Below are positions 1-64,000 of a stretch of DNA of 64,000 nt, piece by piece. The notes under the pieces were generated by a model. That model was not told where the DNA came from. It ran no database searches and saw only the letters and a program-made list of their open reading frames with translations. The translations under genes and the position numbers were made by a program. Where the stretch lies: the NCBI GenBank assembly GCA_017642535.1, contig JAGCOW010000042.1, positions 64,777 through 128,776 on the forward strand, given 5' to 3'. Origin of the DNA: Bacteroidales bacterium. Its GTDB lineage: Bacteria > Bacteroidota > Bacteroidia > Bacteroidales > UBA1715. The stretch's first letter is position 1; the number at the start of each line of letters is the position of its first letter.

Positions 1-1128
1 GCCACTATATGCCTTGGCGTAACCGTTGGTAGGCAATGTGTGGTTTGTCCCCGAAGCATAGTCGCCGGCACTTTCGGGAGAATAGTTACCCAAAAATACA
101 GATCCTGCATTCACCACTTTTTTGCTGAACTCGAACGCATTTTCAACCGAAAGAATCAGGTGTTCTGGAGCATATTCGTTCATCATTTCCACAAGGTCGC
201 TTACCGAGTCGAATACGACAATTTTGCTATTTTTAACTGAAATTTCCACGATTTCGTTTCGTTTCAGTTGTGCCTTTTGCTGCTCAATAGCTTTTGCCGT
301 TTCGTCGGCAATTCGTTTTGATGTCGTAAGCAGAATTGCCTGGCTGTCTTTCCCATGTTCGCATTGTGAAAGAAAATCCGACGCGATGAAATCTGGATTT
401 GCCGTTTCGTCGGCAACAATCATCACTTCCGATGGTCCTGCAGGCATATCGATTGCCACACCTTGCATGCTCACCATCATTTTCGCCTTCATAACAAACT
501 GGTTGCCAGGGCCAAATATCTTATATACTTGTGGTATTGTTTCCGTACCGTATGCCATTGCAGCAATTGCCTGTGCACCGCCAACTTTGAATATCTGCGT
601 CACGCCAGCTTGTTTTGCCGCATAGAGAATGGCAGGATGAATGGAACCAGTCTTTCCTTCTGGCGTACAAAGGATTATTTCCTTGCACCCCGCAATTTTA
701 GCAGGAATGGCAAGCATCAAAATTGTTGAAAACAAAGGTGCGGAGCCACCGGGAATATATAATCCCACTTTTTCAATACCGACGCTTTTACGCCAACATT
801 TCACACCAAACATAGTTTCGGTAACAGAGGGAATTTCCTCTTGGCGCTCGTGGAATCTTGTTATATTGGCGATGGCTACCTTTATGGCCGCTTTCAGATT
901 GTCGGACACAAGCGATTCGGCAACGCAAATTTCTTGTTGCGACACTTTCAGATTCTGAATATCAGGATTGTCGAATTTGCGACAATATTCCAACACGGCT
1001 TTGTCGCCGTTTTCCTTCACGTTTGCTAATATCCCCGCCACAATAGGTTCTAGTTCTGCGTTCTCAAGCAACGGGCGTTTCAGAATCTTTCCCCAATCTT
1101 TTTTGTCGGGATTTATATATGTTTCCAT
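1..1128 (-). CDS. hisD: histidinol dehydrogenase (N-terminal 376 codons; C-terminus runs off window start)
   Basis: Manual minus-strand translation from ATG (cat 1126-1128) gives METYINPDKKDWGKILKRPLLENAELEPIV...KVGGAQAIAAMAYGTETIPQVYKIFGPGNQFV...PEHLIL.... The frame stays open to position 1. It is absent from the ORF track because it has no stop in the window. Plus-strand ORFs 40-1219 are antisense shadows. Confidence 0.9.
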   Translation of the reverse strand, partial: METYINPDKKDWGKILKRPLLENAELEPIVAGILANVKENGDKAVLEYCRKFDNPDIQNLKVSQQEICVAESLVSDNLKAAIKVAIANITRFHERQEEIPSVTETMFGVKCWRKSVGIEKVGLYIPGGSAPLFSTILMLAIPAKIAGCKEIILCTPEGKTGSIHPAILYAAKQAGVTQIFKVGGAQAIAAMAYGTETIPQVYKIFGPGNQFVMKAKMMVSMQGVAIDMPAGPSEVMIVADETANPDFIASDFLSQCEHGKDSQAILLTTSKRIADETAKAIEQQKAQLKRNEIVEISVKNSKIVVFDSVSDLVEMMNEYAPEHLILSVENAFEFSKKVVNAGSVFLGNYSPESAGDYASGTNHTLPTNGYAKAYSG

Positions 1129-1200
1129 CACCTTTCAATGTTTGTTTTTTGTATTCAGTTGCTTGCAATTTGTGATGACTTTGCACGACAATTTGCTTTG

Positions 1201-1208
1201 CAAATATA
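1201..1208 (-). promoter_or_regulatory. candidate Bacteroidota -7 box (TATATTTG) for hisD
   Basis: The reverse complement of caaatata matches TAnnTTTG, 73 nt upstream of the hisD ATG. Confidence 0.3.
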
Positions 1209-1301
1209 TAAAAAGTTGAGAGTTCCTTATAAAAATGTATCTACAAGACTTTCATTCCGCTATTTTTTTTAGAAAAAATATTGTAATTGCAAGAAAAACA
1301 T

Positions 1302-1309
1302 TATTTTTG
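1302..1309 (+). promoter_or_regulatory. candidate -7 box (TATTTTTG)
   Basis: Matches TAnnTTTG, 25 nt upstream of the ATG at 1334. Confidence 0.3.
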
Positions 1310-1333
1310 CGTAAAATTTTTAATAGAATTACT

Positions 1334-2032
1334 ATGAAAAAGGTATTGATGAATCTTGCTCTATGTGCGGCAGCAATGTTTGGAGCAATGTCAGTTTCGG
1401 CACAAGAAGAAAAATCTCCTTGCGAAACACAATGTAATGTTGGTTTAGAAATTAAATCATCAGAAATCTGGAGAGGTCTTCAAATAGGTTCAGGACCTGC
1501 TTTTAAACCTATGTTTGCAATAAATGCTGGTAGTTTCTCTATCGGTGCAGAAGGTACAATGTGTACAGGCGAAGATTTAGGTTTCGAAAGCAATATCTAC
1601 GCAAAATACCGTTTCCCATTCGATTTGACTCTTGAATTGATTGACTACTATGCAGGTGGTAACTGGTTGGGAGTTAACTTCGACAATATTGCAAAAACTC
1701 ACACGATTGAACCAGCTATCCGTTACAACTACGGAAAATTACAGTTCTACATTGCTTTGAACTTTATGGAAAACAAAGAAGTTGATTTCTATGGTCACCT
1801 TGCTTACGACTTTGATATTTTCAAAGTAACTCTTGGCGGTGGTGATGGTATTTATACAACAAGTCCAGTATGGGGTAATGGTGGTGACTTCGCTATCTGC
1901 AACATCGGTTTGGAGAAAGAAACTGCTATTCAAATCAACGACAGATTCGCATTGCCAATCACTGGTGGTGTTGCTTTGAACCCTGCTATTGAACGTTTCT
2001 ACGCTTACGCTGCTATTAAATTTGCAAAATAA
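1334..2032 (+). CDS. hypothetical secreted / outer-membrane beta-barrel-like protein
   Basis: ORF 1235-2032. The internal ATG at 1334 gives a signal peptide, MKKVLMNLALCAAAMFGAMSVSAQ. The sequence shows an alternating aromatic/Gly-rich pattern. No family was recognised. Confidence 0.6.
   Translation: MKKVLMNLALCAAAMFGAMSVSAQEEKSPCETQCNVGLEIKSSEIWRGLQIGSGPAFKPMFAINAGSFSIGAEGTMCTGEDLGFESNIYAKYRFPFDLTLELIDYYAGGNWLGVNFDNIAKTHTIEPAIRYNYGKLQFYIALNFMENKEVDFYGHLAYDFDIFKVTLGGGDGIYTTSPVWGNGGDFAICNIGLEKETAIQINDRFALPITGGVALNPAIERFYAYAAIKFAK
2017..2024 (+). promoter_or_regulatory. candidate -7 box (TAAATTTG) upstream of leader ORF
   Basis: Matches TAnnTTTG, lies inside the 3' end of the upstream CDS, and is 20 nt before the leader ATG. 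Confidence 0.3.
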
Positions 2033-2043
2033 TAGATAAAGCA

Positions 2044-2106
2044 ATGAAACTTACAAAGACATACTCGTTTTACTTTTACTTCTTTTACTTTTATTTTAAA
2101 AGATAA
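2044..2106 (+). CDS. putative Phe/Tyr-rich leader peptide (20 aa) of the aromatic operon
   Basis: Hand translation: atg aaa ctt aca aag aca tac tcg ttt tac ttt tac ttc ttt tac ttt tat ttt aaa aga taa = MKLTKTYSFYFYFFYFYFKR. It contains 6 Phe and 5 Tyr. It is below the 60-aa cutoff of the ORF track. Confidence 0.6.
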   Translation: MKLTKTYSFYFYFFYFYFKR

Positions 2107-2153
2107 AAGCGAGGTCACGTGTATGTAATTAATGATGTAAAAATTGTACAAAC

Positions 2154-2185
2154 GAAGCCTCGATGAATGTCGGGGCTTTTTTTTT
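2154..2185 (+). terminator. intrinsic terminator-like hairpin (attenuator) immediately upstream of pheA
   Basis: Stem 2154-2162 (gaagcctcg) pairs with 2171-2179 (cggggcttt), including G-U pairs. The loop is 8 nt, followed by a run of nine T (2177-2185). It ends 13 nt before the pheA ATG. Confidence 0.6.
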
Positions 2186-2198
2186 GAATGATATAAAT

Positions 2199-3035
2199 AT
2201 GAAAATTGCAATTCAAGGTGTGAACGGAGCATTCCACGAAATAGCCGCCAAAGAATATTTCGGCGACGACATTACAACGCTCAACTGCAACCAGTTCAAG
2301 GATTTGTTCTCGGCTGTGGAGCACGGCACTGCCGATTACGGCATTTGTGCCATAGAAAACACAATAGCGGGCAGCATCCTCGAAAATTATTTGTTGCTTA
2401 AACGCTCAAAGTTGAAAGTCATCGGTGAGATTTCACTGCACATCACGCAAAATCTTATGGTGTTGCCAGGTACGAAAATCGAAGACATTCACGAGGTGTA
2501 TTCTCATCCGATAGCAATCCAGCAAAGCAAGGATTTTCTCGACAACTATCCTGATATGAAAATCATCAACTGGTCCGACACGGCTTCGAGCGCACAAAAA
2601 ATCAAAGAAGAAAAACTTACCAACGCAGCAGCAATCGCAAGTGAATATGCTGCCGATTTGTACGGTCTTGAGATTTTGGCAAGAAACATTCAGACGCATA
2701 AGAAAAACTACACGCGTTTCCTTGCCCTGAGCCGTATTCCTGTTGATAGTGAGGAAAACAACAAAGCATCGATTTGCTTTGAACTTACGCACCAACCCGG
2801 CTCGTTGGTCGATGTGCTTGCAGAATTCAAGAAACATGAAATAAATCTTACCAAAATCCAGTCGCTTCCTATTTTGGGAAGTCCGTATCAATATACGTTC
2901 TACGTGGATTTGGAATGGAAGGACAAAAACAAGTTTGACGCCGCTTTGGCAGCAGTGTTGAAGGTGGTTTCAAACCTTTCTGTCTTGGGAGAATATAAAC
3001 GTGATGAAAAATTCAATTACGAAATTTTGAACTAA
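2199..3035 (+). CDS. pheA: prephenate dehydratase
   Basis: MKIAIQGVNGAFHEIAAKEYFG..., an NYTRF motif, and a C-terminal ACT-like domain (LTKIQSLP). The start was moved from 2163 to 2199 because the longer ORF would read through the terminator hairpin. Confidence 0.9.
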   Translation: MKIAIQGVNGAFHEIAAKEYFGDDITTLNCNQFKDLFSAVEHGTADYGICAIENTIAGSILENYLLLKRSKLKVIGEISLHITQNLMVLPGTKIEDIHEVYSHPIAIQQSKDFLDNYPDMKIINWSDTASSAQKIKEEKLTNAAAIASEYAADLYGLEILARNIQTHKKNYTRFLALSRIPVDSEENNKASICFELTHQPGSLVDVLAEFKKHEINLTKIQSLPILGSPYQYTFYVDLEWKDKNKFDAALAAVLKVVSNLSVLGEYKRDEKFNYEILN

Positions 3036-3036
3036 T

Positions 3037-3879
3037 ATGAATATTGTAGTTATAGGAACAGGTTTGATTGGCGGCTCAATGGCGCTTTCCGCCCGTGGAT
3101 TTGAGACAAAAATCATTGGCGTTGATGCTAACGAGGAAAACCTGAAAAAAGCGATAGAACTTGGTATTGTCGATATGGCAATGCCACTTGAGCAAGCCGT
3201 TTTAGTTGCTGATTTGATTATTATCTCAATACCTGTGGATGCGGCACGCGAAATGCTTCCGTCGATTCTCGACAATATGCGCGACGATGCCGTTGTAATC
3301 GACACTGGTTCGACAAAAGCAGGCATTTGTGGCAAAGTACGCAATCACCCTCGCCGAGGAAATTTCGTGGCTTCGCACCCTATGGCTGGAACGGAATTTT
3401 CGGGACCGACAGCCGCATTTGCTGGTTTGTTCAAAGACAAAAAAGCAATCATTTGTGAAAAAGAATTGAGTAGCGATTTTGCTCTCAAACGTGCATTGAC
3501 ACTATATAAGCTTTTGGGAATGAGTGTGTTGTATATGTCGGCCGAAGACCACGACAAACACATTGCCTACGTGTCGCACCTTACGCACGTGATTGCATAC
3601 GCATTGAGTTTGACGGTTCAGGAAATTGAGAAAAACGAGGAAAAGAAAATCTTCGAAATGGCAGGCAGTGGTTTCGCTTCAACCGTACGAATCGCAAAAA
3701 GTTCGTCGGCAATGTGGACGCCGATTTTCCGCCAAAACGCCCGTTTCCTGACAGATTCAATCGACAAATACATTGATGTATTGAATCATTTCAAACAATT
3801 GATTGCCGAAGACAGAACAAAAGAATTGTTTGACGAAATAAAAGAAGCAAATAGAATTAAAGACGTATTAAAAGGATAA
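3037..3879 (+). CDS. tyrA: prephenate dehydrogenase
   Basis: MNIVVIGTGLIGGSMALS (Rossmann motif) and SHPMAG. The ATG lies 1 nt after the pheA stop. Confidence 0.9.
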   Translation: MNIVVIGTGLIGGSMALSARGFETKIIGVDANEENLKKAIELGIVDMAMPLEQAVLVADLIIISIPVDAAREMLPSILDNMRDDAVVIDTGSTKAGICGKVRNHPRRGNFVASHPMAGTEFSGPTAAFAGLFKDKKAIICEKELSSDFALKRALTLYKLLGMSVLYMSAEDHDKHIAYVSHLTHVIAYALSLTVQEIEKNEEKKIFEMAGSGFASTVRIAKSSSAMWTPIFRQNARFLTDSIDKYIDVLNHFKQLIAEDRTKELFDEIKEANRIKDVLKG

Positions 3880-3882
3880 ATA

Positions 3883-3910
3883 GTAGAGACGTGCCATGGC
3901 GCGTCTCTAC
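3883..3910. repeat. GTAGAGACG...CGTCTCTAC palindromic hairpin, copy A
   Basis: gtagagacg tgccatggcg cgtctctac, with perfect 9-bp outer arms, 3 nt after the tyrA stop. Confidence 0.8.
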
Positions 3911-3939
3911 AGAAAAACAAGGAAAAAATAATAAAATAT

Positions 3940-5013
3940 ATGAAAGTAGATAGTATAGAAACATGGGGCATCAACGCAAAGCGTCCTGTAATCATTGCAG
4001 GCCCATGTAGTGCAGAATCAGAAGAGCAGGTAATGGAAACTGCCAGAGGATTGAAAGAACTTGGTGTGCAAATTTTCCGTGCGGGTATCTGGAAACCGCG
4101 TACACGTCCAAATTCGTTCGAAGGCGTTGGTTTTGAAGGATTGGCGTGGTTGAAACGTGTTAAAAAAGAATATGGAATGCTTACGGCAACCGAAGTTGCA
4201 TGTCAGAAACACGTGAACGAAGCCCTCAAAATGGGCGTTGACATTCTTTGGATTGGAGCTCGTACGACGGTGAATCCATTTGCCGTACAAGAAATTGCCA
4301 ACGAGTTGAAGGGCGTTGACATTCCAGTGCTTATCAAGAATCCTATCAATCCCGACTTGGAATTGTGGATTGGCGCTTTCGAGCGAATCGCCGGTGCTGG
4401 AATCACGAAACTTGGTGCTATTCACCGTGGATTTTCATCGTTCGAAAAAATAAAATATCGCAACGCTCCGCAATGGCAGATGGCGATAGAATTACACCGC
4501 CGTATCCCTGATTTGCCAATTATCTGCGACCCGAGCCACATGGCAGGAAAACGCGAATATGTTCAGGAATTGGCACAAAAATCATTGGATTTGGGTGCAA
4601 ACGGTTTGATAATTGAATCACACTGCAATCCCGACGTGGCATTGAGCGACTCGAAGCAACAATTCACGCCGAAAGATTTAGGCGTGATTCTAAATAATTT
4701 GGTTGTTCGTGAACGTGGAACGAATAACGCTGATTACAAAGAAGTTATGAGCGAACTTCGTGCAAAAATCGACGTGCTTGACGAAATGTTGCTCGACACG
4801 CTTTCGAAACGTATGGACGTGTGCCGCGAAATGGGTAAGACGAAAAAGGAAAACAATGTGCAAGTATTCCAGTCGCATCGTTGGGACCAAATCTTGACCG
4901 ACAAGCTTGCTCGTGGTGCTGAAAAAGGGTTGAGCAACGAGTTGATTGAAAAAACTTTTAAAGCAATTCACCAAGAATCAATCAATATTCAAACGGAAAT
5001 TGTAAATTCGTAG
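3940..5013 (+). CDS. bifunctional 3-deoxy-7-phosphoheptulonate (DAHP) synthase / chorismate mutase
   Basis: The N-terminus is of the KDO8P-synthase-like type-I-beta DAHPS kind (IIAGPCSAESEEQ...IFRAGIWKPRTRP). A C-terminal ~90 aa AroQ-like chorismate mutase segment follows (LRAKIDVLDEMLLDTLSKRMDVCREMG...). Confidence 0.85.
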   Translation: MKVDSIETWGINAKRPVIIAGPCSAESEEQVMETARGLKELGVQIFRAGIWKPRTRPNSFEGVGFEGLAWLKRVKKEYGMLTATEVACQKHVNEALKMGVDILWIGARTTVNPFAVQEIANELKGVDIPVLIKNPINPDLELWIGAFERIAGAGITKLGAIHRGFSSFEKIKYRNAPQWQMAIELHRRIPDLPIICDPSHMAGKREYVQELAQKSLDLGANGLIIESHCNPDVALSDSKQQFTPKDLGVILNNLVVRERGTNNADYKEVMSELRAKIDVLDEMLLDTLSKRMDVCREMGKTKKENNVQVFQSHRWDQILTDKLARGAEKGLSNELIEKTFKAIHQESINIQTEIVNS

Positions 5014-5037
5014 CCGAAAAATGGCAAAGACAGAGTT

Positions 5038-6072
5038 ATGAAGAAACTCGAGATAAAAAGTTCAATAGGGTCATCGGAAATATTTGTGGGAGAATCTCTT
5101 GCAAATGTTTCCCGATACCTTCCCAAAGGTCGAAAAATAGCTATCATAACCGATCCAGCTATTCGTTCTTTGTATGGAAATCAGTTCCCCAAAGTTGATT
5201 TAATCCTTGAAATTCCACAAGGCGAGGCAAATAAAAATCTACAATCGTTGGATGCGATTTTTGAGCAACTTATCAATGCGGAGTTTGATAGATCGTCGTT
5301 TATACTGGGCATTGGTGGTGGAATCGTGTGCGACATGAGCGGTTTCATAGCAACCATTTTTATGCGCGGCATTGAATTCGGCTTTGTCTCTACAACCTTG
5401 TTGAGTCAGGTGGATGCAAGTGTTGGAGGGAAAAACGGCGTGAATTTCCAAGGATATAAGAATATGATTGGCACATTCAGTTTGCCCAAATTTGTGATTT
5501 GCGAACTGAATATATTGAAATCTCTTCCAGAGCGGGAACTTTTGAGTGGCATGGGCGAAGTGGTGAAACACGGAGCGATTGCTTCTGAATGGTTGTTTTC
5601 ATACATTGAAAATCACGTGGCTGATTTGAAGAAGTATTCAATGGAAGCGTTGGAAACTTTTGTGTATGAATCGATTGTGATAAAATCTTCTGTCGTTAGC
5701 GGCGATGTGAAAGAGTCTGGTCAACGACGGATATTTAATTTTGGTCATACGTTTGGGCACGCTATTGAAAAAATCACCAAAATGCCTCACGGTTGTGCGG
5801 TAAGTGTGGGAATGGTGATGGCAGCAAAACTTTCTGTCATAAAAGGGAAAATGAAACAGACGGAATGCGACCGATTGGTGAATCTTTTGAAAAAAATTGG
5901 TCTGCCTACATCAGCCGAAATCAATCCCGACGAGTTGCTTGACGTGATGAAATGCGACAAGAAACGCGAAGGTGACAGCGTTCATTTTGTGTATCTGACG
6001 GGCATTGGAGCGTGTAGCGTTGAAAAAATAACATATACTGAATTAGCTTCTTTGATACGTGATTTGTGTTAG
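5038..6072 (+). CDS. aroB: 3-dehydroquinate synthase
   Basis: GIGGGIVCDMSGFIA...LLSQVDASVGGKNGVNF...GHTFGHAIE. Confidence 0.9.
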   Translation: MKKLEIKSSIGSSEIFVGESLANVSRYLPKGRKIAIITDPAIRSLYGNQFPKVDLILEIPQGEANKNLQSLDAIFEQLINAEFDRSSFILGIGGGIVCDMSGFIATIFMRGIEFGFVSTTLLSQVDASVGGKNGVNFQGYKNMIGTFSLPKFVICELNILKSLPERELLSGMGEVVKHGAIASEWLFSYIENHVADLKKYSMEALETFVYESIVIKSSVVSGDVKESGQRRIFNFGHTFGHAIEKITKMPHGCAVSVGMVMAAKLSVIKGKMKQTECDRLVNLLKKIGLPTSAEINPDELLDVMKCDKKREGDSVHFVYLTGIGACSVEKITYTELASLIRDLC

Positions 6073-6691
6073 TGTTATAGAAAAGGATATTTCTAAAATC
6101 ATTTCTGTGGCTCATTCTGCCGAAATGGCCGAAATCCGTATTGACTTGTGTGGGATGGATGAAAAAGCTGTCGCTGACGTTTTTTCTCAAATTACAGTTC
6201 CGACAATTGCCACGTGTCGTCCAGAATTTTGTGATGACGTAAAGCGTGCAAAATTGCTGAAGACGGCGATTCTTTCGGGTGCAACTTATGTTGATGTGGA
6301 AATAGAATCACAGGAAAATTTCAAAAAAGAAATCTTGAACTTTGCTCACGAAAAGGGTTGCAAGTGTATTATTTCGTATCACAATTACGAGGAAACACCT
6401 CCGAGACAAAAATTGCAAGAAATAATTGATACTTGTTTTTCGCAAGGTGCCGACGTTGCTAAAATTGCGACAATGGCACGGTCAAAACGTGATGCTGCGA
6501 GAGTATTGTCACTATACGAGTCAAACGACAACATTGTTGCCTTGGCGATGGGCGAAGAAGGGAAAATCTCTCGCGTAGCTTGTCTTTATTTGGGTAGCCC
6601 ATTTTCATTTGCCGCCATTGACGAGACGCACGCCTCGGCCAATGGACAACTTACCGTGGCACAGATGAAGGAGTTACGACATTGCTTGTGA
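6059..6691 (+). CDS. aroD: type I 3-dehydroquinate dehydratase
   Basis: ICVSVIEK...AEIRIDL...VALAMGEEGKISRV. The GTG start overlaps the aroB end by 14 nt. Confidence 0.8.
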   Translation: MICVSVIEKDISKIISVAHSAEMAEIRIDLCGMDEKAVADVFSQITVPTIATCRPEFCDDVKRAKLLKTAILSGATYVDVEIESQENFKKEILNFAHEKGCKCIISYHNYEETPPRQKLQEIIDTCFSQGADVAKIATMARSKRDAARVLSLYESNDNIVALAMGEEGKISRVACLYLGSPFSFAAIDETHASANGQLTVAQMKELRHCL

Positions 6692-6716
6692 TTTCTTTCC
6701 CAACGAATCGATAGGG

Positions 6717-6742
6717 GAGAAAACATTTTCTCATATTTTTTC
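6717..6742 (+). terminator. weak terminator-like hairpin after aroD
   Basis: gagaaa-acat-tttctc followed by atatttttt. The stem is only 6 bp and AT-rich. Confidence 0.3.
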
Positions 6743-6743
6743 T

Positions 6744-6751
6744 TACTTTTG
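6744..6751 (+). promoter_or_regulatory. candidate -7 box (TACTTTTG)
   Basis: Matches TAnnTTTG, 45 nt upstream of ATG 6796. Confidence 0.3.
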
Positions 6752-6795
6752 ACACGAACAGCGAAGGCATTGTTCCAAAACGAAAATTGAAACTT

Positions 6796-7857
6796 ATGGC
6801 AGACTCAAATTTTGTACTTTCCGACTTGCTTCGGAACAACATTCGAAATATCACTCCGTATTCAACGGCACGCGATGAATATCAAGGTGTTGCGTTGGTA
6901 AACCTTGATGCAAACGAAAATTCATTCGGCTCGGTTGGTAATGGAAATTACAACCGTTATCCTGACCCGTATCAGTTTGAATTAAAACAAGTTGTATCAA
7001 AAATCAAAAACATTCCTGTTGACCAGATATTTCTTGGAGGCAGTGGTAGCGACGAAGGAATAGGATTGCTTTACACTGCATTCTGCGAACCGGGCATCGA
7101 CAATGCGATTGTGTGTCCTCCAACCTACGGTATGTATGGCGTTTCGGCCGAAATACACAATACACCGTGCAAACAAGTTCCTTTAACTGCTGATTTTCAG
7201 TTACAAGCCGACAAGGTGATTGCTGCAATGGACAGTCACACGAAACTCACGTGGATTTGTTCTCCGAACAATCCTTCGGGAAATTCTTACGATCGAGAAG
7301 CTGTACGAAAAGTGATTGAAGCGGCTAAAGGCATTGTGGTGATTGACGAGGCATATATCGATTTCAGTAGCGAGAAATCTTGGAAAGAAGAACTCCCGAA
7401 ATATCCGAACTTGGTAGTGTTGCAGACGTTTTCAAAGGCGTGGGGTCTTGCAAACTGTCGTTTGGGAATGATGTTCGCATCAAAGGGAATTATCGCTGTA
7501 ATCAACAAAATCAAATTGCCGTACAATATGAACGGTATGACGCAAAAATATGCCTGTGAAATCCTGTCAAAATATGCGTCGCAAAAAGATGATTATGTGA
7601 AGGAAATCCTTGCAGAACGAGAGAAACTGATTCCTGCTTTGCAAGCAATTTCGTTGGTGAAAAAAGTTTTTCCAAGCGATGCGAATTTCCTTTTAGTTAA
7701 GATTGATAATGCTCACGATGTATATAACTACTTGGTTAAGGAAGGCATTATTGTACGCGATCGCACTAAAGTGACCCTTTGCGAAGATTGCCTGCGAATT
7801 ACAGTGGGAACAACAAAGGAGAACGAGTTGCTGATAGAAAAGCTAAAACAATTGTAA
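6796..7857 (+). CDS. hisC: HisC-family (histidinol-phosphate/aromatic) aminotransferase
   Basis: YPDP, SPNNPSG, DEAYIDF, and QTFSKAWGLANCRLG (PLP-binding lysine). The track start at 6787 is TTG. The first ATG is at 6796. Confidence 0.85.
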   Translation: MADSNFVLSDLLRNNIRNITPYSTARDEYQGVALVNLDANENSFGSVGNGNYNRYPDPYQFELKQVVSKIKNIPVDQIFLGGSGSDEGIGLLYTAFCEPGIDNAIVCPPTYGMYGVSAEIHNTPCKQVPLTADFQLQADKVIAAMDSHTKLTWICSPNNPSGNSYDREAVRKVIEAAKGIVVIDEAYIDFSSEKSWKEELPKYPNLVVLQTFSKAWGLANCRLGMMFASKGIIAVINKIKLPYNMNGMTQKYACEILSKYASQKDDYVKEILAEREKLIPALQAISLVKKVFPSDANFLLVKIDNAHDVYNYLVKEGIIVRDRTKVTLCEDCLRITVGTTKENELLIEKLKQL

Positions 7858-7903
7858 ATTGACAATTGAGAATGAGAACCTTGTGATATTGGTCTCAGTA
7901 TTC

Positions 7904-8299
7904 TTATGATTCTTCCCAAAAACTTTCGGGTAACCAAACATTTTCGAGTTTTTGTGCTTCTTTGAACAAGGGAGCAATCTCGCTGTCTTGAAATCCTGCA
8001 ATTCCGCAGCCAATACGAGTAACAAGGAATTTCAGTTCTTTGTGTTCTTGTGCAAAAGCAATAAATTCGTCAACGTAGGGTTTTATGACATCTACGCCCC
8101 CGTGCATTGTAGGAATTCCGTAAGATTGTCCTTGTAGGCCGACGCCTTGTCCCCATATCGCACCAAATTTTTTCAGTGCTGTGTATGCTGCACCGCCACC
8201 GTGCATTCCTTCCAAATTACTGCCAAATACAAAAATCTCATTTTCGTTCAATGACTGAATAAAATTGGGTGTAATACGCTTTGTAGCAAATTGTTCCAT
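7904..8299 (-). CDS. conserved hypothetical protein (FVFGSN..G.HGGGAA / GCGIAG motifs; possibly LOG/SLOG-like Rossmann fold)
   Basis: ORF 7904-8323. The first ATG is at 8299. The TTG at 8323 lies inside a TACCTTTG promoter-like box. Confidence 0.6.
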   Translation of the reverse strand: MEQFATKRITPNFIQSLNENEIFVFGSNLEGMHGGGAAYTALKKFGAIWGQGVGLQGQSYGIPTMHGGVDVIKPYVDEFIAFAQEHKELKFLVTRIGCGIAGFQDSEIAPLFKEAQKLENVWLPESFWEES

Positions 8300-8320
8300 A
8301 GTTTTTGCCTTTTTTGTTTT

Positions 8321-8328
8321 CAAAGGTA
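8321..8328 (-). promoter_or_regulatory. candidate -7 box (TACCTTTG)
   Basis: The reverse complement of caaaggta matches TAnnTTTG, 22 nt upstream of ATG 8299. Confidence 0.3.
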
Positions 8329-8380
8329 AAAAACACCTTCAAAATTTTACCGAAATGTAGTATTTTTTTTTGTTTTTTTG

Positions 8381-8388
8381 TAACTTTG
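8381..8388 (+). promoter_or_regulatory. candidate -7 box (TAACTTTG) for the giant surface-protein gene
   Basis: Matches TAnnTTTG, preceded by a T-rich tract containing TTTG, and 72 nt upstream of ATG 8460. Confidence 0.35.
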
Positions 8389-8395
8389 TTACACG

Positions 8396-8427
8396 TAAAA
8401 GTGTCTTAAATACACTTTTATTTTTTT
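8396..8427 (+). promoter_or_regulatory. 5'-leader hairpin plus T7 run (terminator-like)
   Basis: taaaagtgt-cttaaat-acactttta forms a perfect 9-bp AT-rich stem, followed by ttttttt. Confidence 0.35.
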
Positions 8428-8459
8428 AGCGTAGTATTGACAAATTTAAAGTCTTTCTT

Positions 8460-11400
8460 ATGAGAAAATTCTTATCTTTTTGCGTATTTGCGTTGTTTGC
8501 AACGGCCTCATTCTCACAGTATTCCATCAAGATGGAACGAATGGAAGCAGATGGTCAAATCTATTATCAAGGTGAATTACCTCTCAAAAGTTATGTTGAT
8601 GATGCGGAAGATGGTTTTCTTCCCGCATTGAATACGGCGTATGTTGTTGATTTAAAAAATCTTACGACAAATACCCAAATGGGGAAATTACAAGTAAACA
8701 TCGTCGATAGAGCAGAAAGCAATGGATGGTGGACAGAAGTAAATCCTACGTATAAAGTTTTAGGAGAAGATATTACACCTTCCGATGCAATTACGCAAGA
8801 GGCAAAGATTTTCGTTATGAATTTAGGAGATGAGCCAGAAGCCGGAAAATATACCTTGATTTTCCACGCTTGGGGCGTTTATGAGAACGTTGATGAGGTG
8901 ACTCTGACTATCGAGGATTTGTCGATGGCGACGTTGGTTGACATGTATTTGGAGGAAACTTCTTTAGAGTTGTCAACGGGTGAAACAAGCGATGTTAAGT
9001 CGCTGGTTCGTTATAGTCTATTTGAGGAAACTGAAACAGACAAATATCCGTTGTTTAGTAGCTCAAACCCCAAGGTTGTTGAGATAGACGAAAATGGAGT
9101 GATAACGGCTGTTGCTCCAGGCACTGCCACTATCACAATCACGACATTGGGTAAGTTGCTGACAGCTATTGATGAATATGAAGCTGGGGCATTGCTGACT
9201 CGCGAAAACGAACTGCAAGTAACGGTTAGCTTAAAACCAAATGTCGTTTTCGCATGGAATAGTTATGGAACCGACGTAGAAGGCGTTGGCGAAGAAGGCG
9301 TAAGCGATTATTGGCAATACAGCAATACCGAGAAAATTCCTGACGCTCTCGACGCCTTTGAATCGGGCTTGGCATCTACGTGGACTGCAAGCGAAGGCGA
9401 TTCGTTCACCATTCACATCAAAGGTGTTTCAAAAGTAACAGGAACCTTGGATTTGGTTCTTGTTGACCAACGGCAAGAAGTGAACAACTGGGGTGAAATG
9501 AGTGATTTTGAAAGAAGTATTGCCATTACAGAAGGAGAAGAATTTGATATTACCAAAACAATGGAAATCAAGTATTTCCAAAATGCACAAGGTGTTTCGT
9601 ATGCAATGCCCGATTTTATTATGGAATTTTCTCCGTCAAACGGTAGTGAATATGGTAAGGATAACACAGTGGATTTCTCGTTGACTACGTTCGATGTCTC
9701 TTACACTCCTGCTGTGGAAATTGCTACTCCAATCGTAGAAAATACGGAATATAAATATTGTAAAAATGCCGAAGCGGTTGCGTTAGAGGTGACGGCAACT
9801 GAAAACGGAGTCCTTGTTTGGTATGATTCAAACTACAACGTCTTGGAATCGGCTCCAACGCCTTCAACCGAGAATGTTGGAACGCAAGTATTTTACGTTT
9901 CGCAAATAATTGACGAGGTTGAAAGTGCGAAAAAAGCAATCAATGTTACTATAAACGACCTTCCGTCGGTGTATATTTCAGGAAATACGTCGGTTAAGGC
10001 CGAAGAATCGTTTACCTTGACTGCCGTTGCTTACTCAAGTTTTGGCATAGATTCGTATTCGTGGACAATTGGCGACGAAGCAAGTGAGGAAACGTCGGAA
10101 AATGTTACAACAAGTCTTTCTTCTTCAACAAAAGTGGCTGTGACGGTTACTGACAATGAATCTTGTTCGTCAACTGCGGAACAATACGTAACGGTATTCT
10201 CTGCAGAACCTCCTGTAGCAGTCTTTGCAGAGGATGAATATACCGTTGAGGTTGGTGAAACAATAACCATCACTCCTTCATATACGGCAGTGGACGATTT
10301 TAGCAATCTTTCGTTCTTGCTCAAAGAATATAACGGCTGTGTTCAATTTGAAACAAAAATAGATGGCACTTGCGCCGTATCAGGTTTGGCTGAAGGTAGC
10401 GATTCCTTGATATTGAATCTGACTTATTCAAACGGAGTAGATACATATAAATTAAATGATACCTGTAAAATCATTGTTGTTCCGTCACAAAAGGTTCCAC
10501 AACCTAAGGTGAACAAGACGGAATATGTATATTGTCAGTACGACGAACCAGAAGCGTTCGCTATTGATGTGACCGAAGGAACAACATTACAATGGTATGA
10601 CAAGACCAACGGCGAGTATGTCCGTTTATACAACGACCCAGTTGTTTCAACCGATTATGCTTACAATGCAGTTTATGCCGTTTCACAAGTTCGTGACGGG
10701 TTGGAAAGCGCGAAGGTTGAAATTTCAATCGTTGTGAACGCACGTCCGGCGTTGGAAGTTACCTATCCTAAGATTGCGTATGTTGATTCCAACATTGAGA
10801 TTCAGGCACAATCGTCAGTTGCAAGTTCGTATGTGTGGTCAAACGGATATGAGGAGACTACGCCGACAACAGAAAGTGCCATTTCTGTTTCGTTCTCACA
10901 TGCGGGAACGCACAATTTTACGGTAATAGCATCTGCCAACGGCTGTGATGCGAAAAAAGAGATTTCGCTTATCACAAAAGTATTGCCGTCTATTTCGTTT
11001 GAAAAGGAATCATATTCCGTATTCACGGGCGAAACCATCTCGGTAGCTCCTCTTTTCGACAATATGATTGCAGGTGACGATGCACAATGGACGGTGGCTG
11101 ATGAAACAATCGCTTCGGTTGAAAATCAGGAAAACGGAACTATCAAGGCAGAGGGAATCGGTTCAACGGTTGTAACTTATTCTACAACGTACACCGACCC
11201 AGATACAAAATACACGAAAAAATATTCTGCTTCGTACACACTGCAAGTGACGGAGTTTGTTGAATCTATCGTGTGTGAAAATGTTTCGGTTGAAATGTTT
11301 ACGGGCGAACGATTCTTCGTTGACGCTGTAGTGCATTCGTTGGAAGGGAAAAAAGATTATCACCTCGAAACGTCAAGTCAAGATTCTTTGAAGATTGACA

Positions 11401-14400
11401 TTGTTGACAAGATGATTACCGCTGTAGAAGCTGGTGAAGTTGTTGTAAACGTGATTTCCGACAATAATGCTTCGATTCGTACTGCCCTCAATATTACGAT
11501 AAAACCATTCATTTCGGCAAAAGAGATTTCATTGCCAAAACAAGTTACTATTCTTGTCGGTGCCGATACTACGTTGGTTGCTTCGGTGATTCCTGCGAAT
11601 GCAAGTTATGCTGAAGTTTCATTCTTGGAAAAAGACGACGACATTGTAACAGTAACCGCCGACGGCAAGATTGTCGGCAAGACAGTGGGTACGTCAATTG
11701 TTAGTGCATCGACCAAAGAAGGTTTGCAAGCACAAACCATGGTTTATGTAACTTCGAGCGACGAGGAAATTGTGAAAATCCGTTTGAACAACGGCGACGA
11801 GGCAATGTACTTGAAAGTTGGTGAATCAAAAACAGTTTCGTGCCAAGTTTCTCCAACGACCATCAAGGCGAACGATTTGGTATGGGCTTCGGGAAATCCT
11901 GAAATCGCTACGGTTTCACCAAGTGGAATCGTAACTGCGGTGAAAGAAGGCGAACTCTTCTTGCATATCTCTTACAAAACGTCGATAAACGAGACAATCA
12001 AAGTGTTTGTGACAAAATCAAATGCTCCAACAATTTCGTTCATCCCGACGGTGGCTATGCAACAGCAAGGTGCTTCTGCCACTATTGATTTAAGTTCGTA
12101 TGTAACTGACGATGTGACGGAATTTAACGAATTGCAACTATCTGCTTTGGATAACGAAAATATTGATGTTACAATTCAAGAAGGAATAGCAAAATTGACG
12201 TTGAAGAACGCAACATTTGTCGGCAACACGTCAGTTACTATTTCGGCTACCGACGAGGAAAATCTAACGACAAGTCGTTCAATTGACGTGCAAGTCGCTA
12301 TGAAAGCAAACGAAGCACCTGTGGTTGCTATTGACACCATCGTGGTTCCGTTTGGAAAATATACGCAAATCGTGATTGCCGATATGGTGAAAGACGATTA
12401 TACGGCTTCGGCAGACTTGGATTTTGATTTTGAAGAAGGCGAAAATCTTATTGTAAAGAAAATAAAAAACACGTCGTTGAGAATTACTGCTCTTGAGGAC
12501 GATTGGTCTGGCACGGATTATTTGACAGTGACATTTACCGATGCGGAAAATTTAGTTACGGAAAAACAAATCGTAGTGATTGTGCAAGAAGCTGAAAACC
12601 AAGCTCCTGTAATTGCCGAGATTCCGCAACAAAATGAAATCGGTACGGAATTGTTCTCAAACATTGATTTATCTCAATATGTTTCAGACGATTACACTTC
12701 TCCGTCAAATATAGTTTGGTCGGCTACAACTTCTGAAAATGTGAGTGTGAAATTCTCGGGCTGTTATGCCGAAATTGCAGACTTGAACGAGTATTGGCGT
12801 GGTGCCGAAGTGATTACATTTACAGCAATGGACCAGGGCGGTTTGACATCTTCTATTGACGTCACATTCTATCGTATGACCGAAACGACTGAGACAGAAC
12901 AAGAATTTGGCTGGTATGGCAAACCGACGGTAAAAATTATCACTTCTCGCTATTATGGCAATCCAGGAGATGAATTTACCCTCATTGGTACATTCTACGG
13001 TTCGGAATGTTCTGGCGAATGGATAATCGACGGTGTGGAATTGAGTGATCCATATGCGTTAATTCAAACGTTGAAATTCCCAGAAACAGGTTTTTATGAT
13101 GTAACATTCAAGGTAATGTACGGCGAAGGCGAAATTACCGAAGTAGGTGAAAATCTTGTCGTTTATGGTATAGAGCAACGTAATGCTGGTATTTGTATTG
13201 GTTCTAACACAACATTGACGGCAACCGACGGTGTTGATTCATACGTTTGGAGTACCAATGAAACATCGCAATCAATTGAAATTGCTCCTGAAACAACGCA
13301 GACATACGTTCTAACAATGCACAAAGGTCTTACTACAATGACGGACTCGGTAACTGTTCGCGTTTCGGTTCCTGTAAGCTTGAGAGAAGATTCGGTAATG
13401 TGTGCGGGAACGAAATATGAATTGGTTGCACAAGGCGAATATGAATCGTATTCGTGGAATACGGGCGAAACGACACAATCTATCGTTATTCCTGCTGCCG
13501 TAGCCAATTACACGGTAACGACGCAAGACGACCTGGGTTGCGAAAGCTCGGCAACATTCAAGGTAACTGCCGTAAACGATTTGCCTGCAATCAACCTTGG
13601 TGATGATAAAACCGTGTGCGACAAAGTCATAACGACACTTGATGCCGGTGCAGGTTTCGTATATGCTTGGGACATAACGAAATACGATGGTTCAAAGGTT
13701 AATTCGGCAGAACAAAGTATCAGTTTGGATTCTTCGGCATACGTCACTATAAAAATCGTTGATAACAATCAATGTGAGAACTTCGATACCATTACGGTTA
13801 CATACACGTATCCATATCCTGAAGAAATCGGAATCATTACCTATAGCGAATCAAGCAAGAACCTGATTGTTGCTTGGGAACGTACTATCGACGTGAATAC
13901 GGTAAGTTATCAAGTAGAACGTAAGATTAACGACACGCAATGGGAAAAGGTTGGCGACGCTGTTCCGTTCACCGATTTCGGAATCGTGGTTGACGAAGCA
14001 ACTAATTTCGAAGGTCGTGCCTACAATTATCGTCTGTTGACAACCGACGGTTGTAACAACACGGCAACGAGCGGCGTATATCGTTCGTCATTCATTCAGT
14101 CGGTAAAAACACAAGATGGAAATTATGGCGTAAACTGGTGGACGTACAAGTCACCTCGTCAAGGAAATGTTGTGGGTAGTTATCTGCTACGAAAAACCGA
14201 CCCGTCATTGCATGCCGATGGGCTTATAGAAGGCTATGAAGTAATTGATAATTTCTCATCGGAAGACGACTTTATTGGCTGGACCGACACCGAAGGTTCG
14301 TTGAAGCCTGGAGATATGGTTCGTGTGGCATTTGCATTAGACGAAACGGTATATGAAAATGCTGTGAAAGACACCGATGGCAATGTTGTTGAACTTCAAA

Positions 14401-14729
14401 CCAAAGCTGAATCTGGACCATTCTCTATCGCTATCAGTAATATTGCTGAGGTTGAAAATACCGATGCTATTGAAAGTCTGTTCCCTGCCGACGTGGCTGT
14501 ATATCCTACGATAGTGAAAGATGTAATTAACATTGCCCTTGTTGCATACGAGTATAATAATTTCACGATAGAGGTGCTTGACGCAAACGGCAAGGTCGTT
14601 GCAAAAACACAAACTGGCGATGTTGTGAAAGCAGTAGTGCAAATTCCTGCAAGCGAACTCTCGCAAGGTATTTATACAGTGAAATTGTCAGCTGACGATG
14701 CAGTGAAGACAGTAAAGGTTGTGAAATAA
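8460..14729 (+). CDS. giant (2089 aa) cell-surface adhesin-like protein with Ig-like repeats, FN3-like domain and T9SS C-terminal sorting domain
   Basis: The signal peptide is MRKFLSFCVFALFATASFSQ. Repeated Big_2-like segments are present (e.g. ITAVAPGTATITITT). Two xYxYCxxxxA...WY...YYVSQ...ESAK Ig-like repeats occur. Three tandem ~95-aa DLSxYVxDD repeats occur. The tail ...VAVYPTIVKDVINIAL...GIYTVKL...KTVKVVK is typical of T9SS type A CTDs. Confidence 0.9.
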   Translation: MRKFLSFCVFALFATASFSQYSIKMERMEADGQIYYQGELPLKSYVDDAEDGFLPALNTAYVVDLKNLTTNTQMGKLQVNIVDRAESNGWWTEVNPTYKVLGEDITPSDAITQEAKIFVMNLGDEPEAGKYTLIFHAWGVYENVDEVTLTIEDLSMATLVDMYLEETSLELSTGETSDVKSLVRYSLFEETETDKYPLFSSSNPKVVEIDENGVITAVAPGTATITITTLGKLLTAIDEYEAGALLTRENELQVTVSLKPNVVFAWNSYGTDVEGVGEEGVSDYWQYSNTEKIPDALDAFESGLASTWTASEGDSFTIHIKGVSKVTGTLDLVLVDQRQEVNNWGEMSDFERSIAITEGEEFDITKTMEIKYFQNAQGVSYAMPDFIMEFSPSNGSEYGKDNTVDFSLTTFDVSYTPAVEIATPIVENTEYKYCKNAEAVALEVTATENGVLVWYDSNYNVLESAPTPSTENVGTQVFYVSQIIDEVESAKKAINVTINDLPSVYISGNTSVKAEESFTLTAVAYSSFGIDSYSWTIGDEASEETSENVTTSLSSSTKVAVTVTDNESCSSTAEQYVTVFSAEPPVAVFAEDEYTVEVGETITITPSYTAVDDFSNLSFLLKEYNGCVQFETKIDGTCAVSGLAEGSDSLILNLTYSNGVDTYKLNDTCKIIVVPSQKVPQPKVNKTEYVYCQYDEPEAFAIDVTEGTTLQWYDKTNGEYVRLYNDPVVSTDYAYNAVYAVSQVRDGLESAKVEISIVVNARPALEVTYPKIAYVDSNIEIQAQSSVASSYVWSNGYEETTPTTESAISVSFSHAGTHNFTVIASANGCDAKKEISLITKVLPSISFEKESYSVFTGETISVAPLFDNMIAGDDAQWTVADETIASVENQENGTIKAEGIGSTVVTYSTTYTDPDTKYTKKYSASYTLQVTEFVESIVCENVSVEMFTGERFFVDAVVHSLEGKKDYHLETSSQDSLKIDIVDKMITAVEAGEVVVNVISDNNASIRTALNITIKPFISAKEISLPKQVTILVGADTTLVASVIPANASYAEVSFLEKDDDIVTVTADGKIVGKTVGTSIVSASTKEGLQAQTMVYVTSSDEEIVKIRLNNGDEAMYLKVGESKTVSCQVSPTTIKANDLVWASGNPEIATVSPSGIVTAVKEGELFLHISYKTSINETIKVFVTKSNAPTISFIPTVAMQQQGASATIDLSSYVTDDVTEFNELQLSALDNENIDVTIQEGIAKLTLKNATFVGNTSVTISATDEENLTTSRSIDVQVAMKANEAPVVAIDTIVVPFGKYTQIVIADMVKDDYTASADLDFDFEEGENLIVKKIKNTSLRITALEDDWSGTDYLTVTFTDAENLVTEKQIVVIVQEAENQAPVIAEIPQQNEIGTELFSNIDLSQYVSDDYTSPSNIVWSATTSENVSVKFSGCYAEIADLNEYWRGAEVITFTAMDQGGLTSSIDVTFYRMTETTETEQEFGWYGKPTVKIITSRYYGNPGDEFTLIGTFYGSECSGEWIIDGVELSDPYALIQTLKFPETGFYDVTFKVMYGEGEITEVGENLVVYGIEQRNAGICIGSNTTLTATDGVDSYVWSTNETSQSIEIAPETTQTYVLTMHKGLTTMTDSVTVRVSVPVSLREDSVMCAGTKYELVAQGEYESYSWNTGETTQSIVIPAAVANYTVTTQDDLGCESSATFKVTAVNDLPAINLGDDKTVCDKVITTLDAGAGFVYAWDITKYDGSKVNSAEQSISLDSSAYVTIKIVDNNQCENFDTITVTYTYPYPEEIGIITYSESSKNLIVAWERTIDVNTVSYQVERKINDTQWEKVGDAVPFTDFGIVVDEATNFEGRAYNYRLLTTDGCNNTATSGVYRSSFIQSVKTQDGNYGVNWWTYKSPRQGNVVGSYLLRKTDPSLHADGLIEGYEVIDNFSSEDDFIGWTDTEGSLKPGDMVRVAFALDETVYENAVKDTDGNVVELQTKAESGPFSIAISNIAEVENTDAIESLFPADVAVYPTIVKDVINIALVAYEYNNFTIEVLDANGKVVAKTQTGDVVKAVVQIPASELSQGIYTVKLSADDAVKTVKVVK

Positions 14730-14762
14730 GGATGGTTTGATTCAGGGTTTGTAGTGAAAAAA

Positions 14763-16226
14763 CTACAAACTCCATTCAAAACCGTCCTTGGTATCTTTTA
14801 CAGAGAAACCGAGATTTGCCAATTCGTCACGAATTTTATCGCTCGTAGCCCAATCTTTGTTTGCCTTGGCTTGCTTGCGGATTTCCAAAAGCAAATCAAC
14901 GGCACCTTTGTAGGCCTTATCTTGCGTGTTGTTGCTTTCTTCCACACGAAGACCGAGAATATCTTTCACAAACACCTCGAATGTTTGTTTGAGTTCGTCC
15001 CAATCCTCTTTTGATAAGGTTGCCTTTCCATCTGTTACAGCATTGATTGCCTTGGTTGCATCAAATAGGTTTGAAATCACGATTGGCGTATTTAAATCGT
15101 CGCACATAGCTTCTTCACAACGTTCGCGAAGACCTTTCACGTCAACGGTTGAGGTGGCACTTGGCGTAATTTTCTGCAAACGGTTGTACGCATCGACCAA
15201 ACGAGCGAAACCTTTTTCTGCTGCTTGCAATGCATCGTTGCTGAAATCAACCGTGCTGCGGTAGTGTGCTTGCAAAATGAAGAAACGGATGGTCATCGGC
15301 GAATAGGCGCGTTCCAACTTCTCGTGCGTTCCGTTGAAGAACTCGTCGAGCGTGATGAAATTGTTGTACGATTTGCCCATTTTCTGACCATTAATCGTAA
15401 TCATATTGTTGTGAATCCAATATTTCACCGTTTCGTGGCCGAGAGCCGCCGTTGACTGTGCAATTTCGCATTCGTGGTGTGGGAAAATCAAATCCATTCC
15501 ACCACCGTGAATGTCGAATGTTTCACCAAGATATTTCGTGCCCATTGCGGAACATTCCATGTGCCAACCAGGGAAACCGTCGCTCCACGGCGAAGGCCAA
15601 CGCATAATGTGCTCTGGTTGAGCTTTTTTCCACAATGCAAAATCAAGCGAGCAATGTTTCTCGTCCTGACCGTCAAGTTCACGAGTTGTTGCCAAAAGCT
15701 CGTCAATGTTACGTCCCGAAAGTTTTCCGTAATGGAAATCCTTGTTGAATTTACGCACGTCAAAATATATTGACCCTTGACTTTCGTATGCGTAACCAGC
15801 ATCAAGAATTTTCTTTACAAAATTGATTTGTTCTATAATATGTCCAGATGCTTGTGGTTCTATGCTTGGCGGAAGCACGTTGAGAGCCGCCATTGCGTTA
15901 CGGAAACGGTTGGTATAGTATTGTGCCACTTCCATTGGCTCTTTTTGCTCCAAACGGGCTTTTTTTGCAATCTTGTCCTCGCCTTCGTCGGCATCGTGCT
16001 CAAGGTGTCCCACGTCGGTAATGTTACGAACGTAGCGCACTTGGTAGCCAAGATGAGTAAGATAACGGAACAGCACGTCAAACGTGATTGCTGGACGAGC
16101 GTGTCCCAAATGAGCGTCGCCATAAACCGTTGGACCGCACACATACATTCCCACATGTGGGGCATGAAGCGGTTTGAACAATTCTTTTTGCCGAGTCAAC
16201 GTGTTGTATATCAATAAGTCTTGCAT
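14763..16226 (-). CDS. cysS: cysteine--tRNA ligase
   Basis: [16 protein letters not shown] (HIGH motif) and KMGKS (KMSKS motif). Confidence 0.95.
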
Positions 16227-16631
16227 AATTTCATCGTATTTAATGAGGACAAATCCTAATTCGGCTCAAAATTATAAAAATTGTCGGATTAAACGATTTT
16301 GCAAGAAAAACATTTCTATACTTTAAAGGCATTTGGATTTTAAGAACGAGCGACTTTTGTTGCATTTTTCCCTCATCCTCGACAAAAATCTGACGTTTTG
16401 GAGTCGTGAAAGCTTTGTTTTTCGTGGAAAAATTGGGTATTTTCGACAGATTTTTTCAAAGAAAGTCTTTTTTTTTATCAAACATCAATAAATAAAAATA
16501 AACATTACCCTATAAAAGTCTAAAATACTACAAAAATGGTCTATAGAGCTTTTTTTGATATTTGTTTATTTAATTTATTTCTGCATCTTTGCATCAAGAA
16601 ATTAACTAAAGCGAAAGAATAGATTTAAAAG

Positions 16632-16979
16632 ATGAAGGACGCAAAAGATAATACTTCAATTGTTGAAGAATTTAAATTGTTCCAGCAGGAATTTGAAATA
16701 TGGAAAGAGAACGTTCAACGGCAAATTACTGCCGCAAAGTTGGCCAATGACAAATGGCTGTCGGTTGAAGACCTCATAGAATATTTACCAGACAATACAG
16801 CACGGGCAACGATATATGGTTGGGTAGCCCAAGAAAAGATACCATACCACAAATACGGGAAAAAGCTGACGTTCTTAAAATCCGAGATAGATGCGTGGCT
16901 CTTTTACGGATTCGAGGACGAGAAAAAAGCCAAACGGCTGAAACGTCAAAAGTTTATTACATACGGAAACACCTTGTGA
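16632..16979 (+). CDS. excisionase-family / MerR-like helix-turn-helix DNA-binding protein
   Basis: WLSVEDLIEYLPDNTARATIYGWVAQEKIPYHKYGKKLTFLKSEIDAWL resembles HTH_17/Xis-type domains common in Bacteroidota mobile elements. Confidence 0.65.
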   Translation: MKDAKDNTSIVEEFKLFQQEFEIWKENVQRQITAAKLANDKWLSVEDLIEYLPDNTARATIYGWVAQEKIPYHKYGKKLTFLKSEIDAWLFYGFEDEKKAKRLKRQKFITYGNTL

Positions 16980-17083
16980 AAAAAGAGAATTCTTTCCTTC
17001 ACATTTATAAGCTGCATAAAGTTACTTTAACGGGGCGGTAAAGTAACACGGGGTGACTTTTTCTATCATGGTAAGACGCCTCA

Positions 17084-17116
17084 CCAAAGTCTCTTCGGTA
17101 GAGACTTTGGTTTTTT
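17084..17116 (+). terminator. rho-independent terminator
   Basis: ccaaagtctc-ttcggta-gagactttgg forms a perfect 10-bp stem followed by tttttt. Confidence 0.8.
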
Positions 17117-17177
17117 ATGTACTTTGCTTTGAGAATAATATTTTTTTAGTACATTGGGGCGATTTTTTGTTTAAGGA

Positions 17178-18533
17178 ATGAAGATAATAATTGCAGGTGC
17201 AGGAGAAGTGGGACAACACTTGGCAAGAATCTTGGCCGATGACCGCCACGACGTGACCGTCATTGACGTTGATCCACAAAATTTGAAACAACTTTCTCTT
17301 CACCTTGATATTTTGACAATTCAAGGTTCGGCACTGACTATTTCGGTATTAAACGAAGCAAATGTCGCTACTTGTGATTTGTATATCGCAGTGACGCATT
17401 TCCCTGAAATGAATGTGGCTTCGGCGGTGATTGCCAAGAAGTTGGGCGCTCCGCACACCATAGCTCGTGTTCGCGACCCAGAATTATTGCTGGAAAAAAA
17501 TCAAAAATTGTTCCGTGAAATCGGTATTGATTCCATTATATATCCACAAGCTCTTGCTGCTCAGGAAATTGCAACGTTTGTGGAACGGGCGGCAACGCGT
17601 GAATCGTTCGATTTTGCCGATGGTTTGCTTTCCTTATTTGTGTTGAAGGTTGAAGAAACGGCACAAGTCGTGGGGAAATATATGCAAGAAATTATTCCTA
17701 CGCAGGAAGAATTGCAGAAATATCGTGTAATTGCCTTAAAACGTGGATTTTCCACCATTATTCCCAAAGGCGATGACATTTGTCAGCCAGGTGATATCCT
17801 GTATGTGGTTAGCAACCGTCAGGGTGTGAACAAAATGCTTGAAACCTTTGAGAAGAAAGACTTGGCAGTTTCGCAAGTTATGATTTTGGGTGGCAGCCGA
17901 ACGGGTAGGGCAACGGCAAAAATTCTTCAAAAACAATTTGATGTAAAATTGATAGAAATTGACCCTGAAAAGGCAAAAAAACTATCTCAACAACTTGACA
18001 ATACGTTAGTAATCAACGGAGATGGACGAAGCATGGATTTGTTGGTTGAAGAAGGTATTCGCAATACCGATGTGTTCATTGCCACGACAAGCAATGCCGA
18101 AACCAACATTCTTTCGTGTTATCTGGCAAAACGCGTGGGCGTGAAACGTACCATTGCCGAGGTTGAGAATGTGGATTACATAGGTCTTGCTGCCGATATG
18201 GGCATTGATACGTTGATAAACAAGAAAACCATTGCTGCCAACAGCATTCACAAATATACCTTGAGCAATTCATCCGATATTTCGGCTACGCGCCATCTAA
18301 CACAGAGCGATGCCCAAGTATTGGAGATTATTGTTCACGAAAGTATGAAAATCACCAAGGCAACTCTTATGGAAACGAAGGATTTTCCGAAAGATGCCGT
18401 AATTGGTGGCGTAGTGAGAGGGAAAAATGCGTTTATCCCGTCTGGTAAGACGCAAATTGCTGGTGGCGACAAGGTGCTCGTATTCGCACTGCCAGCTGCA
18501 GTTAACGAGGTAAAGAAATTTTTTGAAAAATAA
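17178..18533 (+). CDS. trkA: Trk potassium uptake system protein TrkA
   Basis: MKIIIAGAGEVGQHLARILADDRHDVTVID. The protein has two tandem RCK/NAD-binding halves. Confidence 0.9.
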   Translation: MKIIIAGAGEVGQHLARILADDRHDVTVIDVDPQNLKQLSLHLDILTIQGSALTISVLNEANVATCDLYIAVTHFPEMNVASAVIAKKLGAPHTIARVRDPELLLEKNQKLFREIGIDSIIYPQALAAQEIATFVERAATRESFDFADGLLSLFVLKVEETAQVVGKYMQEIIPTQEELQKYRVIALKRGFSTIIPKGDDICQPGDILYVVSNRQGVNKMLETFEKKDLAVSQVMILGGSRTGRATAKILQKQFDVKLIEIDPEKAKKLSQQLDNTLVINGDGRSMDLLVEEGIRNTDVFIATTSNAETNILSCYLAKRVGVKRTIAEVENVDYIGLAADMGIDTLINKKTIAANSIHKYTLSNSSDISATRHLTQSDAQVLEIIVHESMKITKATLMETKDFPKDAVIGGVVRGKNAFIPSGKTQIAGGDKVLVFALPAAVNEVKKFFEK

Positions 18534-18542
18534 TGAGAATCT

Positions 18543-18752
18543 ATGAGAAGTAAAATCTTACTTTCTGTCGCTTTTGCACTTGGCATTGCCGCTATGGTTT
18601 TGTTGATTTTAGATACTATTGGACAAGCCACTGTTGCTCAATCAACTATAACGACATTATTGGTAATAGGTCTTCTTTGCGTTAGTATTGAACTTATCGT
18701 AAGTCGAAAAGAGCAAAAGGACGACGACAATTCAGAAATTTCCGAGCAATGA
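18543..18752 (+). CDS. small hypothetical membrane protein (69 aa, two predicted TM helices)
   Basis: ILLSVAFALGIAAMVLLIL and ITTLLVIGLLCVSIELIV are the hydrophobic segments. The ORF starts 10 nt after the trkA stop and overlaps the trkH start as ATGA. Confidence 0.45.
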   Translation: MRSKILLSVAFALGIAAMVLLILDTIGQATVAQSTITTLLVIGLLCVSIELIVSRKEQKDDDNSEISEQ

Positions 18753-20194
18753 ATTTCAAACTTGTATTAAGAAATATTGGTTTTTTAATATTGTTTGAGA
18801 CAATATTGATGATTCTCTGCCTCATTCCTGGAATTTGTTATGGCGAGAGTCTTCAGGGTTTTTTGTGGTCTATCGCAATTGCGTTGACCATTGGCGTTGC
18901 AACCACTATTGTGTTTCGACACTCCAATGGTTCCATCGGTCGCAAGGAAGGTTATTTCATTGTGGGCGTGGTGTGGCTTGTGTTCTCGCTCATCGGTTCG
19001 ATGCCGTTTTTGTTTACTCATAGTCTTGACTCTTTTGTAGATGCGTTCTTTGAATCCATGTCGGGATTTACCACCACGGGAGCCACCGTTTTTGCCGACA
19101 TTGAGGTTCTGCCCAAACAAATCATTTTATGGCGAAGTTTGATGCAGTGGGTCGGAGGTATGGGAATCGTGGTGTTGACCGTTGCAATCATTCCAATGTT
19201 CGGTATGGGCGGAATGCAGCTTTATACTGCTGAGGCAAACGGTCCGGCAAAAGACAAGATTCATCCTCGCATAAAAGACACGGCGAGTCGTTTGTACATC
19301 CTTTATATTGTTTGCACATTGCTCGAAGTGGTGTTGCTTCTTTTGGGTGGGAACTCACTGTATGAGTCAATCATTTTAGCATTGTCAACTATTTCGTCGG
19401 GCGGATTTTCGAGTCAGAACGACAGTGTGGCCAGTATGAGCCCCTACACGCAATATGTGGTAATGCTCTTTATGTTCATTTCGGGAGTAAACTTTGTGGT
19501 GTTGTATATGGCAGTTCATGGCAAATTCCGTATTGTAGCGAAAGACGAGGAACTGCGAAATTATATTCTCATTATTGTTTGCGTTTCGATTATCATTGCG
19601 GTGATAAATTTGTGGAAAGAGGGGAGGTTTGATGATGTGGAGCTAAGCATCAGAACAATTATATTTCAAGTGATTGCATTCACTACCACTACAGGATTCA
19701 CCACCACCGACTACGCCACGATGCCGAGTGCGTCGATGATGTTTTTCTTCATTCTCACATTTTTCGGAGCATGTGCTGGTTCCACAAGTGGTTCCATTAA
19801 AACAGTGAGGATTACTATTTTGCTGAAAAACAGTTATTTGGCACTGAAACAAATCATTCACCCGAATGCAATCCTAACGCTTCGGATGAGCAAAAAAACA
19901 GTTGATAAGAAGATCATTTCCAACGTATATGCGTTTATCGTTATGTACATATTGATATTCCTCCTTGGGGCGTTGGCACTTACATTCTTCGGTCACGATT
20001 TCTACACGGCGTTTTCGGCGTCGGCATTGTCGATTTCCAACGTCGGCATTGGGTTCTGTTCGTCGGGAATGTTGCTGGAATTTAGTTCGTTCCCCGCAGC
20101 GTCAAAAATTCTTATGACCGCACTGATGCTGATAGGTCGTTTGGAAATATTCACCATACTCCTTTTATTCATGCCTGCTTTTTGGAAAAGATAA
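18749..20194 (+). CDS. trkH: Trk potassium uptake system protein TrkH
   Basis: A polytopic membrane protein with repeated SGFTTTG / TTTGFTTTD selectivity-filter-like motifs. Confidence 0.9.
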   Translation: MNFKLVLRNIGFLILFETILMILCLIPGICYGESLQGFLWSIAIALTIGVATTIVFRHSNGSIGRKEGYFIVGVVWLVFSLIGSMPFLFTHSLDSFVDAFFESMSGFTTTGATVFADIEVLPKQIILWRSLMQWVGGMGIVVLTVAIIPMFGMGGMQLYTAEANGPAKDKIHPRIKDTASRLYILYIVCTLLEVVLLLLGGNSLYESIILALSTISSGGFSSQNDSVASMSPYTQYVVMLFMFISGVNFVVLYMAVHGKFRIVAKDEELRNYILIIVCVSIIIAVINLWKEGRFDDVELSIRTIIFQVIAFTTTTGFTTTDYATMPSASMMFFFILTFFGACAGSTSGSIKTVRITILLKNSYLALKQIIHPNAILTLRMSKKTVDKKIISNVYAFIVMYILIFLLGALALTFFGHDFYTAFSASALSISNVGIGFCSSGMLLEFSSFPAASKILMTALMLIGRLEIFTILLLFMPAFWKR

Positions 20195-21507
20195 TGAACA
20201 CACAATTATTCGCCGTTACGGGAAATCCGATTCTTCACAGCAAAAGTCCCAATATGTTTAATACACAGTTTCAGCACGACGGGAGGAATGCTGAATACTT
20301 GTATCTTATGGCAGAGACAGCCGAGGAAGCAATCTTTCTTTTTCGCGAATTGGGACTTCGGGGAATGAACGTAACGGCGCCGTTCAAGGAAAAAATTGGT
20401 GCGTTGCTTTCGGTGGTTCACGATGAGGCAAAAATTTTAGGCTGTGTGAATACCGTGGTGAACGAAAATGGCGAACTTCATGGCTATAATACTGATTTCT
20501 ATGGCGTTGTGCAAAGTTTTATCGATGCGGGAATTTCCTTACAAGGTAAACAATGCGTGGTGATTGGTGCAGGAGGTGCCGGTAAGGCCGCCGCATACGG
20601 ACTTTACACGCACGGAGCACAGGTTACAATCGTAAATCGTACGCTTGAAAAGGCAGAAAAAACGGCACAACTCATTGGCTGTAAATTCGCACCAATAGGA
20701 CAATTACAACAGTTGATGGAACATTGTGATATTCTCATTTCTGCGTTACAACAAAATGTTAATCCTGTCAGTGAAGAGTGGCTCACACCAAACCATATTG
20801 TTTTTGATGCCAATTACAAAGGTTCTCCGCTGATTGAGATGGCAAGGAGAAAACACTGTACCATAGTTTCGGCAGAAGACTGGCTACTCAACCAGGCCCT
20901 TGCCTCGTACAAGTTGTTTCTTGGCGAATCGCCCGACAAATCAGTGATGAAATCGGGACTTGCTAAGCCCACGCTTGCCGATAAGAAACATATCATTTCC
21001 ACTATCGGCATTATGGGTGCTGGGAAAACAACTCACGGAAAAAATCTTGCCGATGCGCTCAAATACGACTTCAAAGATATTGATGATGAGATAGTTGCAA
21101 AAGAGGGAAGGTCAATTCCTGACATTTTTGCACAAGATGGCGAGGCATATTTCCGTAACGTGGAAAAAGAAACCTTGTCGAACATTTTTGTTGCCGACAA
21201 TCCTTGTGTGATTTCATGTGGTGGTGGAATTATTCTTAATGAGCCGAATCGTAATCTTCTGAAAGATAATTCGTTAGTGCTTTGGTTTTACGCCACACCA
21301 CAATCAATCATCCAACGGATAACAATCTCAAAACGACCATTGTTGCAGTGCGACAACCCGCTTGGCAAACTGGAACAACTTCTTTCAGACAGAAAAGAAT
21401 TATACGCCCACACGGCGAATGTGGTTTTCTCGACAGAATCAACCTCACGCGAGCACGTTGTGGAGCGTTTACAAGATGAAATAGAACGAATATGGAAAAC
21501 AAAATAA
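20194..21507 (+). CDS. aroE/aroK: fused shikimate dehydrogenase / shikimate kinase
   Basis: The N-terminal part carries FAVTGNPILHSKSPNMFN...NVTAPFKE...GYNTD...VIGAGGAGKA (AroE). The C-terminal part carries IGIMGAGKTTHGKNLA...DIDDEI...ISCGGG (AroK). The track start at 20182 is TTG. The ATG at 20194 overlaps the trkH stop as TAATG. Confidence 0.85.
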   Translation: MNTQLFAVTGNPILHSKSPNMFNTQFQHDGRNAEYLYLMAETAEEAIFLFRELGLRGMNVTAPFKEKIGALLSVVHDEAKILGCVNTVVNENGELHGYNTDFYGVVQSFIDAGISLQGKQCVVIGAGGAGKAAAYGLYTHGAQVTIVNRTLEKAEKTAQLIGCKFAPIGQLQQLMEHCDILISALQQNVNPVSEEWLTPNHIVFDANYKGSPLIEMARRKHCTIVSAEDWLLNQALASYKLFLGESPDKSVMKSGLAKPTLADKKHIISTIGIMGAGKTTHGKNLADALKYDFKDIDDEIVAKEGRSIPDIFAQDGEAYFRNVEKETLSNIFVADNPCVISCGGGIILNEPNRNLLKDNSLVLWFYATPQSIIQRITISKRPLLQCDNPLGKLEQLLSDRKELYAHTANVVFSTESTSREHVVERLQDEIERIWKTK

Positions 21508-22739
21508 TATCACCGAGTACGGTGCGTGGCACCATAAAACCACCAGCATCGAAAAGCGTTATGCAACGCGCCATAGCCATTAGTGCCTTGGCACAGGGAA
21601 CGTCGCATTTGTTTGGCTACTCGTCAAGCAACGATAGCGACGCGGCGTTGAGAATAGCAGAAAATCTTGGCGCAACCGTTTCCGTTGATGGTGAGCAAGT
21701 TATCATAACTGGTGGACTCAAACCTAAGACGCTTACGCTGAATTGCGGTGAAGCTGGTTTGGGCATACGAATGTTTACCCCGATTGCCTCGCTGTGGCAC
21801 GAGGCCATTACCTTGCAAGGCGAGGGCTCGTTGAAAAAACGTCCTGTTGACGTGTTGGAAGCGCCATTACGGCAGTTGGGCGTGCAAATTTCGACAAACA
21901 ACGGATTTGTTCCCGTGCAAGTGTGCGGTCCTATGCTTGGAGGCTATGCCAATGTTGACGGCTCGCTGAGTTCCCAGATATTGACAGGACTTTTGATAGC
22001 CGCTCCATACGCACGAAAAGACGTGATTTTGTGCGTAAAGGACTTGAAAAGCAAGCCGTACATTGACATTACGCTCGATATGATGAAGAAATTCGGCGTA
22101 TCGGTTGGCCGACACGACTACGATTCTTTTGTAATTCCCGCCGAACAAACCTATAAGGCACAAGATTTCCGCGTGGAAGGTGATTGGAGCGGAGCCGCGT
22201 TTTTGCTTGTTGCCGCCGCGTTGAATGGCGACGTTACGGTTGAAAACATTTCTATGGATTCCTGTCAAGCCGACAAAGCCATTGTTGACGCTTTGCAAAA
22301 AGCTGGTGCAAAGGTTGCTATTAATGAAAACTCTATTTCTGTCTCACACTCAAAATTGCAAGCATTCTCGTTCGACGCCACGGAATGTCCCGACTTGTTC
22401 CCGCCACTTGTTTCGCTTGCCGCACATTGCGACGGAATGACAACGATTCAGGGCGTGTCGCGACTTGCCCACAAGGAAAGCAACAGAGCTCTGGTGTTGC
22501 AGACGGAATTTGCGAAATTAGGCACGAAAATCGACCTCGACGGCGATACTATGATTATTTACGGAGGCACGCTGCAAGGTGGAAAAATGCATGCCAACAA
22601 CGACCATCGTATTGCTATGGCTGGTGCCGTTGCTGCTCTGCTTGCAAAATCTTCAGTAGAAGTTGAAAATCCTGAATGTGTGGCAAAATCCTATCCCGAA
22701 TTTTGGGATGATTTGGAAAAATTGACAGTTGAGAAATAA
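21492..22739 (+). CDS. aroA: 3-phosphoshikimate 1-carboxyvinyltransferase (EPSP synthase)
   Basis: GTIKPPASKSVMQRAIAISAL...LNCGEAGLGIRM...NDHRIAMA. It overlaps the previous gene by 16 nt. Confidence 0.9.
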   Translation: MENKIISPSTVRGTIKPPASKSVMQRAIAISALAQGTSHLFGYSSSNDSDAALRIAENLGATVSVDGEQVIITGGLKPKTLTLNCGEAGLGIRMFTPIASLWHEAITLQGEGSLKKRPVDVLEAPLRQLGVQISTNNGFVPVQVCGPMLGGYANVDGSLSSQILTGLLIAAPYARKDVILCVKDLKSKPYIDITLDMMKKFGVSVGRHDYDSFVIPAEQTYKAQDFRVEGDWSGAAFLLVAAALNGDVTVENISMDSCQADKAIVDALQKAGAKVAINENSISVSHSKLQAFSFDATECPDLFPPLVSLAAHCDGMTTIQGVSRLAHKESNRALVLQTEFAKLGTKIDLDGDTMIIYGGTLQGGKMHANNDHRIAMAGAVAALLAKSSVEVENPECVAKSYPEFWDDLEKLTVEK

Positions 22740-22744
22740 CATCA

Positions 22745-23776
22745 CTATTTACTGTGTTGTATATACACTTCGTCAAAATTGAGGATGAACAATTTATTTG
22801 TGTGTAATCCTTTCACATACGGTCGAACAAGATTGTACAATACTCCGTTGTAATTCAAGAAATTAGGAACGCGCGATTCTGAAATTTCATAATCAATATC
22901 TTCGGGGATTTGTTTTAGTATGCGAGAGATTTCGTTTCCCGAAATGAGTAAAAGAGCGTCGGCTTTCCCTTGAATGAACAACTCTGATGCTTCTTGCAAG
23001 GAATTGGTACGTATAAATCGCAATGTGTCCAAATATGGCAGATGATTTCGTTTTTTGTCTCGCATAAAGAAATTCTTGCTTCGCGTGAACAAAAACTGAG
23101 AGGAATCTGCCTGATAGTGAAACGGTCCAACGCCGATAGTTGATTTTGTACCGTACATATCGACTGCTTCGTAGGGAATAATGGCAGCAGCTGGATGTGC
23201 CAAATTCTGAATGAACGTGGGCGATGGTCGGCTCAAAGTCACTTTGAGAGTATGTTCATCAATAACCTTTATACCTTCTATGCGACTTGTATCTCGTTGA
23301 GCATCAGTCATTGAGAAATATTTCATAGCACCTTGGATGTGATACACTGTATTGGTGAAATTTTCTACTCCAAATTTGGGATTTGCCAAGAGATGAAAGG
23401 TATATTTTACATCGTATGCCGTCACATTTCTTGTTTCTTGGGCATTGTTGAAACATTCGTCTTTTTGAAATTGCGCCGTCGTATCTAAATGAAACACATA
23501 CACTAAGCCAGTATTGTCAACGTCCCACGATTCGCAAATCGCATTCTCAACAGATAAGGTCACTGGATTATACTGAAACAGTCCAGTGTAGAAAATGCTT
23601 GCCAAACTTTTTTCCAATTCGCCATTCAAATTGGGTGCAAAAATGTAGGGGTCGAAGTTCACGTCGTAAATGGGAATGGTAAGCGTACCGCCGTATTTCT
23701 CGTTTTGTCCCTCTTTTTGCGAAGCACACGAGCTCAAAAGTACAAGAGCCATCATCACCGACAGAAGATTCTTCAT
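22745..23776 (-). CDS. solute-binding-protein family 5-like lipoprotein (short form)
   Basis: The internal ATG gives MKNLLSVMMALVLLSSCASQ, which contains a lipobox. GGTLTIPIYD...FQYNP...ESWDV resembles the N-terminus of peptide/nickel SBPs. No ABC permease genes are nearby. Confidence 0.6.
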   Translation of the reverse strand: MKNLLSVMMALVLLSSCASQKEGQNEKYGGTLTIPIYDVNFDPYIFAPNLNGELEKSLASIFYTGLFQYNPVTLSVENAICESWDVDNTGLVYVFHLDTTAQFQKDECFNNAQETRNVTAYDVKYTFHLLANPKFGVENFTNTVYHIQGAMKYFSMTDAQRDTSRIEGIKVIDEHTLKVTLSRPSPTFIQNLAHPAAAIIPYEAVDMYGTKSTIGVGPFHYQADSSQFLFTRSKNFFMRDKKRNHLPYLDTLRFIRTNSLQEASELFIQGKADALLLISGNEISRILKQIPEDIDYEISESRVPNFLNYNGVLYNLVRPYVKGLHTNKLFILNFDEVYIQHSK

Positions 23777-23777
23777 A

Positions 23778-24215
23778 TCAAATTTTGTCAAAAAGAGCTT
23801 TGAGTATGTTATTTTGCTGACGAGTAAGTTTTTGGGTGTCAATTCGTTGTACAAATATCATATTTTCGTTTTCTGCCATTTTTTTTTGACAGTCAGCCAA
23901 CAATCCGTCGTTGGGGAGTACTATTTTTACAAAGAAATTGATGTTCTTCATAAAATCAACCAATGGGGCTCCATATCCTTGATTATCGATTACGGCAACT
24001 TTCAGCTTTCGCACATCGTCACTCGAAGAAAAATAACTAAGCGAGAGCAGCTTTTTGTTTAACAGTAACTCATACGGCTTCTGTGCCTGTAAGTCAATCG
24101 TTAACAATTGATTAAGCAGAGAATAAAATTGAAATTCGTCGCAAGTGGTTGTTACGGCAAAGAGTTCATATTTTTCTATGGGAATTTCTTTTTCTATTTG
24201 ATTTATCTTCGCCAT
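23778..24215 (-). CDS. hypothetical protein (145 aa)
   Basis: ORF only. It is tightly coupled to the flanking genes: a 1-nt overlap upstream and a 1-nt gap downstream. Confidence 0.5.
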   Translation of the reverse strand: MAKINQIEKEIPIEKYELFAVTTTCDEFQFYSLLNQLLTIDLQAQKPYELLLNKKLLSLSYFSSSDDVRKLKVAVIDNQGYGAPLVDFMKNINFFVKIVLPNDGLLADCQKKMAENENMIFVQRIDTQKLTRQQNNILKALFDKI

Positions 24216-24943
24216 TATTTAAAATCTTTCAAGAAAAACAACAAACTGAGCCAAAAATCTTCGCTTGTTTCGGAATTCCACCAAAGGGCTCGGGCACCAT
24301 GCATTCCTCCTGAACTTTCAGGACGAAACAGCACACTTTTGGAACTTGTAATTCCCTCTGCCAATTGTGAGACATAAGTGTATTCATTTCGTGGGCAAGC
24401 AATATATGAAGGTGTTTCCAGCCCTTGTATGTATTGCGCTATACTAAAATCGCCGAAAAATTCTCCCGGGCTATATGCAATAACTGCTTGAATATCATTT
24501 CTGTCCTTGGCGACTTTGAGGCATAATGATGCCGAAAACGAGCTTCCCATAAGAAAAATTTTAGCTGTGGAATCCATTGTATAAACGTATTCTATTGCAG
24601 CAAGAATATCTTTTTCACAATCCATCATAGAGATAGTATTTCCGTTCAAACGAGCACGCATAGCCGTTTCGTTGTTTACGTAATGCACTTCGTTGCCGTA
24701 ACGGAGGTCAACGGCGATACAATTTATGTCAAGTTTTATAATACGAGATGCTATTGGTGTAAATTCTCCTCGGCTATAGTCGGCTTGGTGAAACATCAGC
24801 ATATATTTGTTCGATTCGGCATATGTTTCATAAAAATCTGCAGTAACTTCCAAATCGTCAGATGTCTTGAACGTCAGCACACGCTGACCGTATGCTATGA
24901 AGCATACAAGAAATAGGAAAAATACACTTATGAATTTTCGCAT
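24215..24943 (-). CDS. secreted alpha/beta hydrolase-fold protein
   Basis: The first ATG gives MRKFISVFFLFLVCFIAYGQ, a signal peptide. FLMGSSFSASL is a nucleophile-elbow-like motif. The overall pattern is dienelactone-hydrolase-like. Confidence 0.6.
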   Translation of the reverse strand: MRKFISVFFLFLVCFIAYGQRVLTFKTSDDLEVTADFYETYAESNKYMLMFHQADYSRGEFTPIASRIIKLDINCIAVDLRYGNEVHYVNNETAMRARLNGNTISMMDCEKDILAAIEYVYTMDSTAKIFLMGSSFSASLCLKVAKDRNDIQAVIAYSPGEFFGDFSIAQYIQGLETPSYIACPRNEYTYVSQLAEGITSSKSVLFRPESSGGMHGARALWWNSETSEDFWLSLLFFLKDFK

Positions 24944-25046
24944 TCTATTCACAATATCGTATCTCAAAAAAACAACCCTTTACAAAGATGAGATTTTTTT
25001 GATAAATTTTTGTCTTTTGAAGAAAAAAAATCGACGAAGGGAGTAT

Positions 25047-25081
25047 AAAACAAAAAGAAGCACGCCAATCGACGTGCTTCT
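25047..25081 (-). terminator. rho-independent terminator of the imelysin gene
   Basis: The minus strand reads agaagcacg-tcgattgg-cgtgcttct followed by tttgtttt. Confidence 0.7.
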
Positions 25082-25106
25082 CTCATTATAAAATATGGCG
25101 TAATTC

Positions 25107-26258
25107 CTATTCAACGGTTCTTGGTAGTCCGTCTTTGAACAACAAGAATTCCAATGTGTGAAAACCTCGTACGCTTTGTGCAGCTTCGATTGCCTCGTCA
25201 GAGTCGCCGTCGCTCCAATTCATTTCGTTGAAGTTACCGGATTCAAGGATTTTCACAATGGCTTCTTGGTCAAGTGGCCATGAATCCATGTTGGGGTCAA
25301 GACCAAGTTCGTCAACAGGACCGAACAAAAATGCTTCGCTCATTTCCCATGGCTCGCGGGCTTCCAACCATGCATTACAAGCTTTGCTGAAGTTTGCGCT
25401 GGTACGGTCGTTATTCAATGCTGTTACAGCTGCCTGAAGTGCCGTTGCTTTTTGTTGTAAGTCGCTGTAGGTTGGCAATACCACGGCATCAACGTAGTTC
25501 GTCACTATTGGATCGAGCACTTCATCAGTATTGATTGATGCCTCGTTTTGAATGTACGACTCAAGTTCGGCAAGAACTGCGTCCAATTCGGCACAAGCGT
25601 CCATTGCATTGCTACTCTCAGTACTGTTGATGTTGTTGCGGAACGGCTGCGGAATTGCTTGAATCGCGTCGGCTGCACCAGAAATGGCGTCAACAACTTT
25701 TTTGTGCAATTCGGCGTTTTTACCCGAAATCAAGTTGTAGAGCGAGTTCTCTGCAACTTTTCCGTCGCGTGTTCCGTAGTAAGAATTGCGGATGGAATAA
25801 ATGTTGTTGGTATAGTCGTCGCGTGAATGCCAGCTATACCACGATTCTACGGCATACAACGCCTCGGTTGTCTTTCCCGACTGATACAAATCGTACGGGT
25901 CACCGATTTTTGCCGTTCCTACTTCGCTGGCAATGTCGCAGCAACCTTCAAGAATTTGTTCCACGCAGTTCAATGCACTGGTATAAGTGGCTTTATGCGA
26001 TTTGAACGTTGAGGCAAACGCATCACCGTCGTTGTACGAGGTTGCCCACGATTCGTACAAGGAAGTTGCGTCGGACTTCAGCAATGAAGCCGCGTTATTC
26101 ATGTAATTATGCCAACTATTCGCGTTCTTCGACGAATATTCAATGTTGGCTGCTTCGACAACCTCTTCTTTTTTGTTGTCGTTTTTTTTGTCACACGATG
26201 CCGTTGCCAATACAGCCACAGCACCCAAGATTAGAACTTTTAATTTACTCTGTTTCAT
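25107..26258 (-). CDS. imelysin-family (peptidase M75 / IrpA-like) lipoprotein
   Basis: MKQSKLKVLILGAVAVLATASCDKK contains a lipobox. ...ESWYSWHSRDD... and GFHTLEFLLF (HxxE motif) are also present. Confidence 0.75.
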   Translation of the reverse strand: MKQSKLKVLILGAVAVLATASCDKKNDNKKEEVVEAANIEYSSKNANSWHNYMNNAASLLKSDATSLYESWATSYNDGDAFASTFKSHKATYTSALNCVEQILEGCCDIASEVGTAKIGDPYDLYQSGKTTEALYAVESWYSWHSRDDYTNNIYSIRNSYYGTRDGKVAENSLYNLISGKNAELHKKVVDAISGAADAIQAIPQPFRNNINSTESSNAMDACAELDAVLAELESYIQNEASINTDEVLDPIVTNYVDAVVLPTYSDLQQKATALQAAVTALNNDRTSANFSKACNAWLEAREPWEMSEAFLFGPVDELGLDPNMDSWPLDQEAIVKILESGNFNEMNWSDGDSDEAIEAAQSVRGFHTLEFLLFKDGLPRTVE

Positions 26259-26300
26259 ATCTATTTTTTTTTGTTGCAAAGGAATAGTAAGCAAGAAATG

Positions 26301-26334
26301 TGTACAATCCCTAAAAGTTGGGATTTGTAAAGGG
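26301..26334 (-). promoter_or_regulatory. AATCCC-N8-GGGATT motif, copy 1 (upstream of imelysin gene)
   Basis: tgtacaatccctaaaagttgggatttgtaaaggg. The arms are at 26306-26311 and 26320-26325. Confidence 0.6.
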
Positions 26335-26341
26335 TAACCCC

Positions 26342-27700
26342 CTATTTTTTATAAAACCAATCCACATACGCCAAGCCAACGGCAAATTCATTTTCGCTGT
26401 TGTATTGTCCCGTACCGAATACGTCATTTGTACCGATTTGACGAGTGGTATAGTCGGCTTTCACAACCAAATTTGGCAGAATGTTCCAATTCAGTCCGAA
26501 TGTCCATTTGCTTACTTGACACCGGGCGTCCATTGTCTGGGAACCTTCGCCTTCCTCTTGAGGATTGTAGTATTCGTAACGTGCGAATGGCGTAATGACA
26601 GGCACGTTTTCGTTGTTGAAGAATTCATTCACGTGAATTCCACATTCAGCCCCGTAAGCAACGGCTTTCTTTGCAACAGCACCTGTTCGGGAATATGGCG
26701 ACTTGTTCGACAATTTGGCATTTTTCCCCGTAATAGCTTCGGAACCGTTCAAATTGCCCATCAGTACGTTTGCTCGGGCAACCACAAATTTGCTTTTTAA
26801 TTGTGCGTCGGCACTCCAAATCAGCAATGACGTGTTGTCAATGGCAGAATACGTCTGTTCCTTGTCGGAATTGGAGCCAGTGCTGTTACAATAATAGATG
26901 CTTCCGCCTATTCGTAAGTTATTGATACCTTTATAATTAATTCGTGCAACGTATGCTGGTGAGTTAAAATTGTCTTCTTCAAAAAGTCCTTGTTTTCCTC
27001 CTGCCACCCACGAATTTCGGTCGAAACCGTTGGCATTCAATCCGGCAACTATCATCGCTTCATAATCGAGGAAGGGACATTCACCAAAAAAAGAAATCCC
27101 TGTTTCGTGCCATGTGGATGGAAGAAGGGTTGTTTCGCCTTCGGGGCGTGATGTTCCGAGGAAGTTTATCGGTTCGTGGCTATAATTCGTCAGCCCTACG
27201 GGAACAATTATGTGACCAGCACGTACATTGAACGCTGGTACAATATAACGAGTAACGTGGAATTGTTCCAACGCAACTTCGCCGCCTTTTTCAATCTCAG
27301 TTTCATATTCGCCGTTCTCGGAATTTTCCAACTCAACGGCTTGTCCCGTGCCGCCAGCTTCAAATTCTATTTCGGAGCCGAGTTCCCATTTATCGTTGAA
27401 TTTATAATCAAACGCAAGTACAAAACGGGGGATGGAAACTGAACTTCGGGTTGTCTTGGAATTACCGTCTTTTCCTCCATAGAAACGGTTTATGCCATAA
27501 TCCATACGTTTTGCTAGCATTTCTCCATAACCGCCGAAACGGAACGATTCAAATTCATCGTTATTTGATTTCTTTTTGACTGACTCTTTTTTCACTGTGT
27601 CGGCAACGGGCTTCGTCGCCCCGCTATATGCATCCACTTGTGCCGTAGCCGAAATGGTTATGCAACAGAGTATGCAAAGTTGAATAATACCTCTATTCAT
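26342..27700 (-). CDS. putative outer-membrane porin (porin O/P-like)
   Basis: The signal peptide is MNRGIIQLCILCCITISATAQ. A beta-strand-like alternating pattern is present, and the C-terminal region FGLNWNILPNLVVKADY resembles phosphate-selective porin family tails. Confidence 0.6.
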   Translation of the reverse strand: MNRGIIQLCILCCITISATAQVDAYSGATKPVADTVKKESVKKKSNNDEFESFRFGGYGEMLAKRMDYGINRFYGGKDGNSKTTRSSVSIPRFVLAFDYKFNDKWELGSEIEFEAGGTGQAVELENSENGEYETEIEKGGEVALEQFHVTRYIVPAFNVRAGHIIVPVGLTNYSHEPINFLGTSRPEGETTLLPSTWHETGISFFGECPFLDYEAMIVAGLNANGFDRNSWVAGGKQGLFEEDNFNSPAYVARINYKGINNLRIGGSIYYCNSTGSNSDKEQTYSAIDNTSLLIWSADAQLKSKFVVARANVLMGNLNGSEAITGKNAKLSNKSPYSRTGAVAKKAVAYGAECGIHVNEFFNNENVPVITPFARYEYYNPQEEGEGSQTMDARCQVSKWTFGLNWNILPNLVVKADYTTRQIGTNDVFGTGQYNSENEFAVGLAYVDWFYKK

Positions 27701-27740
27701 ATTCTTTTTTTTGTGGCAAAGGAATATGAATCAATAAAAA

Positions 27741-27774
27741 TGTACAATCCCTAAAAATGGCGATTTATAAGTGT
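27741..27774 (-). promoter_or_regulatory. AATCCC-N8-GGGATT motif, copy 2 (upstream of porin-like gene)
   Basis: tgtacaatccctaaaaatggcgatttataagtgt. The arms are at 27746-27751 and 27760-27765, with one mismatch. Confidence 0.6.
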
Positions 27775-27801
27775 CGTGCTCATAAATCTGAAGCAATTGT
27801 T

Positions 27802-28959
27802 TTACAAATTCCTATACTCCGAATTGCTGTATTCCTTTAAACTGATGCACTCCATTTCAATCAGCCATGCGGGACGACAGACGGGAGCGAGAACAATCAC
27901 CTTGGGTGTTTCGGGGAAACGTTCGTCGTACATTGCTTTTACCAACGCATAGTCGGCAATGTCGCGGAGATAGACAATCATTTGGGCAATGTCGTCCATC
28001 GTGTGACCTTTTTCTTCCAAAAGTTTGCCCACGTTTTCCCACATTCGAAGTGTTTGATTGCGTATATCGCCCACATGAACCACGTTTCCTTTGTTGTCGA
28101 TACTTGCTGTGCCGCTGATAAACAATTGCCGACGGTCGCCATATTCCATACACACGCCACGTTCGAATGTTACACCGTATTCGTACGTGGGATTAAGGTG
28201 CGTCGGGGCATAGAGATAGGTCATTTGCTCTTTTTTGATGCCTTTCACTGCATACGCATCAAGAAGAACCTTCACCGTGCCTTCGGCGTGCGAGCCCTGA
28301 ATGCCTGTACTGGCAATGTAGTGTGTGTCCTGCGTTAGACCGACTTGCTCAAAATTATCGCGTCGTCCACGCACCACGCCAGCATAGTTGGTATCGACAT
28401 CGCGGACGAAAAACCACGTGTGGACGCAGTTGTCGGCAATGTTGCATTTATGTGAATTTAAGTCTTCCTCGTAGCCCTCCAACAAATAGCGGGTTTGTTG
28501 CTCTGAATTCCCGCCCGAAGTGTGGCGGTATGCTGTCCAATAGTGAGTTATGTCGTTGTGTTTGTACGAAAATGTGCCGTTTCCGTTGCGTTGCGGAACG
28601 GGAATGCCTTCTTGCAAATAAATCCATAAGGCGACTTTTGTGCCGTCGAGTGGTGGCTGTTGCACAATAGAAACCGCGCAGGGCGAAAAGTTCGACAACA
28701 TTTCTTCGACCATTGCCGTCTGATTCGACGCGTCGCTCAAAAAATACCGCTTCATCACGGCTCTTGCACGGTTTTCCCACAACGAATCTTCCATTGCCGC
28801 CAAAGCGTTGTGGAGCGATTCCAGTTGCTCACGAAACGACATTCCGTGTTTTGTTGTGTGCAACATAACGTTGTGCTCCGCAATTCCATTTTGTGGGTTG
28901 AATGTTGAAACCTCGGCAACGGCGCCAAATTCGGGGTAGGAGTATGAGTTATAATCCAT
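27802..28959 (-). CDS. RidA/YjgF-fold protein, FkbO/Hyg5/XanB2 chorismatase-like (tentative)
   Basis: The C-terminal domain RQLFISGTASIDNKGNVVHVGDIRNQTLRMWENVGKLLEE...VYLRDIADY...PAWLIEMECI is RidA-like. The 385-aa length and the ISGTASI...GD...Q motif recall chorismatases. This call rests on memory only. Confidence 0.5.
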   Translation of the reverse strand: MDYNSYSYPEFGAVAEVSTFNPQNGIAEHNVMLHTTKHGMSFREQLESLHNALAAMEDSLWENRARAVMKRYFLSDASNQTAMVEEMLSNFSPCAVSIVQQPPLDGTKVALWIYLQEGIPVPQRNGNGTFSYKHNDITHYWTAYRHTSGGNSEQQTRYLLEGYEEDLNSHKCNIADNCVHTWFFVRDVDTNYAGVVRGRRDNFEQVGLTQDTHYIASTGIQGSHAEGTVKVLLDAYAVKGIKKEQMTYLYAPTHLNPTYEYGVTFERGVCMEYGDRRQLFISGTASIDNKGNVVHVGDIRNQTLRMWENVGKLLEEKGHTMDDIAQMIVYLRDIADYALVKAMYDERFPETPKVIVLAPVCRPAWLIEMECISLKEYSNSEYRNL

Positions 28960-29054
28960 GTTTATACTTTCAGTTTAGAAATCCACTATGGTTTGGCTGA
29001 CTCACTGCCACCAAACACATTTCTCCGCCAAAAGTATAAACAGTCATTGACTGC

Positions 29055-29104
29055 GGAAATCCCTAAAAATGGGTATTCTAACGAGAGGAAATCGTCAAAA
29101 AAGG
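29055..29104 (-). repeat. 50-nt variant of the AATCCC motif family, copy 3
   Basis: ggaaatccctaaaaatgggtattctaacgagaggaaatcgtcaaaaaagg is 45/50 identical to 37872-37921. Confidence 0.7.
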
Positions 29105-29108
29105 TTTT

Positions 29109-30068
29109 TTATTTTTCCAACTCTTTCCAAGCCAGTGCGCTTGCTCCGAGAACTGCGGCGTTTTTGTCCATCAATCCGCTGAGTTTTATATCTATCTTAT
29201 TCTTGAAAATTGGCAACAGATATTCTTCCATTGACGCTTTTGTCGGCTTAATAATAGCATCGCCTGCTTTTGCAGGACCACCGAACAAAAAGATGGTAGA
29301 TGGACTTGTGTGACATACCACGTCGGCCAATTTCATCCCAAGAATTTTTCCTGTGTAATCGAAACATTCTTTTGCAAGTTCGTCGCCTTGCTGATATGCT
29401 TTGAAAACATCGTACGAAGTCAGTTTACTGTTAGGTATATCGCGAAGTTGCGACGGTTTGCGTGAATTACAAAGCATTTCCGTCATTGTGCGGACAATTC
29501 CCGTAGCCGAAGCGTAGGTTTCCAAGCAACCTTTCTTGCCACATCCGCACTGTCGGCCATCCATAAACACTGTGGTATGACCAACCTCACCTGCAAATCC
29601 GTCGTGACCGTAAACTAAATCACCGTTCACCACAATACCGCTTCCCAATCCTGTTCCCAATGTAATGACTACAAAATCTTTCATGCCCTTTGCCGCACCG
29701 AAAATCATTTCTCCCATAGCGGCAGCGTTTGCATCGTTGGTAATCGCAATTTTCACATTCGGAAAATATTCGCCCATCATTTTGCAGAAATGCACCGTGC
29801 CTTTCCAACTCAGATTCGGAGCTTCCTCTATCGTGCCTCTGTGATAATTTGCATTCGGAGCACCCACGCCGATTCCCTTCAGCTCACAATCGGAATGGTT
29901 TTGTAACTCTTTCTGTATCAACGAACAAAGATTCTTCATATACGGCTCGATTTCCGTATATTCTTTCGTTGGTATGCTCGTCTCGAACAAACAATTTCCG
30001 TCTCTGTCAACAAAACCAATGGCTGTGTTCGTTCCGCCAATATCTATTCCGACTGTAATTTGTTTCAT
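29109..30068 (-). CDS. ROK-family glucokinase
   Basis: VGIDIGGTNTAIG...GHDGFAGEVGH...CGCGKKGCLETYAS. Confidence 0.85.
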   Translation of the reverse strand: MKQITVGIDIGGTNTAIGFVDRDGNCLFETSIPTKEYTEIEPYMKNLCSLIQKELQNHSDCELKGIGVGAPNANYHRGTIEEAPNLSWKGTVHFCKMMGEYFPNVKIAITNDANAAAMGEMIFGAAKGMKDFVVITLGTGLGSGIVVNGDLVYGHDGFAGEVGHTTVFMDGRQCGCGKKGCLETYASATGIVRTMTEMLCNSRKPSQLRDIPNSKLTSYDVFKAYQQGDELAKECFDYTGKILGMKLADVVCHTSPSTIFLFGGPAKAGDAIIKPTKASMEEYLLPIFKNKIDIKLSGLMDKNAAVLGASALAWKELEK

Positions 30069-30224
30069 TTTTTTAAATTTTTACAAAAATACAGTTTTTA
30101 GAAAAAATCGACAGTCTCAATCCATATTTTTCTTGAAAGAAAATATACATTTACCTTTCCATTTTTAACAAAATTTTTCAATCTTTGTAGAGATTAAAAA
30201 GTATATAAGAAAACAAAAATTACT

Positions 30225-30764
30225 ATGGATTTAAAAGGATCAAAAACAGAAAAGAATCTCCAAGCGGCATTCGCTGGGGAGTCACAGGCACGAAACAAAT
30301 ATACGTACTACGCTTCGAAAGCAAAGAAAGACGGATTTGTTCAGATTGCTAACATTTTCGAAGAAACGGCAAACAACGAGAAAGAACACGCAAAAATTTG
30401 GTTCAAACTTTTGCACGACGGCAAAGTTCCTGGCACTATCGAAAACTTGAAAGATGCTGCCGCTGGCGAAAACTACGAATGGACCGATATGTACGCAACT
30501 TTTGCGAAAGAAGCTCGTGAGGAAGGTTTCGACAAAATTGCAGACTTGTTCGAAGGCGTGGCAAAAATCGAAAAAGAACACGAAGAGCGATACAAAAAAC
30601 TCTTGGAAAACATTGAAGGCGGTCTTGTATTCTCGAAAGACAAAGATATGATTTGGCAATGCTCAAACTGCGGTCACATCGTAATTGGTAAAAAAGCACC
30701 AGATGTTTGTCCTGTTTGCGATCACCCACAAGCATATTTCCAAGTAAAAGCAGAAAATTATTAA
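30225..30764 (+). CDS. rbr: rubrerythrin
   Basis: An N-terminal diiron four-helix domain ([18 protein letters not shown]...EKEH) and a C-terminal rubredoxin-like CxxC...CxxC (CSNCGH...CPVCDH). Confidence 0.9.
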
Positions 30765-30787
30765 TAACGAAAAATAAAATTATACCT

Positions 30788-31336
30788 ATGTCAAAAAAAT
30801 TCATTTGCCCTATATGCGGCTTTGTTCATGAAGGAGAAGAGGCGCCAGAACGTTGCCCACAGTGTAAACAAATAGTAACGTGGAAAGTTGTCGATGAATC
30901 GGCAGCATTGAAGTTCGTTACGGAACACGTCATTGGTATTGCAAAAGACTGCGATGCAGAAATGAAAAAAGACTTGAATGCTCACTTTATGGGTGAATGT
31001 TCGGAAGTGGGAATGTATCTTGCAATGAGCCGCCAAGCCGACCGCGAAGGTTATCCCGAAATTGCCGAAGCATTCAAACGTTATGCATTCGAAGAAGCAG
31101 AACATGCCGCAAAATTCGCTGAATTGCTCGGTGAAGTTGTGTGGGACACGAAGACAAACCTTGAAAAACGTATGATGGCCGAAGCTGGCGCCTGCGAAGA
31201 CAAAATGCGCATTGCTAAAAATGCAAAAGCACAAAATCTCGACGCAATCCACGACACCGTTCACGAAATGGCAAAAGATGAAGCCCGTCACGGACAAGGA
31301 TTCGAAGGGTTGTATAAACGTTATTTCAAGAAATAA
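30788..31336 (+). CDS. reverse rubrerythrin (N-terminal rubredoxin-like domain + ferritin-like domain)
   Basis: [28 protein letters not shown] is followed by a ferritin-like domain ([10 protein letters not shown]...EEAEHA...EARH). The start was moved from 30707 to ATG 30788. Confidence 0.8.
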
Positions 31337-31342
31337 TTTAAC

Positions 31343-31370
31343 GTAGAGACGCGCCATGGCACGTCTCTAC
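31343..31370. repeat. GTAGAGACG...CGTCTCTAC hairpin, copy B
   Basis: gtagagacg cgccatggca cgtctctac. Confidence 0.8.
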
Positions 31371-31393
31371 AAATGTAAAAAAAACTATTGCCA

Positions 31394-31422
31394 GTAGAGA
31401 CGTCACAATGGGGCGTCTCTAC
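31394..31422. repeat. GTAGAGACG...CGTCTCTAC hairpin, copy C
   Basis: gtagagacg tcacaatgggg cgtctctac. Confidence 0.8.
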
Positions 31423-31440
31423 AATTATATCATTGAAATC

Positions 31441-32133
31441 ATGAAAAAAATTGTCGTTTTAACTGGTGCTGGAATCAGCGTGGAATCAGGGATAAAGGCA
31501 TTTCGTTCGGAGGACGGATTGTGGGAAAACCATCGTGTAGAAGATGTTGCCACACATAGTGCATGGTTCAGAAATCCTCAACTTATTCTTGATTTCTATA
31601 ACACGATGAGGGCTCAACTTGAGTCGAAGCAACCGAATCGTGCACATATTTGTTTGGCAGAGAAAGAAAAGGATTACGAAATAGTTGTTGTAACTCAGAA
31701 TGTTGACAATTTGCACGAGAGAGCAGGCAGTACACATGTGATTCATCTGCATGGTGAACTTACCAAAGCATGTAGTTCCAGCAACGAAATCGACGAATAT
31801 TGTTTTGTCGATATTGGCTACAAACCAATAAAAATGGGCGACAAGGCAAAGGACGGCTCGCAACTTCGTCCGCAAATCGTGTTTTTCGAGGAGGCGGTTC
31901 CCAACATAGAACCAGCAGCGAGACAGGTTGAAACGGCTGACATAATGATAATCATTGGTACTTCAATGCAAGTGTATCCCGCCGCCGGACTTATCCGTTA
32001 TGCCAAGCGTGATACGCCAATCTTTTTCGTTGACCCAAAACCGCAAGTGCAGTCACAACCGAACCTGACTATAATTGCCGAACCCGCATCAACAGGTGTT
32101 GACAAGGCATTTGAGTTGATAGACAAATTATAG
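31441..32133 (+). CDS. cobB: NAD-dependent protein deacylase (Sir2 family)
   Basis: MKKIVVLTGAGISVESGIKAFRSEDGLW...QNVDNLHERAG. The track start at 31408 lies inside hairpin copy C and was rejected. Confidence 0.85.
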   Translation: MKKIVVLTGAGISVESGIKAFRSEDGLWENHRVEDVATHSAWFRNPQLILDFYNTMRAQLESKQPNRAHICLAEKEKDYEIVVVTQNVDNLHERAGSTHVIHLHGELTKACSSSNEIDEYCFVDIGYKPIKMGDKAKDGSQLRPQIVFFEEAVPNIEPAARQVETADIMIIIGTSMQVYPAAGLIRYAKRDTPIFFVDPKPQVQSQPNLTIIAEPASTGVDKAFELIDKL

Positions 32134-32134
32134 A

Positions 32135-33373
32135 TTACTTGCCAAGTATTGTTTCATACACGGAATGATACGCTTCCACACCTTTTTCAAGAGAATAATA
32201 TTTCTCGGCAACGGCGTGCAAAGCGGTAGAATCCACGTTGGTAGTTGCAAGCATTTGCTCTGCAATCGACTCGTATTCCGCTTGCGTATAATCCGTAACC
32301 AAAAATCCTTGTGGACAATCCTTCATAATGCTATCGACATCGCCAACGCTGGCGTTGCAGACCAATGGAATGCCAACCGACAGCAATTCTCCCATTTTTG
32401 TAGGTGACGACGCCTTTTTTGAATATACTGGCTTGATAAAAAATAAAGACCAATTCGAAAGCGAAATATACGCAGGAACATCTTCCCTGTTTGCCTTCAC
32501 CACACGCAATGCGTCGCGGGGAATATCCTTGCGAATAGCCATAGAGTCAAGTTTGTCGGGATTGTCGGGTGTGATGCAGAGAAAAACGGCATTATGATTT
32601 TTTTCATACACCACTTTGAAGAAATCAAACATTTCCTCGGTCATATACCACGTTCCAAACGATCCTAAATAACTCAGTACAAAGTTGTTATCACTAATTT
32701 GTAATGATTTTCTTAAAGATGCCGCTTTTTTGTCGTTCCGAGTAAACAAACGTAAATCGGCACAGCAAGGAATCACCGAAATGGGATTCTTATGAATCTG
32801 GTATGCTTTCCACGAACGAATCTCATTTGCTCCGTTTTCGGTGAGACTAATGATTGCCGAGGCATTTTCTATGAACGTTTTTTCTACGTTCTTAAAATAT
32901 TGATATACCTTTCGATACACGAACTTCGACGTGTTCCAAATGCCTCCTTCCACACGCTCGTCGGCCCAAAAACCGCGCATGTCGAAAATCCAAGGGATAC
33001 CAAATTTTTTCTGGCAATAGCAACCCACGTGTGCGCTAATGTAACTTCGGCAATGTAATAATTGTATGTTATTCTCCTGATTACGAATGAGTTTCACTGC
33101 CTCATTCTGCATTTTGTGCAAATCATACACGGTGGAAATCACTGCTGGTTTAGCAGTATATGAAATAGGATGCCACGCGATTCCCGATTTTTGAAGCAAG
33201 CGGGAAATATGTGCTTTTCGTTTTTCATACAACTGTGGTTTTTCGCAACTGAGAATATGAATGGCATAACCGAATTTAGCCAATCCTTCCAAATACGGAA
33301 TCACTTGCGACTGACCAAGATTGTCGGTCATTCCGTCATACGAAATGTAAAGAATACCATTTTGTTGTGCCAT
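32135..33373 (-). CDS. glycosyltransferase family 4 (GT-B)
   Basis: MAQQNGILYISYDGMTDNLGQSQVIPYLEGLAK. The C-terminal part carries a typical GT4 E-x7-E-like region. The TTG at 33421 would overlap the tRNA terminator. Confidence 0.75.
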   Translation of the reverse strand: MAQQNGILYISYDGMTDNLGQSQVIPYLEGLAKFGYAIHILSCEKPQLYEKRKAHISRLLQKSGIAWHPISYTAKPAVISTVYDLHKMQNEAVKLIRNQENNIQLLHCRSYISAHVGCYCQKKFGIPWIFDMRGFWADERVEGGIWNTSKFVYRKVYQYFKNVEKTFIENASAIISLTENGANEIRSWKAYQIHKNPISVIPCCADLRLFTRNDKKAASLRKSLQISDNNFVLSYLGSFGTWYMTEEMFDFFKVVYEKNHNAVFLCITPDNPDKLDSMAIRKDIPRDALRVVKANREDVPAYISLSNWSLFFIKPVYSKKASSPTKMGELLSVGIPLVCNASVGDVDSIMKDCPQGFLVTDYTQAEYESIAEQMLATTNVDSTALHAVAEKYYSLEKGVEAYHSVYETILGK

Positions 33374-33414
33374 ATCATTTTGCTTACACAAATGTAGTGT
33401 TTTCTTGGAGCATA

Positions 33415-33450
33415 GAAACAAAAAAAGGGAACAAATTACTGTTCCCTTTC
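33415..33450 (-). terminator. terminator of tRNA-Phe
   Basis: The minus strand reads gaaagggaac-agtaattt-gttccctttttt. Confidence 0.6.
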
Positions 33451-33451
33451 G

Positions 33452-33524
33452 TGGAGAGGGGCGGGATCGAACCGCCGACGCCAGGATTTTCAGTCCTGTG
33501 CTCTACCGACTGAGCTACCACTCC
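33452..33524 (-). tRNA. tRNA-Phe (anticodon GAA)
   Basis: Hand-folded cloverleaf of 73 nt: GGAGTGG TA GCTC AGTCGGTA GAGC A CAGGA CTGAAAA TCCTG GCGTC GGCGG TTCGATC CCGCC CCTCTCC A. There is one U5-U68 mismatch in the acceptor stem, and CCA is not encoded. Confidence 0.9.
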
Positions 33525-33536
33525 GATTTGGTGTGG

Positions 33537-33544
33537 CAAAAGTA
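33537..33544 (-). promoter_or_regulatory. candidate -7 box (TACTTTTG) for tRNA-Phe
   Basis: The reverse complement of caaaagta matches TAnnTTTG, 13 nt upstream of the mature tRNA 5' end. Confidence 0.4.
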
Positions 33545-33581
33545 ATCATATTTTTTTATTCTCAAAATAATTCGGGGAATT

Positions 33582-34283
33582 TTATTCTTCAAGCCCCATT
33601 ATTTTCTTAAAGTTCTCTTTGTAAGTAAGTCCGATAGGAATCTCTTTTTCGCCTATCAGCAGCGCCCCAGATTTTATAGTATCTATTTTCTTTTTTGATA
33701 CTATAAAGGATTTATGCACGCGAATAAAATCGTTGGGAGGAAGTTTTGTCATTATGCCCTTAATGTTGGTGAGAGTAACAATACGTTTGTCGGTCGTAAC
33801 AATTTTTACATAATCTTTCAATCCTTCTATATAAAGTATGTCGTTGAGCATAATCTTTATATCTTGATAATCAGCACGTACAAAAATATGACTTGTAGTA
33901 TTAGTTGATGTTTCGGTAAGTTTTCGCAACAACATCTTGTCCTTGATTTTTTCCACAGCGACACTGAATCGTTTGGGAGAGATTGGTTTCATCAGGTAAT
34001 CCACGGCGCCAACGTTGAAGCCCTCAACAGCATATTGATTATAGGCGGTAGTGAACACTACCAATGGCGGATTCTTTAGCGTCTTCAGCAACTGCATCCC
34101 CGACATACCAGGCATAAGAACATCGAGAAACAACACATCGACCGCTTCCTTGCCAAGTAACACAATAACTTCTTCCGCACTCTTACACACTCCTACCAGT
34201 TGAAGTTCCTCACTGTGAGACACATATAATTCCATAACCTCACGAGCCAATGGCTCATCATCTACTATCACACACCGTATCAT
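33582..34283 (-). CDS. LytTR-family two-component response regulator
   Basis: MIRCVIVDDEPLAREVM...LDVLMPGMSG (receiver domain) plus a C-terminal LytTR domain (IFVRADYQDIKIMLNDILYIEGLKDYVKI). Confidence 0.85.
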   Translation of the reverse strand: MIRCVIVDDEPLAREVMELYVSHSEELQLVGVCKSAEEVIVLLGKEAVDVLFLDVLMPGMSGMQLLKTLKNPPLVVFTTAYNQYAVEGFNVGAVDYLMKPISPKRFSVAVEKIKDKMLLRKLTETSTNTTSHIFVRADYQDIKIMLNDILYIEGLKDYVKIVTTDKRIVTLTNIKGIMTKLPPNDFIRVHKSFIVSKKKIDTIKSGALLIGEKEIPIGLTYKENFKKIMGLEE

Positions 34284-35311
34284 ACGTTTATTTTTAATGT
34301 TACACTGTACAACGATTCCGTTTCAGAGATTTGAAGCGAATGCTTTGTACCATATATTATTTGAAGCCGCGACTTCACATTCTGAATACCTATTCCGTGT
34401 ACCGAATCTTTTGACGAATTTTCCCTCTTAAACACTTCATTCTGAATGTGAAAGACTATTTCATTTAAGTTTACACCAATGTTAATGGATATATTTACGT
34501 TTCCTTCGTCATTCTTTCCATGTTTGAACGCATTTTCAACAAAAGGAATCAATATCATCGGTGCAATTTTTATTTTCTCTTTTGTCGTCCAATTTTCCTC
34601 GAAATTCACAACGCTCTCAGACGACAGACGAAGTTTTTGTGTGTTCACATAATCGTGAAGATATTTAATCTCATTCTCAATATCCACGTAATCCTTGACA
34701 CTATCGTAAGTGCTGTAACGAAGAAGGTCGGACAACGTGAGGATGGCATTGGGCAAATCGTCGGACTTCTTCAATGCCAGCGAATAAAGACTATTCATAG
34801 CATTGAAAAGAAAATGCGGACTAAGTTGCGATTTCAGAAGTTGCAAATTGGATTCGGCATGCCGCTCCTCCAACTCTTGCATTAACCGCTCTCGTTTTAC
34901 TCCCTGAATCGAGTAACTGAGTACGCCACTTGCCGCTAGTGATACGAAGAAAAGAATGAATCGAACCACTATCTTTGTCTTCCCTTGTATAAAGACAGTT
35001 GACGGATTCGTGGAATGTACCATATCCATCAACCTCTCTTGAAGTGGAGCCAAAAGCCAGAAAATGAAAAAAAACAATACACCTAACGCAAGCAACATTA
35101 AAAAATAAGCCCCGTAACGTCCCCTAGCAAAAAGAACGGGAAGAACCACTTCCAAGTGAAGGTAAAAGATGATTATCGGAGCCACATAAAGCGTGGTATG
35201 AAAACAAAAAAGACTCAAACTAAACGCATTTATAACGAATAGATGAGGTACAACTATCAAAACACACCACGACACGAGGTGTATCAGTATATTTTTTGCT
35301 TCTTTCTGCAT
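34280..35311 (-). CDS. LytS/YehU-type sensor histidine kinase
   Basis: N-terminal TM helices are followed by LKSQLSPHFLFNAMNSLYSLA (His_kinase motif). A 4-nt overlap links it to the response regulator gene. Confidence 0.8.
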   Translation of the reverse strand: MQKEAKNILIHLVSWCVLIVVPHLFVINAFSLSLFCFHTTLYVAPIIIFYLHLEVVLPVLFARGRYGAYFLMLLALGVLFFFIFWLLAPLQERLMDMVHSTNPSTVFIQGKTKIVVRFILFFVSLAASGVLSYSIQGVKRERLMQELEERHAESNLQLLKSQLSPHFLFNAMNSLYSLALKKSDDLPNAILTLSDLLRYSTYDSVKDYVDIENEIKYLHDYVNTQKLRLSSESVVNFEENWTTKEKIKIAPMILIPFVENAFKHGKNDEGNVNISINIGVNLNEIVFHIQNEVFKRENSSKDSVHGIGIQNVKSRLQIIYGTKHSLQISETESLYSVTLKINV

Positions 35312-35459
35312 TGTCTCAATTGAATTTCAAAGGTAGCGAATCCCCCAAAATGAGTTTTTTTTCTATACCAAATAGTAAATTTCATAGACGAAAAACGATA
35401 TTGCACACTGTACGAACGGAATTTCTTTTTTTTAATGTTTTTCTAGGTTAAAAAATCAA

Positions 35460-35467
35460 TATCTTTG
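35460..35467 (+). promoter_or_regulatory. candidate -7 box (TATCTTTG)
   Basis: Matches TAnnTTTG, 25 nt upstream of ATG 35492. Confidence 0.35.
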
Positions 35468-35491
35468 CAAATATATTGAAACTCATTTCAA

Positions 35492-36463
35492 ATGGATTGC
35501 AAAGCAGAATTTGAAAAATCAAGCGAAAAGGCGATAATGGTCGTGGGCGACATTATGCTCGACTCCTACATTTGGGGCAGCGTTGACCGTATTTCGCCCG
35601 AAGCGCCCGTGCCGGTGGTGTCGGTTGAAACGACAGAGGACCGTCTTGGTGGTGCGGCAAATGTGGTGAAAAACATTGCCTCGCTTGGCATGAAACCTAT
35701 CCTGTGCAGCGTGGTTGGCAACGATGAGGCAGGTCACAAGTTTTTCGACATTCTTAAACGTCGGAATATCTCGTCAAATTATTGTGTGGTTGCCGACGAA
35801 CGAAAAACCACGGTGAAAACACGTGTAATTTGTGGCAAACAACAAATGCTCCGCGTTGATACGGAACAAACCGACGTGATTGGCGAAGAGATATTCAAAA
35901 AGTTGCAAACTTGCATTCGCACTGCGATTTCAGAACAAAAAATATCCGCTATCATCTTGCAGGATTACGACAAAGGGGTGTTTTCCAAAGAATTGATAGA
36001 TTTTGTGGTTGCCGAAGCGAAAAAACAGAGCATTCCCGTCTTGGTTGACCCGAAAAAACGGAATTTCAATAATTTCAAAAATGTGTCGTTGTTTAAGCCG
36101 AACTTCAAGGAATTTACCGAAGGTATCGGAAAATCGTGCCGCAAAGACGACAGCGAATCGTTGTTCGCTTTGGCAAAAGAATTTATGACGGCACAAAACA
36201 TTGATACAATGATGGTTACGCTTTCGGAACATGGAATTTTCATTGCCGACAAAAACCGCTATGTAAAACTGCCGACGCAAGTTCGCCACGTTGCCGATGT
36301 TTCTGGAGCTGGCGATACGGTAATTAGCACTGCGGCAGTATGTTACGTGCTCGGATTCCCGATGGAGGAAGTTGCGCGCATTTCGAACATCGCGGGTGGA
36401 ATCGTGTGCGAACAACCAGGTGTGGTTACCATTGAAAAAGATCAATTGTTGAAACACATATAA
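35492..36463 (+). CDS. D-glycero-beta-D-manno-heptose-7-phosphate kinase (RfaE domain I / PfkB family)
   Basis: IMVVGDIMLDSYIWGSVDRISPEAPVPVV...GGAANV...GAGDT. Confidence 0.8.
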   Translation: MDCKAEFEKSSEKAIMVVGDIMLDSYIWGSVDRISPEAPVPVVSVETTEDRLGGAANVVKNIASLGMKPILCSVVGNDEAGHKFFDILKRRNISSNYCVVADERKTTVKTRVICGKQQMLRVDTEQTDVIGEEIFKKLQTCIRTAISEQKISAIILQDYDKGVFSKELIDFVVAEAKKQSIPVLVDPKKRNFNNFKNVSLFKPNFKEFTEGIGKSCRKDDSESLFALAKEFMTAQNIDTMMVTLSEHGIFIADKNRYVKLPTQVRHVADVSGAGDTVISTAAVCYVLGFPMEEVARISNIAGGIVCEQPGVVTIEKDQLLKHI

Positions 36464-36547
36464 ATAATAGAGTTAAGAATTAAAAATTAAGAGTTATGGA
36501 TGGCGAAGCGTGACGAAGCCACCAAAAACAAAATTAAAACATATAAA

Positions 36548-37717
36548 ATGGCTGCAATTTCAATTTTAGTTGTTGACGATGAACGTGCGATTCGCAATTC
36601 GCTCAAAGAAATTCTTGAATATGAGAACTATAAGGTGGAAGTTGCCGAAAACGGTGCCGACGGTCTTTCCAAAGTTCAAAACGGGAAATTCGACCTCATC
36701 TTTTCCGACATAAAAATGCCCGAAATGGACGGTATTGCCTTCCTTGAAGCAGTTTTGAAAGAACGTGGCGATGTGCCTGTCATTATGATGTCGGGGCATG
36801 CTGAAATTGATACGGCGGTGAAATCCATCAAATTAGGCGCTTACGATTTCATTTCCAAACCATTGGATATGAATAGAATCCTCGTTACAGTACGTAATGC
36901 GTTGGATAAGAAGAACTTGGTTCAGGAAACGGCTATTCTTAAAAAGAAAGTCGGTTCAAAATATCAGATGATTGGTAATTCTGAGCCATTGCAGAAAATT
37001 CAGGAAATCATTGGCAAAGTTGCTCCAACCGACGCCCGTGTGCTGATTACCGGCCCGAACGGTTCTGGTAAAGAATTGGTTGCACGTGCGCTTCACGACC
37101 AAAGCAATCGAAAAAATGCACCATTTGTTGAAGTAAACTGTGCGGCAATTCCTTCGGAACTTATTGAGAGTGAACTATTTGGGCACGAAAAAGGTTCGTT
37201 CACCTCGGCAATAAAAACACGTATCGGTAAATTCGAGCAAGCCGACGGTGGCACGTTGTTCCTTGACGAAATCGGCGATATGAGCTTGTCGGCACAAGCA
37301 AAGGTGCTTCGTGCCTTGCAAGAACAAAAAATTACTCGTGTAGGCAGCGACAAAGATATTTCGGTTGACGTGCGTGTGCTTGCCGCTACCAACAAGAATA
37401 TGAAGGAGGAAATAGAAGCGAAACGTTTCCGTGAAGATTTGTATCACCGTTTGAGCGTGATTCTCATAAAAGTGCCGTCGCTTGCCGAGCGAATCGACGA
37501 CATTCCGCTGCTTGCCGAACATTTTGTAAACGAGTCGTGCAAGGAAATGGGTGTTCCGAAAAAGGAAATTTCCGCCGATGCCGTAAAAAAATTACAAACC
37601 TATCCGTGGACGGGAAACATTCGTGAATTCCGCAACGTGATTGAACGCTTGGTAATTCTAAGCGGAAAAACCATCGAGGCCTCCGACGTGGAACTTTACA
37701 CGCAACCGTTGGGATAA
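36548..37717 (+). CDS. sigma-54-dependent response regulator (REC + AAA+), no C-terminal HTH
   Basis: MAAISILVVDDERAIR (REC domain), GPNGSGKELVARALH (Walker A), ESELFGHEKGSFTSA (GAFTGA-loop variant) and GNIREFRNVIERL. The protein ends ~20 aa after the AAA+ lid. An alternative ATG lies at 36500. Confidence 0.8.
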   Translation: MAAISILVVDDERAIRNSLKEILEYENYKVEVAENGADGLSKVQNGKFDLIFSDIKMPEMDGIAFLEAVLKERGDVPVIMMSGHAEIDTAVKSIKLGAYDFISKPLDMNRILVTVRNALDKKNLVQETAILKKKVGSKYQMIGNSEPLQKIQEIIGKVAPTDARVLITGPNGSGKELVARALHDQSNRKNAPFVEVNCAAIPSELIESELFGHEKGSFTSAIKTRIGKFEQADGGTLFLDEIGDMSLSAQAKVLRALQEQKITRVGSDKDISVDVRVLAATNKNMKEEIEAKRFREDLYHRLSVILIKVPSLAERIDDIPLLAEHFVNESCKEMGVPKKEISADAVKKLQTYPWTGNIREFRNVIERLVILSGKTIEASDVELYTQPLG

Positions 37718-37740
37718 GATTAAAGATTTAGTCGCATTGT

Positions 37741-37826
37741 CTATTCTATCCCTTTATTTATCCAATCTTCGATTAGTTGAAGATTTTTGTAGTCAAGAAT
37801 CATATTGGAGTGGTCGAACGACAGGA
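37741..37826 (-). pseudogene. 3'-terminal fragment (last ~27 codons + stop) of a paralog of the cytochrome-c lipoprotein gene 43790-44470
   Basis: 80/86 nt are identical to 43790-43875. It encodes ...LSFDHSNMILDYKNLQLIEDWINKGIE*. Homology stops upstream and there is no start codon. Confidence 0.8.
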
Positions 37827-37871
37827 CGCTATAAATGCTGTTTTGCAGGCATAAAAAAGGGACTCCCTTAT

Positions 37872-37921
37872 GGAAATCCCTAAAACTTGGTATTCTCACG
37901 AGTGGAAATCGTCAAAAAAAG
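37872..37921 (-). repeat. 50-nt variant of the AATCCC motif family, copy 4
   Basis: ggaaatccctaaaacttggtattctcacgagtggaaatcgtcaaaaaaag is 45/50 identical to 29055-29104. Confidence 0.7.
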
Positions 37922-37945
37922 ATTGGAGGAAAAGAATTTCAATCT

Positions 37946-37980
37946 TGTCGGAATGTGTAAATTTTTGATAGATTCCGACA
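37946..37980. promoter_or_regulatory. 9-bp inverted repeat upstream of the ATPase/RloB pair
   Basis: tgtcggaat-N17-attccgaca. Confidence 0.3.
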
Positions 37981-38050
37981 GAATCAAAGCACAATATGTT
38001 AAAATATGAGTTTTTTCCTCAATTTAATACACGACATTGAATTTTATTTT

Positions 38051-38058
38051 TATATTTG
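38051..38058 (+). promoter_or_regulatory. candidate -7 box (TATATTTG)
   Basis: Matches TAnnTTTG, 40 nt upstream of ATG 38098. Confidence 0.35.
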
Positions 38059-38097
38059 CATAAAAAACAGACAAGTAAATATTTAAGGTAAGTAGTT

Positions 38098-39363
38098 ATG
38101 TTGCTTGAATTTACGGTAGGAAATTATCGCTCCTTTTATGAAAAAAAGACATTTTCAATGTTGGCACAAGGACTAAGCGAAGAAGCAAAAGACAATGTGA
38201 CAAGTTTGTTATCATACGACATTCTTAAAACAATGGCCGTATATGGAGCGAACTCCAGTGGTAAGTCAAACTTGATTAATGCCATTCAAACTATGAAATC
38301 ATGTGTACTTTCTTCGGTAAAACTCAATCCCAATGATTCCCTGTATTACGAGCCATTTTTGCTTGTAAAAGACAATAACAAGCCCACTTTGTTTGAGATG
38401 ACTTTTTTGAAGAATGATTTTTGTTACCGTTATGGGTTCTCATATACGCAAAATACAATTGTTGACGAGTGGTTGTGTCGTCGGACGACTAAACGTTCAA
38501 AAGAGCAAGCTCTTTTTATTCGCAATAGTGAAGGTATCGCTTTCGAGGATAACAAGTTCCCTGAAGGCATCGGATTAGAATCGAAAGTAAACGATAATCG
38601 TTTGTTCTTATCGCTGTGCGCACAACTGGGCGGTGAGGTTTCAAATAAAGTTATTTCGTGGTTTGAATCCGATTTTAACGTTGTATCGGGACTAAATAAC
38701 CAAGAATATCGTAGTTTCTCAAAAAAACTTTTTCATCAAAAAAAAGATGCGAGCAACGAGGCAATGACTTTGTTCAAGAAACTTCAATTAGGATTTGGTG
38801 AAATATCAACGTATGAAAAAAAATTAAAACTTCCAGAAGATACTCCGAAAGATCTTGTATCATTTTTCACAAAAATTGTAGCAGAAAAAGACATTGAAAT
38901 TGAATCTGTTCATCTGTTGTATGACAAAAACGGAAAAAAATGTGGCACGATAAAATTCCCCTTTGATGACAAGGAATCTTCGGGTACAAGAAAACTTTTT
39001 GATATGTCGGGACCTATATTCGACGCATTGGAAAAAGGTTTGGTTTTAGTAATTGATGAATTGGATGCAAAAATGCACCCGTTGATTTCACAGGAAATCA
39101 TTCGTCTGTTTAATAATCCTAAAACAAATCCGAAAAATGCTCAACTGATTTTCACCACACATGACACTCATTTGTTGTCAACAAAAATGTTGAGACGTGA
39201 CCAAATTTGGTTTACCGAAAAAAACAATGCGGAGCAAACCGATTTATATTGTTTGACAGACATTGTATTGCCAGATGGTACAAAACCGAGAAACGATGCC
39301 AATTATGAGAAAAACTATATTGCTGGACGATATGGTGCAATCCCATATATTGTAAACGATTAA
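38098..39363 (+). CDS. AAA_21/ABC-like ATPase (AbiLi-like)
   Basis: FTVGNYRSF..., the Walker A motif GANSSGKSNL, the Walker B motif LVIDELDAKMHP, and FTTHDTHLL. The C-terminal GRYGAIPYI is typical of this defence-associated ATPase family. Confidence 0.8.
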   Translation: MLLEFTVGNYRSFYEKKTFSMLAQGLSEEAKDNVTSLLSYDILKTMAVYGANSSGKSNLINAIQTMKSCVLSSVKLNPNDSLYYEPFLLVKDNNKPTLFEMTFLKNDFCYRYGFSYTQNTIVDEWLCRRTTKRSKEQALFIRNSEGIAFEDNKFPEGIGLESKVNDNRLFLSLCAQLGGEVSNKVISWFESDFNVVSGLNNQEYRSFSKKLFHQKKDASNEAMTLFKKLQLGFGEISTYEKKLKLPEDTPKDLVSFFTKIVAEKDIEIESVHLLYDKNGKKCGTIKFPFDDKESSGTRKLFDMSGPIFDALEKGLVLVIDELDAKMHPLISQEIIRLFNNPKTNPKNAQLIFTTHDTHLLSTKMLRRDQIWFTEKNNAEQTDLYCLTDIVLPDGTKPRNDANYEKNYIAGRYGAIPYIVND

Positions 39364-39375
39364 AAAGCCTGAAAT

Positions 39376-40086
39376 ATGCCAGCAAATAGAATAAAGTTGG
39401 AGCCCGCACTTGAGCGCCGTTATGCAAGACAAGCACAAAAACGCAAACAACGCCAGATTGTGTGTAAAATTCTTATTGTATGCGAGGGAACAAAAACAGA
39501 GCCAAATTATTTCAATGCATTTCTCTCATACAATCAAGGTACCGTGGTTTACGACATTGACGTGAAAGGCTTGGGTGATAACACTCTAAATGTGGTTGAC
39601 AAAGCAATTGAACTAAAAAACAAAGGCGAATACGACCGTGTATGGGCGGTTTTTGACAAAGATTCATTCTCCAACGATAAGTTTAATAGTGCTATTATAA
39701 AAGCTGAAAGTAACAATGTCTGTTGTGCATGGAGCAATGAGGCATTTGAATTATGGTATCTTTATCATTTTGTTAATAGGACAACAGGAATGAATAGAGA
39801 GGAGTACAAAGTTGCCATTTCTAACGCTGTTAATAATTCACCAAAGTACAAGTTGAAGAAAATGTATGTATATGATAAGGGGGCTAAAGACAACTACCGT
39901 ATTATGACAACATATGGTTCAATGGAAAACGCAATAAAGTTTGCAGAAGCAAAAAGTATGGAATATACGGATAAACGGTATGCCACGCATAATCCATGTA
40001 CTATGGTATTCAAATTAGTGCGACAACTGATTGGAAAAGACGAAGAGTTGAATGAGGAACTGAAAAAGAAAGTGGAACATAGGTAA
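39376..40086 (+). CDS. RloB-like (Toprim-like) protein (AbiLii-like)
   Basis: KILIVCEGTKTEPNYFNAF is the hallmark N-terminal motif of RloB-family proteins. The ORF starts 12 nt after the ATPase gene. Confidence 0.8.
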   Translation: MPANRIKLEPALERRYARQAQKRKQRQIVCKILIVCEGTKTEPNYFNAFLSYNQGTVVYDIDVKGLGDNTLNVVDKAIELKNKGEYDRVWAVFDKDSFSNDKFNSAIIKAESNNVCCAWSNEAFELWYLYHFVNRTTGMNREEYKVAISNAVNNSPKYKLKKMYVYDKGAKDNYRIMTTYGSMENAIKFAEAKSMEYTDKRYATHNPCTMVFKLVRQLIGKDEELNEELKKKVEHR

Positions 40087-40474
40087 CTGCACCCCAACCT
40101 ATGGGACCGTCAACGGAAACCATTGTGGGGCGTATGTTCTTTGAAATTTCTTTTACCGTTGTTCCCACTATTCTGCTTCCGATACGTTCCGTAACACGCA
40201 ATAAAACCGTTCCCGTACCCTCTGTAAAGCGAACAATTACGCCAGTGCCTGTTGCAGTATTTGATGTAATGAAATCCGCTCCGCCCTCAATGCTCCACTC
40301 ATACGTAGAGTGAGCACCAGGTCTTAAAATCCCGTATGGCAGATAATCAACCGACGAGGAAGATTCCCTGCAATCTATCGACGAACCTGTTATTTCGAGG
40401 TTTTGGGCATACGAACCGAGCACCGCCAAAAGTAGTGCGATGATTGTTATTCCTATTTTATTTTTATACCTCAT
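40010..40474 (-). CDS. hypothetical secreted protein (154 aa)
   Basis: The signal peptide is MRYKNKIGITIIALLLAVLGSYAQ. The 3' end overlaps the convergent RloB gene by 77 nt. Confidence 0.5.
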   Translation of the reverse strand: MRYKNKIGITIIALLLAVLGSYAQNLEITGSSIDCRESSSSVDYLPYGILRPGAHSTYEWSIEGGADFITSNTATGTGVIVRFTEGTGTVLLRVTERIGSRIVGTTVKEISKNIRPTMVSVDGPIGWGAVTYVPLSFSVPHSTLRLFQSVVALI

Positions 40475-40490
40475 AGTTTTTATTTTTTAT

Positions 40491-40520
40491 TGTAGGGGTA
40501 AATAATCATTTGTCCCTACA
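40491..40520. repeat. TGTAGGG...CCCTACA hairpin
   Basis: tgtaggg-N16-ccctaca, located between the BNR gene stop and the next gene start. Confidence 0.5.
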
Positions 40521-40523
40521 TTG

Positions 40524-42950
40524 TTATTGAACGATAACCTTCTTAACTTGTTGATTGCAATGCACAAAATACGTACCCGACGGCAAAGAAGCATTGGTTT
40601 GCACTTTTTGCCCTGCTACGTTGTATATTGCATAATCATCACAATTACATTCTATTTTTCCATTTAGTACACGGATTTGAATATCATCCGAAGAAACAGC
40701 GTCTATAGCACTACCACCGTTGTTTACTATAAATTCTTGACTCTGAACTATCTCATAGACCTCTTCATCCTCTGGGATTACTTTTATGACATAGTTTGCT
40801 TCTATGCCTTTAGGTAATGTTATAACAAAAGGTTCTCCCGATTTTATTTCTATGTTCTCACTTACCACGATAGAAGCACCATTTACTTGTTCTACTAAAA
40901 CCTTTGCGGTATAGTTTTGATTTTCTGCATTGCTTATGGAGCATTGGATTGTGCCGTTTTCTTGTTTTTCAAAAGACGATTCAGATGTTTTTATTTTGTG
41001 AATACCTTTGTACACTCGAAGATATCGTTCTTTTTCGCAAGCATATATAACATTAGGGTTATTCGATTTTGCAAGTAATTCAGCATTGGGGGATAGAAAA
41101 GGAACACCTTCCCATGTTTCCCCATTATCATAACTAATTCTTGCTGTATCATTTAAATAAAGAATGTTTTCTGATAATTTTGGTAAGAATAGTATTCCAT
41201 TTCCATAGTCAATAATTTTTTGATAGTAATTTGCAGAATGTGTATTATTGGGATTATCAACCATTGGGTCTGCAACCTTTTTGAAAGTTAAATCCTTTTC
41301 ACACGTATAAATATAGCCATACCACCAATCTGTTAATATCCAACGGTCATTATAAAATTCTATATTTATACGTGGCATATTCCCTTTTATATCCGAATCT
41401 GTTACTACAGAAAATGTCATTGTGCTTTTCTCCGGGTCTATGTTTGCCACTAATATAGTCTTTGAATTATCGCTTTGAAACAGCCCAAGATTTTCATTAG
41501 CAAAAGCACCATTTAAGGTTCCACCATATTCATAGTATGTCCATGTTGTATTTTGGACTCTTTTCCATGTGTCACCTCCATTTTGAGTTTGATATAATTC
41601 TGTATCATCGTACACATATCCAAATTTATCTGAAAAAAATCGAAGGTGTTTATATTTAGAGCCATAAATATCCATTTTTTTCCCTTTCCAAGATTCACCA
41701 CCATCGTAAGATATAAATAAACTATCATTACCTGTCATAAAAATAATGTCATCTGAAAATATTTGCATTTCACATAATGTAGTGTTAAAATCCTTGTATG
41801 TCCATGTATTGCCACCATCCATAGTATGGAATAACCTACCTTTTTTAGCCCCAATGACAAATATTTCTTGTGAGGACTTAACATACAAGGCTTTACCATC
41901 CATAGTACCGTTATATACATATTTTGACACATTTTCATTCATAGTCGCCAACACAGCATCAACAGGTGGGGTGTAATGGTCTTGGGTGTTTTGCCATATA
42001 CGCATACTATCTGTAGAAACGATATTCTTATTATTTGAAGAATATCCATCTTGCACTGATGCAAACACTTTTCCTTCGCCAAGGTCATACATAAAAATAG
42101 GTTCATCATAGTATGTCATCCCAGAACTTTTACTATTAAACAAATTTATTATTCTACAACCTTCCAATGTCGTATTACAACTGCTTCGTACAGTTAATAA
42201 AAGTTGTCCGTTGTTGAACTGAAAAAGGAATTGTGGTGTAATATCCAAACTATTTTTTTCCCAAGTCACACCTCCGTCTTTTGTTACACAATATCCATAT
42301 CTTGTAAACATATAGCCATAATTTTCGTTTACAAATGCGATAAAACTCTTCGAAGAAGATGTCACAGATTGAGTTAATACATTATCTGTGAGTTTTTGCC
42401 ATCGTTCCCCCGAATTAAAACTTGAATAGATATATAATTCCTTTTCACTGTTATTAAAAAACACAGCGAAAACAGTTTTTTCATCTCTCCAAGTCATATC
42501 TAACATTTTATAGTTATCTCCAATAGGAATATCCGATTTATTCCATATATGACCACCATCGGTAGTGAATAAAAGCACATTTTTCTCTTTATTATCCTCT
42601 ATATATGATGAGTGAAAGACACCATGCAAAGAATCCGAAGAGAAACTGAATTTTGATGTTTGAACATTATGCATTGCTTTTTGGGTAAAGATATTTTCGT
42701 CTATGTCAAACGCATCGTAAACAGGTATCCACGTTTTCCCTGTATCAATAGTTTCCGCAAGCATTCCCTCTTCTGTTGCAATAACTATATGTCCATTTTT
42801 GGTATGAGCAGTTAAAAATGTTGTTGTACGAACAGAACTACCTAATCTCATAGATTTATTAGTAATTTCTCGCCACTCGTACTCAAATGGTTGTGAGTAG
42901 AGATAACACGATGTTATTATCGTGAAGAATAAAACAATAATCTTCTTCAT
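40524..42950 (-). CDS. BNR/Asp-box repeat beta-propeller protein with T9SS C-terminal sorting domain (808 aa)
   Basis: At least 8 SxDxGxTW-type boxes are present (TIDTGKTW, TTDGGHIW, NSGERW, TKDGGVTW, TMDGGNTW, SYDGGESW, TQNGGDTW, SYDNGETW). An N-terminal signal peptide is present. The tail is IYNVAGQKVQTNASLPSGTYFVHCNQQVKKVIVQ. Confidence 0.8.
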   Translation of the reverse strand: MKKIIVLFFTIITSCYLYSQPFEYEWREITNKSMRLGSSVRTTTFLTAHTKNGHIVIATEEGMLAETIDTGKTWIPVYDAFDIDENIFTQKAMHNVQTSKFSFSSDSLHGVFHSSYIEDNKEKNVLLFTTDGGHIWNKSDIPIGDNYKMLDMTWRDEKTVFAVFFNNSEKELYIYSSFNSGERWQKLTDNVLTQSVTSSSKSFIAFVNENYGYMFTRYGYCVTKDGGVTWEKNSLDITPQFLFQFNNGQLLLTVRSSCNTTLEGCRIINLFNSKSSGMTYYDEPIFMYDLGEGKVFASVQDGYSSNNKNIVSTDSMRIWQNTQDHYTPPVDAVLATMNENVSKYVYNGTMDGKALYVKSSQEIFVIGAKKGRLFHTMDGGNTWTYKDFNTTLCEMQIFSDDIIFMTGNDSLFISYDGGESWKGKKMDIYGSKYKHLRFFSDKFGYVYDDTELYQTQNGGDTWKRVQNTTWTYYEYGGTLNGAFANENLGLFQSDNSKTILVANIDPEKSTMTFSVVTDSDIKGNMPRINIEFYNDRWILTDWWYGYIYTCEKDLTFKKVADPMVDNPNNTHSANYYQKIIDYGNGILFLPKLSENILYLNDTARISYDNGETWEGVPFLSPNAELLAKSNNPNVIYACEKERYLRVYKGIHKIKTSESSFEKQENGTIQCSISNAENQNYTAKVLVEQVNGASIVVSENIEIKSGEPFVITLPKGIEANYVIKVIPEDEEVYEIVQSQEFIVNNGGSAIDAVSSDDIQIRVLNGKIECNCDDYAIYNVAGQKVQTNASLPSGTYFVHCNQQVKKVIVQ

Positions 42951-42954
42951 TGCA

Positions 42955-43500
42955 TTAATTATTTGGGTTACTTTGACAATTTGTTTGCTCTAATATCAGT
43001 TCTGCCAACCTGTCAATGTCGACATTATTGACAACGCCGTCTTTATTTATATCGGCATTATCAAGAAAACAACTATTAAGCGTATAGGTTGTTTCGCCAC
43101 AATTAGTCTGAATTGTTATCGTAAACCCTCCATCAGAAGAAGGTTGTAATGTTGCGCCCTCTTGTACATATCCTTTCAGAGCGTCTAAATCTTCCAAAGA
43201 ATAACCGGGCTTACCATCTATTACAACCAAATCACCATCTTCGCACGTTGTGGTATCACAATTTTCCACCTCAAAGGTAATGCTTGCGGTAAGAGAGTCA
43301 CATTGATTTGCTACGGTATATTGATATTCATACGTTCCACACTTACCGTCATTCGGCTCGCTTATTTTAGTCAATGTGCCTTCTACATCACTTATTGGGT
43401 GAATTATCTGTTCTCCCATTGTATTCCAATCGGAATATTGGATTTTTGGCTTAAAATCTATAGAAAAGTCTTTCTGTGAATAGGTAGTTTTCTGCAACAT
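42955..43500 (-). CDS. hypothetical Cys-rich protein with dockerin-like Ca-binding repeat
   Basis: DNADINKDGVVNNVDIDRLAELIL resembles a dockerin/EF-hand repeat. The ATG at 43500 is preceded by a TATTTTTG box (43527-43534, minus strand). The longer GTG-initiated form extending to 43596 would add a hydrophobic N-terminus. Confidence 0.55.
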   Translation of the reverse strand: MLQKTTYSQKDFSIDFKPKIQYSDWNTMGEQIIHPISDVEGTLTKISEPNDGKCGTYEYQYTVANQCDSLTASITFEVENCDTTTCEDGDLVVIDGKPGYSLEDLDALKGYVQEGATLQPSSDGGFTITIQTNCGETTYTLNSCFLDNADINKDGVVNNVDIDRLAELILEQTNCQSNPNN

Positions 43501-43789
43501 AATTTTTCTTGTTAAAATTCTTGTTTCAAAAATACGTAATACGAATGAAAAAAGAAAAAAAATCAGGAGAAAATTATGTAAGTGTATAAAAGACACTATT
43601 TTAACAAACTGAATATCAGTAAAATTTATTTAAAGTTTTTGTAGATATAATTGAATACCCCCCAAGAAGAATCAGAAAATTCACAAGATTAGCAAAAATG
43701 TTTTGAAAATAAAAAGTCTTAGGTTATCGAGAAAATCTCAATAGGTGTTTGTGGAGTTACACAAAAAAAATCGGCAATTCGCCACAATT

Positions 43790-44470
43790 TTATTCTATCC
43801 CTTTATTTATCCAATCTTCGATTAACTGAAGATTTTTGTAGTCAAGTATCATGTTGGAGTGGTCGAACGATAGGGTGCCATCGGTGCCAGTAACGACCTT
43901 GTACATAAAACTGTTTGCCGCATCGCCGGGGACAACACGCACGGAGCCGTCGGTCGCCTTTGACGAAGCCACGTTAACCAATGCGTCGTAACTATTTCCT
44001 TCGGTGAGATACAAACCAGCCGCGGCAGATTTTCCTCCGCCATGACACGCCGCACACGTTGGCGTGAATATCGCATTTTGTATGGCGTTGAACATATCGG
44101 CACGGATTGCGCCTGCCTCCAAAACTATCTCATCGCTGTTGTCGGCTGAAATATCGCTTTTGTAGAATGTAGCCACACGTTCACGAAGACGATTTATCAC
44201 GCAGATTTCTATAGTCTTCACCGAACTGCCAATACCTCTTAACACAATTGTGTCGGCACCTACGGAAATGTTCTTTGATATGTCGGCATATTTGTTGTCG
44301 CCGAAACCGGCAACCACCACATTGTAACCCGACGACCAATTTTCAATGCCCGAAACCGAGGTGACCACAGTGACAGTCCGTCCCGTATTTTCCACCTTGA
44401 GGTCTTCAATTATATCACCGTCGTCGCAGGCAGAAAGGGCTAAAAGACTTATAATCAATATCTTCTTCAT
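43790..44470 (-). CDS. lipoprotein with c-type cytochrome motif
   Basis: MKKILIISLLALSACDDG contains a lipobox. FTPTCAACHGGGKSAAAGLYL contains a CxxCH motif. The start was moved from 44500 to 44470 because the longer form includes hairpin copy D. Confidence 0.7.
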   Translation of the reverse strand: MKKILIISLLALSACDDGDIIEDLKVENTGRTVTVVTSVSGIENWSSGYNVVVAGFGDNKYADISKNISVGADTIVLRGIGSSVKTIEICVINRLRERVATFYKSDISADNSDEIVLEAGAIRADMFNAIQNAIFTPTCAACHGGGKSAAAGLYLTEGNSYDALVNVASSKATDGSVRVVPGDAANSFMYKVVTGTDGTLSFDHSNMILDYKNLQLIEDWINKGIE

Positions 44471-44491
44471 AAATCCTTTTTTTGCAGTCAG

Positions 44492-44513
44492 GAGACGCAC
44501 GACCGTGCGTCTC
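44492..44513. repeat. GAGACGCAC...GTGCGTCTC hairpin, copy D (degenerate outer arm)
   Basis: gagacgcac-gacc-gtgcgtctc, followed by tac aaat as in the other copies. Confidence 0.7.
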
Positions 44514-44553
44514 TACAAATCCAAATTCTTAATTTTCATTTTTAATTCTTAAT

Positions 44554-45795
44554 TCAAAACGTGTATTGTAACATTACCGTCGCGCTGTGGACAGTCATTC
44601 CCAAATCGTCGTTGTCGCGGTCGATTTGTGTTTCGTGTCCCGTGCGGCCAGTGTATTGGTACATTGCCTGCAATTTCAGGTTGCAACCCGGCATAAAATA
44701 ATTAAATCCGATTGCTGGCATATTCAGCATTCCTTTGGTGTCCAGTCCGTTACGTTCATAAAGGTCATAACGCAATGCCGCCTGCAGTTTGTTGGTCACG
44801 AAATAACCTGCCTGTGCGTAACCGCCGATGAAATTATACATTTCGCTGATTTTCTGGCGTTCCGTAAAGCCAATGTGCATAAAGTAACATTCGGTTGCCA
44901 GATACAATTTATGGTACAAGTACGCGAATTCAAAACCGGCACGGAAATCGTTGGTGCTTTCGTTCTCACTCTCAACGTTCAGCGACGACGAAACGCCAAT
45001 CATCCATTTGTTTTCGTCAAGACGGTTTGCAGAACCTTGAATCATAGGCATGGCTCCTTTGGGCGAGAATGTGATTCGTCCTGCATACAATAACGACGGA
45101 ATATGCCAATCGTCGCTGAATGTCCGTCCTGCCGCATTCGTGCCTATTCCCGTTCCGTTGAAGACGCCCAATTCGTAACCGAATTTGCCAGCAATGGAGC
45201 CGTGCATTTCCGCACCCAAGTCAAAACCCAATCCTATGCTTGGCGTGACGGCGTTCAACGCATACGGCAGAATCACTGTGGCTGTCAGCGAGTTTGGAAG
45301 CACGGGAAGCAATGTTTCGCCCAACGTGGTGAGATATGCGTGGGTGAATGGTGTTTTAAACTTTCCTATGCGAAACGCAATGTTCTTTTTCGTTTGAACG
45401 TCGAACCACGCTTGTTGGAGCAGTGCTCCGCCACTCGAAGCCGCATTTATCGACAAGTTGAAGGTGACTTTTCCGAACGCTTTCCCCGTGAAACCAAGCA
45501 CGGCATAAGGAACGGCAAAGCCGCTGTTTGCCACGTTGTCCTGATTGTACGCCTTGTCAAGACCTTCGTCATCGTAATAATTGAATTTTGCACACGTCTG
45601 CACCAACATAAATGGTTTGAACACGAAATCGCCAGTGCCGCTGCTGATTTTCAGACCTGTCTTTCCACTCATCGAAACTATGCCGTTTTCAAAATCATCG
45701 TCGTGAGTCGTTGCTTGTGCATTAGATTCCTGATTTTCCTGTGCCAATCCAAACAACGGCAACAGAGCCATAACAAAACAAAATATCTTTTTCAT
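44554..45795 (-). CDS. outer-membrane porin (porin O/P-like)
   Basis: The signal peptide is MKKIFCFVMALLPLFGLAQ. IGFNYFMPGCNLKLQAMYQY is present, and the C-terminus ends in MLQYTF (terminal Phe). Confidence 0.65.
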   Translation of the reverse strand: MKKIFCFVMALLPLFGLAQENQESNAQATTHDDDFENGIVSMSGKTGLKISSGTGDFVFKPFMLVQTCAKFNYYDDEGLDKAYNQDNVANSGFAVPYAVLGFTGKAFGKVTFNLSINAASSGGALLQQAWFDVQTKKNIAFRIGKFKTPFTHAYLTTLGETLLPVLPNSLTATVILPYALNAVTPSIGLGFDLGAEMHGSIAGKFGYELGVFNGTGIGTNAAGRTFSDDWHIPSLLYAGRITFSPKGAMPMIQGSANRLDENKWMIGVSSSLNVESENESTNDFRAGFEFAYLYHKLYLATECYFMHIGFTERQKISEMYNFIGGYAQAGYFVTNKLQAALRYDLYERNGLDTKGMLNMPAIGFNYFMPGCNLKLQAMYQYTGRTGHETQIDRDNDDLGMTVHSATVMLQYTF

Positions 45796-45850
45796 CTTTT
45801 TTACAATTAACACTCTTTTATTTCTTAATTTTTACTTGTAATTCGTAATT

Positions 45851-47344
45851 CTATAACGAGTTAAGGAACGCCACCAAAGCCGTTCTGTCGTTTTTGTTCA
45901 TATTTTTGAATAGATTTTTCGACGCTTCGCCCTCGCCGCCGTGCCACATAATGGCTTCAACGAAATTCCGTGCCCGTCCGTCGTGCAAAAAGTAGGTATG
46001 ACCATTGACTTTCTCCTGCAAACCGACACCCCATAATGGAGTCGTGCGCCATTCGTTGCCTCTTGCCAACCCGCTCACAAAATTGTCGTTCAAGCCAACG
46101 CCCATAATTTCCGAGCCCATATCGTGGAGCAAGAAGTCGGAATACGGATGAATTGTCTGATTCCCGAGCCACGGCAGACGTGTTCCGTTCAGCAGAACCG
46201 AACCACCCACCTTGGTGTGAAGCGTGGTCACGTGGCAAAGATGGCATTTTGCCTGATAAAACATTTGTTCTCCTCGTTTAACAATGGAATCGTTCACGTT
46301 TCTTCGTGCCGGCACGCCAAGCGACTGCATATACAAATCAACGTCTTCCATATCTTGGGTTGATACATCTAACTGATTGTATGATAGACCCATAGCACTT
46401 CCTTGCGACATTTGCAGTTGTCCTTCGCAGATTTCTTCCGGAAAACGGCTGTTTGTTGAGCCCATATCGCTTGAAAAGCCCAATTCCACGGTCAAATCCA
46501 AGTGGTGTGCCTTGTTTCCCGACAAACCCACGGAACGCCGTCCACGTTCGGTAATGTAGTTGCACCGCCCGCTGATGCCATATTCGGGATAGTTGCTTTT
46601 TGCAGCCAATGCCTCAATTTCAGCAGGGTCGATTGCCATAATTTGTCCCATTCCCACGTGGCGGAGCGGTATTCTCACCGTGCAGAACAAATCTTCGGGC
46701 TGAAGAATGATGGAATCGCCTTTCACGCCGTCCCAAAACTTTTTGTACCATTCGGTTATGGTAAATTCTGGATAACAGAGTTCGTAAGGTTCGCCGTCGG
46801 GGAAGGTGAACGACTGAAAATGCCAGTCAACTTTGACTTTCCCTTCGGGTTGAACGCCGTAGATTGCCTGGTCGTGGACCACACGACCATAGTCTTGGAA
46901 GAACACGCCGTTTTTGCGGGTAATGTAAATCAGCATAGCCGAAAAACCATATTGCCCCGAGCCGTAGGTAGGATTTCCTTTGTCGTCAACACCATTGGGA
47001 GTCCACACACCGGGTTTTGTACGACCAGCGTTGCGGTGACAACTACCGCAAGAATAGCCGGCATACACGGGTCCAAGACCGCCACCGTAGCCGTTGCTGC
47101 TTGTTCGGGCATCGTCATACAATGCATCACCACGGTTAAAGCGCCGTTCGTAGGAGCCAGAAAGCCATTCGGCAGGCGAATCGAACGCCTTTGATGAATT
47201 CATAAAAATTGTTGAAGTTCCAGCCGACAATGCGTAGCCCTTCGGAACCACCACATCGTCCATATCGATGCCTTCCTTTGTGCACGATTGAAGCATTCCC
47301 GAAAAAAGGATTATGCAACAACCTAAATAACCAATGCCTTTCAT
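45851..47344 (-). CDS. di-haem cytochrome-c peroxidase-like / DUF1111-type putative thiol oxidoreductase lipoprotein
   Basis: The lipobox is LFSGMLQSCTKEG. Two CxxCH motifs are present (CGSCHRN and CHLCHV). The size and pattern match the imelysin-associated di-haem proteins. Confidence 0.75.
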   Translation of the reverse strand: MKGIGYLGCCIILFSGMLQSCTKEGIDMDDVVVPKGYALSAGTSTIFMNSSKAFDSPAEWLSGSYERRFNRGDALYDDARTSSNGYGGGLGPVYAGYSCGSCHRNAGRTKPGVWTPNGVDDKGNPTYGSGQYGFSAMLIYITRKNGVFFQDYGRVVHDQAIYGVQPEGKVKVDWHFQSFTFPDGEPYELCYPEFTITEWYKKFWDGVKGDSIILQPEDLFCTVRIPLRHVGMGQIMAIDPAEIEALAAKSNYPEYGISGRCNYITERGRRSVGLSGNKAHHLDLTVELGFSSDMGSTNSRFPEEICEGQLQMSQGSAMGLSYNQLDVSTQDMEDVDLYMQSLGVPARRNVNDSIVKRGEQMFYQAKCHLCHVTTLHTKVGGSVLLNGTRLPWLGNQTIHPYSDFLLHDMGSEIMGVGLNDNFVSGLARGNEWRTTPLWGVGLQEKVNGHTYFLHDGRARNFVEAIMWHGGEGEASKNLFKNMNKNDRTALVAFLNSL

Positions 47345-47404
47345 TTTCGCAAATGAGTGAAACTAAGTTCTTTTTTGCCCACAAAGAAAAAGAATCGGGG
47401 AAAG

Positions 47405-47438
47405 TGTACAATCCCTAAAAATGGGGATTTATAAGTGT
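47405..47438 (-). promoter_or_regulatory. AATCCC-N8-GGGATT motif, copy 5 (upstream of the di-haem gene)
   Basis: tgtacaatccctaaaaatggggatttataagtgt. The arms are at 47410-47415 and 47424-47429. Confidence 0.6.
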
Positions 47439-47471
47439 ATTTTTAAGGATTTGATTATTGAGTTACAAATT

Positions 47472-48989
47472 CTATTGCACCACAGGAAGTGAGATTCGGA
47501 ATGTGGTTCCTTTGTCGATTTCCGAAGATTTCACCACAATTTTCCCGTGATGATATTCCTTAATTATTCGTTGTGCAAGACTCAGTCCAAGGCCCCAACC
47601 ACGCGATTTAGTGGTGTAGCCAGGTTGGAAAATCGTCTTGAACTTGTTTCGTGGAATACCCTTGCCAGTATCGGAAATGTCGATGCAGACCAAATCGTTT
47701 TCTTGGGAAATCTCAATCGTGAGAGTTCCTTTTCCTTGCATCGCGTCGATGGCATTTTTCCAAAGGTTTTCGATAACCCACGCAAAAAGCGAGGTGTTCA
47801 AATTCGCATACAACGGTTCCTCGGGTGCTATAACGTTGGATACCACCGTTTTGGCAGTACGATTTTTCATATAATTAATGGCGTTCAACGTGGTTTGAAC
47901 CACATCCTCGCGAGTAAGACTTGGAATGGAGCCCACTTTCGAGAATCGTTCGGCAATTGTTTCCAAACGATGCACGTCCTTATCCAATTCGCTGATGATA
48001 TTTGGGTCTAATTCCTTCATTTTCAGTATTTCTGTCCATGCCATCAACGATGAAATCGGTGTTCCCAACTGATGAGCCGTTTCCTTTGACATTCCCACCC
48101 AAAGCTGATTTTTTTCGTATTTTTCAAATGAATGAAACGTAAAATAAACAATCATTGCTAACAAAATAGTAATAACTATTAGCAATAATGGATAATACAT
48201 CAAATTTGAGATTAAAACGGAATCCTTATAAAAAAGATAACCAACTTCCTCCTTGTCAAGTAAAATTTGTATTGGTTCGTTTTCCGACATCTCCTTTTGC
48301 ACGTATGTTTGTACCGATTCACGTTTGATTTTTTTCAAATCTTTCTCTGATAGATTTCCGTCGGCAAGAATCGTCGTCGTGTCGCTATTGGTAATGATTA
48401 CAGGGACGGAAACGGAGTTTTGTGCCACCTCTACAATAAAGGAATGTATCATATTGTTAATCATCTCCTGAATCTCGTTAAACATTTGAGAATCAGAATA
48501 ATAAAGATAATTTATAACTTTCCCTTTATATGAAACTTGCAATGGTTTGTATTTGCTGAATTTGGAAAGAATAGATTCTGGTATTTTCTTACCTATTTCT
48601 ATTTTTTCATCGATATTCATTGTTGTTATCACTTCTTTATTGGCATCAGTAAGAATGATAGGAATATCTTTGTTGTTGCTAATGATTTTCAAAAGGAACG
48701 TAAGAAATTGAGAATCTTCAACTTCCATTATCATTTGTTGTGATTCTTTCCAAAGTTCCACTTTCTGCAATTCTTCTTGTTGCAGTTTCTCAAATAGTTC
48801 TGAGGTGTATTCCAATAGGTTGTTCCGTTGTTTTACGGCATCGGCCCACAGCATTACTTTTTTTCGTTCTTCTTGGCGTATGTCGCGGATTGTGGAGTTG
48901 AGAAATGAGAAAATCACCGCAATGATAATCATTGCAAGACAGAAGAATGCGAATTTTATACGGTTTTTACCACTATATCCCAAACTCAT
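47472..48989 (-). CDS. sensor histidine kinase (HisKA + HATPase_c)
   Basis: Two TM segments, the H-box ETAHQLGTPISSLMAW, and the ATP-lid sequences DTGKGIP...GWGLGLSLAQRII. Confidence 0.85.
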   Translation of the reverse strand: MSLGYSGKNRIKFAFFCLAMIIIAVIFSFLNSTIRDIRQEERKKVMLWADAVKQRNNLLEYTSELFEKLQQEELQKVELWKESQQMIMEVEDSQFLTFLLKIISNNKDIPIILTDANKEVITTMNIDEKIEIGKKIPESILSKFSKYKPLQVSYKGKVINYLYYSDSQMFNEIQEMINNMIHSFIVEVAQNSVSVPVIITNSDTTTILADGNLSEKDLKKIKRESVQTYVQKEMSENEPIQILLDKEEVGYLFYKDSVLISNLMYYPLLLIVITILLAMIVYFTFHSFEKYEKNQLWVGMSKETAHQLGTPISSLMAWTEILKMKELDPNIISELDKDVHRLETIAERFSKVGSIPSLTREDVVQTTLNAINYMKNRTAKTVVSNVIAPEEPLYANLNTSLFAWVIENLWKNAIDAMQGKGTLTIEISQENDLVCIDISDTGKGIPRNKFKTIFQPGYTTKSRGWGLGLSLAQRIIKEYHHGKIVVKSSEIDKGTTFRISLPVVQ

Positions 48990-48990
48990 C

Positions 48991-51507
48991 TTAGTCCCAT
49001 TCTATTTGGAAGTTTGACTCAATAGGTTTTTCTTCTTGAACGTCGTCCTTACCTTCGTTATTGTTGTTGATGATGTCTTTCCATTCCGATTTCTGGTTTT
49101 CAAGTCCTTTCTTCACGTTTTCCTTCGACTTTTTGAAATCGTAGTCAATGTCGTATTTGTCGGGGTCGCCGTGAATTTTGATAGGAACTTTTATGTTGCC
49201 ATCGGAGTTTTTCTCTATCTCGCCAAAATCCTCGGTATCCTTGTTCTTGTTATGAAATTTGGTTGACAAAGTTTTCTTCAGGAACAGCGTGATATAGTAG
49301 AAAAACTGGTTATTCTCGATGTTGTGCGTGCCGGCAAACGACATTTCAAATGCATTTGTCATCACTTTCATATTGGGAATGTATAGTGTGTCGTTTTTTA
49401 TGCGAAGCGTGTTCTTCAAAGTAGAGAACGAGACATTGGTAAATTCTTCAACCATTTTCATTTTTTTGCCAATTTCCACGAGTGTTTCTACGTTATTTAC
49501 CGAACCATCCTCGATAATCACGTCGGCCAAGGCGTCAATCGTGGGATATATGGGATTGTATTCCTCGTCGAAAATTGACGTGAATTTGAAAATACCCGAA
49601 AGAGAACCGTCTATCTGTTTGTCGGTGATTACCGTCTGGTCAAAATTGTCAAACGTCGTGAAAATCTCTTTTGCTGACATTTTTGAAATGCTTCCTTCCG
49701 CCGTGCATCTTGTTTGATTGTTGGGCAAATCGGTCAGCCGTACTTTGCCGCCCACGAATTTTCCTTGCAACGTTGATGCGTTGATTTCTGAAAGTTCTAT
49801 GTAGTCTTTCGCCAATGTAATGATTGTGGCGGCATTGGTGAGATGATACGGTTCGTAATCCAACCGTTTTGCCTCAAAACGGATGCTACCCAACAAACTT
49901 CCGGTTGATTCCGACGAAGCAAGATATTTCTCATAATGTTCGTAAAAAGGTGTAAGATTGATGCTCTCGCACGAACAATTCAGGTTGCAGTGGGAATTTA
50001 CATCGTCGAACAAAATATATTGTACAAAATCCGATGCTTTCCCTTGCATAGTGAATGGTTGTCGCTGTACGTTGCCCTGCACGCTGTCGATTGAGATAGT
50101 TCCGTTTGTGAAGCTCAGTTTTCCCGAAACGTTGTCGAAATCGTATGGCGAATCTTCGGGAGCCGAAATTTTCACGTCCTTGCAGCGCAAATCGGCTTCA
50201 AATTGTGTTTTTTTGAAGAAATCCCTATTGATTTCGGTTACGTCTTTCAATTTTCCGGCACCTTTCAGCGAACCGACAAAATTCCCAGAAAACGAGTAGT
50301 CTTCAATCTTCATCAGCTGTTCAATGTCGTCAATGTTCAAATTCACGTTGCCATCGAACGAAAAAGTCGGATTGTCCAAATTTGTTATCTGCAATGATTG
50401 TAACGTAAGGTCGGAACTGCCTGTGTGAATGGTAGTTGCAGGCGAAGAGTACTCAAACGTGTTGAGTTTTGAAACGTCCTTTGCCTTAAACGTTCCTCTG
50501 GTCGAAAACGCATATTTTGTCTTCTCAAACAGCACGCTTCCCTTGGTACACGCAACGTTGCAAACCAGTTTCGGCATAGCATTTTTTGTTATTTTGCCGT
50601 CAAGTACGCCTTCCACAAAAATATCGGACTGCAACTTGTATGGAGCAAGCGTGTCGGCTACTTTTTTCGGAAGCACATTCAGTATTTTTGAAACCGTCGA
50701 TTCAATGTTGATGTTCAGATTGACAAGATATTCGTCGTTTTTCAGCAAATTCACCGTTCCGTCCGACAGCAAAAGACCTACGGGCGTTTCCAACTTCATT
50801 TTTTGTATGACGTACATCGAACTGTCGCGAATCAGTGAAACGTCGCATTTGAACGACGATTTCGGGAAATAGGATTTTGACTTGTAATTACATTCCTTGT
50901 TGGTAAAGGCGGCGTATGCATCTACAAAAAACTCGTCACCACGAAATTTCCCCGAAAACTTGATTTTGTCGAACCATTCCGAGAGTTTCACCTCCGAGGG
51001 CTTGTCGTGATACGCGGCAAGTGTGTTTACAAAACGAATCTCCGACAAATCCACGAACATGTCTTCTCCTGTGCTATCCGATTCTATTGAGATATCCCAG
51101 TTGTGGTGTTTCTTTGAATCCCTGAAAAAATTGACATTGGCGTCGCGAACCACAATTTCTTGTACTACATAATTCTCAAAAAGGAAATCCAACACGTTGA
51201 ACGACAACAAGACGCGTTGTGCGTACAATGCCGTGTCGGTCGGTTCTGGAAACTCTTTTTTATTGAATGTGTCCGTTGATTTTAAACATACATTATGTAA
51301 TTGTATCGAAATGTTGGGAATATTTCCCCACAACGAAAGGTCAACTTTGCTCAGGGTAATGTCGGCTTTGATTTGCGTTCCCACCTTTTCGGTAACGACC
51401 TGCATTATCTCATCCTTGTACATATACGGAATCGTAACTGCCGCAATGATTATGAGCAACACTATGCCGGCAAGCAAAAAGCCAAATATTCGTAACACTT
51501 TTTTCAT
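48991..51507 (-). CDS. AsmA-family outer-membrane biogenesis protein
   Basis: The N-terminal anchor is MKKVLRIFGFLLAGIVLLIIIAAVTIPYMYKDEI...ADITLSKVDLSLWGNIPNISIQLHNV. This is a long beta-rich protein. Its stop lies 1 nt before the kinase start. Confidence 0.65.
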   Translation of the reverse strand: MKKVLRIFGFLLAGIVLLIIIAAVTIPYMYKDEIMQVVTEKVGTQIKADITLSKVDLSLWGNIPNISIQLHNVCLKSTDTFNKKEFPEPTDTALYAQRVLLSFNVLDFLFENYVVQEIVVRDANVNFFRDSKKHHNWDISIESDSTGEDMFVDLSEIRFVNTLAAYHDKPSEVKLSEWFDKIKFSGKFRGDEFFVDAYAAFTNKECNYKSKSYFPKSSFKCDVSLIRDSSMYVIQKMKLETPVGLLLSDGTVNLLKNDEYLVNLNINIESTVSKILNVLPKKVADTLAPYKLQSDIFVEGVLDGKITKNAMPKLVCNVACTKGSVLFEKTKYAFSTRGTFKAKDVSKLNTFEYSSPATTIHTGSSDLTLQSLQITNLDNPTFSFDGNVNLNIDDIEQLMKIEDYSFSGNFVGSLKGAGKLKDVTEINRDFFKKTQFEADLRCKDVKISAPEDSPYDFDNVSGKLSFTNGTISIDSVQGNVQRQPFTMQGKASDFVQYILFDDVNSHCNLNCSCESINLTPFYEHYEKYLASSESTGSLLGSIRFEAKRLDYEPYHLTNAATIITLAKDYIELSEINASTLQGKFVGGKVRLTDLPNNQTRCTAEGSISKMSAKEIFTTFDNFDQTVITDKQIDGSLSGIFKFTSIFDEEYNPIYPTIDALADVIIEDGSVNNVETLVEIGKKMKMVEEFTNVSFSTLKNTLRIKNDTLYIPNMKVMTNAFEMSFAGTHNIENNQFFYYITLFLKKTLSTKFHNKNKDTEDFGEIEKNSDGNIKVPIKIHGDPDKYDIDYDFKKSKENVKKGLENQKSEWKDIINNNNEGKDDVQEEKPIESNFQIEWD

Positions 51508-51596
51508 TATGGCAAATGTATATAATTTCGTGTAAAAATGATAGCATTCGACGTTTCACAAAGAAAAATTACTACATTTCGCAATAATTTTTCAAA

Positions 51597-52127
51597 ATGA
51601 CATACGAAGAGTTGTTGGAAAATACGGAAATCCGTCTTCGCGCTCTTGAACCGAGCGACGTTGACTTGCTCTATGCGTGGGAAAACGATACAAGCATCTG
51701 GGATGTAAGTTCAACTATTATCCCGTTTTCAAAAAACACTATTCGCAATTATATAAATAATTCGCAGTCAGATATTTATGAAGCAAAACAACTGCGGCTT
51801 ATGATAGAAGACAAATCTTCGCAATCTACTATCGGAGCGATTGACTTGTACGATTTTGATCCTCATAATCGTCGTGCGGGAATCGGGATTTTTGTCATAA
51901 AAGAATTTCAGAACAAGGGATTTGCGACAAAATCTCTTCAACTTCTTCTGCATTATTGTAAGACAATGTTATTGTTACATCAAGTATATGCTGAAGTTCC
52001 TTGCAAAAACGAGATTAGTCTTGCTTTGTTCGCCAACGCGGGTTTTCAGCAATGCGGAGTACGAAAAGACTGGCTTTTGCGTGGGCAGGAGTATGAAGAT
52101 GTTGTGATGATGCAAAAGATTTTATAA
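51597..52127 (+). CDS. GNAT-family N-acetyltransferase (RimJ/RimL-like)
   Basis: LRALEPSDVDLLYAWEND...IGIFVIKEFQNKGFATKSL. Confidence 0.75.
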   Translation: MTYEELLENTEIRLRALEPSDVDLLYAWENDTSIWDVSSTIIPFSKNTIRNYINNSQSDIYEAKQLRLMIEDKSSQSTIGAIDLYDFDPHNRRAGIGIFVIKEFQNKGFATKSLQLLLHYCKTMLLLHQVYAEVPCKNEISLALFANAGFQQCGVRKDWLLRGQEYEDVVMMQKIL

Positions 52128-52161
52128 ATGTAACTACTTGCTGATTGATAGTCAACAAGAA

Positions 52162-53106
52162 TTAATCCTCAAATGCTTTCTTGATTTTTTCGGTCAATTG
52201 GGAAACGACAAGTTTTTCAGTTTGGAGAACCATATTCTTTATCGCTTTTGCCGACGATGCACCGTGACCGATTACAATAGGAGCTTGCACGCCAAGTACT
52301 GGCGTTCCGCCATGATTTTCGTAATTGAAATATTCAAAGAAAGGATGTTCTATGCCAAGTTTTTTGGAAATGCCGTACATTGCCTCCACTTGTTTCAGAA
52401 CAATGTTCCCGGTAAAACCGTCGCTCACAATCACATCGGCCTTGTCGCTGTATAATTCGTGGCCTTCAATGTTGCCACAGAAATTAAAATCCTCACTTCC
52501 CTTCATTAAAGTGTAGGTTGCTTGTGTAAGCAGGTTACCTTTCTTTTCCTCCTCGCCAATGTTGAGCAAACGCACACGAGGATTATCAACTTCGTGGTAG
52601 TATTGGGAATACAAACTGCCAAGAATACCATATTGATAAAGGACATCGGGACGACAGTCCGAATTGAGTCCAATATCCAATAGGGTAGTGAATTTTCCGC
52701 CAGAAAGTTTAGGGACCGACGTCGTGAGACAAGGACGGATAATCCCGGAAATCACTTTGATGACGGAAACGGCTCCCACCATCATTGCTCCAGTGCTACC
52801 TGCACTTGCAAAAGCATCAATCTTTCCAGCGTACAAATCCTTAAAACCGACAGTAATGCTTGAATCTTGCTTGCGTTGGAACGCTTTTGCTGGATGTTCG
52901 CCCATCTCAATGACCGACGGAGCGTCAATCACTTCAACATTATTGCCGGAGAATTTTTCACGTTCGAAAATAGCATTGATGGCTTTGGCGTTGCCATATA
53001 AAACAATAGTGCTTCCTGATTGAAGCACTTTGCTTGCTTGTATTACACCAAGGACAACGTTTTCGGGGGCAAAATCGCCACCCATGCCGTCAATACCTAT
53101 TCTCAT
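52162..53106 (-). CDS. plsX: phosphate acyltransferase PlsX
   Basis: MRIGIDGMGGDFAPENVVLG. Confidence 0.9.
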   Translation of the reverse strand: MRIGIDGMGGDFAPENVVLGVIQASKVLQSGSTIVLYGNAKAINAIFEREKFSGNNVEVIDAPSVIEMGEHPAKAFQRKQDSSITVGFKDLYAGKIDAFASAGSTGAMMVGAVSVIKVISGIIRPCLTTSVPKLSGGKFTTLLDIGLNSDCRPDVLYQYGILGSLYSQYYHEVDNPRVRLLNIGEEEKKGNLLTQATYTLMKGSEDFNFCGNIEGHELYSDKADVIVSDGFTGNIVLKQVEAMYGISKKLGIEHPFFEYFNYENHGGTPVLGVQAPIVIGHGASSAKAIKNMVLQTEKLVVSQLTEKIKKAFED

Positions 53107-53120
53107 ACGTAAATTAAAAA

Positions 53121-53318
53121 CTATTCTGCTGATTGAGCAGTCTTTTCAATCAATAATTTGCCGTTGTAGTACAAGTTACCTTCTACTTCATAAGCAGTGT
53201 GACGACGGTGAACTGTGCCAGTTGTAGGACATTTGCTCAATGTTGGAGCTACTGCTACGTCGTGTGTACGTCTTTTGTCTCTTCTCGTCTTTGAGACTTT
53301 TCGTTTAGGATGTGCCAT
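53121..53318 (-). CDS. rpmF: 50S ribosomal protein L32
   Basis: MAHPKRKVSKTRRDKRRTH. Confidence 0.9.
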   Translation of the reverse strand: MAHPKRKVSKTRRDKRRTHDVAVAPTLSKCPTTGTVHRRHTAYEVEGNLYYNGKLLIEKTAQSAE

Positions 53319-53330
53319 CTTATTATTTTT

Positions 53331-53852
53331 TTAATTTTTAAACATATTTTTTAATGAATCCCATCGCGGGTCCGTTTTTTCTTCTTTTGTTTTTTTTGAT
53401 TGTTTCAGATATGAAATCACATCGGAATTACAATCTTTTTCGTTCGGATGAACTTTTTTCAATGGAATGGCGAGCATTATCATTTCGTAAAGTATTGATG
53501 AAATTCCAATTTCCGTTTCGTCGGGTGGAATCACTATAATGTTGTCTGCATCGGCAAGTTCGTCGTCATCTTCTCCCAGTTTCACTATCAGCTCTTGCTC
53601 CGATTCTATCGGCAATGCGAAAATGTCTAAACATCTGTCGCATTCCACCGAAATAGTTCCTTTCATTTTCAATGAAAGTGTATGCAGATCCTGTTGTTTC
53701 ACAAAATGAATATCGACACGCAAATCGGCGTCGAAAATCCCTTCCATTTGTTGCTCTTCAATGAACGCTTTGCCTAAATTCAGCACTTCGTCGTAAACCC
53801 CTTCCTTCAACGTCTGCAACGGAATTGTATGTACATCCTTCGTTCGACCCAT
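53331..53852 (-). CDS. yceD: YceD/DUF177 family protein
   Basis: It occupies the conserved position upstream of rpmF-plsX and carries the CDRCLDIF motif. Confidence 0.75.
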   Translation of the reverse strand: MGRTKDVHTIPLQTLKEGVYDEVLNLGKAFIEEQQMEGIFDADLRVDIHFVKQQDLHTLSLKMKGTISVECDRCLDIFALPIESEQELIVKLGEDDDELADADNIIVIPPDETEIGISSILYEMIMLAIPLKKVHPNEKDCNSDVISYLKQSKKTKEEKTDPRWDSLKNMFKN

Positions 53853-54066
53853 ACTAAATTTTTAGCACGCAAAAATAGAAAAATTTTTACATTCCGCAAA
53901 CATTTCACATTTTATTAACACGAAAACTCTTCTCAATGTCACCAAGACTACTATTTATTAATGATACTTCACATTTTGTTTTTTTGTGGGGAAGGGTTGA
54001 GCTATGCTTTTATAAGAGAAATCTAAAATGATGATTCACAAATCTGTTGATTCTCTTTTTTTATGT

Positions 54067-54074
54067 TATCTTTG
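54067..54074 (+). promoter_or_regulatory. candidate -7 box (TATCTTTG)
   Basis: Matches TAnnTTTG, 23 nt upstream of the ffh ATG. Confidence 0.35.
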
Positions 54075-54096
54075 CAAAGTTTGAAATTGAAATACA

Positions 54097-55428
54097 ATGT
54101 TTGAGAATTTATCGGAACGATTGGAGAAATCGTTCAAATTACTGAAAGGACAAGGAAAAATCACCGAAATCAACGTTGCCGAAACGTTGAAGGACGTTCG
54201 CCGTGCGTTGCTCGACGCCGACGTGAACTATAAGATTGCAAAACAATTTACCGAAGATGTAAAGCAAAAAGCACTCGGTCAGAGTGTGCTTACTGCCGTG
54301 AAACCGGGCGAGATGATGACGAAAATCGTCCACGATGAACTTACTGCCCTAATGGGCGGCCAGAAAACCGACATCAACCTCAAAGGCAATCCTACCGTGA
54401 TTTTGATGGCTGGTCTGCAAGGCTCAGGTAAGACAACCATGTCGGGTAAGTTGGCGAATATGCTTAAATCAAAACAAGGCCGTCATCCGTTGTTGGTTGC
54501 CTGCGACGTGTATCGTCCGGCCGCAATCAATCAGTTGCAGGTGCTTGGCGAACAAATTGGCGTGCCTGTTTTTGCCGATTTGAGCGACAGCAATCCCGTG
54601 AACATTGCCGAGAAGGCAATCCGTCAGGCAAAACTGAACGGACAGGACGTGGTGATTGTCGATACTGCCGGCCGTTTGGCGGTTGACGAGACCATGATGA
54701 CCGAAATCACAAACATTAAGAATGCCATAAACCCGAACGAAATCTTGTTCGTGGTTGATTCCATGACTGGTCAGGATGCAGTGAACACGGCGAAGGAATT
54801 TAACGACCGCTTAAACTTCGACGGCGTAGTTCTTACGAAACTCGACGGCGACACCCGTGGTGGTGCGGCGCTTTCTATCCGTTCGGTGGTTGACAAGCCG
54901 ATAAAATTCGTCGGCACGGGCGAAAAACTCGAGGCAATCGACGTGTTCTATCCCGAACGTATGGCAGATCGTATTTTGGGCATGGGCGACATTGTTTCGT
55001 TGGTGGAACGTGCCCAAGAACAATACGACGAGGAAGAAGCACGCAAGTTGCAGAAGAAGATTTCGAAGAACCAGTTCAATTTTGAAGATTTTCTTGCCCA
55101 GATTCAGCAGATTAAGAAGATGGGTAATCTGAAAGACTTGGCTTCGATGATTCCGGGAATGGGCAAGGCATTGAAAAACATTGACATTGACGACGATGCG
55201 TTCAAGGGCGTTGAGGCGATTATCCGCTCAATGACTCCCGAGGAACGTGCGAATCCAATCATACTGAACGGTTCCCGTCGAAAACGAATCGCATTGGGTA
55301 GCGGCACCTCGGTGCAAGACGTGAACAAACTCATCAAGCAATTCGACGAGACGAAAAAGATGATGAAGATGATTACCGGCAGCAAAGGCAGCAGACTGAT
55401 GAAGAATATGATGCCAAAAATGAGATAA
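54097..55428 (+). CDS. ffh: signal recognition particle protein Ffh
   Basis: GLQGSGKTT, DTAGR, TKLDGD, and a Met-rich M domain. Confidence 0.95.
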   Translation: MFENLSERLEKSFKLLKGQGKITEINVAETLKDVRRALLDADVNYKIAKQFTEDVKQKALGQSVLTAVKPGEMMTKIVHDELTALMGGQKTDINLKGNPTVILMAGLQGSGKTTMSGKLANMLKSKQGRHPLLVACDVYRPAAINQLQVLGEQIGVPVFADLSDSNPVNIAEKAIRQAKLNGQDVVIVDTAGRLAVDETMMTEITNIKNAINPNEILFVVDSMTGQDAVNTAKEFNDRLNFDGVVLTKLDGDTRGGAALSIRSVVDKPIKFVGTGEKLEAIDVFYPERMADRILGMGDIVSLVERAQEQYDEEEARKLQKKISKNQFNFEDFLAQIQQIKKMGNLKDLASMIPGMGKALKNIDIDDDAFKGVEAIIRSMTPEERANPIILNGSRRKRIALGSGTSVQDVNKLIKQFDETKKMMKMITGSKGSRLMKNMMPKMR

Positions 55429-55431
55429 GTT

Positions 55432-55590
55432 CTAAAAATCGAAAGTTGCAATACTCTTTAGATACGCAACGTTATTTTTCATTTGCTTAATTTTTTTCTC
55501 AGATGTTTTTTTCTTCGCATAGAAATTCCTCACGAAATTCTCCGCGTCAATTCCTCGTAAAACAGGTGTTTCTTTGATTTCATGTGCCAT
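55432..55590 (-). CDS. possible small protein (52 aa)
   Basis: Hand translation gives MAHEIKETPVLRGIDAENFVRNFYAKKKTSEKKIKQMKNNVAYLKSIATFDF*. It is below the track cutoff, and no family was recognised. Confidence 0.3.
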   Translation of the reverse strand: MAHEIKETPVLRGIDAENFVRNFYAKKKTSEKKIKQMKNNVAYLKSIATFDF

Positions 55591-55729
55591 AATTCATAAT
55601 TTTCTGCAAATATAAAGCAATCTCCATGAAAACACAATCCGCTGTGAGTTTTTTATTCTGTTTTTTCAGCGAAAAACTAAAAATGCTATAGCTAATACTT
55701 CTCCCCCTCCAACATAGGGATTTTTTCCA

Positions 55730-55737
55730 TATCTTTG
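55730..55737 (+). promoter_or_regulatory. candidate -7 box (TATCTTTG)
   Basis: Matches TAnnTTTG, 34 nt upstream of ATG 55771. Confidence 0.35.
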
Positions 55738-55770
55738 TCTTAAGAATATGAACTAAAAATTATTTCGACT

Positions 55771-58125
55771 ATGAAAAAATTCCTGACACTTTTTGTTTTT
55801 GGGGTATTGACGTCATTTGTATCTAATGCACAATATACTGAAACGAAAGACATTACTCCTCTTGGATTCAGCGGAGCCTTTACAGAATTACAATACGGTA
55901 AGTCGGTCGGGTTAATTGCCTTAAATAATTATGGAGTTCTTTACACAAGTAAAGATACGGGTAGAACTTGGATTCCCCAACTTCCGCCATTAGAAAAGGC
56001 TCAAGAGATTGTAATGTATAATGAGACATTAGGGTTTATTTATAATGAAACCCAGATGTATAGAACTACGGATGGATGTGCGACATGGCAAGAACTTTCA
56101 ATGAATGGCGTACCTAAAGTTCTCGAAAATCAGAATGTTATTTTTAATAGTTTAAAGATAAAGAACGAAGACACTTTGTTTTTAGCTGTCAGAAATAAAA
56201 TAAATGGCTTAAAACTGTATATGAGTGGAGATAAGGGCAATACGTGGAAGATGGTGGCAAAGGATATAATGAACAACTGGATAGGTGGGGTATTTCTCGT
56301 TCTGCATTTTGATTCTCCGCTTATTGGTTATGGATACTGCTACGGGTGTCAAATATACACAGAAGATGGTGGTGAAACTTGGACTAACACAAAATACTCC
56401 AATTTTGAAGATTCATATTTGATGGCTTTAAAGTCGGTAAAAGGAGGTGTTTTACTTCATCATCTAAATTATGACACTAATAATTCTGAATTATTCTGGT
56501 GTGAAAGCGGTGCAATGAAAGAGAAAAAAATATTGTATAAAAACATTGGTGGCAATTTTATTTCTGAATTAGTATATCTACAACAATTCTCTGATACCAT
56601 AATCATGGTAGATAATGATTATTTTGTTTATAAAAGTTATGACTATGGGGAAAATTGGGAGATTGATTCATTAGGTTATTCGAAATGGAAAATAAATAAA
56701 GCATTTTTTTTTAATAGTCAAATAGGTGTCGTTGTTGGAGGAAATCTTACTTCTTATGTTACAGTCAATGGAGGGGAAACATGGACAAAATATGTACACG
56801 GGGGTGGAGACGGCTTCAATAATATTTATTGTAAAAATGAAAATGAATGCTTTATTACAGGAAAAACAGGACGTGTATTTTCCACAAAAGACGGTGGAGA
56901 GACATGGAAAATACAAAATGTACATGATGGTGCATTGTATGAGATAGAATTTCCTACAACAAATATCGGATACATAGTTGGACCTCAGGTTTTAGTAAAA
57001 TCAACTGACGGAGGAGATAGTTGGAATAAAGTAACTACAGAAATAATGGATTCCCGATACATTGACTTTGTTACTAATGATGTAGGTTACATAGGATATG
57101 CCAATATGACTCCTCTTATGTATAAAACAGTAGATGGAGGAAATTCATGGAATGTTTTGGTAGATAAAACTTATTTAACATATAAGAAAAGTGGTTCATA
57201 TCCTTTTTCGTTTAGAAATGAAAACGAAGGTGCTGTTTGTGGAAAAAATGTAGTGCTATATACCTTTGATGGAGGAACCTCATGGCGTGTCATATTTGAA
57301 ATGCCAGAACATACACAACTAAGGAACTTGTTGTCATTAGGAGATAATGGGTGGTTATTATATTCTGGAAATACAACCACAGACTATAACTTAGATAAAT
57401 TTTTTCTTTGTGATTGTGACTTCAATTGTCAAGAAGTATTTTCAGGCACAAATTCTTCTTATTCAGGAGAACTTCAAAAAATCAATGACACCACGTATAG
57501 ATTTACTTACGATACATTAGACTATATCTCTACAGATGAGGGACTTACATGGAATCCAATCTATACAGGAATGAAAGGACAACGCTTTTTTGTAAATGAA
57601 AATCTTGGATATTCCATCACGAACAATCAAATCTATAAGTATTGTGTCACTCCAACGGAAATGCAAATGGAGATTATAAAAAATGACACGTACAATTATT
57701 CAGTAACGCCAATATACGATGGGAATCCAACAACAATTGTCCTCTATCTTACAGATGAAAATAATGTAAAACATAAAATTACAGATGAGATAAAAATCTC
57801 CAATGGAATGCCCGTCACAATAGAGATTCCAGCCTCCTTGCCTTTTGGTTCATATACCCTTTATGTGGAAGCACTAGACAAGAAATATCTCTCAACCAAT
57901 GTTGGGACTATTGTATTGGAGAAATCCAATGCAATTACGGGTTGTCAGGTACAGTCACCTATCTATCGTGTCAATGGCAAAACCTTGTATGTATATGATT
58001 CTTCGGCGAAACTATATACGGTTTTGGGTGTAGAAATTCCCATTCAAAACGGAGTTGCAGAATTGAAGGCAGGGGTATATATTTTGCAGACAACGCAAGG
58101 ACGGGAGAAAGTTGTGGTGAGGTAA
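55771..58125 (+). CDS. BNR/Asp-box repeat beta-propeller protein with T9SS C-terminal sorting domain (784 aa), paralog of 40524-42950
   Basis: About 11 SxDxGxTW-type boxes are present (SKDTGRTW, TTDGCATW, SGDKGNTW, TEDGGETW, SYDYGENW, TVNGGETW, TKDGGETW, STDGGDSW, TVDGGNSW, TFDGGTSW, STDEGLTW). The tail is LYTVLGVEIPIQNGVAELKAGVYILQTTQGREKVVVR. Confidence 0.8.
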   Translation: MKKFLTLFVFGVLTSFVSNAQYTETKDITPLGFSGAFTELQYGKSVGLIALNNYGVLYTSKDTGRTWIPQLPPLEKAQEIVMYNETLGFIYNETQMYRTTDGCATWQELSMNGVPKVLENQNVIFNSLKIKNEDTLFLAVRNKINGLKLYMSGDKGNTWKMVAKDIMNNWIGGVFLVLHFDSPLIGYGYCYGCQIYTEDGGETWTNTKYSNFEDSYLMALKSVKGGVLLHHLNYDTNNSELFWCESGAMKEKKILYKNIGGNFISELVYLQQFSDTIIMVDNDYFVYKSYDYGENWEIDSLGYSKWKINKAFFFNSQIGVVVGGNLTSYVTVNGGETWTKYVHGGGDGFNNIYCKNENECFITGKTGRVFSTKDGGETWKIQNVHDGALYEIEFPTTNIGYIVGPQVLVKSTDGGDSWNKVTTEIMDSRYIDFVTNDVGYIGYANMTPLMYKTVDGGNSWNVLVDKTYLTYKKSGSYPFSFRNENEGAVCGKNVVLYTFDGGTSWRVIFEMPEHTQLRNLLSLGDNGWLLYSGNTTTDYNLDKFFLCDCDFNCQEVFSGTNSSYSGELQKINDTTYRFTYDTLDYISTDEGLTWNPIYTGMKGQRFFVNENLGYSITNNQIYKYCVTPTEMQMEIIKNDTYNYSVTPIYDGNPTTIVLYLTDENNVKHKITDEIKISNGMPVTIEIPASLPFGSYTLYVEALDKKYLSTNVGTIVLEKSNAITGCQVQSPIYRVNGKTLYVYDSSAKLYTVLGVEIPIQNGVAELKAGVYILQTTQGREKVVVR

Positions 58126-58156
58126 GCGTTTTATTTCTTTCAGTGGCAACAAAAAC

Positions 58157-58184
58157 GTAGAGACGCGATTAATCGCATCTCTAC
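58157..58184. repeat. GTAGAGACG...CATCTCTAC hairpin, copy E
   Basis: gtagagacgcgatt aatcgcatctctac forms 14-nt arms with one mismatch. Confidence 0.75.
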
Positions 58185-58204
58185 AATAACCGACTGATAG
58201 TCAA

Positions 58205-58827
58205 TTATTTGTTTGTTGGAACAACAAATCCCACTGGTTTTCGTGGCTTTTTCTGCGTTTGTGTCAATGAATCGACTTTTATGCTTAATTCTGTCATTGA
58301 ATCGGTCAGGGCGTCTAACTGCCCTTGCATCAATTCGTTGCAATCATTTTGGTCACGGAGAATATCCTCGATATATGCTTTCTGGTTTTGCAGTTCCAAG
58401 CGAAGATTTTCTATCTGCAATGAATTTTCCGACAAACTCACAATTCGCTCTCGCATTTCTACAAATGCACGCATAATATTCACGCTCATAATTGTTGCAA
58501 TAGGACTTCGCAACACAGCAGAAAGCATAGCGACACCTTGTTCCGTAAAAACAAACATTTCTGAAGCCCCAATGTTGTACTGTGAGGGTATCACATTTTG
58601 TGACACCCCACTGAGTAACAAATAGTTACATTCATCTTTCGTCATACGAAACATAAAATCTTCGGGAAATCTATCTGGATTTCTTCTAACGGCTTGTTTC
58701 AGTGCCCTGTTTCTTGATATAATAATGCTAAATCTCTATCTATCATTACATTTTTCCCTCGGACGTTATAAATTCTTGTCCGAATAGTTGCCATATCGGC
58801 AACTGCTGATATTTTGTCTTTTCCCAT
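58205..58827 (-). pseudogene. ORF6N/KilA-N-like DNA-binding protein gene with a frameshift
   Basis: The upstream frame reads MGKDKISAVADMATIRTRIYNVRGKNVMIDRDLALLYQETGH* (ATG 58827). Shifted by one base, the reading continues RALKQAVRRNPDRFPEDFMFRMTKDE... into ORF 58205-58654. One base appears to be missing near 58705-58712. Confidence 0.7.
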
Positions 58828-58982
58828 TTTGGTAGTTTTAGTGTTGCAAAAGTACTCTTTTTATACAATCGCCCAAGAAAAAGAAACTGAAAAAAAGAAA
58901 AACAATGAAGGTTGTGGTGAGGTAAAAAGTATTGTTTATAATGCAAATCCATAAAGCAAGATAATTGTTTCGTAAAATAAAG

Positions 58983-58990
58983 TATCTTTG
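58983..58990 (+). promoter_or_regulatory. candidate -7 box (TATCTTTG)
   Basis: Matches TAnnTTTG, 25 nt upstream of the folD ATG. Confidence 0.35.
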
Positions 58991-59014
58991 CCGTTGAACA
59001 ATAAATATTTGGAT

Positions 59015-59887
59015 ATGGAACTGATTGACGGAAAAAAAGTGAGCGAAGCAATCAAACAGCAGATTGCCGCCGAAGTGGAACAAATAAAGGCTCGTGGCGA
59101 AAAAGTGCCTCATCTTGCCGCAATACTTGTCGGCAATGACGGCGGTAGCGTCACCTACGTGAACAACAAAGTGAAGGCCTGCGAGCAATGCGGTTTCGTG
59201 TCCACGTTGAAAACCTTCGATGAAAACATTTCAGAAGAAACGCTTTTGAAAACGGTTGAGGAATTCAATAACAACGATGACATTGATGGTTTCATTGTTC
59301 AACTTCCATTACCAAAACATATTGATTCACAGAAAGTTATAGAAACTATCAATCCAAACAAGGATGTTGACGGTTTTCATCCTATGAATGTGGGCAAAAT
59401 GATGATTGGTCTGCCGTGCTTTAAGTCGGCAACGCCTGCGGGTATTCTTGAATTGTTGAAATTCTACAATATAGAAACGGCAGGGAAACATTGCGTCATC
59501 ATAGGTCGAAGCAATATTGTGGGAAAACCTATGAGCGTGCTTTTGAGTCAGAAAGGTTGGGACTGCACAGTCACATTGTGTCATAGCCGCACAAAAAATC
59601 TTGAAGAAGTTTGTGCATCGGCCGACATTCTGATTGCCGCACTTGGTACGCCTGGCTTCGTGAAAGCGAATATGGTGAAGGAAGGTGCCGTAGTAATCGA
59701 CGTGGGAACCACACGCGTTCCTGCTCCCGAAATTCCACGTGGCTGGCGCTTGAAAGGCGATGTGCTATTCGACGAAGTTGCCCCGAAATGTAGTTACATC
59801 ACGCCAGTTCCTGGCGGCGTTGGTCCAATGACAATCTGCTCGTTGATGATTAACACCTTGCAGGCGGCAAAAGGGAAGAAGGCGTAA
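59015..59887 (+). CDS. folD: bifunctional methylenetetrahydrofolate dehydrogenase / methenyltetrahydrofolate cyclohydrolase
   Basis: [21 protein letters not shown]...[13 protein letters not shown]...[10 protein letters not shown]...[10 protein letters not shown]. Confidence 0.9.
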
Positions 59888-59912
59888 TTCAGTTTCAGTA
59901 TTATTAAATTGT

Positions 59913-60758
59913 ATGTATAAAATCCCTTTCTTATATATACTAATGTGCTTGATGTCTGCAAATGTTTTTTGTCAGATTATTGAGCCGCAACTGTTTTCTG
60001 TCTCCGAGACAAAACAAGTCGTGTTTTCCAAAGGAAATCTTGTTTATAATCAAAATACTAAAAAATATTCTTTTTACAAATATCAATATAGCGGGAAATG
60101 GCTTCCAACTCGTCTTCATAAATGTGGAACCTATTTCAGTAGTCCATCGGGAGATTTGACTATGTTGTTTTCTTGGGATGAATGTCAAAAATGGAGAGAA
60201 AATGCCGACAAATGGTGTATTTTGTCCAAAGAAGAATGGGAGTATCTTATAGAAAAACGTGAAAATGCAAAAGAACTTTGTTTTTTAGTTTCTTTTAATA
60301 CTTCAATTATAGATGAACATGAGGGGGTATTACTTTTCCCTGATAATTTTAAATTGCCCAAAGACGTGTCATTAGATAAATTTGAAGTCACAAGAGTTGG
60401 ATATAAAAAGTTTAATTTAACGACAGAAACTGTTCGTTTGTTGGAAACATACGGAGCTGTTTTTATACCACAATGTGGAATGGACACCAGGGGGTGTTAT
60501 TGGACTTCTTCAATAGATGATGATTCCTATGGGAAGTATGCATATTGTTTATATTTTGACTTTCTTAATAATGCATTAGGTTTAGTTTCTTTTGGGAAAG
60601 ATATAGATAGGTCAAACAAACCATTTTATGGTGTAAGATTAGTTAAACCCGCATGTATAAAAAAAAAGACTATAAATCCCATAAAAACACACCGTATCAG
60701 GCATATCATCAAACAGAAGTCAAAGGTAAAAGTATATTATTGTTCTTTTCCTGGGTAA
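59913..60758 (+). CDS. hypothetical secreted protein
   Basis: The signal peptide is MYKIPFLYILMCLMSANVFCQ. FSVSETKQVVFSKGNL... and ...GCYWTSS...YGVRLV resemble uncharacterised Bacteroidales surface proteins. The gene is low in GC. Confidence 0.55.
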   Translation: MYKIPFLYILMCLMSANVFCQIIEPQLFSVSETKQVVFSKGNLVYNQNTKKYSFYKYQYSGKWLPTRLHKCGTYFSSPSGDLTMLFSWDECQKWRENADKWCILSKEEWEYLIEKRENAKELCFLVSFNTSIIDEHEGVLLFPDNFKLPKDVSLDKFEVTRVGYKKFNLTTETVRLLETYGAVFIPQCGMDTRGCYWTSSIDDDSYGKYAYCLYFDFLNNALGLVSFGKDIDRSNKPFYGVRLVKPACIKKKTINPIKTHRIRHIIKQKSKVKVYYCSFPG

Positions 60759-60879
60759 GTGCCAAACATTGTTTGCAGTCTATTGATTTTTTTTGTGTTG
60801 TGTGGGACGAAATATGATTGCGATATATTCCAATCTTTCAAAATTCTTATTATTTTTACCAAAATAAATTTTTAGAAAA

Positions 60880-61713
60880 ATGAAACGAAAAATTATCCTT
60901 ATTCTCAGTATTTGTTGTGCGTTTACGTGTGCCAATGCGCAACGTTTTATAAGTGGAGCATTGAATAATGCTGCCAACGCTGCTGCAAAAGGAGTAAGTA
61001 ATGCTGTGGCAAAGAAGGCCGAATCCATTGCCGAGAAGCAAATGGAGGTGTATTTGTCAAAGAAACTTAGTGCATATGAACAACATCTTGCCGAAGAAAG
61101 TAAAAAATATCAGGCCGCTATGGGTGCATGGCAAGATTCGCTCATTGCAATGACGAATGTGCCTTTTGAGGAAGAATATGATTTCAATACGTTAGTTAAT
61201 TCCGAAATCGTTATGACCAGCGAAGACGGTGAAAAGGAAACATTGGCTTGTACCTATTACTTGAATTCTGACGCCGAATACTATGGTTATGGTATGGGCG
61301 AAATGGTAACGGTGATGGACTATAAAAACAATGTAATGGTATGTTTTTCTACAAATGACACGAGCAAAGTGTATTTCGCATATAAATATACGGAAACGCC
61401 AACAACGGCAAGCGATGAAGGGATAGAGAAACTCTCGGGAAGCAAAACGATTTGTGGTTATAGTTGTTCGGGTTACAAATTCATAGGTCCGCTTTATACT
61501 GGAAACTGCTGGGCGTCAACAAGTCCCGATTTCAATGGAAAATATACCAATTTGTATGTCCCCAAAAACAATTACGGATTCCCGCTCTATATGGTCGGAA
61601 CAATTTATGGCGAAAACGGCAAGAAGGTTGATTATGTCTCTGAAGCAAAATCAGTAAAGAAAAATGCAGGTTTTAAGCTTCGTAAGACAGATTACAAAAA
61701 TATGTTTGAATAA
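60880..61713 (+). CDS. hypothetical secreted protein
   Basis: The signal peptide is MKRKIILILSICCAFTCANAQ. No motif was recognised with confidence. Confidence 0.55.
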   Translation: MKRKIILILSICCAFTCANAQRFISGALNNAANAAAKGVSNAVAKKAESIAEKQMEVYLSKKLSAYEQHLAEESKKYQAAMGAWQDSLIAMTNVPFEEEYDFNTLVNSEIVMTSEDGEKETLACTYYLNSDAEYYGYGMGEMVTVMDYKNNVMVCFSTNDTSKVYFAYKYTETPTTASDEGIEKLSGSKTICGYSCSGYKFIGPLYTGNCWASTSPDFNGKYTNLYVPKNNYGFPLYMVGTIYGENGKKVDYVSEAKSVKKNAGFKLRKTDYKNMFE

Positions 61714-61718
61714 ATTAT

Positions 61719-62666
61719 ATGGCGAATATTCAAATATCAGTTGTAATTTCTCTTCTGAACGAAGAGGAATCTTTGAAAGAACTTATGGATTGGATTCATA
61801 AGGTGATGACTGAACATAATTTTTCGTACGAGGTTATTTTTGTTGATGACGGCAGTACCGACAATTCTTGGCAGATAATTACCGAGCTGTCGCAGCAGTA
61901 CGAACAGGTAAAAGCGATAAAATTCCGTAGAAATTACGGAAAATCTGCTGGTTTGTACAAAGGTTTCGAGAAAGCCGAAGGCGACGTTGTCATTACTATG
62001 GATGCTGATTTGCAAGATTCTCCCGACGAAATTCCTGAATTATACCGAATGATTACCGAAGAAGGGTACGACCTTGTTTCTGGTTGGAAAAAGAAACGTT
62101 ATGATCCTGTTCTGACGAAAAATCTTCCGAGCAAACTCTATAATGCAACGGTTCGATTGATGACAGGTATAAAACTGCACGATTTCAATTGTGGTCTTAA
62201 AGCATATCGCAAGCAAGTGGTGAAAAGCGTTGAGGTTTACGGCGAAATGCACCGCTATATTCCTGTACTGGCAAAATGGGCGGGATTCAAGAAAATCGGT
62301 GAAAAGGTCGTCTTGCATCAAGAACGAAAATATGGCGTTTCAAAATTCGGAATCGAACGATTTATCAGAGGGCCGCTGGATTTGCTTTCGGTTATGTTTA
62401 TGTCAAGATTCAGCAAACGCCCGATGCACTTTTTCGGTTCCTTGGGAACAATCTGTTTTTTGATAGGTTTCGTCATTCTTATTTACCTGTCGTATATGAA
62501 ACTGGTGGAATTGCAATATAATATGACGCAACGTCCGCTGTTTTATCTTGGTATTGTCTGTCTCATTTTGGGCGTACAGTTGTTCTTGGCTGGCTTCCTT
62601 GCCGAAATGATTTCGCGCTCTTCGTCGAGCAGAAACGAATATTTAGTTGATGAGATTATAAAATAA
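61719..62666 (+). CDS. family 2 glycosyltransferase (polyprenyl-phosphate sugar transferase, GtrB/ArnC-like)
   Basis: ISVVISLLNEEESL...EVIFVDDGSTDNS...TMDADLQD, plus two C-terminal TM helices. Confidence 0.85.
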   Translation: MANIQISVVISLLNEEESLKELMDWIHKVMTEHNFSYEVIFVDDGSTDNSWQIITELSQQYEQVKAIKFRRNYGKSAGLYKGFEKAEGDVVITMDADLQDSPDEIPELYRMITEEGYDLVSGWKKKRYDPVLTKNLPSKLYNATVRLMTGIKLHDFNCGLKAYRKQVVKSVEVYGEMHRYIPVLAKWAGFKKIGEKVVLHQERKYGVSKFGIERFIRGPLDLLSVMFMSRFSKRPMHFFGSLGTICFLIGFVILIYLSYMKLVELQYNMTQRPLFYLGIVCLILGVQLFLAGFLAEMISRSSSSRNEYLVDEIIK

Positions 62667-62672
62667 CATTGT

Positions 62673-63986
62673 ATGGATTTCACAATCAAAACATTAGGAG
62701 CATGTAAAATCAAGTCTCCGCTGAAATTGTCTAAAGTTAAAGGCGACGGAATTTACGACTACGTTGAAGACGGTGCGCGGGTGCTGTATTCGTCATCGTT
62801 GGAGGAAGTTCAGAATGCAATAAAGAATAATTTGCCTTTGGATTCTTTTGAAAAACCAGGTCCCAAGGAATATATTTATTTCGACCCGTCAAAGACGAAA
62901 GTGGCAATTATTACTTGTGGTGGACTTTGCCCTGGTCTTAATAATGTGATTCGTGGGCTTGTTACACATTTGTGGAATCGATACGGCGTGACGAATATTG
63001 TCGGCATTCAATATGGTTATGCAGGTTTGAATCCTGACAATGGTCTTCCATTTATTACGCTGACGCCCGATTTGGTTGACGACATTCATAAGGATGGCGG
63101 CTCAATGTTGGGCTCTTCTCGTGGCGATCAACCGATTGAAACCGTTGTTGACACGTTGGAACGAAATAATATAAATATCTTGTTCTGTGTCGGTGGCGAC
63201 GGTACGCTTCGTGGTGCTCACGCTATTCAACAAGAAATTGAAAAACGAAATCTGAAAATTTCCGTTGCCGGCGTTCCCAAAACGATTGACAACGACATCA
63301 ATTATATTGAAAAATCCTTTGGTTTTGAATCGGCATTTGCCGCCGCACAGCCAATTATACTGAATGCCCATTACGAGGCGAAAGGTGCACAAAATGGCGT
63401 GGCTCTTGTGAAATTGATGGGACGTGATTCGGGATTCATCGCTGCAAGTACGGCTTTGGCTGTTCCCGATGTGAATTTCTGCCTGATTCCCGAAATGGAT
63501 TTTGACTTGGATAACGAAAAAGGCACTGGCTTTTTGAATGTCTTGGAAAAACGTCTGGAACGCAAACATCACGCGGTTGTTGTGGTTGCCGAAGGTGCAG
63601 GTCAGAAATTTTTCAAGGGCGAACGTAAAAAAGACGCTTCGGGCAACGTGCTGCACGAAGACATAGGCGTTTTCCTAAAAAATCAGGTTACCGACTATTT
63701 CAAGAAAAAAAATATTCCTATCAGTGTAAAATATATCGACCCAAGTTATATTATCCGCAGTATTCCTGCCAATGCAAACGACAGCAAGTTCTGCGAACAG
63801 TTGACGCATTGTGCGGTACATGCCGCTATGGCTGGTCGTACGGATTTTGTGGTTGGTAACTGGAATGGCTCGTTCACGCTTTTGCCGATAGAGGTGGCTA
63901 CATCGCAACGTAAAAAAGTGGTTCTCGAAGGTGAATTCTGGTGGAGCGTGGTTGAAGCGACAGGTCAACCGATGGAGATGAAATAA
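62673..63986 (+). CDS. 6-phosphofructokinase family protein (ATP- or PPi-dependent not resolved)
   Basis: KVAIITCGGLCPGLNNVIRG, GGDGTLRGA, PKTIDNDI and MGRDSGFIA. Confidence 0.85.
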   Translation: MDFTIKTLGACKIKSPLKLSKVKGDGIYDYVEDGARVLYSSSLEEVQNAIKNNLPLDSFEKPGPKEYIYFDPSKTKVAIITCGGLCPGLNNVIRGLVTHLWNRYGVTNIVGIQYGYAGLNPDNGLPFITLTPDLVDDIHKDGGSMLGSSRGDQPIETVVDTLERNNINILFCVGGDGTLRGAHAIQQEIEKRNLKISVAGVPKTIDNDINYIEKSFGFESAFAAAQPIILNAHYEAKGAQNGVALVKLMGRDSGFIAASTALAVPDVNFCLIPEMDFDLDNEKGTGFLNVLEKRLERKHHAVVVVAEGAGQKFFKGERKKDASGNVLHEDIGVFLKNQVTDYFKKKNIPISVKYIDPSYIIRSIPANANDSKFCEQLTHCAVHAAMAGRTDFVVGNWNGSFTLLPIEVATSQRKKVVLEGEFWWSVVEATGQPMEMK

Positions 63987-64000
63987 ATGGCTGACAGTCA

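Follow-up and report, generated by a model that had tools for sequence, protein, structure and literature searches.

A predicted Phe/Tyr leader-peptide attenuator precedes the pheA operon of a Bacteroidales bacterium and is conserved in its relatives

Organization of the pheA locus

The window analyzed here, a 64-kb stretch of DNA from the metagenome-assembled genome of an uncultured rumen-type Bacteroidales bacterium, carries a series of genes for the synthesis of Phe and Tyr on its plus strand. Based on Pfam and NCBIfam matches, these are pheA (prephenate dehydratase, 2199-3035), tyrA (prephenate dehydrogenase, 3037-3879), a DAHP synthase/chorismate mutase gene (3940-5013), aroB (5038-6072), and aroD (6059-6691), followed by a gene for a hisC-type class I/II aminotransferase (6787-7857). 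The Pfam matches confirm the aromatic genes named in the initial annotation of this DNA. Because the genes are tightly spaced, pheA through the aminotransferase gene are presumably co-transcribed, and we presume that 2199-7857 forms an operon under the control of the leader described below. The order pheA-tyrA-DAHPS(-aroB) is kept in relatives.

An outer-membrane-like gene (1235-2032) precedes the leader and is adjacent to it in seven related loci; its stop codon lies at 2030-2032. The leader ORF (2044-2106, plus strand) starts with an ATG at 2044 and consists of 20 codons and a TAA (2104-2106), encoding the peptide MKLTKTYSFYFYFFYFYFKR. Read directly from the sequence, this peptide contains 6 Phe and 5 Tyr, with all 11 aromatic residues falling within a 12-residue stretch: the putative regulatory codons (2062-2097) comprise a Tyr codon at 2062-2064 and an uninterrupted FYFYFFYFYF run at 2068-2097. 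A Bacteroidota-type -7 promoter box of the form TAnnTTTG, TAAATTTG, is located at 2017-2024 on the same strand, within the final codons of the preceding ORF, and the leader ATG follows 20 nt past its last G. Transcription would start a few bases past the box, near 2030. The region before the ATG is A-rich and has no Shine-Dalgarno motif, as expected for Bacteroidota (PMC6847099). The positions first given for the mini-ORF, the box, the T tract, and the pheA start all held on reading the sequence again.

A covariance model built from relatives scored the leader element at 122 bits, its sole match within the 64-kb window. A scan of the window for mini-ORFs rich in a single amino acid, with a terminator downstream, revealed no other leader-peptide attenuator. 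A minus-strand candidate at 38913-38860 (MNRFNFNVFFCYNFCEK) was dismissed as chance, as it lies antisense within a 421-aa ORF.

Predicted competing hairpins in the leader transcript

Past the leader and before pheA, RNAfold and a terminator scan placed an intrinsic terminator with an 11-bp stem (2154-2164 with 2169-2179) and a 4-nt loop, a folding energy of -15.6 kcal/mol, and a z of -4.4. The 9-bp stem and 8-nt loop proposed initially were correct and are refined by this result. Its 3' arm (2169-2179) merges into a tract of nine T (2177-2185), and together they make up segment 4 (2169-2185); the pheA ATG at 2199 lies 13 nt further on. Public pheA gene models run 12 codons too far in the 5' direction, into the loop of this terminator.

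When the terminator 3' arm is omitted from the fold, an alternative helix appears. Segment 2 (2110-2127, with the core CGAGGU at 2110-2115), the 5' arm of a predicted anti-terminator, pairs with the 3' arm at 2147-2162 through 2110-2115/2157-2162, 2118-2120/2152-2154, and 2124-2127/2147-2150, with an energy of -12.7 kcal/mol and a z of -2.75. The pairing of the 2110-2125 region with the terminator 5' arm suggested in the initial annotation was therefore recovered, and the energy comparison that it had proposed gives -15.6 kcal/mol for the terminator versus -12.7 kcal/mol for the anti-terminator. Segment 3 (2147-2164) is common to both helices, contributing the anti-terminator 3' arm (2147-2162) and the terminator 5' arm (2154-2164). 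Segment 2 begins 15 nt downstream of the first nucleotide of the final Phe codon and 6 nt downstream of that of the stop codon. Segment 1 (2059-2076), within the leader coding region, is the predicted partner of segment 2 in a protector or pause hairpin, which is present in the minimum free energy fold of 2044-2128 (-16.3 kcal/mol, z -2.7).

Conservation of the aromatic leader and its promoter box

In 51 of the 79 regions upstream of pheA from other Bacteroidota species, we found an ATG-initiated mini-ORF in which 8 or more residues of a 12-residue stretch are aromatic. Only one of 2800 other 300-nt windows from the related loci, and none of the 79 reverse complements, contained such a stretch, and in dinucleotide shuffles of the pheA-upstream regions the aromatic maximum averaged 2.6 and never exceeded 4.0. 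Depending on the threshold, conservation of the leader extends to 51-61 of the 79 loci; overall, roughly 60 of the 80 species-level loci, which come from Bacteroidales, Odoribacter, Alistipes, Paludibacter, Parapedobacter, Fulvivirga, and Ignavibacteria/Kapaibacterium, have an F/Y/W-rich ATG mini-ORF before pheA. The covariance model built from the relatives of the window likewise finds elements throughout the phylum, nearly always just 5' of pheA.

The related leaders begin with an in-frame ATG (GTG in loci L072 and L080) a median of five codons ahead of the aromatic run, and their stops are in the same frame. Both synonymous codons are used for each aromatic residue (TTT 192, TTC 69, TAC 107, and TAT 92), and the insertions and deletions that separate the leaders are whole codons that keep the frame. 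As far as sequence variation can tell, the in-frame start, the synonymous variation, and the in-frame indels are signs that the mini-ORF is translated.

The promoter box is also conserved. Of the 52 unique related elements, 31 have a TAnnTTTG motif in the 80 nt ahead of the leader ATG (background frequency, 0.086 per 80 nt), and the distance from its last G to the ATG is mostly 19-28 nt. Among relatives that share the upstream gene of the window, the box is mostly degenerate: it reads TAAATTCG in L003, L005, and L017, L006 has only a TAATTTTG 76 nt upstream, and L007 has no promoter box near the leader. Some transcription may therefore come in from the upstream gene. That gene is missing in L001 and L002, the nearest relatives with 97% PheA identity, and in most of the other lineages; these loci nonetheless retain leader, terminator, and anti-terminator and have their own TAnnTTTG box.

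Conservation and covariation of the RNA helices

In 53 related loci, corresponding to 52 unique elements, the leader is separated from pheA by an intrinsic terminator. In all 52, a segment past the aromatic run can pair with five or more bases in the 5' arm of the terminator, and the resulting anti-terminator helices have a median z of -3.5, with z < -2 in 38 of 52. The arm sequences vary between lineages, and their complementarity is maintained: the pairing energy of the anti-terminator segment is -13.0 kcal/mol with the terminator arm of the same element versus -7.9 kcal/mol with arms from foreign lineages, and none of 2000 permutations was as good. The alignment of pheA-upstream regions suggested in the initial annotation shows a conserved F/Y mini-ORF and compensatory changes in both helices. 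In a MAFFT alignment of close relatives, the terminator and the anti-terminator are each 92% paired, compared with 26-67% when the partners are slid. In a phylum-wide covariance-model alignment, 89% of the anti-terminator cells are paired versus 64% in shuffles, with 102 versus 29 double-sided changes and compensatory change in seven of eight pairs; these shuffle counts are not probabilities, because the alignment is fitted to the structure under test and the sequences are related.

The distance from the last aromatic codon to the start of the anti-terminator arm is nearly constant, with a median of 13.5 nt and an interquartile range of 12-15 nt across the 52 unique elements. It is independent of the stop codon, which may lie before the arm or past its start, and it corresponds to about one ribosome footprint.

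The hairpin between segments 1 and 2 is less uniform. Its own pairing is stronger than foreign pairing (-13.1 versus -9.6 kcal/mol) and z is < -2 in 25 of 52 elements, but only about half of the lineages show better pairing than shuffled leaders do, and the helix is missing in the Paludibacter group. In the close alignment, it is 77% paired, equal to shuffles, and shows no covariation. The helix ACAUAC:GUAUGU seen there was set aside, as it does not covary and a slide of two columns pairs nearly as well because of its (AC)n/(GU)n pattern.

Proposed mechanism and alternative explanations

From these comparisons, we consider it likely, with a probability of roughly 85%, that the element is a ribosome-mediated (leader-peptide) transcription attenuator of the pheA-tyrA-aroF/CM-aroB-aroD operon. 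The leader, terminator, and anti-terminator scheme put forward in the initial annotation is supported by conservation, by compensatory change in both helices, by a spacing the size of a ribosome, and by the conserved TAnnTTTG. RNA polymerase would start just past the TAAATTTG box, near 2030, and a ribosome would initiate the 20-codon leader at 2044. With Phe-tRNA and Tyr-tRNA abundant, the ribosome would reach the stop codon at 2104 and mask the CGAGG arm at 2110-2115; segment 3 would consequently pair with segment 4, and the terminator so formed would make RNA polymerase release a transcript of roughly 150 nt near 2185, in the T tract. When charged tRNA-Phe, and probably also tRNA-Tyr, is scarce, the ribosome would stall within 2062-2097 and leave segment 2 open to pair with the emerging segment 3, which would block the terminator and allow transcription to proceed into pheA. 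We infer that translation is coupled to transcription and that the element responds to each amino acid.

The leader would sense Phe and probably Tyr, the latter through its Tyr codons; the amino acids that the downstream genes make are those that the leader codons specify. An attenuator of the same design could nevertheless sense Phe only, the Tyr codons being tolerated filler or keepers of a U/A-rich composition, such that Tyr supply has no effect on read-through. The Phe-Tyr-Phe leader of Corynebacterium glutamicum aroR would be a precedent, as its transcription is raised by Phe limitation only (reviewed in PMC11802643). Phe and Tyr codons are also interconverted by a single second-position change, and Phe is the more frequent residue in the family (238 versus 184 Tyr). 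However, Tyr occupies 43% of the aromatic positions, and Tyr-dominated leaders exist (L017, with FSYIYTYYYYY, L003, and L064). Moreover, the fraction of Tyr in the runs is higher in loci with a detected downstream tyrA (0.48) than in the others (0.31), values that are uncorrected for phylogeny and come from 3-kb flanks in which a distal tyrA may be missed. The fraction falls to zero in L015, a short contig in which DAHP synthase directly follows pheA, no tyrA was detected, and the run is Phe-only. We regard a Phe-only sensor as unlikely, although not negligible.

A dual-input attenuator invites a broader interpretation, to which we would give slightly less than even odds: a phylum-wide, uncatalogued family in which Phe and Tyr are both sensed (an OR gate), the Phe:Tyr mix is tuned to the presence of tyrA in the operon, and Odoribacter-like lineages carry two complete tandem units for a sharper response.

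A different possibility is that the terminator/anti-terminator switch is driven by a factor other than the ribosome, either an RNA-binding protein acting on the UUUUAC/UUUUAU repeats, in the manner of TRAP or PyrR, or an uncharged tRNA. The aromatic run is indeed a near-regular U-rich repeat, and the same stretch has weak Rfam matches to protein-binding leaders (PyrR, 19.5 bits; L10_leader, 21 bits). This explanation is at odds with the in-frame start and stops, the synonymous variation at third positions, and the whole-codon indels described above, as well as with the gap of 12-15 nt, which fits the downstream reach of a ribosome. In addition, neither the window nor 20 related loci had a match at threshold to a T-box or another riboswitch family, and we consider such a factor very improbable. 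Finally, the hairpin might merely terminate the upstream outer-membrane-like gene, being the first terminator past 1235-2032 with none in between and that gene being adjacent in seven related loci, and the mini-ORF might be a chance frame in a T-rich spacer, but this is scarcely credible and already contradicted by conservation, namely the 51/79 versus 1/2800 enrichment of aromatic mini-ORFs and the complete elements, with their own boxes, in L001, L002, and most lineages that do not have the gene. The hairpin may also serve the transcript end of the upstream gene, a dual use that is compatible with attenuation of pheA.

Relation to known attenuators

The initial annotation considered a mixed Phe and Tyr leader of this kind to be an uncharacterized system. 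This novelty was overstated, as such leaders have precedents in Flavobacterium psychrophilum (PMC9723704), in "Bacteroides" pheL candidates mentioned in 2011 (Gurvich 2011, PMC3082878), and in aroR (PMC11802643). The closest is the 5' region of the F. psychrophilum pheA-aspC3 mRNA, THC0290_N_0195, predicted to be an F/Y/W leader-peptide attenuation element (Guerin et al. 2021, PMC9723704). Transcriptome data for this element include a mapped start, a 5' transcript of 170 nt ahead of pheA, and condition-dependent read-through, seen in minimal medium (PMC9723704). Like the window, it belongs to the same phylum, has pheA as the first gene, and encodes tandem aromatic residues (MNTNNTFYSNNSFYFYWNIGRDCYMVI in F. 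psychrophilum). Its anti-terminator arm, which begins 13 nt past the last aromatic codon versus 15 nt in the window, forms a predicted helix with the 5' arm of the terminator, behind which lies a T tract. The window displays the features of this type, likened by layout and spacing: an aromatic leader directly before pheA, an arm about 13 nt past the last aromatic codon, and a TAnnTTTG 20-30 nt before the ATG. Very probably, the two elements belong to the same family. They differ in that the translated frame of the F. psychrophilum leader crosses the anti-terminator arm (as in L001-L007), whereas the window has its stop codon 6 nt before the arm; in that the run of the window is longer and purely F/Y (11 of 12); and in that the operon of the window additionally contains tyrA, aroB, and aroD. 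The F. psychrophilum element is a transcriptome-supported prediction.

The enterobacterial pheL-pheA system has the same layout as the window, with a short ORF containing a Phe run, alternative hairpins, and an intrinsic terminator, then pheA. The pheL leader has Phe codons only and controls pheA alone, and E. coli tyrA is under TyrR. The element of the window differs from pheL-pheA in having no Shine-Dalgarno sequence and a promoter of the Bacteroidota type. Rfam Phe_leader (RF01859) matched over its full length, at 35.4 bits and an E of 1.9e-4 (311 nt), below its gathering threshold of 55. Neither here nor at 20 diverse related loci did any Rfam family reach its gathering threshold on the element.

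C. glutamicum aroR, a Phe-Tyr-Phe leader before aroF (Neshat et al. 2014, reviewed in PMC11802643), is the only characterized mixed leader, and it responds to Phe, with Tyr supply having no effect. As described there, it resembles the element of the window as a ribosome-mediated attenuator with mixed Phe/Tyr codons that controls common-pathway genes, and it differs in having three regulatory residues only (F-Y-F), in its phylum, and in its first gene. The Bacteroid-trp leader (Rfam RF01692; Weinberg et al. 2010, PMC2864571) is also a leader-peptide attenuator of an aromatic amino acid operon in Bacteroidetes. That leader carries Trp codons ahead of the trp operon, whereas the leader of the window has no Trp codon and precedes pheA and tyrA. 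RF01692 was absent among the 29 Rfam matches to the element region at E values up to 10. A weak match to the Bacteroides sRNA BTnc231 was rejected: BTnc231 lies at 5.367 Mb in B. thetaiotaomicron and the pheA cluster at about 5.107 Mb, so the match reflects terminator resemblance only. The 2004 work of Vitreschak et al. in FEMS Microbiol Lett reportedly predicted attenuators in Bacteroidetes/Chlorobi. Naville and Gautheret (2010) make no mention of Bacteroidetes, and Ryan et al. (2020) offer only a remark on sORFs "reminiscent of leader peptides." The reinitiation mechanism of Korolev (2016) operates at distances of 10-14 nt and is inapplicable to the 92-nt gap here.

Discussion

Judged by comparative analysis, the F/Y leader before pheA in Bacteroidota is a real, widely conserved, and uncatalogued form of a classical bacterial control device. 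It reveals no new principle, because the mechanism is that of the classical trp/phe attenuation scheme. It does define an RNA family that is missing from Rfam, with about 60 examples gathered and clear covariation, and it corrects public pheA gene calls by removing the 12-codon extension into the terminator loop. As a compact, portable, amino acid-responsive switch, the element has potential use in Bacteroides genetics.

If the reading as a dual-input family is true, the near-constant spacing of 12-15 nt would be direct evidence of tight transcription-translation coupling in a phylum without Shine-Dalgarno initiation. For this uncultured rumen-type Bacteroidales bacterium and most Bacteroidota, our results suggest that the Phe/Tyr and shikimate-pathway genes are probably controlled without a protein regulator.

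Organization of the pheA leader

Direct reading of positions 1800-2400 bore out all the coordinates of the initial annotation. An upstream ORF of 265 codons ends with TAA at 2030-2032, and eleven bases further on the same (+) strand a leader ORF of 20 codons, MKLTKTYSFYFYFFYFYFKR, runs from ATG 2044 to TAA 2104-2106. Its aromatic residues number 6 Phe and 5 Tyr, and all but one belong to an unbroken run of ten (2068-2097). The box TAAATTTG (2017-2024, +), which matches the Bacteroidota -7 promoter consensus TAnnTTTG, precedes the leader. Downstream, base pairing between a 5' arm, GAAGCCUCGAU (2154-2164), and a 3' arm, GUCGGGGCUUU (2169-2179), forms a terminator hairpin on the + strand with a tract of nine T (2177-2185), ahead of the pheA start at ATG 2199. 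The hairpin had been described with a 9-bp stem; the terminator scan and RNAfold retained it with a slightly longer stem of 11 bp and a 4-nt loop (-15.6 kcal/mol, z -4.4). The proposed alternative helix was recovered when 2098-2164 was folded without the 3' arm (-12.7 kcal/mol, z -2.75), with a core of CGAGGU (2110-2115) paired to GCCUCG (2157-2162), followed by two inner helices. Folded alone, the leader region (2044-2128) gave a hairpin between 2059-2076 and 2111-2126 (-16.3 kcal/mol, z -2.7). Together, these three structures provide the four-segment layout of a classical attenuator, with segment 1 in the leader coding region, segment 2 as the anti-terminator 5' arm, segment 3 common to both helices, and segment 4 as the terminator 3' arm.

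Pfam and NCBIfam assignments agree with the aromatic pathway genes initially named after the leader, all on the + strand: prephenate dehydratase (pheA, 2199-3035), prephenate dehydrogenase (tyrA, 3037-3879), DAHP synthase fused to chorismate mutase (3940-5013), aroB (5038-6072), and aroD (6059-6691). The last gene of the cluster, a hisC-type aminotransferase (6787-7857, listed with a TTG start), matches the histidinol-phosphate transaminase equivalog TIGR01141 at 352 bits against a cut-off of 277 and is probably the aromatic aminotransferase of the operon. An ORF of 2089 aa (8460-14729, +) lies beyond the cluster.

Taking the longest ORF puts the pheA start at ATG 2163, inside the terminator hairpin loop, as do some public gene calls, giving 290 instead of 278 aa (P0001, P0009). 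We rejected this start because the homologue consensus N terminus, MKIAIQG, opens at ATG 2199, making the 12 extra residues (MNVGAFFLNDIN, 2163-2198) an annotation artefact.

The aromatic mini-ORF is conserved upstream of pheA

We fetched 80 pheA loci (L001 to L080, each with its own coordinates) from species-representative genomes through alignment of PheA relatives. The closest came from rumen and gut Bacteroidales MAGs (97% identity), and the others from Salinivirgaceae, Odoribacter, Alistipes, Paludibacter, termite Prevotellaceae MAGs, Parapedobacter, Fulvivirga, Marivirga, and Ignavibacteria/Kapaibacterium. Searched blindly over the 350 nt ahead of pheA, ~60 of the 80 loci had an ATG mini-ORF rich in Phe and Tyr (and in some cases Trp), for example MKTKNTFFYFYFYFFYEGKSEAVCM, MLNTASYFAYYFFYYFSN, MINRFFTYFFFYFYFSK, and MLTRNNAYWFFGFFYFSDKSRA. 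With a threshold of at least 8 aromatic residues in 12, such a mini-ORF occurred in 51 of 79 regions upstream of pheA, compared with 1 of 2800 other 300-nt windows from the same loci, establishing the conservation that the initial annotation had left to be checked. The reverse complements of the upstream regions contained none (0/79), and dinucleotide shuffles reached a mean maximum of 2.6 aromatic residues in 12. Two further loci carry leaders opening with GTG (L072 and L080, both at 2853-2984; (M)NNNFGYTSFYFFYFFRSKAGLI), so ATG-only scans undercount the family.

Both synonymous codons are used in related leaders (TTT 192, TTC 69, TAC 107, and TAT 92), and near relatives differ by synonymous changes and whole-codon indels, indicating that the reading frame, and not just a U-rich tract, is under selection. 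The bases preceding the leader ATG are A-rich (62% A at -3), consistent with the Shine-Dalgarno-free initiation of Bacteroidota (PMC6847099).

Two competing helices are conserved with compensatory change

An intrinsic terminator was present between leader and pheA in 53 loci, representing 52 unique sequences. When each unique element was folded over the stretch between the aromatic run and the last base of the terminator 5' arm, at least 5 bases of that arm paired with an upstream segment in 52/52 (median z against shuffles -3.5; 38/52 below -2). Arm sequences diverge widely between lineages, yet complementarity is kept in triplets, such as CGAGG/CCUCG/CGGGG, GCGGGG/CCCCGC/GCGGGG, GCCGGG/CCCGGC/GCCGGG, and GAGCAGGA/UCCUGCUC/GAGCAGGA. 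In an alignment-free test, a 28-nt stretch whose offset was set relative to the last aromatic codon paired with its own terminator arm at -13.0 kcal/mol and with arms of lineages with a different core at -7.9 kcal/mol; 0 of 2000 permutations reached the observed mean. Compensatory change, which the initial annotation proposed to look for in relatives, was found in both helices.

In a MAFFT alignment of close relatives (n = 16), the terminator and the anti-terminator were each 92% paired, compared with 26-67% in slid controls. A covariance model built on this alignment gave a single match in the window (2044-2186, 122 bits) and, phylum-wide, matches just upstream of pheA except for a few weak minus-strand ones (E 0.11-0.69). 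The resulting 64-sequence alignment had 89% of cells paired (64% in shuffles), 102 cells with double-sided changes (29 in shuffles), and compensatory change in 7 of 8 pairs, but it is fitted to the structure, and we therefore give more weight to the alignment-free tests.

The 1:2 hairpin is less secure than the terminator and anti-terminator. Its complementarity is lineage-specific overall (own pairing -13.1 and foreign -9.6 kcal/mol; 0/2000 permutations), but it surpassed composition-matched shuffles (z below -2) in only 25 of 52 elements, including the window. No covariation of this hairpin was found in the close alignment, and the helix is absent in the Paludibacter group.

In the MAG of locus L016, the attenuator terminator and pheA are set apart by ~150 nt of inserted sequence (about 2860-3000) with many C/G palindromes (CCCCCCTCAAGGGGGG ... 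CCCCCTTGAGGGGGAGG); the insertion may be a small repeat element.

A constant codon-to-arm distance points to the ribosome as sensor

Across the 52 elements, the median distance to the start of the anti-terminator arm, counted from the first base of the last aromatic codon, is 13.5 nt (interquartile range 12-15 nt; 10th-90th percentile 12-18 nt). This gap is close to the downstream reach of one ribosome established by footprinting. The stop codon, in contrast, varies in position. It precedes the arm by 3-6 nt in one class, comprising the window, Salinivirgaceae, Paludibacter, and Alistipes, and lies 8-25 nt past the arm start in a second class, in which the arm is translated through. The second class includes L001-L007, whose peptides end in ...SEAVCM* (encoded by AGCGAGGCUGUGUGUAUGUAA); a 1-nt frame difference from its 97%-identical relatives gives the window its early TAA. 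We regard conservation of the codon-to-arm gap while the stop codon moves as the best single piece of evidence for a ribosome as sensor.

The anatomy fits classical ribosome-mediated attenuation and supports the mechanism first proposed, to which we assign a probability of roughly 0.85 from sequence evidence. A ribosome that has passed the aromatic run would cover or unwind segment 2, either from the stop codon 6 nt upstream or by translating through the arm, and the terminator would form. If the ribosome stalled at a Phe or Tyr codon for want of charged tRNA, its downstream reach would extend no further than the start of segment 2, leaving that segment free to capture segment 3, so that the polymerase would read through.

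Promoter and upstream gene

Of the 52 unique elements, 31 have a TAnnTTTG box in the 80 nt preceding the leader ATG (background 0.086 per 80 nt), usually with its last G 19-28 nt from the ATG. From the 20 nt in the window, transcription is predicted to begin near 2030, leaving ~14 nt of 5' leader. The window box is embedded in the final codons of the upstream ORF (1235-2032, +), which has no match in Pfam or NCBIfam; an internal start would give it a signal-peptide-like N terminus (MKKVLMNLALCAAAMFGAMSVSAQ), and this, with its C terminus ...YAYAAIKFAK, suggests a small outer-membrane protein. Synteny between this ORF and the leader holds in L003, L005-L007, L014, L017, and L018. In relatives sharing it, the leader-proximal box is degenerate or missing (TAAATTCG in L003, L005, and L017; none near the leader in L007; only TAATTTTG, 76 nt upstream, in L006), making read-in from the upstream gene possible. 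The closest relatives, L001 and L002, have another upstream neighbour and a perfect box, indicating that the element belongs to pheA and not to the upstream gene.

Amino acids probably sensed, and tandem units

That both Phe and Tyr are sensed is an inference, with evidence both ways. In favor, Tyr makes up 43% of aromatic positions in the leaders, some of which are Tyr-dominated, and its share is 0.48 with tyrA downstream compared with 0.31 without (Mann-Whitney p about 3e-4, ignoring kinship and within 3-kb flanks). In an Ignavibacteria MAG (L015, 156-283), the leader run is Phe-only (FTFTFTFFFFSFF); no tyrA was detected within its 2.6-kb contig, and it is the sole locus without detected tyrA in which DAHP synthase directly follows pheA, consistent with leader composition tracking operon content. 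Against Tyr sensing, the Phe-Tyr-Phe leader aroR of C. glutamicum responds to Phe only (PMC11802643).

In Odoribacter-like genomes, pheA is preceded by two complete tandem units of F/Y leader, anti-terminator, and terminator (for example, MKSFEKAYYFYFYFFDKK followed by MTVYFRFSNWFYFYFYFYYTKSSRKLCILF): L037 (2677-2800 and 2808-2958), L042 (2680-2810 and 2829-2971), L052 (2686-2816 and 2830-2976), L060 (2681-2806 and 2815-2967), L075 (2697-2821 and 2841-2974), and L046 (1559-1683 and 1702-1851). The covariance model matched the upstream unit in 6/6 and the pheA-proximal unit in 5/6; that of L046 was called by scanning for mini-ORFs and terminators. A sharper response would be expected from stacked attenuators.

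Relation to known systems

Rfam 15 has no family for the element, and nothing reached threshold at the element in the window and 20 diverse related loci. Phe_leader (RF01859) aligns to it over its full length, yet at 35.4 bits falls short of the threshold of 55, and Bacteroid-trp (RF01692; PMC2864571) gives no match to it at all. The only Rfam match at the gathering threshold in the window is a tRNA gene (33452-33524, -).

The initial claim of an uncharacterized kind of system was overstated, as this kind has already been predicted in the phylum. Gurvich et al. (PMC3082878) mentioned pheL candidates in "Bacteroides". Guerin et al. (PMC9723704) predicted a pheA leader in Flavobacterium psychrophilum, for which the transcription start is mapped, the 5' region measures 170 nt, and minimal medium raises expression downstream; they describe it as conserved in Flavobacteriaceae and not in Rfam. 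Their sequence, run through our pipeline, has its anti-terminator arm at +13 nt (z -4.3) and very probably belongs to the same family. The window element is therefore a further example from an uncultured Bacteroidales lineage. New here are how widely the family extends through the phylum, evidence that both helices covary, the constant codon-to-arm geometry, the division of stop codons into two classes, the association of Tyr content with tyrA, and the tandem units of Odoribacter-like genomes. The principle is textbook; the regulatory RNA family that the element represents is clean, well supported, and so far uncatalogued.

What the first reader, a model, noticed from the sequence alone, without database searches (positions are those of the whole stretch)
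37741..43875. 86-bp direct repeat (duplicated gene 3' end) brackets a low-GC ~6-kb segment carrying a defence pair and a BNR/dockerin-like operon
37741-37826 and 43790-43875 are 80/86 identical and in the same orientation. The right copy is the true 3' end of the cytochrome-c lipoprotein gene. The left copy is an orphan fragment encoding ...LSFDHSNMILDYKNLQLIEDWINKGIE* with its own stop (TAG versus TAA). Between them lie motif copy 4, the ATPase+RloB pair and three minus-strand genes. Spot counts of individual 60-nt lines give ~33-38% GC inside the segment (38281, 41401, 41641). The flanking core genes give ~53-57% (21601, 46021). A duplicated target-gene 3' end flanking foreign DNA is the classic footprint of site-specific integration. 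However, no integrase, transposase or tRNA is present inside the segment. This may therefore be a decayed island or the product of recombination between paralogous operons.
Basis: partly seen in the sequence, partly recalled or inferred. Interest (0 to 1): 0.6.

Follow-up and report, generated by a model that had tools for sequence, protein, structure and literature searches.

The report
Orphan gene tail marks defence hotspot
The repeat is a real leftover copy of a gene's last 88 bases, marking a spot where an uncultured gut Bacteroidales bacterium has repeatedly swapped in foreign DNA, including an AbiL anti-phage pair, apparently by ordinary and illegitimate recombination rather than with an integrase.

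Summary
The repeat is real: 79/86 identical at the stated coordinates, 83/91 when extended, about 1e-28 expected by chance. It brackets the lowest-GC 6 kb of the window (34.9% against 41%). The flanks are 42-49% GC, not 53-57%.

Related Bacteroidales MAGs show the ancestral state: the cytochrome-c lipoprotein gene (cytc) directly followed by a 385-aa gene, with one tail. That is the empty site. The same spot has at least five other fillings, mostly defence genes.

The left copy is a displaced allele of the cytc tail. All six differences from the right copy are synonymous, and all segregate among working alleles elsewhere.

The segment is a patchwork, not one element:
- an AbiL cassette (AbiLi plus AbiLii/RloB), which in another MAG lineage also abuts an orphan tail (about 230 bp);
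- a 3.4-kb piece cut from a 1563aa-808aa-≥748aa locus, so two of the "three genes" are fragments;
- a roughly 170-bp operator-bearing piece;
- 342 bp of unique AT-rich DNA.

No variant carries an integrase. Junction positions differ between variants and cut through genes.

Best reading: an integrase-free hotspot built by homologous anchoring in cytc plus illegitimate joining (HFIR-like). It is a new member of a known kind.

The parts
37741..37832 (-). Orphan 3' fragment (last ~88-91 nt plus TAG stop) of a cytochrome-c lipoprotein gene, 'tail A' allele. It is the displaced end of the gene that occupied this site before the insertion.
   Evidence: It is 85/88 identical to the working tails of L009/L010 and 84/88 to the L013 orphan, but only 80/88 to the window's own right copy. 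A TAG stop occurs in the alleles followed by the 385-aa gene.
37833..37995 (-). Operator-bearing element of about 170 bp. It holds a copy of the palindromic motif found upstream of the 385-aa gene (palindrome about 37874-37893) and a terminator-like hairpin (37858-37881).
   Evidence: 96% identical to L006 17560-17726, where it also ends an island and is followed by 12 nt of cytc tail. Its motif matches the motif in the intergenic spacer between cytc and the 385-aa gene of L016 28/28. Hairpin. Repeat D5 with 29055-29107.
37996..40088 (+). AbiL defence cassette: ~100-bp upstream region, abiLi (ABC/AAA_21 ATPase, 38098-39363) and abiLii (RloB/TOPRIM-like, 39376-40086).
   Evidence: PADLOC AbiLi 2.3e-96 and AbiLii 1e-28. 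Pfam AAA_21 6.9e-29 and RloB 2.4e-41. 92.8% DNA identity to L012-14 with the same two end points. A 72% relative, L035, shares the same unit.
40089..43447 (-). Cargo fragment cut from another locus. It holds a 154-aa ORF (40010-40474, the N-terminal piece of a >=748-aa gene, whose last 25 codons read antisense into rloB), an intact 808-aa BNR/beta-propeller gene (40524-42950) and a 181-aa ORF (42955-43500, the C-terminal piece of a 1563-aa gene).
   Evidence: The exact 808-aa protein also lies in a 1563aa-808aa->=748aa locus and, in L128, upstream of DHOR. Runs X6-X8 hold 40086/9-43447 at ~99% but neither AbiL nor 43448-43789, and their contigs run on into unlike DNA at both ends. Another cut point, 43280, is seen in L129-134. 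No Pfam, PADLOC or NCBIfam family matches the two fragments.
43448..43789 (-). 342 bp of AT-rich (26.6% GC) DNA of unknown origin between the cytc stop and the cargo fragment. A weak terminator-like hairpin lies at 43772-43784.
   Evidence: No match in any fetched locus. GC. Hairpin.
43790..43881 (-). Right repeat copy: the working 3' end (TAA stop) of the intact cytc lipoprotein gene (43790-44470).
   Evidence: 87/88 identical to the tail of L017. The gene is mosaic: 44475-44030 is 95-99% like L003/L005, and the last ~240 nt are 96-100% like L011/L016/L017.
43790..47434 (-). Conserved DHOR (di-haem oxidoreductase) - porin O/P - cytc lipoprotein operon with its upstream palindromic motif (47410-47429). 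It is the homologous anchor of the hotspot.
   Evidence: Pfam. 84-92% DNA identity to all related loci. Motif.
27802..29082 (-). The 385-aa (RidA/L-PSP-like) gene with its 123-bp upstream spacer. It is the ancestral downstream neighbour of cytc, now 8.66 kb away from the orphan.
   Evidence: 95.8% identical to L010 3558-4840. Homology stops exactly where the cytc stop codon lies in L010. The cytc->385 adjacency holds in L003/4, L009/10, L016 and L019-L033.
29107..37721 (.). ROK ... tRNA-Phe ... PfkB - sigma-54 response-regulator block. It is a core syntenic block that now separates the orphan from the 385-aa gene.
   Evidence: 93% identical over 8,623 bp to L117, where it has different flanks.

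Best explanation
The space just downstream of the conserved DHOR-porin-cytc operon is an integrase-free recombination hotspot in a group of uncultured herbivore-gut Bacteroidales.

Proposed mechanism (inferred): incoming DNA pairs homologously with the conserved operon, with crossovers in or near the heme-motif block of cytc. It therefore brings its own allele of the cytc tail. Its far end is joined illegitimately, as in homology-facilitated illegitimate recombination. The resident tail is pushed downstream and survives as an orphan. Later homologous exchanges between islands, plus further illegitimate joints, shuffle the modules.

The present 6-kb segment is the result: unique 342 bp | fragment of a surface-protein locus with one intact 808-aa BNR gene | AbiL cassette | ~170-bp operator/terminator piece | orphan tail.

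The functional payload is the AbiL pair, an ABC-type ATPase (sensor) plus an RloB/TOPRIM-like nuclease (effector), which presumably gives abortive-infection-type phage defence. The orphan itself is a scar. It is probably not transcribed as a gene, because a terminator-like hairpin and in-frame stop codons lie upstream of it.

Shown here: the insertion, the empty sites, the allelic nature of the orphan, the mosaic make-up, the truncated genes, and the absence of a recombinase. Inferred: the enzymology of the joints, the route of DNA entry, and the defence activity.
For: 1. Empty sites. cytc is directly followed by the 385-aa gene in L009/L010, L016 and L003/4, and in all distant relatives L019-L033.
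2. Same place, other fillings.
   - L012-14/18: 77/181/256-aa genes, then AbiL, then a ~230-bp orphan, then the 385-aa gene.
   - L006: SLFN-like gene, PDC-M62A/B, PDC-S09 NTase/HepT.
   - L005: PDC-S14.
   - L011/L017: a 516-aa gene.
3. The orphan is an allele, not a decayed copy. All 6 differences in the shared 84 nt are synonymous (P about 3e-5 if unconstrained), and each is a polymorphism seen in working alleles. The orphan is closest to L009/10 and the right copy to L017.
4. The cytc gene is a recombinant, with breakpoints near 44475 and 44030 next to the conserved CxxCH block.
5. The distal joints differ and cut genes.
   - The orphan starts at -232 in L013 and at -91 in the window.
   - In L006 only 12 nt of tail remain, joined 55 nt inside a 516-aa gene that is intact in L017. 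That is an insertion-plus-deletion with a collinear left side.
   - The AbiL|cargo joint has at most 2 nt of microhomology and truncates a >=748-aa gene. The cargo|342-bp joint truncates a 1563-aa gene.
6. No recombinase lies in any variant or within 10 kb of flank. No match was found in plasmid or phage collections.
7. Precedent. HFIR was proposed for orphan 3' ends and immunity genes in T6SS and Rhs loci (PMC5361080). Core defence hotspots without identifiable mobile elements are described in P. aeruginosa and E. coli (PMC10250203, PMC10121019).
Against: - No event was observed directly. All comparators are metagenome contigs or MAGs.
- Gut Bacteroidales are not known to be naturally transformable (my own knowledge), so the entry route (conjugation, transduction, vesicles) is open.
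- The AbiL cassette has the same two end points in the window and in L013: the start of its upstream region, and 2-3 nt after the rloB stop. That is tidier than random joints would suggest. It can be explained by shared ancestry of the joints plus homologous exchange, but this is not proven.
- The element|tail joint shares 9-12 nt with cytc, so its exact position is ambiguous.
- The orphan's present left neighbour (the response-regulator gene) is not the ancestral one. An extra rearrangement placing the 8.6-kb ROK-RR block between the orphan and the 385-aa gene remains unexplained.
- Every exact-allele contig found carries the island, so no recent gain or loss was caught.
Confidence: 0.55

Rival explanations
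1. Campbell-type integration without an integrase. A circular DNA molecule (for example a circularised transferred fragment) carrying about 90-230 bp of cytc tail recombined once, through RecA, with the chromosomal tail. This duplicated exactly the shared stretch on both sides of the insert.
For: The topology is the same as observed: a direct repeat of the homologous stretch, with the two copies being different alleles. The element|tail joint also exists in L006, as expected if it was the closing joint of a circle or a pre-existing donor structure. The longest identical run between the copies is 34 nt and overall identity is 91%, enough for rare RecA events.
Against: There is no evidence of a circular form. 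It does not explain the insertion-plus-deletion seen in L006 against L017, or the truncated genes at the inner joints, which need illegitimate joining anyway. The repeat is about 230 bp at only ~75% identity in L013, which is poor for RecA.
Confidence: 0.15
2. A decayed or satellite-like genomic island inserted by a site-specific integrase. The integrase either acts in trans from elsewhere in the genome or has since been lost. The repeat would be attL/attR within the cytc 3' end, as with e14 or phage 21 in icd.
For: A duplicated gene 3' end that restores the reading frame with synonymous differences is the classic picture. Empty sites exist. The segment has low GC.
Against: No recombinase lies in five different fillings of the site or in their flanks. 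Orphan length differs between variants (-232, -91, 12 nt). There is no common identical core bounded by allele-specific arms: the differences are scattered. The interior is a patchwork with gene fragments and module-specific distributions. Plasmid and phage collections give no match.
Confidence: 0.12
3. A remnant of a tandem duplication or a second, paralogous operon copy. The orphan would be the last piece of a second cytc whose upstream part (DHOR-porin-cytc 5') was deleted or overwritten by AbiL.
For: The 808-aa gene lies upstream of DHOR in L128, and a 62-173-bp remnant of its end lies there in L012/13. An order ...cytc-808-...-[DHOR-porin-]cytc is therefore conceivable. The four motif-headed units occur in cyclically rotated order in different genomes, which tandem duplication plus loss could produce.
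Against: The two tails are distinct alleles with only synonymous differences, each matching other lineages better than each other, so this is not an in-situ duplication. No locus with two operon copies was found among about 30 related loci. L013 has the orphan without any 808 gene between the copies.
Confidence: 0.08

Closest known systems
Core defence hotspots without identifiable mobile elements (P. aeruginosa cDHS1/2, PMC10250203; E. coli hotspot #37, PMC10121019)
   Same: Fixed core flanks, many alternative fillings rich in defence genes, low GC, often no recognisable mobility genes. Exchange through homologous flanks has been proposed.
   Different: This site is in uncultured rumen/gut Bacteroidales and lies at the 3' end of an iron/heme-type operon. 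Here the build-up left readable scars (orphan gene tail, truncated genes, insertion-plus-deletion) that point to illegitimate joining. Those papers left the mechanism open.
Orphan 3' ends and orphan immunity genes in Rhs, CDI and T6SS effector-immunity arrays, proposed to arise by homology-facilitated illegitimate recombination (PMC5361080 and references therein)
   Same: A conserved 5' anchor, an incoming module that brings a new 3' part, and the old 3' part displaced downstream as an orphan. No integrase is involved.
   Different: The anchor gene here is a small CxxCH lipoprotein, not a polymorphic toxin. The cargo is a phage-defence pair plus unrelated fragments. Only one orphan is present, not an array.
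Prophage-type integration into the 3' end of a protein gene with a substitute gene end (e14 and phage 21 in icd; from my own knowledge, not checked here)
   Same: Direct repeat of the gene's 3' end. The intact gene uses the incoming copy, the copies differ mostly by synonymous changes, and empty sites exist in relatives.
   Different: No integrase, no fixed crossover core, variable orphan length and a patchwork interior.
AbiL (AbiLi/AbiLii) abortive-infection system, within the AAA15/21 ABC-ATPase + TOPRIM group that also holds PARIS, Gabija and OLD (PMC11464382)
   Same: A two-gene unit with strong PADLOC and Pfam matches. Walker A (GANSSGKSN) and Walker B-like (LVIDELD) motifs in the ATPase, and E...DxD-type acidic motifs in RloB, are visible in the sequence.
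   Different: About 76% or less identical to anything in the metagenome scan outside this lineage. Activity is untested.

Membership tests
Integrase-mediated genomic island / prophage remnant at a gene 3' end | Site-specific recombinase gene in or next to the island | tested here: not met
   Pfam on all ORFs of the segment. Precomputed Pfam for five island variants and 10-kb flanks shows none.
Integrase-mediated genomic island / prophage remnant at a gene 3' end | Direct repeats (attL/attR) with a common identical core at a fixed position in independent insertions | tested here: not met
   A repeat is present, but the orphan starts at -91 (window), -232 (L013) and 12 nt remain in L006. Differences are scattered over the repeat.
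Integrase-mediated genomic island / prophage remnant at a gene 3' end | Unoccupied site with a single copy in relatives | tested here: met
   L009/L010, L016, L003/4, L019-L033.
Integrase-mediated genomic island / prophage remnant at a gene 3' end | Excision (circle, or repaired site) detectable | tested here: inconclusive
   No joint between the two copies appears in Logan contigs of the six DNA runs laid (X1-X3, X6-X8), and depth is equal across island and flanks. Contigs hide rare variants, and no raw-read runs were available.
AbiL defence system | AbiLi-type ABC/AAA_21 ATPase | tested here: met
   PADLOC AbiLi E=2.3e-96 and Pfam AAA_21 6.9e-29.
AbiL defence system | AbiLii / RloB partner encoded immediately downstream on the same strand | tested here: met
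   PADLOC AbiLii 1e-28 and Pfam RloB 2.4e-41. There is a 12-nt gap between the genes.
AbiL defence system | Protection against phage (abortive infection) | not testable with these tools
   Needs expression in a culturable Bacteroides or E. coli host and phage challenge.
Core (integrase-free) defence hotspot | Same core flank, different gene content in related genomes, enriched in defence genes | tested here: met
   Six occupancy states were found. They include AbiL, PDC-M62A/B, PDC-S09 with HepT, and PDC-S14.
HFIR-type displacement (orphan 3' ends) | Homologous left side, illegitimate right joint, with the recipient sequence beyond the joint retained or partly deleted | tested here: met
   L006 against L017: collinear through cytc, then 7.0 kb replaces 1.5 kb, with the right joint 55 nt inside a 516-aa gene. 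The orphans in the window and L013 begin inside cytc. Mosaic breakpoints lie in cytc.
HFIR-type displacement (orphan 3' ends) | Short or no microhomology at the illegitimate joints | tested here: inconclusive
   AbiL|cargo has at most 2 nt. The element|tail joint is ambiguous at 9-12 nt. Native DNA for the 1563-aa side was not retrievable.

The most novel reading that the evidence does not exclude
The palindromic operator-like motif (AATCCCnnnTTTTAGGGATT) that heads each transcription unit of this regulon (M75, DHOR-porin-cytc, 385, 452) may also be a recombination site. It would delimit cassette-like units.

Observations that fit this reading:
- The four units occur in cyclically rotated order in different genomes.
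- At least four unrelated upstream contexts of DHOR diverge within a few nucleotides of the palindrome.
- Both variable spots (M75|DHOR and cytc|385) lie directly 5' of a motif copy.
- A displaced motif copy (the ~170-bp element) closes the island in two lineages.

If so, the island and the orphan would be by-products of a motif-directed cassette-shuffling system with a trans-acting recombinase.
Probability: 0.08. Interest if true: 0.7.

Novelty: new member of a known kind. Interest (0 to 1): 0.35.

Why it matters
Integrase-free 'core defence hotspots' are known, but how they are built is an open question. The P. aeruginosa paper says so explicitly. This locus keeps the scars of its own assembly:
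- a displaced allelic gene tail;
- two truncated genes at module joints;
- an insertion-plus-deletion in a sister lineage;
- three-way mosaics between islands.

It is therefore a readable natural example that one-sided homologous plus illegitimate recombination can load defence genes into a core locus, in a phylum where this has hardly been looked at. It also corrects the annotation of the segment: only abiLi, abiLii and the 808-aa gene are intact. The practical value is modest, namely a new AbiL variant from rumen Bacteroidales and a marker (the cytc tail) for finding further islands.

Tried and rejected
- Searching the whole segment against plasmid and phage collections (blastn, distant mode) gave no match.
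- The metagenome scan with the ATPase found 572 relatives, the best 76% identical, none next to cytc or the 385-aa gene. The pair is therefore not tied to this site in general.
- Exact-protein look-ups for the response regulator, cytc and the 808-aa protein found no island-free strain carrying the same alleles.
- Logan contigs showed no excision joint. The two 'skips' reported end in a 23-nt overlap at a REP-like palindrome (44486-44525), so I treat them as assembly artefacts.
- Metatranscriptome contigs were too sparse to say whether AbiL or the orphan is transcribed.
- Rfam found only tRNA-Phe.
- The idea that the '181-aa' and '154-aa' ORFs match the same-sized ORFs in L006/L013 was rejected by BLASTP. 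They are fragments of larger genes.
- The idea that L011's convergent gene is the response regulator, which would have given a direct empty site for the present left flank, was rejected.
- The search with the 181-aa fragment did not return the 1563-aa parent, so the native DNA at the 43447 joint could not be read.

Full report
OBSERVATION.

The two sequences are there and in the same orientation. When extended they are 83/91, at 37742-37832 and 43791-43881, and this is the longest direct repeat in the window. A match of >=80/88 is expected about 1e-28 times by chance.

The right copy ends the intact 226-aa lipoprotein gene with a CxxCH heme motif (43790-44470, minus strand). That gene is the last of a DHOR (di-haem oxidoreductase) - porin O/P - cytc operon. 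The left copy encodes the same 27 residues with TAG instead of TAA and has stop codons just upstream in frame.

The 5,963 bp between the copies are 34.9% GC, the lowest of any 6-kb stretch in the window (range 0.349-0.439). There is no tRNA, integrase or transposase inside. The arrangement recurs in 6-7 independent metagenome contigs and in contigs of several public runs, with equal depth over segment and flanks. It is therefore not an assembly artefact.

WHAT THE RELATIVES SHOW.

The organism is an uncultured Bacteroidales from ruminant and horse guts. The nearest species representatives are MAGs UBA3754, RGIG6246 and RGIG7965.

In distant relatives (L019-L033, including Parabacteroides) the order is 452aa - M75 imelysin - DHOR - porin - cytc - 385aa. 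The 385-aa RidA/L-PSP-like gene follows cytc directly. Closer relatives keep cytc -> 385 with a single tail: L009/L010, L016 and L003/4. That is the empty site.

The same place is filled differently elsewhere:
- L012-14/18 carry 77-, 181- and 256-aa genes, then RloB and the ATPase (92% and 96% amino-acid identity to the window's), then a ~230-bp orphan cytc fragment, then the normal spacer and the 385-aa gene.
- L006 carries a Schlafen/AlbA-like gene, PDC-M62A/B, and a PDC-S09 nucleotidyltransferase with HepT.
- L005 carries PDC-S14.
- L011/L017 carry a 516-aa gene.

The space after cytc is therefore a hotspot, mostly for defence genes. None of these fillings or their flanks contains a recombinase.

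THE ORPHAN IS A DISPLACED ALLELE.

The cytc tail has two protein alleles...ILDYKNLQLIEDWINKGIE ('tail A') and ...ITEEKYVKLIENWITKGIE ('tail B'). They are distributed independently of the rest of the protein.

Both window copies are of the first type, but they are different DNA alleles. The right copy is 87/88 identical to L017's tail. The orphan is 85/88 identical to L009/L010 and 84/88 to the L013 orphan. The two copies match each other at only 80/88.

In the shared 84 nt all six differences are synonymous (P about 3e-5 without constraint), and each is a polymorphism seen in working genes elsewhere. The TAG stop of the orphan is the form seen in alleles followed by the 385-aa gene; TAA goes with other downstream DNA.

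The two copies therefore evolved as parts of working genes in different lineages and were then brought together. This excludes a local duplication followed by decay.

The cytc gene itself is mosaic. Positions 44475-44030 are 95-99% like L003/L005 but 66-79% like L006/L011/L016/L017. The rest of the operon and the last ~240 nt show the opposite pattern.

THE SEGMENT IS A PATCHWORK.

(i) 37996-40088 is a compact AbiL cassette.
- PADLOC gives AbiLi 2.3e-96 and AbiLii 1e-28. Pfam gives AAA_21 and RloB.
- It starts about 100 bp upstream of the ATPase and ends 2-3 nt after the rloB stop. The end points are the same in L013.
- AbiL belongs to the ABC-ATPase + TOPRIM defence group that includes PARIS and Gabija (PMC11464382).

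(ii) 40089-43447 is a piece of another locus.
- The exact 808-aa BNR protein also lies between a 1563-aa gene and a >=748-aa gene, with the same 4-nt and 49-nt spacings. In L128 it lies upstream of DHOR.
- Runs X6-X8 hold 40086/9-43447 at ~99% but not AbiL, and their contigs run on into unrelated DNA at both ends.
- The '181/213-aa dockerin-like' ORF is therefore the C-terminal fragment of the 1563-aa gene. The '154-aa' ORF is the N-terminal fragment of the >=748-aa gene, and its last 25 codons read antisense into rloB.
- Another cut of the same module, at 43280, occurs in L129-134.

(iii) 37833-37995 is a piece of about 170 bp that is 96% identical to the end of the L006 island. It carries a copy of the palindromic motif normally found upstream of the 385-aa gene, plus a terminator-like hairpin.

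(iv) 43448-43789 is unique DNA with 26.6% GC.

HOW IT WAS MADE.

The distal joints differ between variants and cut genes.
- The orphan begins at -232 in L013 and at -91 in the window.
- L006 is collinear with L017 through cytc. Then 7.0 kb replaces 1.5 kb, and the right joint links 12 nt of cytc tail to a point 55 nt inside the 516-aa gene.

A homologous left side with an illegitimate right joint, with or without loss of recipient DNA, is the signature of homology-facilitated illegitimate recombination. That process has been proposed for orphan 3' ends in Rhs and T6SS loci (PMC5361080).

Shared joints also occur: AbiL's left end in the window and L013, and the element|tail joint in the window and L006. 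These show that modules were later reshuffled between islands by homologous exchange.

I therefore read the repeat as a scar of one-sided homologous insertion into an integrase-free hotspot (confidence 0.55). The rivals are:
- RecA-mediated Campbell integration of a circle carrying the tail (0.15);
- an integrase acting in trans or since lost (0.12);
- a remnant of a tandem operon duplication (0.08).

WHAT REMAINS UNEXPLAINED.

The orphan is no longer next to the 385-aa gene. An 8.6-kb core block lies between them (ROK ... tRNA-Phe ... PfkB - sigma-54 response regulator). It is 93% identical to L117, where it has other flanks. The break falls exactly between the orphan's stop codon and the spacer motif. 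A 53-nt repeat (29055-29107 and 37872-37924, 89%) brackets this block plus the orphan. I could not reconstruct that event.

No gain, loss or excision was caught in population data, but only contigs were available.

COMPARISON AND VERDICT.

The locus behaves like the 'core defence hotspots' of P. aeruginosa and E. coli, for which no mobilisation mode is known (PMC10250203, PMC10121019). It also behaves like orphan-forming displacement in toxin loci. It fails two defining tests for an integrase-type island: no recombinase, and no fixed core.

The defence pair is a clear AbiL member by sequence; its activity is untested. Overall this is a new member of a known kind. It is of moderate interest because the scars document how such a hotspot is loaded.

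Noticed in passing
window 26305-26324, 27737-27756, 29057-29076, 37874-37893, 47410-47429 (minus strand); the same in L003, L005, L006, L010, L012/13, L016, L017, L128: A palindromic motif AATCCCnnnTTTTAGGGATT (often followed by GTACA) heads each unit of the M75 / DHOR-porin-cytc / 385 / 452 set, about 60-85 nt before the start codon. Homology between genomes with unrelated upstream neighbours starts within a few nt (up to ~10 nt of weak similarity) 5' of it. The four units occur in cyclically rotated order in different genomes. It is probably an operator, and possibly also a rearrangement boundary.
   Followed up: partly
window 40524-43447; L128 1-2666; L129 7281-9139; L130 1792-3662: The 'C-terminal fragment + 808-aa BNR gene' module occurs at 99.7-99.9% identity in at least four genomic contexts with different 5' cut points (43447, 43280, full 1563-aa gene, and upstream of DHOR). 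Neighbouring DHOR DNA is only 95% identical. Metagenome contigs often break inside the 808-aa gene (about 41046, 41410, 41422). This is a recently spreading module with no visible mobility gene.
   Followed up: partly
window 44030-44475: The N-terminal and central part of the cytc lipoprotein has two alleles only 66-79% identical in DNA, while the flanking operon is 94-100% identical between the same genomes. This could reflect diversifying selection or allele exchange in a probably surface-exposed lipoprotein next to a porin.
   Followed up: partly
window 29055-29107 and 37872-37924: A 53-nt direct repeat (89%) holds the extended 385-type motif. It brackets the orphan plus the 8.6-kb ROK...response-regulator block. 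The break between orphan and spacer falls exactly at the orphan's stop codon. The event that placed a core block here is unexplained.
   Followed up: partly
window 3883-3910, 31343-31370, 44492-44518, 58157-58183: REP-like palindromes GTAGAGACG-N8-10-CGTCTCTAC lie in intergenic spacers, one of them between the porin and cytc genes. They cause spurious 23-nt 'joints' in Logan contigs.
   Followed up: no
window 36500-37717; L114-L123: The sigma-54 response regulator (with PfkB upstream) is 99-100% identical in protein across genomes whose surrounding synteny differs completely; at least four contexts were seen. The space just downstream of it is also variable (ORF6N, 409-aa and 814+496-aa genes in L115-L119).
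   Followed up: no
L012 5838-6010; L013 37-209: A 62-173-bp remnant of the 3' end of the 808-aa gene and its downstream DNA lies between M75 and DHOR. This is a second variable spot, M75|DHOR, which in other loci holds DUF3990/DUF3791, AAA_14/DUF4143 or small TA-like ORFs.
   Followed up: partly
window 40491-40520: A 13-bp-stem hairpin lies between the 808-aa gene's stop and the start of the 154-aa fragment. It is conserved in the native locus spacing (49 nt).
   Followed up: no
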